Shown here piece by piece: positions 1 through 64,000 of a DNA stretch of 64,000 nucleotides. Origin of the DNA: Sphagnum compactum. Taxonomy: Eukaryota. The notes beneath the pieces were generated by a model. It made no database searches, was not told the origin of the DNA, and worked only from the letters and a program-made list of their open reading frames with translations. Position 1 is the stretch's first letter; each line of letters starts with the position of its first letter. A program made the position numbers and the translations under genes. The stretch lies in the NCBI GenBank assembly GCA_965153455.1, contig OZ234493.1:32850213-32914212 (forward strand), written 5' to 3'.

Positions 1-1053
1 GATAGCATGACAAACATGGAGCAATGGCGACAACCCAATGCTACCATCCCCCTTGTCGTCCTCGTCTCCTCCTCCTCTCTGACATCATCCTCACCTTTCC
101 GCTGCTTCTTTTTCTCTATGCTGCTATGTTCCACAGATTCCACCTCTCCTGCTCCGGACGAAGCTTGAGAAGAAGAAGGGTTTTCTTGTTCTCCTTCCTT
201 CAAGCATCCAATATCCGATGGTGGTGCTTCTTCTTCTTCTTCTTCAGCAGTATGAGGCCCCTGCTGCGGAAACTCATTCTTGGGTGTGAAGCAGCGAGCT
301 TGCGCTTTCAATACTAGAGCTCGCACGGATTCATCGACTTGTCGAACAAGCTCTCGGGGATCCTTTCTCGCTCGTTTGAAGGAACGCCAGTGGAAGTAGT
401 AGAGCTCCCCCGTCTGCCACAAACCCCACACTTTGCTGATCAGCAGGCACGCATTATGTTAAGAAAGCCCAAGCTAACTAAGCTCAAGAAACAGGAATTG
501 CTGAAGAATGTGTTTCCTTTTTTGCTACCTTCAGATCCAAGAACTGTTCCCAATCCTCCGGAAGAGGGGATTGCGTGTGAAGCTCCACCTCGATTCCGCT
601 AGCATCAGCAACAGCAGTCGCAGCTTTCTCACATTGCTTCTTAAGAGTTTCTTCTTCTTCTTCTTCTTCTGCAGCTTCGTCCTCTTCCCCATCACGATCT
701 GCTGCTGGGCAGGCACGTTTCCGTTTGCCAGGAGCCTCGTCGACACCACCACCACCATCGCTGGACCTCAGTACCTTCACCTGCTGCTGCATTAGTTCCA
801 AGACCTCTTGCGGCCACGCCTGTGGCTTCACGCTGGCTGGCGGAGTTTGTCCCGGCGTAGCGGGAGAGAGAGGGGGAGGAGAGGAGCGGCAGCATTTCAC
901 CGCCACCCCCGGCGGCTTACTCAGAGCAGCAGCATCCACGTTACTAGAGGGAGGAAGTGTAAGCGCCATTGAAGAAGAAGGCGGAGGCGGCGCGTGGGTT
1001 CGAAGCTCGAGTGTGGAGCAAATGCGAGGCGCTATTTTGCCTGACCTCCCCAT
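1..1053 (-). CDS. CFL1: CURLY FLAG LEAF 1 (CFL1)-like WW-domain protein, 3'-partial; exon 1 1053-529, intron 528-414 (GT..AG), exon 2 413-<1
   Basis: Splicing joins ...ELHTQSPLPEDWEQFLDLK|TGELYYFHWRSFKRARKDPR, a WW domain in the CFL1 style. Exon 2 is open to the window edge and ends in MVALGCRHCSMFVMLS, the start of the CFL1/GIR1-type C-terminal Cys ribbon. The start codon (ATG at 1053 vs the downstream MALTLPP ATG) is uncertain. Confidence 0.88.
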
Positions 1054-1773
1054 TACAACAACCGTTTTCTTCTTCTTCCCAAAGCTTCTTGTTGTTGTAG
1101 TAGTAGTATTGGGTTCAACGCAACCAGGCGAAGAAGGAGAAGAAGAAGAAGAAGACACCAGTCGTAAGAAGCGCAACACATAACAAGAAGACTGCGACAA
1201 CACCAACACAAACTGCATAGCAAGCCAACAAAGGAACCAAGAGGATCCCAGGACAACCGACAAGCACCCACTACTACACACAACTCCACCCACTTATGAG
1301 CCAACAACAACAACAACACAATAGTAAACAAAGACACAGAGAAAGAAAACCAAAACACACACACACACACACTTGTACAAACACACCACAACAATAAAAC
1401 ACAAAACTGACTGCAGTTTATGAGAACTGAATTCAAACAGAAAATACACAACTGAAAAGCGGAGGAGAAGGAAAACAATCAAACATCAAGCACTCAAAGA
1501 AAGAAAGAAAGAAAGAGGGAGAGATACAAATCCAACTAACCCACCCAAATGGGAGAGAAAAAGGAAATGCAAAAGTAGGAAGGAAAAAGATCGAGAAAAA
1601 TAAGTAGAAATCGGCCCCCCACACACACACAACTAAACACGACAGATGGCAGATCTCGACAGAATAATTAAATAATAAAAGAGAGAGAGAGAGAGAGAGA
1701 GATTACAAATCTTGGGGAGAGAGAATTTCAAGCAGAGAATAGCAAAAGAGAAGGAAAACAAATTACCTAAACA

Positions 1774-2097
1774 AACAAGGGGTATGTTCACACTGTGGCC
1801 TTGCTGTCTACATTTAAAAGAATATTAAAGAAAAAGAAGAATTATGAAAATTCAAATATTTCACCATGCCAAAATATAATCTCCCAAAACAAATCCTCTA
1901 AAAGAAACCAAAATCCTTCAAGATATCATAACTCTATAACTCATCTCAAGTTTCATCACAAGTCAAAATATCATCATTCAAAAATCCTCATATAAAAATA
2001 GACCTATTATTACCTAGGGGCCAAAATCCCCTAAGCTACTATACTCTATAATGACTCTAAACACAATATCCTTGCCTTAGTAGGCACCCGCCAACAA
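1774..2097 (-). mobile_element. ~320-bp dispersed non-autonomous element, copy 1 (Helentron/HINE-like ends)
   Basis: Aligns by eye over its full length with 2718-3042, 5304-5622 and 26309-26626; shared ends AACAAGGGG...GCCAACAA. Confidence 0.75.
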
Positions 2098-2197
2098 AAG
2101 GAATGAGAGACACAACGACTCCAAGTAACCCACACCCAAGAAAGGAAAAGAAAAGAGAGAGAGAAAAAAAAGTAAAAAACACACTCACTCACTCTCA

Positions 2198-2234
<37 letters not shown>

Positions 2235-2717
2235 ACCCCCCCAACAAAACACAACAGATGGCAGATCCCAACAGAATTATCAAAGAATAAAAGAGAAAGA
2301 GAGAGAAGAGAGAGAGATTACAAAATCATTAAAATAATTTGGGAGAAAGTAGTGGGAAGACATATCATTGGCACGAGAGCAAATTACACTTGTTTCAAAA
2401 TTTGTGTTGTCATGAATGGATCAAAAGCCTTGGGAGAAGAAGAGAAGAAAGAGAGAGAGAAAAGGAAGAAGGGGGACTCCATTTTCTTATGAGAAAAATG
2501 CATAACAAGAAGAATAGGTTAATATTGGGTCCGTGACTTTTTCTTTATTGTAGATGGGTATTTGCTTGTATCCCTTGAACCTTCTCATCAGCATCAGCAT
2601 TATTTATTTAACTATATTCTATGACTTCACCTTGGGGAGTTACTTTGGAGTTGGAACTTGAAGAGGAAGAAAGCTATAATAAGAACATCTGTGTCTCTCT
2701 TTTTTATGTTTTTTTCT

Positions 2718-3042
2718 TTATTGGCGTTGCCTACCACGGCAAGGATATTGTGTTTAGATTCATTATAGAGTATAATAGTAGCTTAAGGGATTTTGGCCCC
2801 TAGGTAATAAATAATAGGTCTATTTTGATAAGAGGATTTTTGAAAGATGGTATTTTGGCTTGTGTTGAAACTTGAGATTAGTTATAGAGTGATGATATCT
2901 TGAAGGATTTTGGTTTCTTTTAGGGGATTTTTTTAGATTATAAATTTGCACGGTGAAATATTTGAATTTCTATAATTCTTCTTTTGCGTTACGATACGTT
3001 TCAATGTAAATGGCAAGGCCACAGTGTGACCCAACCCTTGTT
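2718..3042 (+). mobile_element. ~320-bp dispersed element, copy 2 (inverted relative to copy 1)
   Basis: Reverse complement of copy 1; ends ...GGCAAGGCCACAGTGTGACCCAACCCTTGTT. Confidence 0.75.
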
Positions 3043-5303
3043 TATCTTTGTTGGTGCCTTTGGTGTTTGTTAAAAAGGAAAAGAAGTGCATGATCTATTT
3101 CTTCAATCATTTCATTTTGGGGGTGGTGAGGCTGGGGTCCTCGTTTGTGACTAGATATAACTTAGATGAGTACATGCATAGTGTTTGTTTTTGTTTTGGA
3201 TGGTTCTTTCTTTGGGTCATTGCCTTGCCTTGTATGTTTGTTGTGTGCTTTGACAAAGAGAACTCTAAGGATTCATTCATTCAATGTGTTGTGGTTTTTG
3301 TGGTGCACAAATTGTTATGTCACAACGATTGAGTGAATAAGAATTGTAATGCAAGGGGTTCTTTGACCTATTTGATATACTTTTTCCCCCTTTCTTCTTT
3401 AGATGATGACAAAAAGGTGCCTTGGTCAATATTCCCCCTCCCCGCAACCAAAACAATTCTTTTCCGTTTTTCTTGTTATAAGGAGAGAGGGAGGTAGTTG
3501 GGCAATCAATGATGTGAGCACCTAACTAACAGCCCATCCTCACCCATCCTCCTCCTTATATCAAGGCAACAAGTAAGATGACACCAATCAACAAAGTCCT
3601 TGTGTTGAGTGTCTTGGACCTTGAACATTTTTCGGTTCCCTTCCCATCTTTGTATCATCTTGTCACCAAACATAACCTCTCAAATACCCTTTATTTTACC
3701 ACACCAAACATTGCATCATTTTTCTTTTTTCTTTGTCTACTTCATCCTCTTCGTAATATTTATATAGCTTAGTACTACCACTAATATCACACTTTTGTGA
3801 TCCGCTTAATTACACAAACAAGGCATGTTTAAATCTATATAAATGCTACCTCCATTGCTTTACCATTTGCGCGTTGCTGATGTCCATGTAATTCAAGATC
3901 ATCATCCACTGTTGGGATAGCAACTCTAACACGCATCAAACTTATTGCTACTAAACTCACACAATCTTGAGGAATGATGGCTTAAGCAATTGTGATTTTT
4001 CTAATAGAATTTTTTTGGATCGGTTGTTTGTGCCCCAACGTGTGAGTTCCCAAATGTGACAAGCCTGTTTTGGAGGAGTTTTTGTTCTCTTTTGAGCGTC
4101 ATATGTCATCATGCCATTGACACCCAATCTAGATGATCCAAGGATAATAATGGGTTGGGCCAAAACTAGGGAGGAATTACAATTCTCTGCATGAACTTGG
4201 GAGCTTCGCATGTTTATGTAAGTTGTCTCCGAACAAGACAACTTAACCAGCTCTTCCACAGTTAGTTTTGTCAGTGTGTTTCTGGGGGAGAGGAGGTGAG
4301 GGCTACAGACATGCATGGGAAAAATACATATTTGTGAAGGTATGCAATAAATGCTCTGGACTTGTGGACTTTTTGTTATGAATTGTCAAATGTTGCTTCT
4401 ACTTACTAACCGAGACCATTGAACTTTGTTGTACCTGTAGATTTTGGCAAAGTTTCAAAGCATCTCCGGAGGTGGGAGCCATTTGGCGTCCTCTAGCCGT
4501 GTTTATCTGTCCAAGGACTTGGAGTAATTGTTTTCCCCTCCTCTCCCATAACCATGAAAAGCAAAAGTATATACCAAAAATGATACTTGAGTTTTTAAGT
4601 GCTTCATTATTGATGGCCAGTGTTGAAGGGGAGTGATTTTAGCATCCCATGGCTACTTTCAGCCATGCCATAATGTGACCCTTTCACAAGTCAAACTTAG
4701 GCCCTGTCTCCAAAATGCCGCAACATGGCAGAGCTTCATCTTTAGATTGTCACGGAAGGTGCCATCTCTGGAGATACTCTTAAGTTTAGTGTTGAATGGT
4801 TTTGAAGTGTTGTTTAGACTGACCCCCAAGCTTTCTTGAAATGTGATGTTGGGGGTAGGCTTTTGCACTGCCATGTGCAGAATTTTGGCAGTTCTAGGAA
4901 TTGGGTAAAGTACTTTGATCACACAAAAGACCCACTTGGAATTTTTGTAAACACAAGATAAGAAAGTGAGAGGGAGGATTTTCAGAAAAGAGTTGGATGG
5001 AAAAAATATAGTAATTTACTCAGTGTAATCTCCAAAGCTATGCATTAAAATAAGGAAGGTATTGCCCAAGTCTAGACACAGAGTTCTCTTCAATGGGGGA
5101 TATCCTTCATCACCAAATTTGGACTTTGTGAGCTTACACTTACATGATGAAGCAAATCACATGTGGGAAGTGTCAAATGCAGCCATTTTCTTTGGACTTA
5201 TGTTTTGGTTGGATCCAATATGGAAATGTGTTTGGCCTTGGAAAATGTTCCCTGTATGGAGAATAAGGCTGCTCTCAAAGGATGAACGCTCCAGATATGT
5301 GCT

Positions 5304-5622
5304 AACAAGGGGTGTGTCACACCGTGGCCTTGCCATTTACCTTAAAAAGTATTGCATGGCAAAAGAAGAATTATGGAAACTCAAATAATTCACAATGCAA
5401 AAATATAATCTTCAAAAAATCATCGAGAAGAAACCAAAATGCTTCAAGATATTATAACTCTATAACTAATCTCAAGTTTCAACACAAGCCAAAATATCAT
5501 CTTTCAAAAACCCTCATATAAAAATAGAGCTATTATTACCTAGGGGCCAAAATCCCTTTAGCTACTATACTCTATAATAAATCTAAACACAATATCCTTG
5601 CCTTGGTAAGCAAGGCCAACAA
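5304..5622 (-). mobile_element. ~320-bp dispersed element, copy 3
   Basis: AACAAGGGGTGTGTCACACCGTGGCCTTGCC...CCTTGCCTTGGTAAGCAAGGCCAACAA; same family as copies 1, 2 and 4. Confidence 0.78.
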
Positions 5623-8149
5623 ACAACCCATGTTACTATTCCTTTGATGGCTTAAATTCCCACTGTCAGCTCAATCCAGGTTAATTGTTGAATGAAGGGT
5701 ATGCATTTTTTAAGTTGTAAAAAATGCATAGGTATTTTTGGATGAAGCACAATCTTCTTATAATGGAGAGGCTCAATACGTTAATTTCTATAAATGTAAT
5801 ACTGTGGCCTAGGGTCAGTTTCCACATTGACAAAACAATTATATTTTATTTTCAAAAAATTAATTTTTTTAAATTTTGAAAATACATATTTTCCATAATT
5901 TACATATAATATTGTGATATGAATAGTGAAATTATTCAGAATGTAGCTTATGATAATTATGATGATTTTCAACATGACGACTTCATATTTTTCACAAAAT
6001 TTCATTTCACTAGTTTGAGGATTATTTAATGACGAAACTAACCTTAGGGTAAGGTATAGGATCCAATGCCTGTAAAAGGCACCGAATGATAAAACAACTG
6101 CTCTTGCTGGTTGGTTGGTTATAACGATCGGCCCATGTTCTTTTGTTTGAATAGTCTCTCATGTTATATACTATAGAGTTTTCATGTTTATGGGTGAGGA
6201 TTCGAAAACAATTATCACCCTATGTTGGATATGAGAAATCTTTCTAAGGGCTCCAAAAGGGTGTTATCGGTGGAGTTGATCTTAGGGTGTTATATACAAT
6301 CCATGAGCTTACAAATAAAAATTTGTAAGTTTTTGCATATATCATGGTACTTAGTTAGAAGCATAGCATAGAGTATCCTAACCTATTATATATTCCTCGC
6401 TTTTTTCCTCCAATTGCAGACCTATTTTATTGCTCCTAATGTAAACCCAATTTGGACTAAAGAATAAACACATGATTTTTTCATAGCCCATTTCTTCTTC
6501 TTTGATCCTTACAATCTCCCTTATTTTTATTTACAAAACTTGAATGTTGTGAGAATGAAATTGGGGGCCTTTCTCCAAGAAATTTTACATTCTTGTCTTT
6601 ACAAGGATCCTCATACATGAAAGTTATGAATTCTTTCTTATTAGCCGAAATGCATTATAATTGAACATTCTAAAAGAAGCTCCACCAATCTAATTTTCAT
6701 GGAAGGGTCAGCCCACATCCCTTGAGAATTTTGATTCCACCTTGTGATTGTGAGTAATCTACATCATGTGCATAGCCTTCCATGGCTGGGAAACCAAAAA
6801 AATTAAAAAAAAAACTATCAACAAAAAAATCTAGTGCAAAAAACTTCAACACCTTGAAGAGCTTTAAAAAATATTAGAAGAAGGGGATGATCCTTTTTAG
6901 TATTGTGTTTAAGGTTGAGGGGGCAATAATTTTGTGTGAGGGGAAATGAGAGCTACCAAAAATTTCCAAGCAAACTTTACTTTTCAAAAAAAATTATAAA
7001 TATTAATAAAAATATCATAGATGAGTGGTTGGGATTTTGTGGGACCCATGGGTTGCCACTTTTTTCAGGTGGACCTCAAAAAATATATATTAATTTTAAA
7101 AAAATTATAAAATTTAAAAAAAGGGTGCAAGCAACATTGTCCATAAAGGTCCATGTAGGATTTCAACAAGGATTTTCATTGAAGGTCATTTGCTTTGGGC
7201 CTAAGCCTCAAATGGACCCTAGTGTAAACCCAAGGAGACCATCCTTCATTCTTTGCACTAATAAAAAGATTTTTTATTTTTGTGGTCACAAGCCCACCCA
7301 AGAGCTCTAGTGTCATCCCCCTAATCAACATTTCATCAACATGAAAAAGATGATGATCTGAAAATTTTGAGCACACATGTGCACATGTGTTTAGTTTGAA
7401 ACTCACATGCTTCAAAACCTATAATGAATTTCTACACCAATTGTGCCAAACCAATGCATGTATTTTATTTACATCATCACAATACATTTTGAATTCGATT
7501 CATTTCAATTCATCAAACATGATTTGATGATGATGATAGGTGAAAAGGCCTTTTATGTGAACACCACCCACCTTTTAGTTGTTTTGTAGGTTGTGGTTAG
7601 GAAAAGGTTGAAAGAAGCAATCTATATATTAAAATAGGTGTTTGTTTTGGGGCTAGACCTTGACCCTCCCAAATCATGGGGCACCTTTTGTGCTTTCGGT
7701 ATCACAAAAAAGTTCTTGATGAAGGATTCACAATTTCAAACTAATGAATTAAAAGTTATTAATTTCAAATGATTATTATCTTTGGAAATAAAATTCAAAA
7801 ATTCAATGATTTTTTCACAATTGGATTTTTTGGAGAGTCATTTCCATTAGAGAGCCTTGAAAAAGTTTGTGTTAGAATGTTTTAATATTCATACATTAAG
7901 TTAGGTGTTATTAAGAAATTACTGACTTCATAAGTCTCTATAAGTCCACTTGGACCAAAATAATATTGGGATAGGTGAACTTTTAGGAGGATTAATATCC
8001 TAGGGCCAACATCACGAGGGCACACTAATAGGTATTAGGAAGGGGTATTAATAATGGCTACAAATAGTTTTGGGAATTGAAATTGTAAGCAGTCAATGAG
8101 AGTGTTCAACACGTGCACCAAGGATGGCTAGTCATTTTGGGGTGGGGGG

Positions 8150-8450
8150 TGAAGGAGGAGGGGGAAATTTATTTTGGAGTTTTTATGTTTTTAATGTGTT
8201 TCAATGAATTCCCAATGTTTTTATATGTTCCTCAAGCAATTCCCAATAGTATTTCACCTTATCCCATATACTTTACCCAAAATTTTACCATTTAACCAAT
8301 ATAGCTAACCAAAGAGAGGTTATTTAATCTTTTGTTTTAGAGTTGTTCATATTGTGTGTGATTTTTTTTTTTGGTGATGAGGCAATCAAAGAGGCCCATA
8401 ATCAAAAACAAAGATCACATCGCATGCACCCCACCACTAATTCATGCAAT
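8150..8450 (+). repeat. Dispersed repeat fragment (related pieces at ~21640-21870 and ~29950-30110)
   Basis: A core resembling TTATCCCATA...AAAATTTT...CCAAAGAG recurs, degenerately, at three loci; boundaries are approximate. Confidence 0.4.
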
Positions 8451-10334
8451 TAACAATAATCATTTGAGATGTATGTCCCAAATGAAGAAGGAGAACGATT
8501 ACATAATTGATGAAAGGAAGTTTGAAAATAATTACATAACCTTCCTATTGATGGACAAGAAATCATCTAACCTTGCTATAGATGGGTGAAAAGTCATGTA
8601 TCCCTCCTCTCAATGGGCAAAAATTCATATTTAATGTCATGTTTGAACAATGTATGCATAAAGAAGGAAGGGTAAGAGGACATTTTTGGTGAATAGTGAA
8701 TAGGGGATGAATTAGAAGGTAAAGAACATGAGAGATTAAATAGTCATGAATGAGCTTTGTTTGAACTTGCTTGCACCTGTTTAAGCTTTGCACAATTTGC
8801 TTGTTCTAATCTCCCACACCAATTTCAAACTCATGATCTCTCAAGAAAGAATGAGAATAACCAATTGTCAAATATTTGGTACAAGACAAGACATTAGTTT
8901 CATGTAATTTGTGATTGGAACTCAGTTTAATGTGAATAGGGTTTTGATTTCTTTTATGTTTGGAGAGGTTTGTTTTCATGGTGTGATTTTGGGGTCTCAT
9001 TTTTTGAGTTTCAAAAGAAATCATTTGCAAACCACATGAATCCAAGTTCAAAACACACAAAACAATGACTTATTTGTCAATTTGTGTGCATGTTTCTATG
9101 TGTATGACTTTGTTAGTTTCGATAATATTGGGTGTCAATCTTGCAATGCAATGCACAACATTATCCTCAACATACTTTTTGATACTAAAGTATTATTGTT
9201 TTTAATTTAACCTAAAACCAAGGTCGAACTAATCAAGTTGTACAACATAACTATGTGGCTGCATGGGATGTGCGTTGCACTATCATCCCCGTAGTGCTCA
9301 TAGGGGGGATGTTAGTGTCTTCCATCAAGAACCTAGTAGGTTATGAAAACCACCAAACTAGATTTGAAAGAATGAGAGAAAAGTTTCTGAGATTGCGTTG
9401 GAGAGGGAAAAGAGCTGAATGTTGAACATATGTGTTGGGTGAAACCAGCACCCACATTGGTACCATGCTAAAAATCCCAAAATCCATTTAAATTCTTTTA
9501 TAAATATATTATAAACATCCAATGCATAGACCAAATTAGGTTCAAATCTAATATCAGAGGCAGGAGAGATGAGAATGGAAATTCAGATTAAAATCAAAGA
9601 CCCAAGAGGAATTTTGTGGGTTGATTAACTGGTGTAGGAACGAAGGAAGTGAAAGGAATTCTGAGAGAGAGAAGAAAGAGAGAGATCAGAGAGAGAGAGA
9701 GAGAGAGGCTTCAGGACAGGAAGTTAGAAAGACGCGACCCAAATCACGCACGGCGCTGGTCGCCAATAGAAACCAGTTTTTGTTGGACCCCATTGATGAC
9801 ATTAATGGCTGCAGTCAGAGCTAGCCTTTGCTCACGGTTCAAAGCAATCCAAACAAAAAGACTTGATGACACACACCCACTCTTGATTGAGAGAGTGTGA
9901 GTGTGCCATGAGTCCTTGAGTCAGGACGGACATCTATGAGCTTTTTCCATTAGGCTGCTACTGTGATTACTGTGGTAAGTGAGAGAGCTACTACATCATA
10001 AATGAATACATTAAGCAAGAGATATGATGGTCAGGAGTGGGACAAAGCTCTTAAGACTCAAGAGATAATAATAGTCATAATCATAATCAATACCAGCAGC
10101 AGTTGCCTGATTTGGGAGCCGTGCTCGCTAATCACACGCTGTCCCATGTGATTTAGCCATACCCAGCGATTGATTAGTGTAGTAGGCTAGTGTGATGGTG
10201 AAAGGAATCCAATGGAAAGTGCGATTATGAGAACTTAAGGTGTCTCTGTCGCAGGCAGCAACATGGATGGCACTGTTTGTGACGAAACTCAAGCTTTAAG
10301 TGATCAGTTAATGAACCCCACATCCTGCTCTGGT

Positions 10335-10920
10335 CCACCACAGGTAGGTACGTAGTAGGGTAACCGGCCGGTGATCGAACACTTGAGTTCTTAGAGAGGC
10401 CAGGCCGGATCCAAGGGCAGCGCTCTGTTCGTTTCTGGTGTCCCAAAAAACACTTGAACCCTTCTTATTGGCGCATTTGGTGCATTAAAAATCATCCAAA
10501 ATGAAATAGAATTGAGAAAGTTACAGCTCCCCAAAATAGAAGTCAAGAACTCAAAAAAAAACGAACCATCGAACGTTACAAAGGCCAATTCTTGAACACC
10601 TAAAAAATTCTTTCTATGTTGCTATGTTGCCATTAGAGTTATTGGAGTTCAAAGATGATTTGTAGAACTTCAGGTGGTGCTCCCGTAGCACTTTTAAAAA
10701 ATTTAAATGAATAAGAAATAAGAAAGTTATGAGGTTTGAAAGTATGGGGGGTCAAAATTTTTAAAAAACACATTTTGCTATTCGAAAAACGCATTTTCAT
10801 TACAACTCTTTTTTGGCTGGTCCCTTGGCTTTGCATTTCGAAAATAATTTGTAGAGCTTGAGAAGGCGCTCCTATAACATTTTAAATCACTCAAAATGTA
10901 GAAAGAATTGAGAAAGATTT
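10335..10920 (+). repeat. Dispersed repeat/transposon fragment, related in reverse to ~39890-40080
   Basis: TAGGGTAACCGGCCGGTG here vs TAGGGTAGAACGGCCGGTG (minus strand, ~40058-40076); GAGAAAGTTA-type motif is shared by both and recurs internally. Confidence 0.4.
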
Positions 10921-13900
10921 GCCAAAGTGTTCGGTCATAGGCAGGCAATCAGTGATGAGCCAGTTTGCCCTAGTGTGACCATGCATAACTGACAATTATT
11001 GCCAATAATAAGCAAGTAAATTGATAATTGAAGGTATTACTTTGACATTGAAATTGATCATTTATGGGTTTAATTTTTTTTATATAAATCTATAGCCTAG
11101 CTGGCTTGTTATGAAAAGAAAACAATAACCACCCAACATTGTTTAAACAATTTGGAAGCTTTTGGAGAACATGTCAGGAATAGTGATTTTTTTTTTAAAG
11201 GAATTGCTAAGTTAGCCTAATTCGGCTAGGTCTTACCAAGCTATGGCATCCGCTCAGATTGAGGGTTCAAAAATTAATCCACCTCATCAAATTCTTTGTA
11301 AAAATGTGGCTGTATTTGTATTTCGTGGTAAAAGATTCACGGCTACAAGATTATTTCTTATGTGAATTTTAACAATGAACAATTGGCAGCTCAAATAAAA
11401 AGTTGGCAACCAGGGGGAAAAAAAAAAAAAAAAAGTAGAAAATGTGATGTCCATAGACACAAAAAAGTAGAAAATTTGGCTAGAAAATAGATCTCCAAGG
11501 GGGAATTCAACCCTAGTCCATATGGACCTTGCCCGTTACAGCTAAAAATGGCCTACAAAAACATACAACATAATTAATAATGTATTGTGCATTGTGTACA
11601 ATTTCGACATTAAAAAAAACAAATGGAATAGCAATTGAAAATTCATGCTGAAAGTTTCGACTTGGAACCTGCAAGTCAAGCACAAAAAATGACAAAATGC
11701 AAAGAGGGTTTAGAAAAAAATGACTTTGTTGTAGAAAGGAATTATTATTTTAGTAGTCTTTGAACTTTCTTGGTTATCCAGGCTTTGATCGAAAGAGTAA
11801 ATGGAAAGTTCTCCAATGTATAAGAAATATGTGCATACATGCACACAACCAAATCCAAATGTGTTGTGAATATATTTTTTAACTTGTTACATAAGAAGAA
11901 ATCTTAGGTTTTTGCACTATCATCTATTGCAACTATTTGTCAAATTTGACCACTATTTGATTTATTATCATCATGCACAGCAAGTGAATTGTTTGCTAAT
12001 TATTTGTGCATAATTTCCATAGTGAAAATAATGACTATTTTGCTCACTAACACTAGATTTTTTCCTTCATGTTGAATTTTATAATAATGAAAAAAATTCT
12101 AACATGGAAAATATCTCAACCTTAGACTCCTTGCAATAGTGATAATATTGTTTAGTCATTCTTTTAACAACTTTTCAACTATTAACCTCTAGCATAAGTT
12201 TAATCAAAGTTTGATAATAATTGCAAAATGTTATTCATAAGTTGCACCTTTCACTTACATAAGAAGTCACCTTATTTTACTTTTTAATAATTTGAAATTG
12301 TTGATGTGAAAATTAAGGTAGCATTCAACTTTATTTACGCATTGCACTATAATGGTTAGTGATTTTTTTGACATCTCGTCAACTATCAACATGGTACATG
12401 AGTTGAATTATACATTTTTATCATGTTGAAACCATTGTTCATAGGTTGCATTCTACATTTATCATAATTCAATAAAACACATGCATTACTTATAACGACC
12501 TCACATTTCAACATCTACACATAAGGTGAATGATTCATTTTAAATCCATTACTATCTAACATTTTTCACTCACCACAATTTTTTTAAATGGATGTATAAA
12601 AATTTGTCATGTTTCACATTTATGTTTGAACTAAAAATTAAGTCAAAATGTTCATATATACAAAGTCTAAGGTCCATATAGACCTTTATATTTAAAAAAT
12701 TTAATGTTCAAACTTGTACATTTATGTAAATTTAGATTAATGTTTTTCCCCTATTTCATTCATCATTGGACAAGTTCTTAATTACAAATGTTCATGATGA
12801 AACAATAACAAAACTTCAAGAACAAATCCTTAAATTATTCTTCCATTTTATCTTTTGATGTATGAGAAATATAAAGCCTAGCTAACTTTATTTTTTTGGG
12901 TATGTTATTATTTTTATTGTTACCATGATTTAGCATTTTTTTAAGGTTTGTTTTGGTACAAGTTCATATCTAGGTATTTAAAGATGATTTTTTTAATTAT
13001 TTAAAAAATAAAAAAAATACAAATGGTGATCTCATAATAATGACATCAACAAATTATTATTATTTTCAATTTTTTGGTGTTGTTCAAATGACAATCATTG
13101 ATAAAAATATCACCAAATTATGTTTTAAAAAATTCTACAAAGGTAAAATGTATTAATACATTACTAGAAAAATAACATAAATAATACGTTGTTATATTTT
13201 TTTCAAATTTGTGTAATTAATAATTTTTTATTAGTCTATAATTAATGTTGTTAAACAAATATGATGTTGAAAAAAAATGTTTATATATATTATTTAATTA
13301 ATTTTTCTTTTAATATCCATTTTTTGCCAATTTAAAGGGGGGGGGACATCAACAATGGTTTTTTTGCCAAAAAAACTTTTTTTTTATCAAATTTTAAATT
13401 GAAATTTTTTTCAAGGTAATATTGAAGGATTTAAACAATTTTGCAACTCCATAATTCTTTTATAAACAAATGGGGGTAAAACTACTTATAGGTGATAACA
13501 ATTTGAATAACATTGCAAAAGTTTTTTTTTTAAAAATTGTACATAATCATATTGAGGAAAACAAAACTTACAATTCTTCAAAAATTGAACAAATATTTTA
13601 CATAACAAAAGCATCTTTGTTCAAGATTTAATGAAAGCACAGTTGAATTCACATTGAATTGAATTGCATTTATGAAGATTGTAGATGAATTTAAGGAAAA
13701 AAGATTTGTAGATTTTTTGGTTTATTCATAACATGTTATTGTTAGGAATAACATTTTAAGTTCTTTCTTGAACCCTTCAAATTGTATAATTATAAATTAT
13801 AATTATTTTCATGAATAGATTATCAAATAAGCTTAAAGATCATGTTTTCATTTGTAGCATTTGAATCAATTTTGAGAAACAAAACATATGTTAAACTTTG

Positions 13901-13962
13901 AATTTTTTAATAGTTTTATGTCGAAAATAATAAACTTACACTTTCTATCTTATCAAATTCTT

Positions 13963-14025
13963 CAAGTGGTTTAATGGTGAAGACCTTGGTGCATCTCCAT
14001 GAAATCTTGGGTTCAAACCTTGATG
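13963..14025 (+). mobile_element. tRNA-derived SINE head or decayed tRNA pseudogene
   Basis: A-box-like TGGTTTAATGGT and B-box-like GGGTTCAAACC at tRNA-like spacing; no complete cloverleaf. Confidence 0.4.
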
Positions 14026-14599
14026 AATATGTGCATGAATATATGTAATGGGTATATACATTGATGTATCATGTATAAATATGGTTTACGAAACATATAT
14101 GATGATGGTGAATATTTTCAAAATATGTTGTTAAGAAAATCCAAACCAAATGTAAATAATAACAATAATTTTAAATCACAACATGTATTTTTATCACAAC
14201 ATGTCGTGAAAAAATTACAAGCGGTGACCAAAAAAAGAGGAAAAAAAAACATTAAAAACATGTTACATGATGACATGACATGTTAATCCACATCATATTA
14301 CATTGGGACCTCATAATATCCATGTCATTTTTTTCAAATTAAAAATTACCTAATCTAACATGTCACTATCCAGAACAATTAGAAAACAGTTCACTAAAAA
14401 TGTCCTAATCAACACATAAGTTAAATATTAGTGAACTTTGTGCCATTTCACTAAAAACATAGTAGATTTGGGTAGTGGAAAAATCCAAGATTTCTTCTTG
14501 TGTTATTTGTGAAAAACAATGTAAAGAAAAACCTTTCACCTTCAGTGTTCACTAACATAGTAACCATAAACAATTCAATAAACTTAAGTCACTTTGAAA

Positions 14600-15500
14600 A
14601 TTTACTAGAAATAATCTAATTGTCAACCCACAATGCCCATGTTTGCGAATTCAAATTACAATCAATGGGTGGTTTAAGCTACAACTACATTTCACATCAT
14701 TGTCATTTTTATAAAAAAAGTGTGTTGATCCAGCAAAGTCTCATAAAAAACAAGGGGAATGAAAGCAAAATTAATCCTTATATGCCTCGAATAATAGTAA
14801 TGGGACTTTAGAAACCTATAAAAGCCAAGAAGATATGTTCAATTTTTGGTTGCAACCAAAATTTGTGATATATAATGCCAGTGGCATTCATGATTTCTTG
14901 TGAAGGGAACCTACATTCTAATTCTTTAATTAGCCCACAAGCAACATTGTTGCATTAATTTTTGACCTCTTCCACAACCGAGAACCAATCCGCCCTAGAA
15001 ACCCAACTCAAAACCCCAATTAGTGTACATCTTTCATGCTACATATAAGTGTGGCCAAATAATGAAAAATATATGGTCAATCCCAAATGTGGGTTTAATA
15101 ACTTAGTCATAATGCAAAGCATCATTGTAATGTTCAATGGTGTCCAAGAATTGATTAAAATATTTCAACTCATATTTATTTTATTTGTTGCAATACATTT
15201 GACATAAATCCCCTTCATAGGTCCTCACACAATATCAACAAAATCACATATAAATGCATCACAAATTTGAACAAACTTAAACAAACCCTAAACACATTCA
15301 AACATCGGGATAATGTAAGTTAGAGCCAAATCACCCTAATATCACATAATTCAAAGTTTGCCTTCATAGAAGCATTCACAACTTGTTCTTCAAACTTCTA
15401 TACCACCAAACTATGCATTGCACAATTTTTTGTTTGCATTCAATATGCCAAACAAACTTAACTTGGTCAAAAAATAAGATTTACTATGCATTAAACCATA
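14600..15500 (-). mobile_element. Decayed hAT-like (ZNF862-type) transposase remnant
   Basis: Minus-strand peptides LALTYIIPMFECV*GLFKFVQICDAFICDFVD and LIKELECRFPSQEIMNATGIIYHKFWL, with stops; family assigned from motif memory. Confidence 0.5.
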
Positions 15501-16129
15501 TTACCTTTCATTTTTGGCATGCTAGCTTGTAGAGGACATGTAATACTCCCCAATAGGGTGAAAGCACACTACGGTAATACATTTTTGGTAAAAAATGTAC
15601 AATTTCAAATACAATTTGTATTTTTGGGGTGTTTCAGACACAAGTAGTTTCAAAGAGTAGTATTTGTGACAACAATATTTGACGTAATGTGCTTTCACCC
15701 AATAGTTACCCCAATTTAACAATAATGGCCTTGCAATGCCCAAATGCTTTTGGAGGCCATCAAATTTCAAAACCATGAGTTTCTTTCAACTTTTTATGTT
15801 GTTGCAAACATTACCCATGAACATCTTCCCATTGGCCCTTAACATTAGCATAGCCCAAGGCAACTTAACAACCTAAACATCTTGGAAAACGTTGTTTAAC
15901 TTTCATTCAATTTTCCTAGGCATCTTGGGCTTTGGAAAAACTAAATTAGGATTTATGATAATAATTTTTTTCTTTTGATGACTTGGACCATGATTCACGA
16001 CAACTTTAGGAGGTGATTGAACTTTCCCACACACATCATATTATTTCCTTGCACTTGCAATAGGGTGCAAGGCTTATGATGTTTGAAAGACATTTATTGT
16101 AAAATCTTCATAAGATTTTGGGCCTATTG

Positions 16130-16785
16130 TCTAGGATGTTTGGCTTAGGGTGTTTGTAACACTTTTGGCTTAGGGTGTTCATGGGACTTTTGGCTAAGTG
16201 TCTTTATAAAACATTTGGCTTCACATGCTCATTGGACTTTTGGCTTAATGTTTTTACAAGCGTGCTTATTGGACTTTTGGCTTAATGTTCTTCCAAAACA
16301 TTATTGGTTAAGGTATTTGTGGGACCTTTTCAATGGCCTAGGATACTTTGGTTCAAGCATTTTGGATATATCTTTCACCAATGGCTTAGGATAGTTGGCT
16401 TAGGGTGTTTGTGTGGACTTTTCACTAATGTCACTTAGACATTTGGGTCAGGGATTAAGAATTTCGGCTTCAAGCCTAGGACATTTGGCTTAGGACCTAA
16501 GACTTTTGACTCATGAGTTAAGACTTTTCATTTAAAAGCATAAAACATTTGGCTTGGAATCCTATTGTATCCAAAATACCTATACAACCTCAAAAGAAAA
16601 TTAGATCTTTTACAATAGTAGTGATATTGATTGAACTTAAGGTATTTGTGTGGGGCCTTTCAATGGCCTAGATCAAATGTAAGGTATTTGTGGGACCTTT
16701 TCAATGGCCTACAACAATTGGCTCAAGTTATTTGGATACATTTTTCACCAATGGCCTAAGACGATTGGCTTACGGTGTTTGTATG
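16130..16785 (+). repeat. Degenerate minisatellite, unit ~TTTGGCTTAGGGTGTT/GGACTTT, with a longer internal duplication (~16310-16420 vs ~16680-16785)
   Basis: Many TTTGGCT(T)A(G) copies at ~25-30-bp spacing. Confidence 0.65.
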
Positions 16786-16946
16786 ACATTACTGTCACCA
16801 CTGTACAATGATCTAGTTTGCAAAACAAGGATAGATAAGTGATATCATTAATTGTATATCATAGAGTTAAAGTCTATGAATTCAAGGATTCAACATTTAA
16901 AAAAAACTTATATTGTTTGTTATACAAGTAATGGTATGAGATGAAA

Positions 16947-17925
16947 TAGATATCTTTCATAAGAATAGCGAAATCTCCATTCTCACGATGAAAAAAAAAC
17001 AACAAGGCTAACATTTCCTTAAGAAGCCACAGAAAGAACCAAACAAGGGGAGACAAAAAAAAACAAAAAATGAAAAACACACACCAGTACGAACAAAAGT
17101 GCCAATCTCACACTTGTTTAGGGACCATCAACAATAGTATGTATGATAGTGACTTAACTATCACAACTTCCCCACTGACTTCATCAGCTCCCTATAATGG
17201 GTAAAGGCCGGTGACAAGCACCATCCTACAAACTGAGTTTTTGCTGCAATTTCGGAAGCAACGGAAAAACTCAGCCATACTACTGGCTAGCAACAGACCC
17301 CACAACAAAGATCAGACAAAGAAACAAAGAAAGAAAGAAAGGGAAAAGAACATGGAAAGACTAAGAACAAATGGGCTTACATGAAGCTCCCCACTTACAA
17401 AACCCGGAGCAAAATCATTCTGAAATGCCAAAAGCTGAAATTCCAAACAGGAAATTTTTTTTAAAGACCAACCCTCTAATTCTCTTTAGAAGAACTTTTA
17501 AAAGGTAGCCTTTTGCCTTCAGAAAGACAATAAGACTGACCATCTGGAAGACAAAAAACTTCTTACAACTATAAAGCCTCAAGAATCTGTAAAATTGACT
17601 ATTGATAACCCCCAGCTTTGCAGTCATTGAGATATTGGAATGAACATGAGGCATTCTAATCATTTCAATACCTGCGTACTCTAGTTGAGAACGCTTGTCA
17701 AAAATGTCACAGGATAAACCTTGAGGACTCTGTCTCACAGTTAGATCCAAGAAATTACAAGAGTAGCCTTTAGATGTACAATTCAACTCACAAGAGGTTT
17801 TTGGGTATATGCCACTACCAAAAGAGTCTTGGTTAAGGTACACGAAGTTCTCAAAATCTGGAAATCAGGAACAAAAAGATCATCCAGAAACCTACGAACC
17901 AAGGACAAACTATGAAACACAACAG
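16947..17925 (-). mobile_element. 5'-truncated Penelope-like retroelement (Naiad/Chlamys-type), copy A
   Basis: Encodes LVRRFLDDL (RT catalytic xxDD), NFLDLTV and CDIFDKRS...MPHVHSNI...GVINSQFYRFLRL...KGY (PLE RT thumb), followed by a ~450-bp non-coding tail. Flanked by the 9-bp direct repeat GAGATGAAA (16938-16946 / 17926-17934). Confidence 0.8.
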
Positions 17926-20169
17926 GAGATGAAAATGCAAGTTCTTGTTAAGATCAAGTTGCAGACAATGCTCTAGCTATGGAAGACATTAGGGAACCAT
18001 CAACCTCTACAACTAATCTTGTCAAGAATACCAATTTGCAATGACTCTCATCAATAAGAACTTTGAAAACTACAGTTATGACCATAGGAGCTTAAGGCAA
18101 ATCGTAGTCGCAAAATTGACAACATTTCTTGAATGTCTAAACTATCATCCTACTGGAAAAAAAGGTTGCAATTCAACCTTGTCATAAAACACCTATGTCA
18201 TCTCCAAATGCTTATGTGACCATTCATCATTCTCACAAAACAAGAAAAACGATTAACTTCTATGAACCTTTGTAAATCAACAACCTCAAAAGAAGAATCC
18301 AAAGTTCATTAATTTAATACAAGCAACAAACACATGTTGACAACTAATCATATATGTAATTTCAACGAAGTGACACTTGGGGATAAACACATACAATATT
18401 GTAATCACGAATGCAACAATTTCAATTTCATAAAGCTTTATCTTAGGATGCACATATATGCAGGTGCACACATATATTTTCCAACCAATTGACAAGTTGT
18501 AAGTGATGACATAACTAATCATAAATTGGGATAATGATTAGTATTCGACACAAAATGAAAGAAACATATTGTGGTAAAACAAATTTGAGATGATGGGCTT
18601 GAAATTTGCAATAAACTAAAACTACAATTATCAAATGTAGAAATTTGTAGCTTTTGCAACAATGGCACCATTTACAATCCAAATAACACACATGCATCAA
18701 CAAGCCACTAAGCAATAATGACACATCCCAATTTTCAAAACAAGAGAAAAAGATTAGGCTCAAATATATATCTATATTTTAAGCATCATTAGAACCCAAA
18801 ATCTAAACAATAATATCCAAATTTGTTGCAAACAAGAAAAAAAGACCTTTGACATAGAATTCTCTTATGGCAATTCAATGAAAACGTATAATGTTCTAAA
18901 GGCACAAGAATAAAAATAATTGTGCATGTTTCAACAACAATACATGCCATTGCCTTGGGCTTGTTGAAGTAAATTTAGCACCCTTGAAAATGTGAATTTG
19001 AAATGAAATAACTTGATGGGGGGTTGAACCCCAATCCCAAAAGGATGTTGCTAATTGCAACTGAAATTCTACTTGCACACCAACCCATTAAACATCGCAC
19101 TGAACCTTAAAATCAAATGTAAATGTTGCACTTAAAGTTTGAATTTTGCAAACAAGATGGGCAACACAAAAATCAATAAAATGTGATACACATTATTAAG
19201 AGAAAAACGCATAACAAACACATAATGAAAACCCAACATTTTAATTAATGTGAACATTGTCATACAATATTAGTATGGAACCAAACCAATTAGATTCCCA
19301 CTAGCAATAATTATATTGCATCAAATCAAAAACCTCATCAAAACCTAGTCACATATCCCATAACATGTCCAATTGTCACTCCATTACAAATTGCTATGTA
19401 GAAGGGAAATGATTCTACTGAACAAAAGGTTTGCCCATACATCCTGACAACAAGGTCAATGTGAATATTTAATCTATTTCGAAGCTTTTTTTATAATGAA
19501 AACAAGGTTGGAGAATTTCTGCTCATCCTTCACATTACCATGAACCATAACCATGCATATGTTCACAAGCTTAAACCAATTGGAAATTTTGAATAATATT
19601 ATTATGTTTATATTTGTATAATAAAAATTCAAGCACCCTATTTACATTTATTAAATGATAAATTTTACATTTTTTCAATTTGTTGCACCTTATAATATTT
19701 TGCATGTCATTTGGAATGGAAGCAACTTCCCATGTTCCACAAACTAGAAAATTAATTGTGAATCAAAATATGATTTTTTAATGAAAAGTTAATAAATGAA
19801 AATATCAACCTTTGGTGTAGATGAAATAGAAGAAGTTGAACAATGAAAATCAAACAAATGTTGAAATTCTCGTCAACACTTAAGGACATTCATTAGTAAT
19901 GGGAGTTGAACATTTTTATAGAGGTTTGACTAGGAGCTAGAAGTGATAACACAATGTAATTATGCATGCACTTGAATGTCATGATGTAACAAGACAAAGT
20001 TTTGATGACATCAAGCTTGCACCACTTGACATAATCTTGGAACATGCAAAAGGGTCAGACCAATCCTAAACATGGGGTAGTGTTACTTATTGAAAACTCA
20101 CCACATTAGGAAGAGTCAAAAACTTACAAATTTGCAAAATGTAATCCCAAGGTCAAGATGACTCAAAGG

Positions 20170-21060
20170 ATTTAAAAATCTATTAGTTCAAAATGGGTTT
20201 TTTAAATCAATTAAGCAGATGGGGAAATATATAGGTATAAAGAAAGACTAGTGGCTAAAGGTTTTCTCAAACTCATGGCATTGATTTCAATGAAACATTC
20301 GTGCTTGTGATGGAATTTGTTTCTATTCATACAATCTTATCACTTGGAGCAGCACTTGATTTTGAATTACACGAAATGGGCATCAAATATGCCTTTTTGA
20401 ATGGGGATTTGGACAAAAGCATTTACATGACACAACTTGATGGCTATGAAGTTGTTGAGCATACAAATTTTGTTCTCAAATTTTTTAAAACTCTATGTAT
20501 ACAAACTTAAGCAAGCATAATGGGTTTGGAATGCGACTTAGATTGATGGATTCCTCATTTGAAGGTTTGGTTTTCATAAATGTGAATTAAATGTTAACAT
20601 TTATGTTTTGAAAAAAAAGAAGGGTGCATATTATTGACCTTATGCATTAATGACTTACTCAACATTAGCAAGGATTTGTGGGGAGTAAATAATGTGAACG
20701 ATTTTTTGTCATGTGAATTTGTGGTGAAAGACTTCAAAGAAGTAGAATATTGTTTGGGCATTGAAATAAAGATGATGGATTGATTGGTGAAGAACGTATG
20801 ATTGGGGCAACCAAAATACATTCATGAAATGCTACTTTGATTTGGTATGAGCGATTGTAAATTAGTTTACACATGATTTGATACATGAATGTCAAGTTTT
20901 TTACAATATAAAAAACCGTGACATAGGAGGAACAAAAATGATGGAATACATTCTTTTTGAAAAGCTATTGGTGGATTCATGTACATGACAATTATTATGA
21001 GATTAGATTTGGCCATGATGGTTAAAGGAATGGTAAGCTAGTTTGTGCATGGTAAGTTGT
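20170..21060 (+). mobile_element. Decayed Ty1/copia reverse transcriptase (RVT_2) fragment
   Basis: KWVF...RYKERLVAKGF, GIDFNETF and KYAFLNGDLDKSIYMTQ motifs with stops and frameshifts. Confidence 0.85.
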
Positions 21061-22329
21061 GAAGAGAAACCCATGTTACTTCTGTTGTTTTGAAAATATA
21101 TTTTTGTGCAAGTAAGGGTATATATAATTTTTCAATTTATTTATCCATTGAGTAAGGGTACATTAAAATTCAAAAAAATTCATCATGTTAAGGTTTAATT
21201 ATACAAAAATTAAGTTTCTTGGTAAATGGGCAGGGTTTAGGTACTGGCCCTTTATCATATACCCTTTTGGGGTAAAAATGGGTATGTGTTTATTTATTTA
21301 AAAATAGAGGAAATTTTCCACATTTTGGAAAATAAAATCATTCATAGGTCAAATATAATGTGAAAATGAAACAATTAAAGTATTTGATTCATCCTTGATT
21401 AGGATAAACATGCCTATGATTGAACACTTAATGTGTCAAATGAAAATGATGACATGGTTGATGGTCAATTGATGATGGAGTTTTCAAATAATTTGTAACT
21501 AATTTTTGGGTGCTCTAGTAGGCTTTTGAATAATCTAATTTTGTTAAGTAATGGGTAAATTTTGGGTTCCAAAATAGGGGGTTCTTCCATTTGAAATATA
21601 TCCTTACCACACATACCTACCATTCCTACCATCTACACTTTGACCAAATGTTAATAACCTTCAATTTTATCCCATATGGTTTGTTCAAAATTTTCACCTT
21701 TTCATTTATATAGTTGGGCCAAAGAGGAGACTCTTCATTTTTACAAAGAAATTTATATTTTGCGAAGCTTCCAATTTGTTTTCTTGTGATGGGCCAATTA
21801 AATTTGTTAATTTTCAAAAACCAAAACAAAACAAAACAAGGGACTTGGGACACACCCCATTTGATTAATAGAAATTGAAAATTTAAGGTTTAAGGCATAT
21901 TCATCCTAATTTGTTTTATTCGAATACCAAAACATATTTGGTTATGGGTATTTTTTACATATAACTAAGGTTATGAATATGGTATAGTTTTCAAAATTCA
22001 CATATCCTTGGATATGTGTTTCATTAGGGTATGTTGATTTGAGGAAAATAGGTTAAGGTAAATAATATATCCCATTGATACATGATGAGTGTATCTAGAT
22101 ACAAGATATACCCACTCAACATTATTTACCTCCAATGAACTAAGGATTGAATTGGTTCCAATACAAGATTACAAGGGAAATTAATGTTTGAAGATATTTC
22201 AATTCATATTGAGGTGGAGATTTAGGCAGAAGAAAATCAATTACAAACATCTTTCTTTTGTATGATGGAAGAATAAGTCGATCTTCATGCAAATTTTGAA
22301 CTCTTAGTTCACAAATTCAGCTGGAAAAT

Positions 22330-22595
22330 GTGAATTAACTTTTGATAATTACATTTCAAGGACTTTCCAATAAATTATTGGGGGCCCAATTCGAACCATA
22401 TTTATTACCTGCATTTTAGTTCCAAAATTCAGAATTCAACAAGATTAGAACTCCCAAAATGGAAAAACCATTTGGGAATGTTAGAATTAATTCTCTCACA
22501 TTTGTGAAAATGTGTTTAAGTCCTCGGAAACTCTTATTTCACTCCCCCTCCCATGCTTTAACCTTGGCTGTGAACCTTAGGCTATGGTTGTGACA
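22330..22595 (-). mobile_element. Probable LTR fragment
   Basis: Minus strand begins TGTCACAACCATAGCCTAAGGTTCACAGCCAAGG, a TG-start LTR-like end; no partner LTR found in the window. Confidence 0.3.
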
Positions 22596-25311
22596 AAACA
22601 TATGGTTGTGTCTACGAGCAATTAGAAAGGCCATAGGGCTTCATAGTTTTCTTAATAAACTTGGTTCAATCATGATGGCACTATCATATTTCTAAACAAC
22701 CAAGGGTGTTTGTCATTCATCAAACATTTAATTCATTAATCGAGGACCAACCACATAAACATTCAACACATGTTTAAGAAATGGTGCACGCAAACGTAGT
22801 TTGATTTGAGTATATTTCAATCATTAAAATGGTTGCAAAATTCTTGACCAAGGCCATTCCCAAGTAGAAGCACTCTTGATGTATGTAAATGACAAGCCTC
22901 CATACGTTTAATAAAATTGATCACGTATTGGGAGCGTTAGAAAAGGCATATCAATTGTGAATCAATTAATAAAATGGTGATGGTGATTAAACTTGTAGTG
23001 AATCCACAATGATGGTGATTAACATAATCTCTCATGTTGTTTTTAGAAATAAATTAATTAGGATTTTACTTTTTAAATTGCTCCACCATGCAATGTGTAA
23101 ATAAGCTTCAATAAAATACCCTTGTAGTTTCTTTGTATTCTTGTGTTCCAACTTTTTGTTATTACATTTATGCTATTATTTTCAATTTCTTTTCAATTGG
23201 ATCTACAATCTTCATTGTGTTGGAAATTGTGCAAGTAGCACCATGGAGAACATTAGTGAAAGCTCGCAAACCTGGAAGTTCTTTGACCTAATTATTTTGA
23301 CTAGGTTAGGGGTTAAACCCACTTCTATGGGGTTTTTTTAGAACCATGGTTAACTGTCCATATACTCGTATCCACAAGTTTTTTATTTGAAAAAGAAAGA
23401 ACCTCCCACCATTGGGGTTAACTACAACTTACACTCCTACCCATTTGAAGACAATGTCATATAGACTCAAGTTAAGACACATAATGGCATTGACTCATAG
23501 TTGGGTACTAATTTACTTACTTTTTTGCTTCATGCAATTTTGGTTGTACCTTGGTGATGGTGGGGGAACTAAAGGTGAAGTAGTAGTTGGATTCAGCTTG
23601 TCATATTGGTTAAACAAGGACAAAGTTGTTTAGACTAGTGATGACAGAAGGGGTGCCCATGATGAGGGGGCTAAAAAGTGAGCTGTGTACATGAAAAACC
23701 CTCAAGCAACAAAACGGCCATTGGTGTCTTCAGTAATTTGATCAAAATTGTCATCAAGTTCTTTTGTGACAAAAAACTTGGGCACACAACAATCAAAACT
23801 AGGAACATATACATTAAATGGCAGAGCTTATATTAGAATTACCCACTGGCTTTGAGCCAGAAGCCACCTAAATTCCTATTGTAACTTAGAATAAAAAGCT
23901 TGAGGTCTCTGAGGGGTTAGATCTCTCCGATCTCTTTCTCTTGAACCCATTGGTCTTCTTGTTTTTTTCAATTACTTTAGACCTCACACACCCCAGAACA
24001 ACATTAAACTTAAAAAAAAACCCAAGTCCCAGACTGCACTTTGTGATGTAGACCCCTGAGTACAAAGAAATTGCATAAACCGGTACTAGAACACCACCCC
24101 CCAAATTGACAATACACAAAAACCAGCACACTTCAACCCCCATTGACTGCTTCATAAGTTTGACAAAGAATCATAACCCCCTTTCTGGATCCACATTGTA
24201 AAATTTGATAGAATGTGATTATTTTTCAGAGTTCCCAATAATTAGGGTGATCTCTTGTGATATGCAATTCAACAACATTCACACACAAATAAACATGACA
24301 CACCCAAAGTTGAAAAGATGACATATCACTCTTGAAACCCCTAAGATCTTCATCATCCCCTTCGTCATCAACTGTTAATCCACATCTTAAACTAAGTTCC
24401 AATCTATAGAAATACATGGCGCAACGGATTACTTAGTCCCTCGTCAACATCCAATCTAGCCTTTTCTTATTCATCTCCCCACCAAAAACAAAGAAAGAAG
24501 AATCCTAGTTATCTATCACCATCCTTCCTACATTCTAAACCAAATTTGCAAAGCTCCAAAAAACCAAAAAAAAAATTCCAATGCAAGTTCTCCCTCAAAA
24601 ACTTATTTGCCTTCCACCTTTTTTTTTCCCTCCTTCCATAGCCTTATGAGGTCCCTAGAAGACCTCTTTTGTTCCGATCAACCTCCTAGCGAAAATTCCG
24701 CCAACTCCCCCTTGCTTGGCAACTCCATCACCTCACATTCAGCCAATGTCCAACAACATCCCAAGTAAAAGAAAATGACACAAAAACATAAAAGCCATAA
24801 ACACGACCGCATCTTCATCACCTTTTTTCCTTGTCTCCATCATCGTCGTGTGTTTACACCCCCAGCCGAAAACAGGAAAAAATGTTCCTCCTTAAAACCT
24901 TAAAACTTTTCCCCATTCACATTCAAACCCTAAAGTTAAAAATTTGTTACACTTTTACATATATAGGAATAGGGCCCATGCAATTCTTAAGGTTCCATGT
25001 TGTGATTCTAAAAACATCAAAATTTTACAACAAATTAAAAATTGAGGATTGCATAGATATAGAGTTTTATAACTAATTACAAGTAATTAATTACTCATAA
25101 AGTTCAACTTGTCAAAAAGTTTCAACTTGATTGTTTAAAGAATTTGAATTTATGTTTAAAATCATTTTTTTCAAATCTCTGATACTGTTTCCAGACTTCG
25201 CAAAAGGTTAGTTCCATAATTCAATTCTTGTGTTAGTTCCACCAAAGGGATGCTGATTCACATCCAATCCCAAGAACCCAAAGCCCGAGTTCAACACTTC
25301 CAGAGTCCAAA

Positions 25312-25929
25312 CTACGGAACCTGCCAACACTGATCCAAACTTGAAACCCATTTTCACATTGCTTGAAGGCTGTACTTTGAACTCAAAGTACTTTGTATCA
25401 ATTGATGCTTATGGAGTTTATGATGTTAACTAGACTGCTGGGTACAATGGTTGAATAGAAACTGACTGAAGAAGAAAACTGCAGTTTCCCAAGTATACCA
25501 GATCTGTTGAATTTTGTGCTGGCAGAGGATCCTTGTGCACATCCTTCAAAAAATGCTTCTGAAATCATCACATCTCAGTTGCACAGGTTTTCAAAACAAA
25601 TTGTCTTGGGCTTCTAAGTAAAGCCCACTTACTTGTTTATTATTATAGGTTGTCGAATTCCCAATTTGAGAGGGAGTTTTTGGATCATTAGAGCCCCGGT
25701 CCACTGGCAGCAGCAAAACGGGCTGTGAAGTGTGCGCTAGTGTACTTTGGGTCCAAACTAGATTGTTCAAATAGTGTGCAAAATGGGTTTGGAGTTTGGA
25801 CCTGTATATTTGCACAAGATAAAGTGGTCTTGACAAGGCTAAGTATAAAATAATGGCTGAAGATGTGGTAACATTCAAGTAGCCTCTCACCTTATATGCA
25901 TGTCCAACGATTCATGTTTATGGGTGGGG
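25312..25929 (-). other. Candidate spliced exon chain (>=25891, 25801-25633, 25558-25499, 25320-...), short ORF or lncRNA
   Basis: Three consecutive short GT-AG introns (89, 74 and 178 nt) with donors GTGAGA, GTAAGT and GTATAC; the spliced frame is open for ~82 aa. Confidence 0.35.
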
Positions 25930-26308
25930 CTGTGAAAACAATCAACACTCCGCATTGCATGTGATGAACACTAGTAGAGGTCCAAATAAGCGGTGTGACT
26001 GAACACATATACTAAAGTTCTGTGTAAAGGACCTCGAACTGTGCACTGAAATGCATTGTTCCATCAAAACATGCCCAAGCCAGCATGAAACTTAATCTAC
26101 ACACAAGTCCAATAGGGACACAAACTCATTCTTGTGCCAAAAAACAAGGTTAAACAAGTTTGCTCCCAAGTTGGACCCAAGCTCTCACTTTGTCAAACAC
26201 AAGCACAGGAGGTGTTTTGGTAGACTCTTGGGCTTATGTTTTGGCAACGAATTATTGTTGTTGGTTGGCAAGGTCTCTTCTAGGTTTGGCGCTCTTTGAG
26301 AATTCTCT

Positions 26309-26626
26309 TTGTTGGCCTTGCCTTCATAGGCAAGGATATTGTGTTTAGATTCACTATAGAGTATAGTAGCTTAAGGGATTTTGGCCCCTGGGTGACAGGT
26401 CTATTTTTATATGGTGTATTTTTGAAAGATTATATTTTGGCTTGTGTTGAAACTTGAGATTAATTATAGAGTTATAATATCTTGAAGGGTTTTGGTTTCT
26501 TTTAGAGGATTTTTTGAAGATTATATTTTTGCATGGTGAAATATTTGAGTTTCCATAATTCTTCTTTTGCCTTAAGATATTTTAAAATGTAAATGGCAAG
26601 GCCACGGTGTGACACACCCCCTTGTT
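26309..26626 (+). mobile_element. ~320-bp dispersed element, copy 4 (best-preserved Helentron/HINE-like termini)
   Basis: 5' TTGTTGGCCTTGCCT-TCAT-AGGCAAGG hairpin; 3' GGCAAGGCCA, then a GGTGT-GAC-ACACC hairpin, then CCCTTGTTT. Confidence 0.78.
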
Positions 26627-27259
26627 TGATTTCCTTCACACGACTGATGAGGGGTTTAGGACCTAGGGCTTGGGATTTGGATTTTGACAACTACCATTTC
26701 CTCCCATTTGCTTTTTGGTGTTGTCTCAAGTTTGGAGGTTGGACCAACCTCTCTTTGTGTTCCTCCATTTCCCTTCTGAATTGGTGCTTTTTCTTTGAAT
26801 TAACTCATCTCAATAATTTCAGAGCACGGAGAGGCAGGCCAAAGAGAGGGTGATTTTAAGGATAACTTTATCATGGTTCACCCATGGTACACAATTGACC
26901 ATACCTGCCAATTTTTGGCAGGTTTTCAGGCAATCTTATTCATTGGCAGGAGTGGTTGAGACTTGAGACAGTCAATTCAGTCCATTTCCTACCTACCTTG
27001 GTTAGTTTATGACCTACCTATGGTCCTTTAGGCCACAGAACTTCTGCCAAATAAAATGGTCCGTTTTTAATTGCAGTCTGTGTTGGGTCTCTTTAACTCA
27101 TGCACCTGAAAATGATTTTTTTAATACTACAAATTCCACTCTTGAAAAAGCAAGTGTCATTTGTGTGTAATTCCAATTTTTTTGATATCATCAGTAATTT
27201 TAGTTGGGCTGCAAAATTGGCTGAATTTCGTTTGTAAATGAAGGTCCAATAAGTATTAA

Positions 27260-27551
27260 GAGCATCTCCAACCCACACCTGCAAACACCCCTTTTCATTA
27301 AATCTTGGAGCAGGATAGCGTACATCCTGCAGCGCCCCTGTATTGATGTCCATTTTGCAGTGGTCATTTCAACCCCTTTAAAATCTTTTTTCTACTATGG
27401 ATTTGGACAGTGACTATTACTCCTCCAGATGCAAATCATCTTTGACTATTTAAAGGGGCTTTTATGACGTTTGTGGGTGGGGACAGTGGTCATTAAACAC
27501 CATTTTATTTTAACATAGAGGAGTTGTTTCAGTTTTGGGGTGGAGATGCTC
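27260..27551. mobile_element. Tourist-type MITE (PIF/Harbinger)
   Basis: Perfect TIRs GAGCATCTCCA / TGGAGATGCTC, with TAA target-site duplication on both sides. Confidence 0.9.
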
Positions 27552-27594
27552 TAAGGAGTCAATAAAGTTATCTGCAAAGTCGACCGTCGATTAG

Positions 27595-27897
27595 GGGGCG
27601 AGTTTCGGCATAATTTGGGCATCAAATGCTTAACTGGGAATGGAAATTTTACAAAACAAACTAATTGGGACCCAAACTAGTTTTCCATCAATTTCGGTGG
27701 TAAACTGAGTTTCATCTTGTCTTTCTTTTTTCCTGAGCGCCTCCACTGCACCTATATATATTTTCACTGCTCCTACCTATGCAACTATTATAATTACTCT
27801 CGAACCTTGTGTATTAAATGCTGAGTTTCAGCATTTCATACTGCGATTTAATAAAATTTCCTTACCACCGAAAGAGGATGACTTTGTGGATAACTCT
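27595..27897 (-). repeat. Paralogous block of 51710-52372 (upstream region of the 886-aa gene)
   Basis: Shared GGGCATCAAA, GGGACCCAAACTAGTTTT, GCGCCTCCAC, GAACCTTGTG(T/C)ATTAAATGCTGAGTTT and TAAAATTTCCTTAC in the same order. Confidence 0.75.
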
Positions 27898-28091
27898 ATT
27901 AATGTGTAATGTAAAAGAGACTTCTACTGATGGATGACCATTAATTGAGTCAGAGTTGAAGTCAAGTTGAAGATCTCTTCAACAATGTGCAAGGTGGACA
28001 ATAGAAGCTCACCATCCATTGGAAGCTGGGGATGAACCCTAACAGAGTTGAAGTCACGATTATCCTTGTGTAAAAAATAGGTCTAACAGGA

Positions 28092-28385
28092 AGGTAGCAG
28101 AATTGGGTGTGTTACTAGGTTAGTAGATTGGGGTTAGTATGTAGATGGTTAGTATATAAACAAGGGCTAGTGGGTTGTTAAATAGGTTGGTAGCAGAAAT
28201 GGGTGTGTTACTAGGTTAGTAGATGGGGTTAGTATGTAGATGGTTAGTATATAAACAAGGGCTAGTGGGTTGTTAAATAGGTTGGTAGGAAAAATGGGTG
28301 TGTTACTAGGTTAGTAGACGGGGTTAGTATGTAGATGGTTAGTATATAAACAAGGGCAAGTGGGTTGTTAAATAGGTTGGTAGTA
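28092..28385 (+). repeat. Tandem repeat, ~95-96-bp unit x3
   Basis: GGGTGTGTTACTAGGTTAGTAGA recurs at 28105, 28201 and 28296. Confidence 0.92.
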
Positions 28386-31300
28386 AAAATAGCAACTGAG
28401 CTAACCACCATGGTTAGTTAGGCAACTATAACCCAATGGCAAAGTGTTTCCTGTCCACCCACCATCCAAACTTCATGGTGATAGTTCACCTTGGTTATTT
28501 TGGGTTACTGAGAAATAATGTAGAAGTGTAAGAAGAAGAAGAGGCTGTTATTTGAGAAAAGATAAATTTCTGGACAAGAGGAAAACACAGGTGATGCCAT
28601 TAAATTGGTCTCATAATTGACCTGGCAACTACGTGCGGTTACACCCCACTTAGCTTGCTTTAGAACAAGACAATTGCATGTACACTCTACTTTGGATGAA
28701 GTACACTCTTCAACTAATGGTGAAAATAGGCTCGCACTGTACACTGTTCAATTTTTCATGGTTATAGATGAGAACTGATTAAAACTCTATGGTGATGGAT
28801 GTGATAAAAGCTTCTAGAGGTCACAATAAGGGGTGTGGATGGACCTTCTCTTAAGGCAGCACCAGTTCCAGCCAGGGTTTTTTTTTTTTTTTTTTTTTTC
28901 CCCAATTTGGTGAGGTCGATGATCTGGTGATCATTCACAAATGAATCTACAACAAAAGGTGTCCTTGCAGACCAAGTGATTTCATTGAATTTTGAATGAA
29001 TTCATTGATCATAGCGTATAGGACCTAATGGGGATGCAGTGAATGCACTCATGTAATGAACTGGGATTAATGAACTGCACCCACATTCTGTAGTAGTGGG
29101 ACTTAGGCAAATTTTGAAAAAAATTAGAAATCAAGCTATATTTTGGTGACATGCTGGAAACAAATGCTGACAAACACAAACTGTGCTATCTTAGCTTTCA
29201 GTTTGTCTTATCAGATGTCTCCCAAGAGACCTCTTAGCTCTCAGAAGAGACAAGTGTGCCAGTGTAACTGTTGCCATTTCTTGGTGGATTTAAGATTTTT
29301 GGAGTTCACAATTGACAGATATATTGGAAGGTTTTGGCAGACAATTGAACAATGGGTCTCATAATTGCACCTGGCCTGTTTTTCTTCTTCTTGTGTTGTT
29401 GGTCTGTTTTCTTCCTTTGCACTTTTCAAAAAAACTTGACCACAGCAAATATGTTTGCTTGATCAGGCTGTGCATTTATTGAGGTCCAATCCTGCATCTA
29501 AAACAGGTCAACTGAGCCAGGGAGATTCAATGCTGAACCAGCAGCCAGCAAAGATGATGGGACTTCAGAACAGCGAAAATCAGATATCAAGCCCAAGACC
29601 TAATGTTGGGCCAAAACCATTTTGCTGATGACTTTTCTTCATCCAATTTTAATTTGCAGTTTCACGTACAGATCATGGGTGGAGTTGCTCTGAATGCATG
29701 CCACCAACGCCCCCTATTTGGGCCTCTACCAGTTGTAGTTGGCCCTCTACAGGGTAAATTATGAGAATTCTACTAGGGAGTGTTAGAGTATACACCCATA
29801 CTTCCATTTCCTTCCATTAGCCTTGGTAAAAAATGGTGGGAAATAGTCTTAGGACTATAATTTTCATGTAGCCAATGAGAATACTCAACATGCACCCAAG
29901 AAAAACCAATTAGTTTCTTGTTTGAGGGGGGAGGGTTTTTTACCCCCTACTTCTAATGTGTTCCCACTTTGTTCCCATTGAGATCTCAATTAAGGTTCTT
30001 CAAGATGTTCCCTATAGCTCCGCACTTTTATCCCATACTTTCATGTATATATATATAAACCGTAAAGGGGGGCCAAAAGAAGAACACCTCTCTACGTCTA
30101 TTTTAGGTAATGGGTGAGAGTACGAATTTTTAAACTTTTTTTCTTTGAATCTTACAATATCAAATCAAAATTCCACAATGCAATATAGGTTTTCTATGAA
30201 ATCATTTTCATTCATTTTAAACCATGAAAATTCAATGTTCACCTATTGAAAACATTACAAAATGATGTATTGATTACACCAAGAAATTGATGAAACCATA
30301 TCAATTTGAAAGATAATATTTAAAGAAGACTAACCTATTATTCAATGTGATAAGAACTTTTAAATTCAAATATGTGTTGGTTTCATTTGGGAGGACAAAA
30401 ACATTAATTTCCACATGTGATGATATGAAAAGGTGATTTATATGAAAGGAATTGTCAATTTGGAGACCATATGATAGATTATGAAAAACCCCTCTTCATA
30501 TTGATTATGATATCTTGTTACCAAAATTTTAAGGAGTAACACTCATAAAAATAATAATAAATGGGTCATGTGTTACCATTGGTGTGAGTGAGGAAAATTC
30601 ACAATTTATTTTTGGGAATGGGTTCCACTTCATGTTTTTTGAATACAAAAGAGATAATGATTTTTTGTAATACTAAAAGTATGAGACATTCACCCATTAT
30701 CAACTTGGGCTCCACATTGCTACATATTGTTAGTGTTGATGAAATGATGTAAAAGTGAAAAATCAAATTTCATTTGAATGAAAATATTGAATGACATTGC
30801 ATGTAACTTGAATGTAATTCAATTTCAATTGAAGAGAAATGAGATGTAAATTGATGTAAAAGGTATATTTGCTTATCATTTCCATCATTCATGACTATGG
30901 TGTTTTAAATTTTTTTGAAAAAACATATCTTAAAATACATTATTCCATTCTGTTCAAAGTAGCTTCCAAACCAAAATCTATTTTGGTAGCATGAAATATT
31001 ATGGGACTTTATAGTTGTTCCTTTAAAATTAGTTCTAAGGTAATTACTACTTAATGGCTTTCCTCCACCTCCAATTGGCAATAACATCAATAGGGAAATG
31101 TTGGGAACTTTTATTTTGTTGCTAACTTTTGGCAACCTCCAAGATGTTATGTTGAGGAAAAAGCTTACACAATTTTGGTGAATGGGTTATCACAACTATT
31201 GCAAATCCAACATTTAACATTATAAAAAATAATCGTTATCACATGAAAGGAAACAAGACATTTTATAAAATCATCAATATTTTAAACAAAATTGATTTTT

Positions 31301-34300
31301 TTTCTTTCCATAAACTCTTTAAAAAACCTGATGAAAAGTTTTGCCATTCTATAATGTTTTCAAAACTTGTTATTTAGGATTGAATTTTTAAAAATTCTAC
31401 AAAAATCTTGACATTATCAATTATGAAAAGATCCAATTTCAACTCCAACATAAAGATTTCACACAACAAGGAGAATCTTTTTTTTGAGGTCTTGCTTAAC
31501 AATATTGTGCAATAAAAAGCTTCATCAATGAAAGTTGGACAAGTATCAACTTTATTTTCCAAAGAAACTTACATTAGTGCAAATTTTGTCCACTTGAATC
31601 TTTCCATTGCATCTATGGTTTAAAATGTGCAAAAATGTGATTATTAAGACATTATCTTGGACAATATTGCTTGGTGGCATGATGTCATAACTTCTATGTT
31701 TGCCTATTGGTGACATGGTGTGGCACTTTTTACACATATCTATGTATGTTGAATTTGTAATTCTTTTATACCTAAAATAATGTCACAAAGAGCCTAGTCG
31801 CATGTGTTTGCACATGCAAATGTAAAAGAAATAAAAAACCATTTTCAAGTTTAACTCTAATGTCTCACCTATAGCAAGAAGAGTTAGAAGATTGTTTCAT
31901 TTTCATAGATCCATCATCTAAAATGTGTGTCTTTCATGGAAGCTACCAAAGAAGCATGCTCTTGGAGACATCATTTACTAACCTACTAAAATGCCCTATT
32001 TATGGCTCCAAAGTGAAACACCTCAAAATTCATCTTCCATTCATGTGTCAAAACAACATACGATCTTTGACTAGTTATACCCTCAACAAAATAATCAATT
32101 GGGATACTTAAAATGAAAAATGAATTGTTTTCTAACAAAGTTAATAAGTTCATTGATAGTTAGGAGTTACAAAAGTAAGCCTTAACCAAGCCTCAAACTT
32201 TAGATATAAATCCTTATGAAGGAAATATTTTCGAAGATTAAAATAAAAAAATGATTTTTTGGTAGCAAGCCATAGCTCATGACCCATATATGTAGTAATT
32301 TTTTTAGTTTCATCCATTACAATGTAATGTTTATTGTGACACATGTTGCCCTTATATCATAGTTTGACATTAATTTGACATTACTGCATGTTATAAACAA
32401 ACCCACAATTTTTTTAAAAAAAATTTGATTTTTTTTTAGTATTTAGTTTTCACAATTTACACTTGCTAAAATTCACTACAAATCATAGCAATACCCAAGT
32501 TTTTGAACATGATTTTTGTGCAACTTTGGACTACTTGAAATTTCAACTTTTGTAAGGAATTGAAAGGAAATGTTGGAGATGTACTCCAAAGTTGTTTTGG
32601 AAGTGTACACAATATCATCAGTGACATTGAAACAAAGGGCAATGCTTCAAAGAGAAAGGTGAAGGAAAGTTGTATAGATCGGCAAATTATATGTCATTTC
32701 TTCCATTTGTTTTCATAGGAGCATCCCAAAATTCAAGGAAATAAGTGTGAGATCATTGTATTCATTTGTATAATAATATTTACCCTAGCCAAAATTAAAT
32801 AATCTCACTTGATATTTATGATTAGCAACTGGTAGATTTATAGATGCAAACTTATAGATCCAAGGAACTAATATCATAAAATGTGTTTCTAGAATATTTT
32901 GCACATTGAAAATCCCAAAAGAAATTTGGGCAAAAGAAAAACATTATGTGGCAAAATCATTTTCATGAATTTCATAAAAACTGCAATATCGACTTTTATT
33001 CTTTTAATGAAGTAGGTGAAGTTCAAGTCTTAAATATTGGTCCTTGTATGAAAGGGTGAATATTGCCTTACAAGAAATACTCAGCAAATTTACTATGACC
33101 TTACCCTATATGGTATAATTGCTTATCATTGATTGATGGTCGATGATAGATTAAAAATTTAATGAATTAAAACATTAGTGCCAAATTTGCTTTGTGTTCA
33201 CAACCACTTAAAACACCAATCACGAACAAATGTTCAATAAAAAATCTTATGTTAATTTTTTTAAAAGTTTATTATCAGAATTGGGAGATTTTGTGTTTTT
33301 GAGAATCGAGGTGGGAAAATCAAACCTTTAGATCTACCACATTAGAGCCCACCCATTTTTGATTGATTTTACATATATATATTTTTGGTAATGGGGGTCC
33401 AAGGTGACATCAAACAACATCGAGGTGAATTAAATTTTGAAGCCTTGGGCACATAAAATTATAAACAAATTGTGATTGGAAATTAACCTTTGTGTGTACA
33501 AAAAAAACATATAAGTGATTGGACATTTGACCCCTTGTGCACATTAAAAACATTGCTTAGTTTTGGGTTAGACACCATAATAACAAACAATTCAATTAAA
33601 TTATTTAAACACATCTTTGGATACTATGGGTATAAGAACTAAGAAAATTCATTAAGGAATTTCCCACCAAAAATCACATTGTAACAACAAAGCAAGGGCA
33701 AATTCCCATAGAACTAGGCAGTCCTAGAATAAGAACAAATTTGGAGCTTGTGAAAGATTAAAGCTTTGAATTTTCCCAAACATGTCATCTCTATTAGAAA
33801 GTTTAGATGAGGAGTTGTAATCTTTTTAGAGATCCTAATCCTTGTTACTATTGTTTTGAAAAAGGGAGTAGAAGTAATCCCTACTACAAGTGGCATTAAA
33901 AAAGGAAGTAGAAGTAGACCCTATTACAAAAGATGTATAAGACATGGTCCTTGTAGTTGAGATCAATAAGGAAGTAGTAAAAGATACATTTGGGATCAAA
34001 CATGAAGTAGAATAGCTAGAAATAAAAAGAAGTGCAAAATAGGGCAAAACTAAATGGCATACCAAAATTAGTACATGAATACATAATTAAATATTCAAAA
34101 TATGTTTACTACTTGTTGGGTCCCACAATCATCAATCCTACAAATGGCAACAAGCTTTAGGAGTAACATGGGTCACAAATTTCCCTCCTTTCAACCACAT
34201 TGCAACTTGAAATATACTCCCACTACTTGCACATCAACAACTAATTTGAACTTATATTAGAAAGACTTTGCTAATTTTTAAGAGCAACTTGTTTCTTGTG

Positions 34301-34664
34301 AAAAAATGAACCTATGCAATTGAACAATATTTAATTTTAACATCTTTTTTAAGTTCTTGGTCTTTGTACATGCAACACTAGTTCGTACCACTTGTAGGAG
34401 CTCAATAGACGGCCCCCAAGTGTTGTAAGGTTGGGATTGGGAGGAGTAGGTTTAAGATGAGTCCATTAATGTGAAAGGAGGCCTTGTAGCTCCTCCCACA
34501 ATGTAATAAGGGTGGACCATTAGCAAATTGCCTTACAACTTGTTTCAATGTGCTAAAATTGTGACAAAATGGGGTTTTGGGTCAAGGCTATGAATGCCAA
34601 AATAATCGATAGCCCTAATTTGTCACATAACAACACAAAAGAGTTGTTAGTCCCAACCTATCCT

Positions 34665-36812
34665 CACTATAATAAAATGGGGTGATTTGCAACTAGCTTT
34701 GCAATTGGGTTTCTAAGTTGCAATGAACATTTGCAACTCAACATATTTTTACAAGTGTGAATGTTGTTTGACAAGTTGCCTGAATTGCCATGGACATAAC
34801 TCACCATATGTGAAATCATACACAAATTACATCGTATCATGTAATTTGTGCAATTCCAACTATGTAGGAACAACTATTATCTAACTATAATGCAACTAGT
34901 TTGTAATTACCATGGTAATCTCATGTTAATGTCATTTTTCATCAATCTATCAAAATTTGATACATGACACTATGGGGATTTTTGGGTGAAAATTATTATT
35001 TTTTGAAATATTGATCTCCACCATCCATTATGATTGTTTATTTATGATGGAATTAGATTGTGACATGTGGCACAATTCGAAAGTTGCCACATGGCATATT
35101 AATTGAATTTAAATAAATTTAAGTAAGTAAGTAGGTCAATACATAGGCATAGGTAGGTAGGTGAGTAAGTAGGTAAAACTAGGTAGGTAGGACATTCCTA
35201 CATACCTAAATTATATATGTACCTACCTACATTACATACCTATTTGTTTACTAAGGTAGGAACATAAAAAAGTAGGACTAACTACTTACTTACCTAGGTA
35301 GATAAGTAGGTAGGAAGGTAAAAAAATAACCATGTAAATATTTGTATTTTATTTTATGTTTTGTTTTTTAGGTCAATTTTTTTTGAGCTCATCCCATATT
35401 GACACATGTATTTTATTGTGAACACACAAGAAAAACACCTTTTTAATATAATTTGTGAAATAAGATTCAAGGACAAAACTTATGGGTCCAATCTTTTAGT
35501 TACACATTAGTTGCAAATTGAATTACAATTAGAAAAAGGTTTTCCCACATTTTTTATGTAATTTTTTTGTTTTGTAAATTGTACAACTAAACAAATAATT
35601 ATTCAAAATAGTCATTTGATTTTTTAATTAATTAGTCTAATTTAAATAAATAATTAGTTACTTATTAGATGATTAATGAATTGAATTTATATAAAATTTA
35701 GATAATTAATCATATGTATACCCAAAATATTATTTGGATTAATAATCTAAACTAGTCATTTGAATTATTTATTTTAATTCAGATAACTAGTTAGTTAGTG
35801 AATTTAGATAATTAATTTTTATATATTTAATTCAGATAATTAATTGTTTGAATTAAGTTACTAACTAATTATTTGAACTAATAAGTCCAATTCATCTAAT
35901 TTGTTAGTTAATTATTCAAATAATTAATTATCTGAATTCAAATAATTAGTCATTTATTATCTGAATTTTAACTTTTAATTAATTATCTTAATTAATTACA
36001 CTGATTAATTTATATTAATACTTATTTATGTAATAATTAATAGTTAAAAATTATTTTTAAAAATATTAAAAATTAAAAATTAAAAATGAATTTAGGTAGA
36101 ATACATAATTATCAAATAATTAATTTTTTTAATTTTTTGAATTGATGATTAATTATTTGAGTTTAATATTGTTATGGATAATTCTAGTTTAGAAAATTAA
36201 TTAATTAGTTATAAATTATTTATTTATTTCAATTTAAAAAATAATTTTTTGAATTAAATTGATAAATTTAGTTTAACTTTTAAATATTAATTAATATGTA
36301 ATGGTCAATAAGTTATTTAAAAAAATCATTATTCAATATGAAGAATTAAATATGAATTTCTTAAGTTATTATTTTATTAACAATTGAACAACATTCACAA
36401 AATAATGAAAAAAATATACTTTTATAGTGGGAACATAATAACAACACAATTGCACAATTAGTTGTATCAATGGGAACCATAGTTAATAATTAATTGCAAA
36501 TGTTATATTTAATGGGTGATGGAGATGCAACCACATGGCATGATTGTGTGTGTTGAAGTTGTACACTAGTTACAACGTAGTTGTTGATTAGGTGCTACAT
36601 TTACAAAAGTTCTAATGTAGTTGCCACATGCAACTAAAATGCAACTTGCCAAAAAATCAAACATGATTGATTACATTTTGTATGCACATTTTGTATTACA
36701 TCATATAAGTGTTCCATTTGCATCTAAGTTGTAATTATAATATAATTCCTTGATTTTTTAATGTGAATTTTTATTTATTAATTACTCGTATTTCCATGCT
36801 TTAGTTGTAGTG
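34665..36812. mobile_element. Possible non-autonomous CACTA-like element with an extremely AT-rich core
   Basis: Starts CACTATAA and ends TTGTAGTG; TGCAACT/AGTTGCA subterminal motifs recur near both ends; no matching 3-bp TSD. Confidence 0.35.
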
Positions 36813-37019
36813 TAATTGTATATTATTTGTTTCGGAATTCTAATTGCATGGTAATGTGGTTCTGGCGGACATGATTTCTCATAGTGCCCAACAACAACAC
36901 AAGAAAACAAGTAATCCCAATCTGCCATAATAGCAAACATAAAAGTATTAACAACTTGATCTTGCCACAATAGCAACACACAAGTTAGTGAAGATTAATA
37001 GATTGCTTAATGCATATGG

Positions 37020-38120
37020 ACACGGCAAATGGGTAGATCAACAATTGAAGATGCAATGGATGTAGTGAAAGGACACACCTTTTTGAAGCATGCTAGCAAG
37101 TATTAGAACATTTTTTTGACTTCACTTTTAAATCACATCAATGGTAGAACCATAACAAGGAAAATGGGTTTGCAAGGTGTGCTAACAAATGAAGAGGATG
37201 CAGCAATAGTCACTTGGATTTTGAACATGCAAATGGTTGGCTTATCGATCACCTTTCAACAATTCAAATTGAAGGGTGTTGAAATCACACAAACTAGACC
37301 CATGGCATTCCAAGATGGTGTTTAAGGAGGTAGTTGGTGATATTAGTTGAAAAAATGACATCCAAAAACTAGTAAAAAGGGTAAAAGTTTTAAGGCAAAA
37401 GGGATAATTGACCAAACATGCCATATTTTTACCTCGATTTGGAAAAGTTGTACACAACACAAGTACCCACATACCTCATCTGAAATTTAGATGTGACATG
37501 GGTTGAAACAAGCAACAATTTGGTGCCCAAGTTTTGGCTAGGTGAGGTTCCTATGATGTTTATAACACCATCCCCAAGTTTCAATAGTGGTTGACTATGA
37601 ATTATGTTGTTAATGTAGCAAGGGTAGCTTTGCTTGCCTTTTACATTTTTAGAAGTGAAAAGATGTAGGAAGACTATTTAAAGGTATGTAAACCATGAAC
37701 ATGCATGGCCATGTCAAGAAAAACTTGGATGATTACATACCTTTTTAAGGAGTGGTTGTCTTTTTTCTAACAAATTTAACCTAGAGGGGATTTCTCAGAG
37801 AATTGTCATTTTTTGATTTTAAATATATAGGCATGGGTAACATGATGTCACAATGGAAGAATTTGAACAAGCAATTGAATTCAAGCTAAACATGGTGACC
37901 TTATTTTCCTATACATCACATGTGTTTCAACCACTACATATGACCTATTTCAAACCATTCAAGAATGCCTTTAAAAGGGAAAGAAATTGTGCTATGGTTG
38001 TCAATAATTATTTTGAACTAAACAAGATCACATTAGCAATGGGCGGACAAGGCTTTGGAAAAGTCCTTAAAAGAATACAATATAAAATCAAGGTTTAGGG
38101 TATATGAAATTTGGCCATTG
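37020..38120 (+). mobile_element. Decayed pogo/Fot1-like Tc1/mariner transposase (HTH + DDE_1)
   Basis: TSLLNHINGRT...GVLTNEEDAAIVTWIL...GLSIT (psq/CENP-B-type HTH) and WMITYLFKEW...TSHVFQPL...FKPFKNAF (DDE_1); many stops and frameshifts. Confidence 0.8.
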
Positions 38121-38529
38121 AATCTTGCCACCATGGTTGAAAGTTTGGTTTGATCGAGGTGTTCATAACAACAGAAAAAAAGGATTGCAAAATTTTTTAT
38201 CATTTAGATGCAACAAATTAAACCAATGACATTGAGGATAAATTTGAAGCAACCACAAACCCACTGAATATTGTTGGTACATTTCAAACAACACCTACGA
38301 TGCCTCCTACCATAGTGGAGTGCCCTTCTTTACTCATAGTGCACACCTTGTTACTATGTAAAAATGTGACACAATCGTTTGACCCTAACAAGCAATTACG
38401 AACAAGATCAACTAATGTGAACTTGGAAGATCCTATTTTTAAATTAGACCTCCTACATACAATAATAACACATTAAAATAAGGAGAGAGATATAAATAAA
38501 CAAAAAAATAAAAGGAGAGAAAAACAAAC

Positions 38530-39420
38530 TTAGGAATTGTTGTTGTAGGTGGCAATGGAGATGGATTGAGGAGTAGGTTTTAAATGGCAATGGTGACGAA
38601 CTAAAGAACAACTATTGTAGGTAGAAATGGTGACAAACTCAAAAATTATAATTGCAAGTGGCAATCGCAATGATCATTTTCAAAGTTCTTGAGCTCTTCC
38701 TACACACACACAATTGTGTTCACATTAAAAGACAATGAAAGAAAGATAAGAAAGAAATAAACAAAAAGGGGAGAGAGAGAAGTGAATAAAATATAGGAAC
38801 AATTATGCAAGTGGTGTTGGCAACGAACTTAGGAACTTAAATAGCAAATGATGATGGTGATGATTGACTTTCTTAATAAAGCTCCTCGTGCACACAATAA
38901 TGAACCCATATAGAGAGAGGGGAAAAAAAAAGGATAAAAGAAAATTTAAGAAGGAGTTCTTGTAGGTGGCAATGGTGATGATTGACCAAAGCCCAAGCTC
39001 CTCTTGCACATGATGATGAACATATAGAAAGGGAGGAGGAGAGAGGGAAAGGAAAAAAGACAAAAAGGGAAGAGAATTGGGAGAGTGAGTGAAATCACTT
39101 AGGAGGTCCTACATAGGGTGACGGTGACTAACGAAAAGCCAAATCACTCCTCTTATAAATAGCGATGAAGATGTTGATGATGAGTTCATGAGATTTCACA
39201 AGCTTTGTTTTGGTGATGGTGTTTGTTTTCTCCTTGTGATAGAAAGAGAGATGATAAAAGAAAAAAAAAGAAAAAAAAGACGGAGGAAGAGCTCTTGGGA
39301 ATGCTCAAGCCCTTTTGGCTTTGGAAACCTCATGAGTTTTGTGAACTTGGTGATGGAATTCACCTTTTTCTTGTGACAAACAAAGAAATAAAAAGATGGT
39401 GTTTGTTTTCTTCTTGCATT
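38530..39420 (+). repeat. Degenerate purine-rich repeat array (GTAGGTGGCAATGGTGA motif)
   Basis: The motif recurs about six times, interspersed with GA-rich tracts. Confidence 0.45.
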
Positions 39421-40199
39421 ATAAATAGAGAAAGAGACACTTAGAAAGCATAGAACAAAAGTAGTACTTTGGGCCTTCCAAGTTGGTCTAGGGAAGGAGA
39501 GAGAGTTGCGGTGGCCATCCATTGCCACAACATTCTTCTTACTGATTTGGGGAGAGGCAAAAGAGGTAATTGAGATTGCCCTGAGTGGCACTAGCTTGGT
39601 TGTTAATTTTAGGATATTAAGTTATTTGTTCAAAACATTTCCTATTTCAAAACCCTAAACACACCTATGCCTATGCAGTTGGGGATTGATTATTTGAGAA
39701 TTTTGGTCCTTAAGCCAATTTTTTTTTCATAACTGAACAATAGTAAAAAGCAGTCCAAACCTATATGAGAGTTTATTGTGTTGTTCATGGAATGAATGGT
39801 GTCTTGCATAGGATTGTCAATGTTTGTTCACAAGGTGTAAAGTACATGGTATTAGGACAACCATGTGTGAAAGTTTTTTCAAACAAAGAGACCTCCCCAA
39901 CTTTGGGGGGCCATAACTTTCTCATTCTGGCTCAGAATTGAATGTTGTAAATGGCTACTAGTGCTGTGGCTTCAGGTTCACCTACACTCTTTGAAGATCA
40001 TGATCACTAACTGCATGATTACTGAACTCCTGGGATCCCACTTCTTAAGTTTTCACACACCGGCCGTTCTACCCTACCAATGGTCTCAAACATAAAAGAA
40101 AGCTATTTTTGAAGTTGTTGCAAATGCTAAATATTGTCCTTATTTCTTGCCACTCGTGGCCCTTTCCATGGTATGCTGATCATTTCTCTGACACAATTG

Positions 40200-42400
40200 T
40201 AAATTCAAATTATGAAACTCAGCGGAGGATTCAATCTGCAATATAAACCCATCACAAAAACGTCCCCATACATCTTAATATGTTCAAATCCCAAGTCAAT
40301 CAAGAAACCAAACTCTGAGATGGGGAACAAACACACAAATTTCTGGCAAGTGTGATAGATAGTCCATGTTTTGAACAGCAATAGTCCTGTTGCCTGCAAT
40401 GGCTATCCCATTTCTAGGCTATATAGTTGGTACCTGGAAGGAAGAGGGCATAGGTTAACTTATTGTCATGCAGCGATGCTCAGATTTTTTTCTGGAACTG
40501 TCTGACCCAGAGTCATGTTATTTGAGCTGATAGGTATCTTGATGAAGGTCTGTTTCAGCAAAAGTAGGTGACAACATACCTTGCATACCCCTTTCCATTA
40601 TAGAGCTAATCCATAATGAAGCTTTATATCTAGCAGATCTCATTTCCAGCATGTGGGAGTGTCTCAAATTTCAACGGGTCTTGTGCACCATGCTCTGGAA
40701 TCAATCTGAATCCCTGAATGACTGCAGTGCCGTTGCAAATCCAAATGCTTGGTGTACAGTAGAGTCACCTCTCATGGTTTACCATACCTGAGAGACACAA
40801 ACCACAATAGGGAAAAAGCTTCAAAGACACAGGCATGAAAGAAATAACATAAAGAACTAACTCACAAGTGCATCAAGGCATGTTTTTGCAGTTGACAGAG
40901 ATCTTCATAGAAAAGAAGTGCTTCTGCTATCAAACGGTTCATCATCAATCTTCACCAACACAGATAAATATAATTAAAAAATAAGGAAATGCACTGATAG
41001 GATGCCTAGGAGTTTTCGTGTTTTCATGATCTACAAGGACCACAGGAAACAATTTGAGATAATTATGGGTGAATTGGACCTTGAAGTTAATCAACACATT
41101 CTACTGAAGCACAGAAGATCACATACGTAGCCAAGATTGTAAACTCATGCTTAAACAAGAACTTCCTTTAGAATGTATTGGCTCTGGTTCACCAGAATTC
41201 TTGACAATTTATTGTCCATCCCTTCCTGAGAATCTATCTGGAAGGCTATGTCTTCACTGCATCCAAAAAGATCAGATGGGCTGACAGAGATGTTAAGATA
41301 GAGATAGGAATGCTGTTCAAAAGAGAGACTGCTGAAGACATTCAGATAGCACCTGAAGATCATGGTGGGGGTCACTGAAGCATTGTTCCATGAGTTGGTT
41401 GTCTTCACCACATCCGAAAGAGATCAGACAGGCTGGCAGAGATGTTCAGATAGAGAGACCAGTGAAGATATTCAGATAGCACATGAAGATCATGATGGGG
41501 TTCACTGAAGCATTTGTTCCACGGGTTGGTTGTCTCCACCACATCCAGAAAGATCAGATAGGCTGGCAGAGATGTTCAGACAGAGACAGGAAGACTGCTC
41601 AGAGAGAGAGGCCAGTGAAGACATTCAAATAGCACATGAAGATCACGATGGGGTTCACTGAAGCATTCGTTCCCAGGGTTGGTGGTTTTCACCACATCCA
41701 AAAAGATCGTATAGGCTGGTAGAGATGTTGAGAGAGAGATACAAATGCTGCTCACAAGAGAGAATGGTGAATATATTCAGATAGCACATGAAGATCATGA
41801 TGGGAGTTCACTGCAGCATTGGTTCCAGGGGCTGTTGGTCTACAACCATCAAACCACAAGCAGACACCACAAAAAACACCAAAGAAACCTGCAGTTTTCT
41901 TTTTGTCAGCATGGGCAGTCAGTATGCAAGGACTGTTACCTCAGGCATCAGATGTCAAGCAAGGAAGCACAGTCCTCAATCAAATGTTTGTGTGAGAGTG
42001 ATAAACACTGCTTCTCCTCTAGAACATATACTCCCTTGCCATCCAATACTCCCCTCCATCACCAACTTGAAATGACAACAGCAGCAGCACCAGATGAATC
42101 ATACACTTTCCTCTTCCATCTAGTAAATCCTTGCCACCACCAGATCGATACCTAATGCAGCATAGCACCATGGGATGGATTGCCGAGTATGGATAGGGGC
42201 TCCTGAAAGACCTGAACCAGCCAGACGAATCCAACCCCCAAACCCTAAATCCACAATCCCCCAACCCGTGAAGAAATTCCCAGTAAAACCCACAGTCGGG
42301 CGTTTGGGTGTCGGTAGATGCGCACATTCGAGGTCGCGCAATTCGCGGACGGATGTTGCACGGAACGCGCAAGGGACGTTTTCCTTCAAACGAGGAGGAA
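40200..42400 (-). ncRNA. Candidate spliced lncRNA divergent from the CNR6-like gene (exons ~42400-42152, 40787-40580, 40433-~40200)
   Basis: Canonical donors (AG|GTATCG, AAG|GTATGT) and pyrimidine-rich acceptors (TGTCTCTCAG, CTCTTCCTTCCAG); exon 2 has stops in all three frames. Confidence 0.4.
41260..41850 (+). repeat. Diverged tandem repeat, ~130-153-bp unit x4
   Basis: CATCC..AAGATC...ATTCAGATAGCACATGAAGATCATGATGGG..TCACTGAAGCATT recurs; units start near 41260, 41411, 41542 and 41695. Confidence 0.88.
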
Positions 42401-42671
42401 CAGCAACATGACTTGTAATTAGGGTTTCAAGGTTTGGACCCCGACGACTACCAGGCATTTGCAGTTCTCCGCTTCCTCGTCTTTTCTTTTCTGGTGGACA
42501 ATGCGGACATCTTCATCTTTGCTTTTGCTGTTTTCCCTGCATTTGTAGTATGTGGATGGGAAATGGTGCAACTCGGTTGTCGCGTCTTTGCTGAGCATTA
42601 GGGTTTAGAAGAGCGGGAGTGTGGGTGGTGGAGATTCCAGAAGAGTGCGGTGGTGGGTTCAAGATCTGGAA
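42235..42671. promoter_or_regulatory. GC-elevated, telo-box-containing promoter/5'UTR region, probably bidirectional
   Basis: Telo-box AAACCCTAA/TTAGGGTTT at ~42240, ~42419 and ~42598, and CTAGGGTTT at ~42834 in intron 1. Confidence 0.5.
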
Positions 42672-45600
42672 ATGGCTGCGCCGGAGGAAACTTCTGCGTC
42701 TCGGTATGTGAAGCTGGTGAAGGAGCAAGAGGCGCCCGTGGAGGACATCCGGCCGGGAGAGCTCAATCAGCCAGTACATGTGCCTCAGGTGGTTGTTGTT
42801 CTTGAGCTGTGTTTTTTTCCCCACATTCTAGATCTAGGGTTTTGCGGATCTGTTTGAAGATCTTGTGTGGGGTTTTGCCGTCTGTTACGGAGTTTGTTTT
42901 CTGGATGTGTAATCCGAAATGCTCTTGACCTGCTGCTGCACTTCTCTGTGTAACTCTCAGTCTTTTCTTACTCTATCTATGGATCCTCAGTTCTCTCTTG
43001 ATCTGCAGACTTGAAGAGACTTCAGACCAGAGGCAAGAAGAAACAGGTTCAATGTAATTATGATATAGTTTTATGTGATTTCTGTTGATCAAAAAAGAAT
43101 TTACAGTTGGTGGTTGGTGTGGTTGTTGGATAGCTGGTGGTGCACAAGTGTGCGGAATGTGGCCAGCCTCTACCCGACAGCTATGAACCACCTAGCAATG
43201 AACCTTGGACAACAGGGATTCTTGGATGTGGCGAAGACATGGATTCCTGTGAGCTTTCCTGCACCCTCTTCCATAAAACCCATCACCTCTCCATCTCTCT
43301 CATCAAATCTGAATCTTCTCTGAGTGCTGTCTCCTCGAACACACAGATCTATGTGCTGTACCAAGTGTCAGTAATCCATTCTAGCTAAAGTTATGTTGAC
43401 AATTTAAGTGCCCTGCTGATGAGTACATATGTGAATCATAGCAAGCTTGTCTCTTGAGTGCCAGCCAATGTCATGATTGAGTCTTTCTGTTGCTTCTGGA
43501 AATGCAATAAAAACTCTGGATGCAGTTTTTGTGTAATAGTTGCCCAGATTTTGGGCTGATTGGTGTATAGTTATCTACACCCACTGTTGGGAGCTGATGA
43601 AGTCAGTGTGTAGTCATGGCAGCTCATGACTGCTATTTGTGATGAAGAAGGTGACAGTTTGATACTTTGAAAGTGACTCTGATTGCATTTATTTTCATGT
43701 TTTCTTCTAATTTTTGTTTGTGGATATTTCTCTACAATTTCATAGATATGTGAATCGTACCGAGGCTTCAGAAGATGCATATCAAAGTAGATGAATTATC
43801 TTGAGTTGATGAAGTCACCCAAGAACACCAAGTACATCAATAGTACTTTTCTTTCCAAAGGGTTTCATCTTGTTTTTTATGTTTCAAACCTGGGAACCTC
43901 AGCCTTGAAAAAAAGATTCCAAAAACATGGAATCCAAATTTTTTTCCAAGTTTGCTTTTTCTTCTTTTGAGTATAGACTTTGAAGTCCTTGACTTTGACA
44001 AGTTAAAGATCCAACCTTTGCCCTTTCGCTATGATAGTCCCTTGCTTCCTTTCTCTTATGTTGATTGCACAGACCTTAAAAGATTCCAGCTCTCTTTTGT
44101 TATCACCTACATGGACAAATGTAGTAATAACTTTGTGTTTTTGTCAGAAGCATTGGGTTGTGTCAGTTTCAATGATATTATTTCTCTTGTAAAGTCTAGG
44201 TTGTCAGAATCTGCAGTTAAATTCTTCATAGTTCTTTCAACACTGTTATTAAGTTTAAGGCAAAGTGTGGACCTTGTCTTCCTTTTCTTTTTGCAGTTTG
44301 GATGTTTGACAAAGACAACAGTCTGATTCTTGTCCAATTTCCTTACAAGTTGTCCTTAGTACGAAGGTTTGTTGATGATCTCTTTGTTCCTGTTATCCTT
44401 GATTTTTCCAACTTCATGTATCTAGACAAACAGTCTATCAGTGGTGGCATATACCCAAAATCATTTTGTGAGCTTCATTGATGGATCTATTCTAATGTCT
44501 TCTCTTGCAAATTCTTGTATTTAGCAACATCCCAAGATTCCAAATTGACATTTTTGACAACTGTTCTCAGACAGAATATGCAGGTATCAACATGATTTGT
44601 ATGCCTCATTTGAATTCCAATATTTCAGATTCTGCAATATTTGGAGCAGTCAATAGTCAGTTCTCTAGTTTCTTAAGGCTTTTGTAGTCTAAAGCCTTAA
44701 GAAGTTCTTCGTAGCTCAAATGGTTAGTTTAAGAGTTCTTTGTAGGTCAAATTGCAAACTTAATTGACCTGTCTGCTGAACAAGAAGGGTTACTCTTCAA
44801 AGTTTTTTGCTGATCTGCCTTCTCTGTCCCTGATCCTTTTTTTGAGAAGGAATTCCTGGATCCATGCCGGCTTACTATGAAGAGCAGCTTGCAACTAACT
44901 TCAAAGTTTGTCTGGAACATTTAGATTTGAGACATCTGGTTTGTGCTGAAGACACTCCCACAAACCCACAAGATCTTTGGAGGGAGAGGGCATGGCAATT
45001 GATCTTGGGGCTGCAATTCTGCCAATTGTGAGAGTTGCACATGTCCCTTGCTTCTGAGAGTAGATCTACAAACACGGGCAGGAACTGAAGGGATCATTGC
45101 TTTGTGCACAGGTTGGAGAGGCTTCTTTTGCCCTTGTGTTTTATTTGGGCACAATGTTGAGAGGATGAAGGATGATGTGCAGTGGACTACACCATGTGTA
45201 TGCCATGCTATCTTTGTGGAGGGAGGCATTGCACTGGGATGTGTCACCTTGGCACTTCATGGCTTGAATCCAAAAGCAGTGTTTCTTATAGGGGAGGGCC
45301 TGGTGTTTGCATGGTGGATGTGTGGTATCTATACTGGCCTCTTTAGGCAGGAGCTCCAGCGAAAATACCACCTTCAGGTTATCATCTTCTCATTTTGCTA
45401 GATTTCAGCTAAACCCCTGTTTGTGTTAAGGATTACTCAGAGTAAGGATGCCCCTGGAAGATGACAGAAAAGTGCATGTGTGTGTGTGGCCTGCAGAACA
45501 AACCTTGTGACCCATGCATGGTACACTGCTGTTTGCACTGGTGTGCATTGTGTCAAGAGCACCGTGAAATGCAGGGCCGGCTCTCAGACAACTTAGTCAC

Positions 45601-45709
45601 ACCAATGACTGTCATCAATCCACCTGAGCCTCAAGAAATGGGCAGTCGTGATACTGCCACTGTGGAGCACAAGGAGCATGCAGAAATTCAGCTTTCAGAG
45701 ATTAATTAG
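42672..45709 (+). CDS. CNR6: PLAC8-family protein, Cell Number Regulator 6-like, 236 aa; exons 42672-42788, 43134-43248, 45112-45377, 45497-45709
   Basis: Four GT-AG-bounded exons join in frame (711 nt): [77 protein letters not shown], typical of the CNR6 subgroup. Confidence 0.93.
43471..44790 (+). mobile_element. Old, internally deleted Penelope-like element in CNR6 intron 2, copy B
   Basis: [16 protein letters not shown] (PLE 'DKG'-type motif), [12 protein letters not shown] and [34 protein letters not shown], all homologous to PLE motifs or to copies A/C; the structured tail module lies upstream at 43471-43690. Confidence 0.72.
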
Positions 45710-45863
45710 TCTTTGTGAATGGTCTTTGTTGTAGTGAAGAATTTTTAAGGTGCGTTGTGTGCCTGCCTGCTCCAGATCAAATGCATTCCTGGGCTGAGGT
45801 TGAATAGCTTTTGGAGGGCTATATTCTGGTCATGTCTTCACTTTCATTCATTTGAATTGACAA

Positions 45864-46706
45864 GGGCATTGGAATTTGACAAGCTGTGAAACAAAGTCCT
45901 CAAGGTATATCCTGTGATCTCTTTCACAGATGTTCTCAACCAGAGTATGCAGGTATTCAAATGATTTGCATGCCTCATGTTAAATCCAATATCTCAATTA
46001 CTGCTAAGTTGGGAGTTATCAATAGTCGATTTTACAGGTTTTTGAGGCTTCGTAGTTGTAAAGAGTTCTTCGTCTCTCAGATGGTCAGTCTTATTGTCCT
46101 TCTGAAAAATAAAGGCTACCCTCTAAAGATTCTGTTAAAGGGGACTAGAGGGTTGCTCAATAAGGAAAAATTCCTTTTTGGAATTTCAGAATTTGGAGTA
46201 TTCCAAATGATTCTGTATAAAGTCTTGTAAGTGGGGAGCTTCTTGTAAGCCCACTTGGTCTTTATTCTTCTCTGCTCTCCTTTTCTGTGTGTTTTGTCTA
46301 TCCTGTTGTGTTTTCTGTTTTTTGTTATCTCCTTGTGTTGTTGTTTGTTGCTATCCAGTAGCATGGCTGAGTCTTCCCTTTGCTTCCTGAATTGCAGCAG
46401 AAACTTGGTACACAAGTTAGCATTTTCACTGGCCTTTACCCACTGTAGGGAGTGATGAAGTCAGTGGGAAAGTTGTGATAGAGAAGTCACTATCATATAT
46501 GCTACTGTTGATGATCCTTAAACAGGTGTTAGACTGGCACTATTGTTCATACTGCTTTTGTGTTTTATGTCATTTTTTGTTTCTTGGTTCTTTGTTCTTT
46601 GTTTTGTCTTTCCTTCTTTGGAATTCTCTGTGGCTGGTTGAAGAAGTGTTAACCTTGCTTTGCCTTAATCATGAGAATCGAGATTTCTCGATTCTTATGA
46701 GAGATA
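45864..46706 (+). mobile_element. 5'-truncated Penelope-like element just downstream of the CNR6 stop, copy C
   Basis: RT-thumb ORF to 46230 is highly similar to copy A and has the same tail. Flanked by the direct repeat TTTGAATTGACAA (45851-45863 / 46707-46719). Confidence 0.85.
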
Positions 46707-48219
46707 TTTGAATTGACAACAGCAGCATACTCCCAGTACATCATCATGGGTACATGTGTGATCCTGTAATAGTGCCTTGATTCTGGTACAGTAAACCCTG
46801 CATGTGGGTATTTATGGTAGCTAAATCTGAAACCCTAATCCCTAAGTGGAACCTGCGATGCCATTGACAGAACATCAAGATGAAGGCTTGTTCCTACTCT
46901 TTGGGCATCAGTGCAGTAGTGCTTGGTTGCATGGGTTTTCATTCTGGACGGGCGTCCATCATAACATTCTCTGGCACCGTGCAGTGGTTTGGGTTGGTTC
47001 CCTGCCTTGCTGTTGACAAGACCCAGTTCTGAGGAAGACTATTTCCAAGCACAACTGGGTTGTGCAACACTGTTTTCACTACTTTGGGGGGGACACATTC
47101 AGGGTCCAGTGATGGGTGGAGTCAATGTAATGCAGTCAGGTTTGTTGATTTTCTCCTCTATGCCAACACAAAGAAAGTGCCTTGAGGACCACAGGGGATT
47201 TTAGACCAGTGGACTGTCTAGATTGTGTTCTTTCAGATCAGCTGGATGAAGTCTTTCAGTGCATCTTTTACTACCTGCAAAATCATCTAGAGCCTTGGTA
47301 ATCTACAACTACCAGGGATTCCAAACCACTCGTCATTCTTTTGCTTAATCCTCCACTTGTTGGCCAATTGTGGTCAGGAAATTATGGAGCAAATTCAATT
47401 TTTTTGATAGATGCAGAATGAGAATGATCTGAAGTTTTTTGACAAAAATAAAACTCAAGCTGCCCCTCATCATGTAATCCTTTATTTGCAGGAAAGGAAC
47501 ATCAAGAGGATGGTGGGTCAATGGGCAAACCCAGATGCTCATTTGTTGTTTCAATGTTGTACAATTACTGTCATTTATCTGTGCAAACTATTACAGGGTC
47601 AAACATCTGGTGAAATGTTGAAAGGAGGGTTGTCATGTCAAGCAGCTGCATGTCAAAAGAGGACAGAATATATGCAACACAATAAGAGAACTCATGGACA
47701 ATTTTTTTTGTCACAAGTCAAGTAGCAGATATGGATATGGTATGACCTCATAATGTGCACTCTAAACTCCCATACCATGATCTGCCAACTCTCCCTCCAC
47801 TTCAAATGAACCAAATTCAACTTGCAACAAACAATTACTGATAACAACACAGCTGTGAACTTTGCAACCTTCTTCATCCCAATGCCTTCATAATTGACTT
47901 TCAAATCAGCAACTGGCAGACACTGACACACTAACTGAAGCCTGGAAAACAAATTTGGAATTTCAATTGACCTAAACCAAGATCTTGACACAAAAGGCAC
48001 AAAGGCAAAAATGAGCACTAAAACTCAAAGAAAAGACTTGCAAGAAAAGAGTACAAACAAACCAATGAGTGGCATCTGGCTGGCTTGCAGCTCCTTGGAT
48101 ATCAAAGCTTAAATATTATTGCATTGTAGTTGAACATCAATTTTGTCCATGACCACCACCTGAAGCTTTCTTTGCTTGAATGTTGCAGGGGTGTTCATGA
48201 ACAAAGCAATCAGACATGA

Positions 48220-50880
48220 TTACAAATAGTCAAACAGCAGTGCCATTCCACTGGTGAAATCTGAGAGCGGGGACTGAGGCCTTGTGTCGAGCTCCACATT
48301 GGCAAAATCATCATCATCATCATCATTGTTCCGACAAGGAGTGCAGTCATCATGTTCACCTGCAAACCCAGCTGCCAGAAGATTTTCCCAATATTCAACT
48401 CCCATTGAGTCTTCCACATTGACTACTACCACTTGCGGCATTGCAACATTCACAGCAGACTTATTGGAAATCCATGAATCCTCTACTGCTGCTGGTGTAG
48501 TAATCTCTCGCATCCCGGAGTGGCATTCAAGCTCTGCAGCAGCTGGTGTAGTCTCTTCTGGCACCCTGGAGTGACATTCAAGCTCTGCAGCAGCTGGAGG
48601 TGTAATCTCTTGTGGTACTCTAGAGTGGCATTCAAGCTCTGCAGCAGCTGGAGTAATAATCTCTTGTGGTACCCTAGAGTGGCATTCGAGCTCTGCAGCA
48701 GCTGGAGTGATCTGTTCTGGTACCCTGGAGGAGTTGCCTTCAAGTTCTGCAGCAGGTGCAATACTCTCTGGAACCCCAGACTGGCATTCAAGCTCATGCA
48801 CTGTAGCAGATGGAGAAATGGGTTTTCTCACGACTTCTTGTTTCTTGGAAGGTTGCCAGTATTCTTTGGAGTGTTGTTGCTGATTAGCATGTGGCCCAGC
48901 AGCAGCAGCAGCAGAGCTGAATCTTTTCCTTGCAAGTGTGTTAGAAACAGCAATCTTCAGAGCATCCTCCATATTGTGTAGTGCTCTAGAAGACGGTACA
49001 GGGTAAGTGGTTGTGGTGGTGTCTAGTGCAGCAATTTCCAAGTAAGGTTTGTGTTCAGTGCTCATGAGCTCTATGAGTCCATTGATCTCCGAATACCGCT
49101 TGCGTTTCTGTGCTTGATTATTCTCTGCCTGAGGAGCTGCTTGGGCTTCATTCAGCGGCTTGTGGCTGGAGCCCTGGTTTTCGAAAGGAGATTGGGCAAC
49201 AAGTGATGCCGAGGAAGAAGATGGTGGAGATGATGTGGAAGCTGGATTGCTGCTATTTGCTGCTTTGTTTTGAACTGCAGAGGGTTTTGAGGTACCTTGA
49301 GCAGCACAAAGCTCGTCATGCCGGCTCCTATCATGACCAGCTAAGGGTTTCATCATCTGCAAAGTTCCAGCGACTACTGCATTGGGGTTTCTGTAGCTGC
49401 TGCCTGCTGCCGCTGCTGCACCCAGCCATTTGAGGGTTTCGTGTCGCTCAGAGCCGCGGCGCGCTTCTGCTGATGTGCCGGGGCTCCGAGACGAGGAAGA
49501 AGAGCTTCCTCCTCCTCGCTGCCTTGCTGCTGCTAGGGTTTGGACTTTTGGAGGTTGTTGGAGTGCCGGCGCTGCTGCTGCTGCTGCAGGGGTATCATCG
49601 TCATGGGCTCTTCTCAACCCTTGAACAGCTCCTGAAGGTTTTGCTCCAGTGCTCGGCAGCCATAGTACTTGGTTTGGTGGTGGAGATCCCATCGCTACCG
49701 CTTCCGGAAATGCGACTCTACTGTGGACGCTGGTGGTCGATGGAAAGTACTGGCGACTGCTGCTGCTGTGCAAGCTCTGGCCGGACGATTGTTGCATATT
49801 TCGAGCTTGGCCGTCTCCAACATCCGCGACTTCATCCTCAAAGAACCCACGGCCTTCAGCCTCGCCTGCTGCTTCTCTGAGCAACCTGAGCAAAACCCCA
49901 TCTTCTTCGCACTGCTGCTGCTGCTCCTCCTCATGAGGCCAAAGGAGACTCATGCCTGAAGGAGCGTCTTCAATGCTGTCTAGGAAGTTGTGGGCGAGGG
50001 AGGATGATGATTCCAGGCTCTTCTGTGCTCCAAGCTGCACCACCTTCATGGGCTCCTCCTGCATGATCGCATGTTGGAAGGCAGTAGTCATCCCTGCATC
50101 ATCAACAACATGAGCAGCAGGAGCAGCAGCAGTAGGAGCCTGTATCAACCCGGGATGCTGCTGCACCCGGGAATCACAAGTCAGAATCTCGCCATGATGA
50201 TGATCTCCACAGAGCTTGTCAAATCCTTGTGCACCACCACTGAAGAAGCTGCAACTGTTGTTGTTGATCACGGTAACACTAGCCGATTCCTGATCTGCTG
50301 CTGCATTAAGCTTGTCTTCATGAGCCTTGAGGAAGCTCAAGAAAGCATCATCGTGGCTTTGAGGACTGGTTGCAGCTACTAATGAGTCCACAGACCTCAT
50401 CAAGTAGTCTCCAGGAGATGATTCCCCTCCTGCAGCAAAATCATTCACAACAACAGCAACAGAAGATGATGCAGGGGGGGAATTATTATTGCAGCAAACT
50501 GGGGGTGAAGACGAGAAAGAAGTTGTTGATGTTGTTGTTGTTGTTGCTGCTGCTGCAGCTGCTACTGTTGTTTGTGGCAAATTGCTGCTTGCATATTTCC
50601 CTCTTGCAAGTGCTGCCAATGGATCTTGGTACACTAGAAAATCACTAGTGTTATTGTCCCGAGCTACTGCTCCTTGGTGGCGGTAGTAGTTCAGATATGA
50701 TTTTCTTGCAACTGATTGATCATGAGCTGCTGCTGCTGCCGCTGAAATTGCTGAAATCTCATCTCCAATGAGTTGTTGTCCTAAGCTTGTGAGCATGGCA
50801 GAATGGGTTCCTCCTGATCCCATAACATTACTTGGCAGCCATCTTCTACTACCCAGCGGGCTCAGAAAATAATTTGTCAT
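48220..50880 (-). CDS. Uncharacterised 886-aa low-complexity protein (A/S/Q-rich), single exon, with a C-terminal tandem repeat and basic NLS-like motifs
   Basis: 2661-nt uninterrupted ORF with elevated GC in AT-rich surroundings; KRKR and RKR motifs; acidic/aromatic tail; no domain recognised. Confidence 0.8.
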   Translation of the reverse strand: MTNYFLSPLGSRRWLPSNVMGSGGTHSAMLTSLGQQLIGDEISAISAAAAAAHDQSVARKSYLNYYRHQGAVARDNNTSDFLVYQDPLAALARGKYASSNLPQTTVAAAAAATTTTTSTTSFSSSPPVCCNNNSPPASSSVAVVVNDFAAGGESSPGDYLMRSVDSLVAATSPQSHDDAFLSFLKAHEDKLNAAADQESASVTVINNNSCSFFSGGAQGFDKLCGDHHHGEILTCDSRVQQHPGLIQAPTAAAPAAHVVDDAGMTTAFQHAIMQEEPMKVVQLGAQKSLESSSSLAHNFLDSIEDAPSGMSLLWPHEEEQQQQCEEDGVLLRLLREAAGEAEGRGFFEDEVADVGDGQARNMQQSSGQSLHSSSSRQYFPSTTSVHSRVAFPEAVAMGSPPPNQVLWLPSTGAKPSGAVQGLRRAHDDDTPAAAAAAPALQQPPKVQTLAAARQRGGGSSSSSSRSPGTSAEARRGSERHETLKWLGAAAAAGSSYRNPNAVVAGTLQMMKPLAGHDRSRHDELCAAQGTSKPSAVQNKAANSSNPASTSSPPSSSSASLVAQSPFENQGSSHKPLNEAQAAPQAENNQAQKRKRYSEINGLIELMSTEHKPYLEIAALDTTTTTYPVPSSRALHNMEDALKIAVSNTLARKRFSSAAAAAGPHANQQQHSKEYWQPSKKQEVVRKPISPSATVHELECQSGVPESIAPAAELEGNSSRVPEQITPAAAELECHSRVPQEIITPAAAELECHSRVPQEITPPAAAELECHSRVPEETTPAAAELECHSGMREITTPAAVEDSWISNKSAVNVAMPQVVVVNVEDSMGVEYWENLLAAGFAGEHDDCTPCRNNDDDDDDFANVELDTRPQSPLSDFTSGMALLFDYL
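48483..48800 (-). repeat. Coding tandem repeat, 51-54-nt unit x~6 (TPAAAELECHSRVPxEI)
   Basis: GAGTG(G/A)CATTC(A/G)AGCTCTGCAGCAGCTGG recurs at ~48518, 48569, 48623 and 48677, with diverged flanking units; all length differences are multiples of 3. Confidence 0.92.
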
Positions 50881-51912
50881 GGCTGCTGCAGAGGAGATTC
50901 TTTCCTCCTGTTTTTTTTCCTCACAGGAGCTGCTGTTGCTGCTGCTAAGTTTTGCAAAAGCTCAAGACATAAGAAGCCCGAAACCTTGCAATCCTATCAT
51001 CGTCATCTTCTGCTTCTTCTTGTACTAGTTTGGGTTCCCTAATTGCAAAGAGGGAGGATGGGACTCAGCTTACAGATTGTGTGAGATTTGCATCTTCATT
51101 TTTCTTTCTGCTTTGGGTGTCCCTACAATTTGCCAGGAATTGAAGAGGGAAGTAACAAGTAACCATCTTGTGATGATCTTCTTCTTCTTATACTTTGGGT
51201 CCTAATCCAAAGGGAGTTTGGAGAGTGGAACTCAGCTTGTGTTATCTTAAGTCATAACCAATTTTTTTACTGTAGAGGTCAGAAGCTTTTGAGAAGGTAC
51301 CTGTGATGGAGAAGTACAAAAGCCATGGTACTTATGTTTTGGCTAAACCTAAAACATCTCCCATCTCCATGACTGACTTATTGCAAGCGGTCCGTTTTTG
51401 ATATGGAAAATATCACCGATCTAATACAAGTGATCCATTTATAACATGGATAGGTTTTGACATCTAATTTGAGCTAACTTGATGCCATGTAAATTTTTCC
51501 TTTTCTTTTTATTTATTCATTTCTACATTTTCCTAATCTACGGTGTGTCTATCAATAAAGTTTTGCAGGGTTGCACCTAAAACAGATGGGCATTCTTGCT
51601 GTAGGTGTTTGAGAGAGAGAGAGAGAGAGAGAGAAAATACAACACAAAATACAAAATCTCTACCTATTCAAATCGCTTGGAAGGGAAGAAATATTATATA
51701 TAATAAAGTGGGGCGAGAGCGGCCAGTTTTGGCATAATAGGGCATCAAACTTGTAACTAAGAATCAAAGTTTTACAAAGTGAAATAACTGGGACCCAAAC
51801 TAGTTTTTCCAACAAATTTGGTGATAAATTGAGTTTCATGCTGTCTTTCCTTTTTCCTAAGCGCCTCCACAGCTCCTTCATATATGTTGACTGCTCCTCC
51901 CTGTACAACTGC

Positions 51913-52240
51913 CACTGTAGTACCTGAATGATTTTTGCATAATTTATATTATTTTTTGTTTTGTTGAATTCTTGAAAAATTAATTATTATTTGTGCCCAA
52001 ATTTTTATAACCTGTTATTTTGAACTGTCAGGTTTGAACTGCAGACCTTAAAGTTCAAAAACTTAAGACTGAGACAGTCTTGACAAAGTAGACTCTCCCA
52101 TCAACTTAAAAGCATGTGTTTATTATTTTTTAATATTCATTACCTGCCTAAAATTTCAGAATTAAAAAACCAATTTCCAAAATTAAAAATTAAAAAATTG
52201 TTCGACAGTTTATTGTCGAATCTGATCAGGGAGTACAATA
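51913..52240. mobile_element. MITE-like insertion interrupting the duplicated upstream block
   Basis: Absent from the paralogous 27.8-kb copy; imperfect TIRs CTGTAGTACCTGA / TCAGGGAGTACAA. Confidence 0.5.
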
Positions 52241-54239
52241 TAATTATTCTTGAACCTTGTGCATTAAATGCTGAGTTTAATATAAAATTTCCTTACTTTG
52301 CGGATACCACTCAAAGAGAGGATAGGGGGTGAAAGCAGGCCCAAAGACAGGGTGACTTCAGGAGTAACTCTAGTATATATGTATTCAGATTATGTATTTT
52401 AAATGAAAAAAGAAGAAGATTTGCAATTGAGACATTGTATTAGGCCTAATTTGGGTTTCCAATTCTAAGATTCACCCATGTGCCCAAGTCTATAAAATCT
52501 ACTGTGTGTAGGTCCCACAACTCTCTTTTTATTTCCTCACTTCTTTCCCAGTGCATAGAAAAGAAATATTTCCATGGGAACATGTGAACATATAAAATTG
52601 GGGAAGCTCCCCTAGCATAATGCCCTAGAGTTGTGCGGGGGGAAATACCTGAAAATACACATAGAGATAGAAAGGGAGTTGTTTACTTTTCAGGGTTGCA
52701 ATTCAAGGCCAAAGGATATTCAAGAATGTGTTTGGAAACTCAAATCCCTAAAAACCCTGTGCTGTTTGAACTTTGTTGTAATTTAGGTAATTTTGGCTCA
52801 TTGTGACTTGTGAACTTGGGGGGGGGGGGGGGGGGGGGAGAGGGGCCGGGAGGCTGAAATGAACTATACGGCCTTCAATAAAGCTCCTTACCCTATACAA
52901 ATTGCATTTTGGAGTGTTTTTGGGAAAAGGACTTCCTGAATGTGGCCATACCAGCTTTAGAATATATCAAAAAGGGCTAGCGTGGGGGGGCGAGGTTGGC
53001 TGCTAGTGAGGTGGGTATGGTTTCAATGTCCCAATGAAGTCCCCATGCATGATCTTTTAAAGTGTAGGGTAAGCTTGGGCCCGTGGGCTTTAGGAGCAAA
53101 ATCACCTGCTCTTATTGTTTTCTTGACGGGGAAAAGAGAAAAATGCATGGCATTTCAAAAAGCCAAATGCTCACCTAAGCAAGCACTACATTTCTTGAGA
53201 CATCCCGGTGGAGGAAAAATACACTATGTAAGGTAGCCTCCAATCACACCAAGAAAATTGGAGCAGGTCTTTTGGAGATCATTTAATATCGTGTGGGGAA
53301 ATATATTATGGAATTTGAGGATTTTGCTTGTTTTGGACAGACCAAGGGTGGATATAGCTCAAGGCTAGATCTAAGGGCTATTTCTTTGGCAGGATAACCA
53401 CCCTGATCTGAAGTCAACCCCGCTCAAAAATTTCAGATACAGAGGGGGCTCTTCTGCCTTTCCGCCACACAAGCCTGCCTTGCGCGAACCAGCACGTACA
53501 CTGATATCATGGTAAAATCCCCAAATGTTTTTGGATTGCTTATAAAACATGATAAAGATCCCATCCTAAGACCCAAAAAAAATTTCAGGGCTTTGGGTCC
53601 AAATTTAACATTATATATAATAAAGGACGTCATGAAGCTTCCCCTTAATTCGTCCCGTCATCCAACCGGACGGACATTTCATTCATCCCGTCATCCGTCT
53701 ATTTAAGCCGGACGAATATTTCATGCATCCCGTCAATTACTGGTTGAACATTTCATCCATCCATCACTTAAAAATATAGCTGATAAGAGGCCTCATTTGG
53801 AAATTGAAAAATGTGAAGCTACGAGTGTAGGTACGGGTTCAAGGTGGCCCCACTGTTGATAAGCCCAAAACTGATCAACACAGATTCAAGATTTGTTGGT
53901 TTTTCCGGAAATGAAACAGGAAGAACAGGCCAGGAGGAAGAATCGGGCTTTCCCCCTCCCCCCTTGCATGTGGGAAACAAATGGTTATTTTACACATGTC
54001 TTAAGCCGCCATGGGCAGTCAACCGGATGCACCTCTTTGTAGGCCCAACCAAGGTGATGAGGTGGTTGGGCGGCTTAGGCACTTTTGTGCCAAATAATTT
54101 AATATATTTTTTAATTTTTATTTTTGGTATGTGAATTTTTAATTTTGAAATTTTCACAGGTAAGGAATATGATTACTAAAAGCATTATACTCATCTCAAA
54201 GTTTCAATGTTGCGTTTGTCATTAGATGCTTCACAATTA

Positions 54240-54437
54240 CCATAGTACCTTGGCCAATTCGACACTAATTATATTATTTTCAGAATTGTTGAAATTTTCA
54301 AAAGTTATTTCGACCAAATCAGGAAATATTGTGAAAGATAATCCTGAATATTAAGGAATATTTCATTTGTTGAAATGAATTTTTCAAAATTAATTATTAT
54401 TTGATAGACGTGTGTTGAAATGGCCAAGGTACTACGG
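54240..54437. mobile_element. Tc1/mariner-type MITE
   Basis: 26-bp TIRs CCATAGTACCTTGGCCAATTCGACAC / GTGTTGAAATGGCCAAGGTACTACGG (3 mismatches), with TA on both flanks. Confidence 0.85.
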
Positions 54438-57400
54438 TAGTATGTTTGAGTGAACTAGGGTAAGGTTTGAATCTGCCAAGGTTTCAAATCTGATTATTTT
54501 CAAATGCTACTTTTAATGATTTTGATTGCAACAAAGAGCTGACATTTTTTTTTTTCAAAAATTGAAAAATAAAAAATAATTTAATTTATGCCAAAGTTGC
54601 CTGTGTACTATGATATGTTGAAATTTGAAGAATTCCTTAATATGATTTTTTAAATTTTAGCAGTACTCCAAAGTATGCTTCAAGATCTCATGACGAAGGT
54701 GCACAATGCACATGTTTAGTGATTTTGGAATACATATTTTGGAGTTCAGGGGTGACATTGCTAATGCGTCAATGATATGGCCAACTCTAAGTGCAAAGGC
54801 ACCTTAAGTGGAGGTCAAAGGTTGCAGAATGGTGTTTCACAAAATTTTACTTGGATGGGCCATGTTAAGGACAACAGATGAGGATTTGAATTCAGGCTCC
54901 ATGGTACGTAGTTGGGTTAAGGTATTTGCAACAACATTTTAAAAAAAAATCAACAATGAGAACACACCTCACAAATGTGAATGTTAGCCACAACTTAAGG
55001 AAATTTGGAGGCACCAAGGCTTTTATTTGTGAGGGAATGGATGGAAGGATTGGCTTTATGATAGCAACCATGTAATTATGATGGTAAAACAAATTTGATT
55101 CAAACATTTGTCATCATTATCTTATAGTCCCTCTTGAGATATTTTCAAGACCATGTCACGTTTTGTAAGCAAATATGATTTGGCCATCCAAATTGCACTA
55201 TGACTAACCATGAGTTGCTTTGGCATTGTTTGTCTCAACCATCAAACGCCCCATGATTATGAGAAACACCTTTGTTTCGGCAATGCAAGTCTAGTATCTA
55301 CAAGCTTTCATTAAGATCTTTTCAATAGGTATACCAAAGTCATCCAATTTGCACATATTTTGACCTCTCAAACCTAAATGTAACAAAACTACAACCTCAT
55401 GGGAGTCTCCACACCCAATATGAGATTGCAACTTGAGAAGCTTAGAGTAAATCCAATGATGCACTCAAAAATTTGTGTTAATGTTTGTCTCTCCCTCACC
55501 CATAATCAGTAAATATTGCACTGGACATATGCACTAAGGGAGCATTTATATGCTGTGCATGGGCTAATTGTTGTGGATGCCCAAGCAATAGCAATCAATG
55601 TGTGAACCCTCACCGGCCAACCAAAAGCATTCATTTTGTGTTTGCCAACCTTTTGAAACCTCCATTATCTGACCCCAATTTCCATGGATTATTACACTAA
55701 TATTGCAATTTCACAAAAAGTTGTGTCACATATTACACAAATGTCAAATGAATGTCAAATTACAATATTAGTGTAATATGTGCTTCAATAAACACCACAT
55801 GTTTGTGTTGGATGAAATCACAAGGTTTACATCTCACATATATTTCATGAGTGATGGACTAATGAGGTAGGAAAAACCACATTTTATTGTATTGCCCAAT
55901 TGCCCACATGGCAATCCTCAAATTATTTTCATTACACAATTCAGATAAAAATTGAAACCTATTGATTCAAATGGTGGTTTGGTGTCCACTTATCAAAAAC
56001 TATATTTTGAACACCCTTAGGTTTGGGGTCAGTGAGAAAGGCACAATCGTACATTGTATTGGTCTTGTCATGGGCAATTCTTGGAAAATAGAACATCACA
56101 AGAAATTTAAGGAAACATGACAAGTAACTTTTTCCATCATTAACATATTGAATTAGAATAAGCATTGGGAATTTCCAAATTTTTATAATGATATAATACA
56201 TATTAGGCTTTACACACATTTTTAGAATTTTAATTCACATAATTATTTTCACATATCAAAAAATTCTTTACAATTTGGCAAAGAAAACATAGTATAGTTT
56301 TTTACTTCAAATCTGACAATCTATTTGTTCAAACACATGAAGGTTGTACATCCAACTACTACATGTTATATTTTCATCTTCTACCTTTGCATATCTAGAA
56401 AGACATGGATAAAAAGAATCAGGTTGGATCACACAAATTGTTACAAATGAAAAGAAACAACACCCCGGTACAGTGCTTGTTAGGGGGTGTTTAGCGTCTT
56501 TCTTTCTAAAAGAAAGGTCACACAACGGTTGTGATATTCTCGATTAGAATCAAGCCCCTGAAATAGGGGGAAGACGCACAGTGGGTCATAGACTTAATTC
56601 TCCTCTCTACAGATCTTTTGGTCAAGGAGCTGAAAGACAACCCTTACCCAACACAGGGTTTGACAACTTGAAAAAACAAGATAATCAAGTTTGCTGCATC
56701 ATCGCTCAAGAAGCAGTTCCTTAGCTTTATGCTCAAGAGTCAGGATTCAAGCAACTCGTTGGACAAATGTATGGAGGCGAATGCCTAATGAACACCCACC
56801 CAAAAGAGTGGAGTGTTTGGACTCTGGAGAAGTCAGTCACTTCCTACAATTAGGTGAAGAGTTTGGAGTGCATTCCATACCCTTGGCTTGTTTAACCTTT
56901 TCTGCGGAGCAGCGCCACATTATTTTACTTGTGCCCTCTTGGATCAATTTGTCTTTACATGCTTCTTGGCCCACCACATTTGAAGCGGATTGCAATAGTC
57001 TGGGAGGAGAGGAGCAAAGGCCCAGCAAATGTGTGTCCTTTAGTTCCTTAGTTTTTTGTTTAAAATCAGGTATTTCCATGGATGGGTCCCTCCTCACTAT
57101 CATCAAATAGGACTTGGTGGCTGTTGGAGGAAAAAGGTTAGCACCCGGGAGGACTAGGGAGGAGCAAGAAACTGCAATGGAAATAGCAAGCTCAGAATTT
57201 CCTGACTACTTTCAGTGTTCCTATTGATAGATCCAGTCATTTGGTCATTGGGCTTGTGTGACCAGGCAAACGTAGATTTGGCCATCACTCATTGATGTGC
57301 TGGTCACAATAGCCGTGGCAGCTGCTGTCCATACCCCCATAGCCTTGTACCGTGGCGACCTCATGGAACTTATCATAAAAATCTAGCAATTTGGAATTTT

Positions 57401-59276
57401 TTTCCTTTGAAATCTGGTCAATTTTTTTAGCTAAAATTTTCATGAAAAATCCTTTGTATAGGTTGAAATCATATTTTTAAGTTTGAAAATTTTGCCAAAA
57501 AAAACACTTCATGGGTGTCGAGGAAGGTTGCCTTGGCTATTGGGGGAGGGACAAAGGCTCACATGGTTGTTGTGACCAGTGGGATTGCCAAAACCACGTT
57601 AGCGGAAGTGGATGTAGCACCCATGAATGCACCACCCTCATTTTCTGTTTTTGAGGCCATCCATCCAATTGGATGAACCCAAATTTTAGACCCCTCATTT
57701 AGGGGGGAGGTTAGCTGGGGAACAAGAACCCAATGAAAAAAAGGTGTCCTGTCCATGCACCATCCATCCCCGGAGTTGTGTTTGTGGGTGCTGGATCACT
57801 CTGGCAGGCTCATTGGTACCTTTCCAAACAAATAACAAGTAATTCATCATCTATTTAGTTTTTTCAAAGATCACCAAAATTTCAAGGTAAAATTGTATAT
57901 ATATATATATATATATAGAGATATTTTAGAGTACCTTAATTTCTTATTCATTTTTAGTTGACAACAACAAATTCTGGGTAAGCAAGTATGTGTGGGCTAC
58001 TACAAGAGAAAAATAGGTATAAGCTTTTCAGTTGACCCCTACCAATGGCTTTCTTTGCAATGGACTTGTCCATTTGTGTGGGAAAAAAAGAGAAAGAAGG
58101 TTTGGAACTTGCCAACAAGGCTTATATTCTCTGGATTGCAGCAGCTCAAACTTGCTTTTCTTACTTCAATCCTGTGTATATATTTTCAGGGACATTTTTC
58201 CAAATGAAGTTTTTTTTTTTTTTTTTTTTTTTTTCCCCTTTCAAATTGGCAAAAAAAATAGTGTATTTTGAGTTTTTCAGTTGTCAAATTTCGAAAAAAT
58301 ATAATTAAATTTTTTGCCAGAGTCTATCCTAAGTTATATTCCAGTGATGATGATTTCATTGGAGTTGGTTTAGGTGGGATGGGCTATAAGTCATAGGTTG
58401 TACAAAAAGACAATTCCAAACTACAAATTTATTAGAAGTTGATTCCAAACTGGAATTTATTTTTAAAAAAAACATTTTACAAGTTGTAATGTTTCAAAAT
58501 GTCCTTATAGATCCTAAGGTATTGAAAGAGAAACAAATATCTTAATTTTTTTCAATGTCTTTTGGAATCTTTGTGTCTTTTCATTTTTCTATAAAAATCT
58601 TTGTCTTTCCAATTTCATACACATGTTTACATGTAATTTCATAAAAATGTAAGTATGTGTTATTTCATTTGAATATGTTGAGATTATTTCAAGATATTAA
58701 CATGTTTTCTTTTTGGAAGTTTCTAATAAAAACTTCTCCTTTAAATACCTAATTCAAAGATTTAATCCCCACTTGCTTAGTTGATTTAATGTTTATCCAC
58801 CCTAATTGGTTCCAAAATTTCAATGAATTAAAAATAGGGGTGGCTGATTAAATCTCCCCTTGGATGAAAATTGGGTAGTCTTTTTTTTTTGTACAATTTG
58901 AATCCTATGTATATTTGAAAATAACAAAGTTTTCAAATGTAAACCCTTATTTCTTTTTTGTCATTTCATAATCATTGGTAGTGTAAAGCCCAAGTTAGGT
59001 AGCCAAAAATATAGAAGGATGCTAGATTTGTTTTTACTTCCATATTTTTTTATTGTCAAAACTGGCTAAATTGTCTTATGGATTATCACCCAATCTAAGA
59101 GAATTGAAAAGTTAGGCAACACTATAAACTACTCTTCTTGTTCAAAGCATTCTACTAGACAAAAAGACATGGTAAAAAAGACATGGAATGAACACAAGAT
59201 GCATACACTCCACAACCTTTGACGTGCATCAAACTTTCCTCGTAATACCTTTTCACAACCCTTCATGTGCATCTAA

Positions 59277-59493
59277 TGGCGCATTCACACTTGATGTTAA
59301 ATCAATGTTAAATGAAAATCTAGCTGGTAGGCATCCTAGGTGGCACCCAATGTTAAATGGGCAATAGCTTAATGTTAAGTGAATGTTAGTTTAACATAAA
59401 ATTTTCATGACAAATAAGTTTATGTCTTAAATGATTAGTATGGTGTTAATAGACTTAACACTAAAGTCCTTAACACCAAGTGTGAATGCACTT
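59277..59493. mobile_element. PIF/Harbinger-type MITE
   Basis: TIRs GCATTCACACTTGATGTTAA / TTAACACCAAGTGTGAATGC, with TAA on both flanks. Confidence 0.8.
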
Positions 59494-60158
59494 TAACTAT
59501 TTTTGTTGTACCTTTTCAGGTTCGGTGATAATTACATATTTTTAAAATGTCAATTTTTTATTTTTTATTTCCAAAATGCCAAAAGTTAAAAGAAATTATT
59601 TGCTTGTGGGTGCTGAATTTTTGTTTTGGGAACTACCTAATTTTGGGAAAGTGTGATGGATTTGGTGGCAGAGACAAAGAAGTTGGCGAAGAGTGACTTT
59701 GTGAGTAGAAATCATTATCTACTTTCTTCCTTGTTTTGCTTTGAAATCTTGAGTCACAAATTGAGATCAAATATCTTTTTCAGAGATGTCACAGTGAAAG
59801 CTAAACACTCAAACCGCTAGACTATGATTCAATGTTGGTTTGGTATCAACTTTTTGACATATTAGCTTGTTAGAAGAGTATTGGTACTATAATTTTTTTC
59901 AAAGTTATATATCCTTTTGATATCAATAACCCATGGTTTGCAATTTCATGGTGCAATCGTGTAATCTAAATTTGACTAGTGTTATACTAGTAGGTATATA
60001 AAGTGAACTCTGGCATTGATTCAATATCCTTGTGAATGCAAAATTTCTAAATGCCATGCAACACAAGTATGATATGAATGACCAACACAAGTACATTACA
60101 AAGGCCAAGTTGTAGATTGTAGCCATTGAAACGTTGAAAAAATCAAATAGCATGACAA

Positions 60159-60642
60159 AATAATCATTGCAAATGCAAATTGAAAACCAAATGAAAGCAC
60201 ATTTGTCTTATTGGAATTGTCGAAAAAACGATAAGCATGTTAGAATAATCACTGCAAATGCAAATTGTGAACCAAATGAAAGCACATTTGCCTTATTGCA
60301 AATGTCGAAAAAATTGATAAGCATGTTAGAATAATCATTACAAATGCAAATTGAGAACCAAATGAAAGCACATTTGCCTTATTGCAAATGTCGAAAAAAC
60401 TGATAAGCATGTTAGAATAATCATTACAAATGCAAATTGAGAACCAAATGAAAGCACATTTGCCTTATTGCAAATGTCGAAAAAATTGATAAGCATGTTA
60501 GAATAATCATTACAAATGCAAATTGAGAACCAAATGAAAGCACATTTGCCTTATTGCAAATGTCGAAAAAATTGATAAGCATGTTAGAATAATCATTACA
60601 AATGCAAATTGAGAACCAAATGAAAGCACATTTGCCTTATTG
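60159..60642 (+). repeat. Near-perfect tandem repeat, 86-bp unit x~5.6
   Basis: AATAATC starts at 60159, 60244, 60330, 60416, 60502 and 60588. Confidence 0.95.
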
Positions 60643-63600
60643 TTCACGATCACACACATACATAAGCAAGAAAATAACCCACATTCATTTCCAAAATGGT
60701 TAATGCATTGAAATTAGTTAGACGAGGGTGCCACAAAACAAAAAGTGTCATACCCTAGTTGAAAGGTTGCCATTGCTCTCAACTTTCAACATCAAGACAC
60801 AAAAATCATGCAAGTGTGTGAAGCAAAGATTGATGCCAAGGGAGATGGCTACACAAAACCCCTCAAGATTGGTATGCGTTTTAGCATTTAAATTAGTGTT
60901 GGGTGGTTTTCTATTTGTTGTCAACCTTGGTAGTGTGGGTTTTGAAGGATCCTTTTAAAAATTGTTGGTGGTGAATTAAGAGTTCAATGGTGACCTCCAT
61001 TAAGCACTTGGATTAGAGTCCAAGTCTAAGGGGTTGAATAAAAAAACTTGGATTTCAATCACATACAATTTACACATTGCAACCAAATTTCCAATTCAAA
61101 TTTTAAGAACTATTAAGACACTTTTAAAAAAAAAACACATATATTTAAGAATAGATAATGCTATTTTGTAATGAGCACTTTTGTACACCTAGTGCCCATT
61201 ACGAACTCAAATTGCATAACATGGGTCCAAAATGTAATGGGTATCATCCATCTTTTTTGAGCAAAAGATAAATTAGGCCAAACATAGACAAGGAAAAGAA
61301 GAAATAGGTAGTATTTTTGTACTACATGCAATAACAACTATGTGCACATATATATGGGGCATTACTAAATTTATTAACTTGATTAGTTGGGTTCATTCAT
61401 GGTTGGGGTTTAAAAAAAAGCCTCCACAACTTTTCTAAGGTTATATTTTACTAATAACATTTAAATGAAATAAATTTGGATAAGAAAAATTGAATAATCC
61501 AAGATAAGATAATTGATGTGGTGGTGGTGATTTTTCACATGTGTACATAAATTTGTGCATCAATTTTTTGGTTTACAAGTAAAAATATATAAACTGTTTA
61601 AATGAATTTTTATAAATAACCAAAAAAAAAAATTTGCATAATTTTTTTTTGCACATGTGACTTGCACCTGAAGCTAAAATGTTTGAGCTTAATGAATATA
61701 AACAATTGGCCAAATGGTAAACAAAAAAGGTCCTTTCCTCTGGAGACTGTTGGTTTAAAATTTCATGTTTTTGAAATTTTGATATGAATTGTTGTTTCAT
61801 TCTTTTTAATTATTTTATAACAAAAATATAGTTAAAAAAATTGATATATTTAGTTAAAAGACATTTACATAATATTCAAATCAATTTAAAATATTTTTTA
61901 TTAACTTAACAAGACTTGATTTTATTTATTGGCATACAACAATCTAATACAATTGTTATCATTTAAATAATACAAAATTATATAATTGAACTCTAAAATC
62001 GTATTAAAGTTAAATGTTCATTTTTGGAACCCCAGTTTTGAATGAACATAATTATGACTCTTTGATTATTCTAGCAATTGAACCACAAGAACAATCAATC
62101 TTCCACACCATGGCCCATGTTTTATTTATAAATATTTTCACAATATTATGGGTGTGGTTGGGTTTCCCCTTGTTTGTGAAAAGGCAGCTGGATTTCTCCC
62201 ATGGTTATTATTTTTGGATGGCTCATTGGTTTGGATCCATAAACCCTTGTAAAGACCTTGGTAAAGCTTAGGTGGCATTTAGAAAACCACCCAACATTGA
62301 TCTAAACCTTACATTTTGGTTAGTCATTGTTATTAGATTTTTGCAAAACACATACTAGTGGTATATTAGTATTGGCCCAATACCAATTTGGAAAAATACT
62401 AAGCTAGTCAAGTTTTTAATAATATTGTTGATATCGTTATTGATATTAAGGGTCATCATATATATTGGACCAACCTTATTATAAAATTTATACATTTGTT
62501 GAAATTCATGTATAAATTATGATCACGCAAATGAACATGCCATGACAAAGTTGTGAGAAAAAATTTCAAATTGATGGCAATAGATATTTACAAGATTAAC
62601 TTGGGTTGTTAGTTATCACAACTTGTGTTATTCAAATTATATTATAAAGGCCATTGTAATTTTATGGGCTAGTTTTTGGTGATTCTTAAATTTTCTATTG
62701 TATTGCTTACCGTTCCTCTTTTGCACAATGATTAAAGTTTGAGGGTTTTATTGCAAAAGGATTTTGAGGTGGGTTTGGAGAGGGAAATAATGCTTTATGA
62801 TCTAAGCTTAGGGGTTGAGGGAGTGGAGATTCATTTGAGGAGGGCTCAACCGAATGGTGCATTCAAGTTTTCAACATCTTGTGCATTGACAAGCCACTTT
62901 TTAAACGTTTCCATGTCCAAGGGTGTTAAAAAATCTTGGTCAAGAATTATATGTACTAGCGTGAACAATATCATGTAACCATAACTTGTGTGTCTACATT
63001 AAAAATCCATAGGCTAACCAAATGGGTGGTTTCACAAAGAACAATGAACTACTTAGCTATGCACCAACACCTATTTGTAAGAAAAGATTGATGGTATCTT
63101 CCCATTCTACAACTAGTTTTTATTACTATGCATGTAATAATCCATGCACAATTATCATTATGTCATGAAAAATATTATTTCAACTTCCTTAGCAACAATC
63201 CTCAACGATGGGGGATTCATCATACTTACATGAGGGTAAGCAAAGGGCTTTGTAATCATGAACCTTGGTGGCAACCCATGAAATGAATTGGCTTTAAATG
63301 CCTACATATAATTCAAAGTGCCCACATCTTGTTGGACTATAATGTCATATGAGATCTTTGATATTTCCCATTGTTGATTCTCCTCATCATATTTGTCAAA
63401 GCTACTCTCTTTATCATCATCAACTTCATCACCTAACTTGGATTCCATCATTGTTTTTTCAGTGGTAAGTTGATGTTGTGCAAACTTGACTACATTTTAT
63501 TACACTTGTTCAAGTGTGGTCACCATTATCCATAGTTATATTTGCATGCCATTAATGTACACCACTTTTGGCATGATAAACAATGTGTTTTTTTTTTCAA

Positions 63601-64000
63601 AAAAATTGACCAAGATCCCCATGGTTTCTCCTCCTTCACAATTTATAGGAATTGAGAAATACACCAAGGTGATGAATTAATCAGGATGTATTGGTCTCAC
63701 ATAAGATTTTGGTATATCATGTTATTTGAAAGTGTATATGTACAATGGGCAAATATAGAGATCTCACAAGTTCTTTCAAATGATCTTTTATTCTCTTTCA
63801 TAAAATAGATCAAGGATTAGATTTGAAATTAGTTCCTCATTGTGAGATATCACAATTGAAGTGAAAACCTTAATCATGAAAAGAGTACATGGTTAGTGCA
63901 ACATGAAAAAAATCACCTTTAAATATGCATGGAGGGTTTGTCTACTAATTCTATTTACTCATTTCAAATCAATTCTTTTGCCTTAAATTAGTTTGCTAAT

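What the first reader, a model, noticed from the sequence alone, without database searches (positions are those of the whole stretch)
46350..46545. Candidate undescribed structured RNA (possible ribozyme) carried by the Penelope-like elements
Seen in three diverged copies (C 46350-46545 +, A 17095-17290 -, B 43471-43690 +). (i) An enclosing stem with compensatory changes: C CAGTAGCATG/TATGCTACTG, A CAGTAGTATG/CATACTATTG, B TGTCAT/GTGACA. (ii) Hairpin 1, CTGAGTTTTT/AAAAACTCAG in A, with conserved apical TGCTTC. (iii) Hairpin 2, CCCACTG/CAGTGGG in C, around a conserved loop TWGGGAG(C)TGATGAAGT. (iv) Hairpin 3, TGATAG/CTATCA in A and C, replaced by AGTCATG/CATGACT in B. (v) The loop TAGGGA is complementary to TCCCTA (A) or TCCTTA (C) just 3' of the enclosing stem, a likely pseudoknot (weak in B); GCTTC could also pair with loop GAAGT. 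Established: PLEs usually carry hammerhead ribozymes with a CUGAUGA core. Here CTGATGA is present in A and B (C lacks the first C), but I cannot build canonical stems II/III with GAAA. Inference: a variant or new ribozyme, or an RT-binding RNA domain.
Basis: partly seen in the sequence, partly recalled or inferred. Interest (0 to 1): 0.82.

Follow-up and report, generated by a model that had tools for sequence, protein, structure and literature searches.

The report
Permuted hammerhead-like RNA in retroelement tail
The 3' tail of a moss-type Penelope-like retroelement carries a conserved, compensation-supported five-helix RNA domain whose loops hold every hammerhead-ribozyme core letter in the rare S-G-C ("non-circularly permuted") order, so it is probably a rearranged hammerhead, though cleavage has not been tested.

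Summary
The three copies exist and are real homologues. 80 related loci from metagenomes gave 110 covariance-model matches. 106 of the 107 matches in loci lie on the reverse-transcriptase strand, about 125 nt after the ORF.

Between two diverged tail families, the enclosing stem P1, hairpin P2 and hairpin P5 keep pairing through many double substitutions. 89% of cells are paired, against 26-42% for slid controls.

Rfam finds no hammerhead or any other family. A plain descriptor finds no canonical hammerhead in the elements.

All hammerhead core pieces are nevertheless present:
- Block S: stem III, then GUC, then UUCCC.
- Block G: GCA, then GAA, then the stem III return strand.
- Block C: GGGAG, then CUGAUGA, then AGU, held in a hairpin loop.

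This S-G-C order, with a stem closing block C, is the "type-SGC" non-circular permutation validated in 2023, known so far only from metatranscriptomes.

Weak points are a stem II of only 2 bp, little covariation in stem I, a competing pairing for UUCCC, and core lesions in all three window copies. One RNA-contig joint starts exactly at the predicted cleavage site, which is a weak hint.

Verdict: the structured RNA is real. A permuted hammerhead is plausible (about 0.5) but unproven.

The parts
45880..46230 (+). Copy C: decayed C-terminal part of the PLE reverse-transcriptase ORF (thumb/HTH region), ending at the family stop
   Evidence: aligns with window ORF 17415-17864(-) and with P0001-P0017
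46356..46507 (+). Copy C: five-helix domain closed by stem P1 (5' arm 46356-46365, 3' arm 46498-46507)
   Evidence: P1 has 7 of 10 (A3) and 10 of 10 (A4) pairs with changes on both sides
46367..46378 (+). Copy C block S: stem III 5' strand CUGAGU (46367-72), C17 (46373), stem I strand UUCCC (46374-78). The predicted cleavage lies between 46373 and 46374
   Evidence: An RNA-contig joint starts at 46374. The assignment is my inference
46379..46398 (+). Copy C: inner hairpin P2i. Its apical loop reads UUCCGGAA (a palindrome) in the family consensus and is decayed to UUCCUGAA here
46397..46408 (+). Copy C block G: GCA (candidate stem II side), GAA (46400-02), stem III 3' strand ACUUGG (46403-08)
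46439..46468 (+). Copy C: hairpin P4 (46439-45 with 46462-68). Its loop holds block C: GGGAG (46448-52), UGAUGA (46453-58, with the C of CUGAUGA missing before 46453) and AGU (46459-61)
   Evidence: ('C put in behind 46452' in most contigs)
46475..46496 (+). Copy C: hairpin P5 (GUGAUAG/CUAUCAU) with the conserved loop letters AGUCA
   Evidence: pairs 173-191 (GC 7, AU 5) and 174-190 (UA 6, CG 5)
46675..46707 (+). Copy C: terminal hairpin (46675-82 with 46687-94) and the element's 3' end ...TTCTTATGAGAGATAT (46707)
   Evidence: Compensatory changes against the B family were seen by eye only
17132..17285 (-). Copy A: the same domain. It has GUU in place of GUC (17270-68), A in place of G12 (17241) and an intact CUGAUGA (17187-81)
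   Evidence: 173.8 bits
16950..17397 (-). Copy A: the whole tail, from the family stop codon TAA (17397-95) to the 3' end at 16950
17415..17864 (-). Copy A: C-terminal part of the RT ORF (149 aa)
43444..43749 (+). Copy B: a tail-only copy of a second, diverged tail family. Domain 43466-43647, C17 43483, A in place of G12 (43510), CUGAUGA 43594-43600, P5 43616-22 with 43630-36, terminal hairpin 43716-37
   Evidence: 170.4 bits

Best explanation
The block is the core of a structured, cis-acting RNA in the roughly 450-nt 3' tail of a Penelope-like retroelement. The element is about 2.25 kb long and apparently lacks an endonuclease. It belongs to the clade whose relatives have an N-terminal endonuclease (Chlamys / 'PLE-X'-like). 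The host genome looks like a moss.

Shown here: a stem P1 encloses a multi-helix junction made of P2 (outer and inner parts), a variable P3, P4 and P5. Pairing is maintained by compensatory substitutions between two tail families. The RNA is read on the RT strand. Tails are abundant in RNA libraries.

Inferred: the junction assembles a hammerhead active site in the non-circularly permuted order S-G-C.
- Block S is CUGAGU, then C17, then UUCCC.
- Block G is GCA, then GAA, then ACUCAG.
- These two blocks form the two sides of the internal loop of hairpin P2.
- Block C is GGGAG, then CUGAUGA, then AGU. It sits in the loop of hairpin P4 and docks into that internal loop.
- Docking forms stem I (UUCCC:GGGAG) and a minimal stem II (G-C, plus U.G or U-A).
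- P4 ties the far ends of stems I and II together on one side, and the inner hairpin of P2 does so on the other.

Active master copies would then cut themselves after GUC, which is between 46373 and 46374 in copy C. This would trim element or read-through transcripts. The surrounding scaffold and the terminal hairpin most likely serve as the handle by which the element's own RT picks its template.

All three window copies carry a core lesion and are probably dead.
For: Structure:
- 84.9% of cells pair on 13 diverged copies, against 35.5-49.6% for slid controls.
- 89.2% pair on 88 distinct copies, against 25.8-42.2%.
- P1, P2 and P5 carry many double changes. RNAalifold on its own recovered part of P1, P2i and P5.
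- Strand: 297 G.U cells against 105 A.C cells, which is 89.2% paired on this strand and 82.2% on the other. 106 of 107 matches in loci lie on the RT strand.

Link to the element:
- 71 of 80 loci have the tail. The 9 misses are loci that end within 20 nt of the ORF match.
- The RT family is related to proteins with an N-terminal GIY-YIG domain plus RVT_1, at 27% identity and E 3e-58.

Hammerhead reading:
- The family consensus holds CUGAUGA, GAA-A and GUC, with a 6-bp stem III closed by A-U. UUCCC abuts C17 and GGGAG abuts C3.
- Among 36 distinct copies outside the main family, the majority letter at every core position is the hammerhead letter: U4 26/26, A9 27/29, A14 24/25, C17 18/22, and G12 weakest at 13/25.
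- Stem I cells are paired at 60/68 to 64/68 per pair, with 4 U-A double changes.
- Core positions are among the least variable inside the main family. The mean minor-allele count is 2.5, against 3.9 for paired and 5.4 for other unpaired positions.
- The S-G-C order, a 5-bp stem I and a stem tying the far sides of I and II are the published features of type-SGC hammerheads, which cleave in vitro (PMC10085705, sections read). I wrote the model down before finding that paper.
- One RNA contig in each of runs X1, X2 and X3 joins 46010 directly to 46374, the first base after the predicted cut.
- Craig et al. 2021 report that relatives lack canonical hammerheads but sometimes have core halves 35-50 nt apart on either side (PMC8557442, passages read).
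Against: - Stem II is only G-C plus U.G or U-A with an A.A mismatch, and it shows no change on both sides. Published SGC ribozymes show covariation in stem II.
- The linker from stem I to stem II is a hairpin of about 19 nt, not about 3 nt.
- Stem I is nearly invariant, so it has little covariation. A competing pairing, UUCCCG:UGGGGA, fits as well or better: 95.1% paired, and the G/A polymorphism next to UUCCC always faces a U.
- G12 is A in 9 of 25 diverged copies, including A and B of the window. C lacks C3.
- No Rfam hammerhead match up to E = 10.
- None of the 13 internal 5' ends of genomic tail fragments lies at the predicted cut.
- The contig joint may be a DNA deletion allele. About 25 joints were found on 1861 nt, so a hit on one named position has odds of about 3% by chance. 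Copy C itself lacks C3.
- Thermodynamic z-scores are modest (-1.6 to -3.0), and the opposite strand folds as well.
- Nothing here measures cleavage or protein binding.
Confidence: 0.5

Rival explanations
1. The domain is a non-catalytic recognition and priming platform. The element's RT uses it to choose and position its own RNA for target-primed reverse transcription, as 3' UTR structures do in R2 and other stringent non-LTR elements. The hammerhead letters are a vestige of an ancestral canonical hammerhead or are reused as protein contacts.
For: - The whole tail is structured and strand-linked to the RT. It ends in a conserved terminal hairpin and a fixed 3' terminus without poly(A).
- Tail-only copies of a second family exist, such as B at 43444-43749 and L045 2171-2510. 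This is what 5' truncation, or mobilisation through the tail alone, would give.
- An element without its own endonuclease needs tight control of its template.
- Stem II is too weak for a textbook hammerhead.
Against: It does not explain why all 13 core letters sit with the right neighbours for stems I and III, nor why they are the least variable loop letters. This reading does not exclude catalysis. No binding data exist. In the one PLE studied in vitro, the required RNA lay at the start of the ORF, not in a 3' domain (PMC11167929, main text read).
Confidence: 0.33
2. The central part folds differently. UUCCCG pairs with UGGGGA, and CCC pairs with GGG in a small hairpin. CUGAUGA is then an exposed loop or linker, and the RNA is a scaffold or a two-state switch with no hammerhead site.
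For: RNAalifold chose this pairing. On 88 copies it is 95.1% paired, and 34-323 reads GU 39, AU 26, GC 2.
Against: It leaves the conserved complementarity ACUG/CAGU of P4 unexplained; those pairs are kept in 66-70 of about 80 cells each. B-family copies lose one pair. The changes are one-sided only. The two pairings could simply alternate as 'off' and 'on' states.
Confidence: 0.12
3. There is no selected RNA structure. The similarity is only shared ancestry of young repeat copies, or the region is coding or a DNA-level signal.
For: Inside the main family the whole tail is uniformly about 90% conserved, block and flanks alike. Copies decay neutrally after insertion.
Against: Between families, stems change on both sides yet stay paired, while loops stay fixed. 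There is an excess of G.U over A.C. No conserved reading frame crosses the block. P3 is replaced by an unrelated hairpin at the same place.
Confidence: 0.03

Closest known systems
Type-SGC (non-circularly permuted) hammerhead ribozymes, HRIMA-1 motif and variants (Eckert et al., NAR 2023, PMC10085705; abstract, results section 13 and passages read)
   Same: The 5'-to-3' order is the same: site block, GAAA block, CUGAnGA block. Stem I has 5 bp. One side of stem I is joined to one side of stem II. A further stem ties the other sides together by closing the CUGAnGA strand. The core needs pseudoknots.
   Different: - Here the join from stem I to stem II is a hairpin of about 19 nt with a palindromic loop, not about 3 nt.
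- Stem II is 2 bp without covariation.
- The motif is embedded in a 150-nt domain closed by P1.
- It is DNA-encoded in a eukaryotic retroelement, whereas the paper found SGC only in metatranscriptomes and 'no RNAs in genomes of known organisms' apart from one GCS candidate.
- Cleavage is untested here.
- The paper's supplementary figures with the SGC consensus could not be seen.
Hammerhead ribozymes of Penelope-like elements (Cervera & de la Pena 2014, PMC4209133, passages read; Rfam hammerhead families)
   Same: They lie in the repeated or 3' non-coding part of PLEs. They share the CUGAUGA, GAAA and UH core. A palindromic loop is thought to allow dimers. Canonical type I motifs are reported in Selaginella PLEs.
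   Different: Those are type I (order C-G-S) with a hairpin stem II. Here no Rfam hammerhead model matches up to E = 10, and a simple descriptor finds none in the tails.
EN-deficient 'PLE-X' and Chlamys elements of the green lineage (Craig et al. 2021, PMC8557442, passages read)
   Same: There is a CxC motif ahead of the RT, and no C-terminal GIY-YIG domain. Relatives have an N-terminal GIY-YIG domain. The paper notes BlastP hits in mosses.
   Different: The paper states that PLE-X families have canonical hammerheads (in its supplementary file S2, which I could not see). The elements here have none. Insertion here is not rDNA-specific, because the 3' flanks differ.
3' UTR RNA structures of site-specific or stringent non-LTR retrotransposons such as R2 (recalled; no call)
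   Same: This is a structured 3' end on the sense strand, carried by every copy down to short 5'-truncated ones, and presumed to be bound by the element's RT.
   Different: There is no sequence or Rfam relation. This is a different RT class (PLE, sister to telomerase RT). Binding is untested.
Discontinuous hammerhead in mammalian Clec2 3' UTRs (recalled; only titles listed)
   Same: The core pieces lie far apart in the primary sequence.
   Different: That one is a type III order with a very long stem I loop, not a change in block order.

Membership tests
Hammerhead ribozyme, type SGC (non-circular permutation) | Blocks occur in the order S (III side, UH, I side), G (II side, GAAA, III side), C (I side, CUGAnGA, II side) | tested here: met
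   Read directly from the family consensus and the diverged copies. Definition taken from PMC10085705 section 13.
Hammerhead ribozyme, type SGC (non-circular permutation) | All conserved core nucleotides are present (CUGAnGA, GAAA, U-H) | tested here: met
   Met in the main-family consensus and as the majority letter in 36 other distinct copies. Not met in any of the three window copies: A has G12>A and C17>U, B has G12>A, and C lacks C3.
Hammerhead ribozyme, type SGC (non-circular permutation) | Stem III next to GAA-A and U-H, supported by covariation | tested here: met
   6 bp closed by A-U. All 6 pairs show some change on both sides, and 90.8-92.4% of cells are paired.
Hammerhead ribozyme, type SGC (non-circular permutation) | Stem I abuts H17 and C3 | tested here: inconclusive
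   UUCCC:GGGAG is paired in 60/68 to 64/68 cells per pair. Changes are almost all one-sided, with 4 U-A cells. A rival partner, UGGGGA, fits equally well.
Hammerhead ribozyme, type SGC (non-circular permutation) | Stem II abuts A9 and G12, supported by covariation | tested here: not met
   Only G-C and U.G or U-A, plus an A.A that never pairs (0 of 70 cells). No change on both sides. A coaxial stack with P4 could stand in for it, which is my inference.
Hammerhead ribozyme, type SGC (non-circular permutation) | A stem ties the far sides of stems I and II, and a short link joins I to II | tested here: inconclusive
   P4 closes block C: 87.8% of cells paired, and 6 of 7 pairs have a few double changes. 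The link from I to II is a hairpin of about 19 nt instead of about 3 nt.
Hammerhead ribozyme, type SGC (non-circular permutation) | Site-specific self-cleavage 3' of H17 | not testable with these tools
   The only hint is an RNA-contig joint that starts at 46374. Contigs cannot show RNA ends.
Canonical hammerhead (types I-III; Rfam hammerhead families) | Matches a curated covariance model, or has a hairpin stem II between CUGAnGA and GAAA | tested here: not met
   There were 0 hammerhead matches up to E = 10 in the window and in 7 loci totalling 61.5 kb. The descriptor gave 7 scattered hits in 624 kb, none in a tail.
Penelope-like element, N-terminal-EN clade (Chlamys / PLE-X-like) | RT related to RTs that are fused to a GIY-YIG endonuclease, with a CxC motif ahead of the RT | tested here: met
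   P0022 against P0026: 27% identity over 582 columns, E 3e-58. P0026, P0030, P0036 and P0040 have GIY-YIG at residues about 95-216, with RVT_1 further on in three of them. CxC (C-A/D-C) is seen in P0022 and L045. Pfam itself does not recognise the window ORFs.
Penelope-like element, N-terminal-EN clade (Chlamys / PLE-X-like) | Own endonuclease domain | tested here: not met
   The homology shared among loci starts about 2.25 kb from the 3' end, just before the CxC motif. No GIY-YIG was found in P0001-P0024. An upstream exon cannot be excluded.

The most novel reading that the evidence does not exclude
This is the first genome-encoded, retroelement-borne example of a non-circularly permuted (S-G-C) hammerhead, and it is active in master copies. 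It is also a new sub-architecture. A palindromic-loop hairpin and a second hairpin clamp stems I and II into a four-way junction on top of the catalytic three-way core, which makes up for a 2-bp stem II. If so, permuted hammerheads may be the 'missing' ribozymes of the large Naiad/Chlamys branch of Penelope-like elements, where searches with canonical descriptors failed.
Probability: 0.3. Interest if true: 0.82.

Novelty: new variant of a known kind. Interest (0 to 1): 0.68.

Why it matters
Non-circular permutations of an RNA fold are known from a single 2023 study, and there only from RNA-only, virus-like sequences of unknown hosts.

Finding the same block order in the tail of a nuclear retroelement would give that fold a host, a genetic context and a plausible origin. 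The element has hundreds of DNA copies and abundant transcripts.

It would also bear on an open point in retroelement biology. Hammerheads are near-universal in Penelope-like elements, yet they are reported missing from the Naiad/Chlamys branch. Permuted motifs would escape the descriptors that were used.

Even without catalysis, this is a new structured RNA family, supported by covariation and absent from Rfam. It marks the template end of an endonuclease-less, telomerase-related reverse transcriptase, and its function can be tested directly.

Tried and rejected
- Rfam at gathering score and at E <= 10, on the window and on 7 loci: no relevant match.
- A simple canonical-hammerhead descriptor (CUGAnGA, hairpin of at least 4 bp, GAAA): 7 scattered hits, none in tails.
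- The window's own genome is not held.
- Earlier findings of this scan: none.
- Pfam on the window ORFs and on P0001-P0022: no RT model recognised.
- A PDB profile search with A2: nothing.
L045, L007 and L061 change GAAG without any change in CUUC. Rejected.
Rejected as a conserved feature.
- Type I, II and III threadings of the sequence by hand: none closes stem II, and none gives A15.1-U16.1 in the right place.
- A box C/D or k-turn reading of UGAUGA: there is no opposing CUGA strand. Dropped.
- An extension of stem I by 1.6-2.6 and 1.7-2.7: 60 of 70 and 67 of 67 cells unpaired. Dropped, apart from a few B-family copies.
- Enrichment of genomic 5' truncations at the predicted cut: 0 of 13 internal fragment starts.
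- Read laying gave contigs only. There is no table of RNA ends, so no evidence on cleavage either way. The higher contig pile-up on the block may only reflect the 90% likeness filter.
- B as a 5' pseudo-LTR of the next element. Rejected, because B has its own terminal hairpin and 3' end at 43749.
- My first folding script timed out.
- Literature: the terms 'type-SGC', 'SGC hammerhead' and 'non-circular permutation' are held by one relevant paper only. 'Penelope-like' with 'covariation' gave 11 papers, and none of the 10 listed is on such a tail RNA. A search joining Penelope-like with moss names listed nothing relevant among its top 15.
Full report
**1. The observation**

- A and C belong to one repeat. 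It runs from a decayed ORF to a sharp 3' end: 45884-46707 against 17740-16950, at 76% identity.
- B shares only about 300 nt with them.
- Two details needed correction after comparison with further copies. In B the homologous third hairpin is ATGGCAG/CTGCTAT, and the homologous 3' arm of the enclosing stem is TGTGATGAAG.
- The proposed pseudoknot partner 3' of the stem is not kept in the B-type family.

**2. What carries it**

- The ORF upstream of A (17415-17864, minus strand) has close relatives in the protein collection. They show RT motifs and end in ...RVL-stop.
- Pfam does not recognise these proteins.
- A 545-aa member, P0022, aligns at 27% identity (E 3e-58) with proteins of about 1000 aa. 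Those carry a GIY-YIG domain near the N-terminus and RVT_1 further on.
- That is the permuted domain order of the Naiad/Chlamys branch of Penelope-like elements (Craig et al. 2021, PMC8557442, passages read).
- P0022 and L045 also show the C-x-C motif.
- Homology shared among loci starts only about 2.25 kb from the 3' end, so the element seems to lack its own endonuclease. This matches the 'PLE-X' families of that paper.
- The window also holds PLAC8-type exons, a copia-type RT fragment and other plant-like features.
- The RNA runs that hold the stretch are labelled moss or plant metagenomes.

**3. More copies**

- No genome is held for the window.
- A scan of metagenome contigs with the ORF alignment found 462 relatives, of which 80 loci were kept.
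- 71 of the 80 loci have the tail directly after the ORF. The 9 without it end within 20 nt of the ORF match.
- The element ends sharply at ...TTCTTATGAAAGATAT, with unrelated flanks and no poly(A).
- Inside this main family the whole tail is uniformly about 90% conserved, so conservation there says nothing about function.
- The informative comparison is with a second, much more diverged tail family. It includes B of the window, L045 2206-2510, L065 7125-7385 and others, and mostly occurs as tail-only copies.
- A covariance model built from 13 diverged copies found 110 matches at E <= 0.01 in 624 kb. 106 of the 107 matches in loci lie on the RT strand. The window has exactly the three known copies.

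**4. Structure**

With my structure on the 13-sequence MAFFT alignment:
- 84.9% of cells pair, against 35.5-49.6% when partners are slid by 1-3 columns.
- 13 pairs carry changes on both sides, against 5-10 for the slid controls.
- None of 500 shuffles reaches the observed pairing or covariation score.

On the 88 distinct model-aligned copies (this alignment leans toward the model):
- 89.2% of cells pair, against 25.8-42.2%.
- 153 cells have double changes, against 29-67.

Further points:
- The strongest pairs are family-level swaps in the enclosing stem P1 (for example UA 49 / CG 11, GC 44 / UA 14, UA 48 / CG 16) and in P5 (AU 32 / GU 22 / GC 20, UA 59 / CG 15).
- RNAalifold on its own recovered part of P1, the inner part of P2, and P5.
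- P3 is a hairpin of unrelated sequence in the two families.
- G.U cells outnumber A.C cells 297 to 105, so the RT-sense strand pairs better (89.2% against 82.2%).
- Folding-energy z-scores are unremarkable and do not separate the strands.
- The terminal hairpin of the tail also differs between families by what look like three double changes. I saw this by eye only.

**5. What it is not**

- Rfam 15 gives no match at the gathering scores.
- It gives no hammerhead or other ribozyme up to E = 10, in the window or in 61.5 kb of loci.
- A plain descriptor for a hairpin stem II between CUGAnGA and GAAA finds nothing recurrent.

**6. The hammerhead reading**

Every core element of a hammerhead is nevertheless present in the family consensus, with the right neighbours for two of the three stems.
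- CUGAGU pairs with ACUCAG and is closed by U-A. This fits stem III with A15.1-U16.1.
- The next letter, C, faces an A in the hairpin and stays unpaired in most copies. This fits C17.
- GAA precedes ACUCAG.
- UUCCC follows C17 directly, and GGGAG directly precedes CUGAUGA. This is a candidate 5-bp stem I.

The order along the RNA is site block, GAAA block, then CUGAUGA block. The last of these is presented in the loop of hairpin P4. I wrote this model down.

A later literature search found that this block order is the 'type-SGC' non-circular permutation of the hammerhead. It was discovered and shown to cleave in vitro in 2023 (PMC10085705; abstract, section 13 and passages). That paper lists the following features:
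- a 5-bp stem I;
- a direct link from one side of stem I to one side of stem II;
- a further stem tying the other two sides together.

Here P4 is that tying stem, and the inner hairpin of P2 is the link.

The paper found these RNAs only in metatranscriptomes, and none in genomes of known organisms apart from one doubtful candidate of another type. No other paper in the library uses these terms.

**7. Support and weaknesses of that reading**

Support:
- In 36 distinct copies outside the main family, the majority letter at all 13 core positions is the hammerhead letter.
- Core positions vary least within the main family.
- Stem I cells pair in 88-94% of copies, with 4 U-A double changes.
- Most expressed copies carry the C that copy C lacks.

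Weaknesses:
- Stem II is only G-C plus U.G or U-A next to an A.A, with no covariation.
- Stem I is almost invariant.
- A rival pairing of UUCCCG with UGGGGA is at least as well kept. It also explains the G/A polymorphism beside UUCCC.
- G12 is A in 9 of 25 diverged copies.
- All three window copies have a core lesion.

**8. An unexplained coincidence**

- In RNA-library contigs laid on copy C, a 224-nt contig joins 46010 directly to 46374 with 0-1 mismatches. It appears in each of X1, X2 and X3, though X2 and X3 may be one data set.
- 46374 is the first base after the predicted cut.
- About 25 joints were reported on 1861 nt, so the chance of one landing on a named position is roughly 3%.
- The joint could be a DNA deletion allele. 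Copy C itself lacks C3, so cleavage in cis is unlikely.
- Genomic 5'-truncated tails do not start at this site (0 of 13).
- Contigs cannot show RNA ends.

**9. Function**

- Shown: this is a conserved, sense-strand, multi-helix RNA domain. It is present in every copy that reaches that far, it sits in a tail with a fixed terminus and a terminal hairpin, and it is abundant in RNA libraries.
- Inferred at about 0.5: its core is a permuted hammerhead.
- Inferred at about 0.3-0.35: master copies cut themselves after GUC.
- Inferred and not exclusive: the scaffold and the terminal hairpin are the RT's template handle.
- The conserved apical loop, which reads UUCCGGAA in both family ancestors, is a palindrome and could mediate RNA dimers. 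This is untested.

**10. Limits**

- The supplementary files of Craig 2021 and Eckert 2023 could not be read. They may show whether moss tails or long-linker SGC variants were already noted.
- All external copies come from a few related metagenome samples and probably from one or a few host species.
- Family-level swaps count few independent events.

Noticed in passing
window 43134-45709 (+): This is a PLAC8-family gene. Exons lie around 43134-43260, 45003-45401 and 45446-45709. Copy B and a further internally deleted PLE fragment (about 43900-44728) sit in its intron. Copy C starts about 170 nt after its stop codon. RNA contigs show a GT..AG splice from 45374 to 45494.
   Followed up: partly
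window 46010 -> 46374: An RNA-library contig of 224 nt, present in 3 runs, skips 363 nt. It resumes exactly at the first base after the GUC of the block, with no microhomology. It could be a deletion allele, a template switch at a cleaved end, or chance.
   Followed up: partly
family consensus; window 46384-46393, 17256-17247, 43494-43503: The apical loop of the inner hairpin reads as the 8-nt palindrome UUCCGGAA in the main-family consensus and in L045. Elsewhere it has decayed at its CpG to UCUGGA or UCCAGA. It is a candidate kissing-loop dimerisation site.
   Followed up: no
window 46675-46707, 16983-16950 (-), 43716-43749: A terminal hairpin with the conserved apex GGAGAUUUCUCU is followed by a fixed 3' end (..AUGAAAGAUAU, or ..CAUAGAUAU in B). 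The stem differs between the two tail families by apparent double changes. In L063 and L077 the last 11 nt or so are duplicated in tandem, like the 'tail' signature described for PLEs.
   Followed up: partly
L001 5907-6040, L006 993-1110: Main-family elements are followed within 8-40 nt by 5'-truncated tails of the second family. This points to nested or adjacent insertion of PLEs into older PLE tails.
   Followed up: no
window 48220-50961 (-): A 913-aa open frame has no Pfam match. It contains six copies of a repeat of about 51-54 nt (48485-48809). A weak SNORD12-like match (E 0.68) lies at 48250-48363 on the same strand.
   Followed up: no
window 60137-60652; 28129-28413; 41250-41807: Tandem repeats with periods of 86 nt, 95 nt and about 153 nt.
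   Followed up: no
window 1769-3042, 5304-5626, 26303-26631: A family of direct and inverted repeats of about 100-200 nt at 80-92% identity, resembling a small non-autonomous transposon.
   Followed up: no
window 20259-20510 (+): A fragment of a copia-type reverse transcriptase reading frame.
   Followed up: no
L063 2100-2176, L077 2686-2763, L079 2687-2764: CUGAUGA and GAAA are joined by a 6-bp stem with a loop of about 60 nt, roughly 450 nt upstream of a second-family tail fragment. This may be chance.
   Followed up: no
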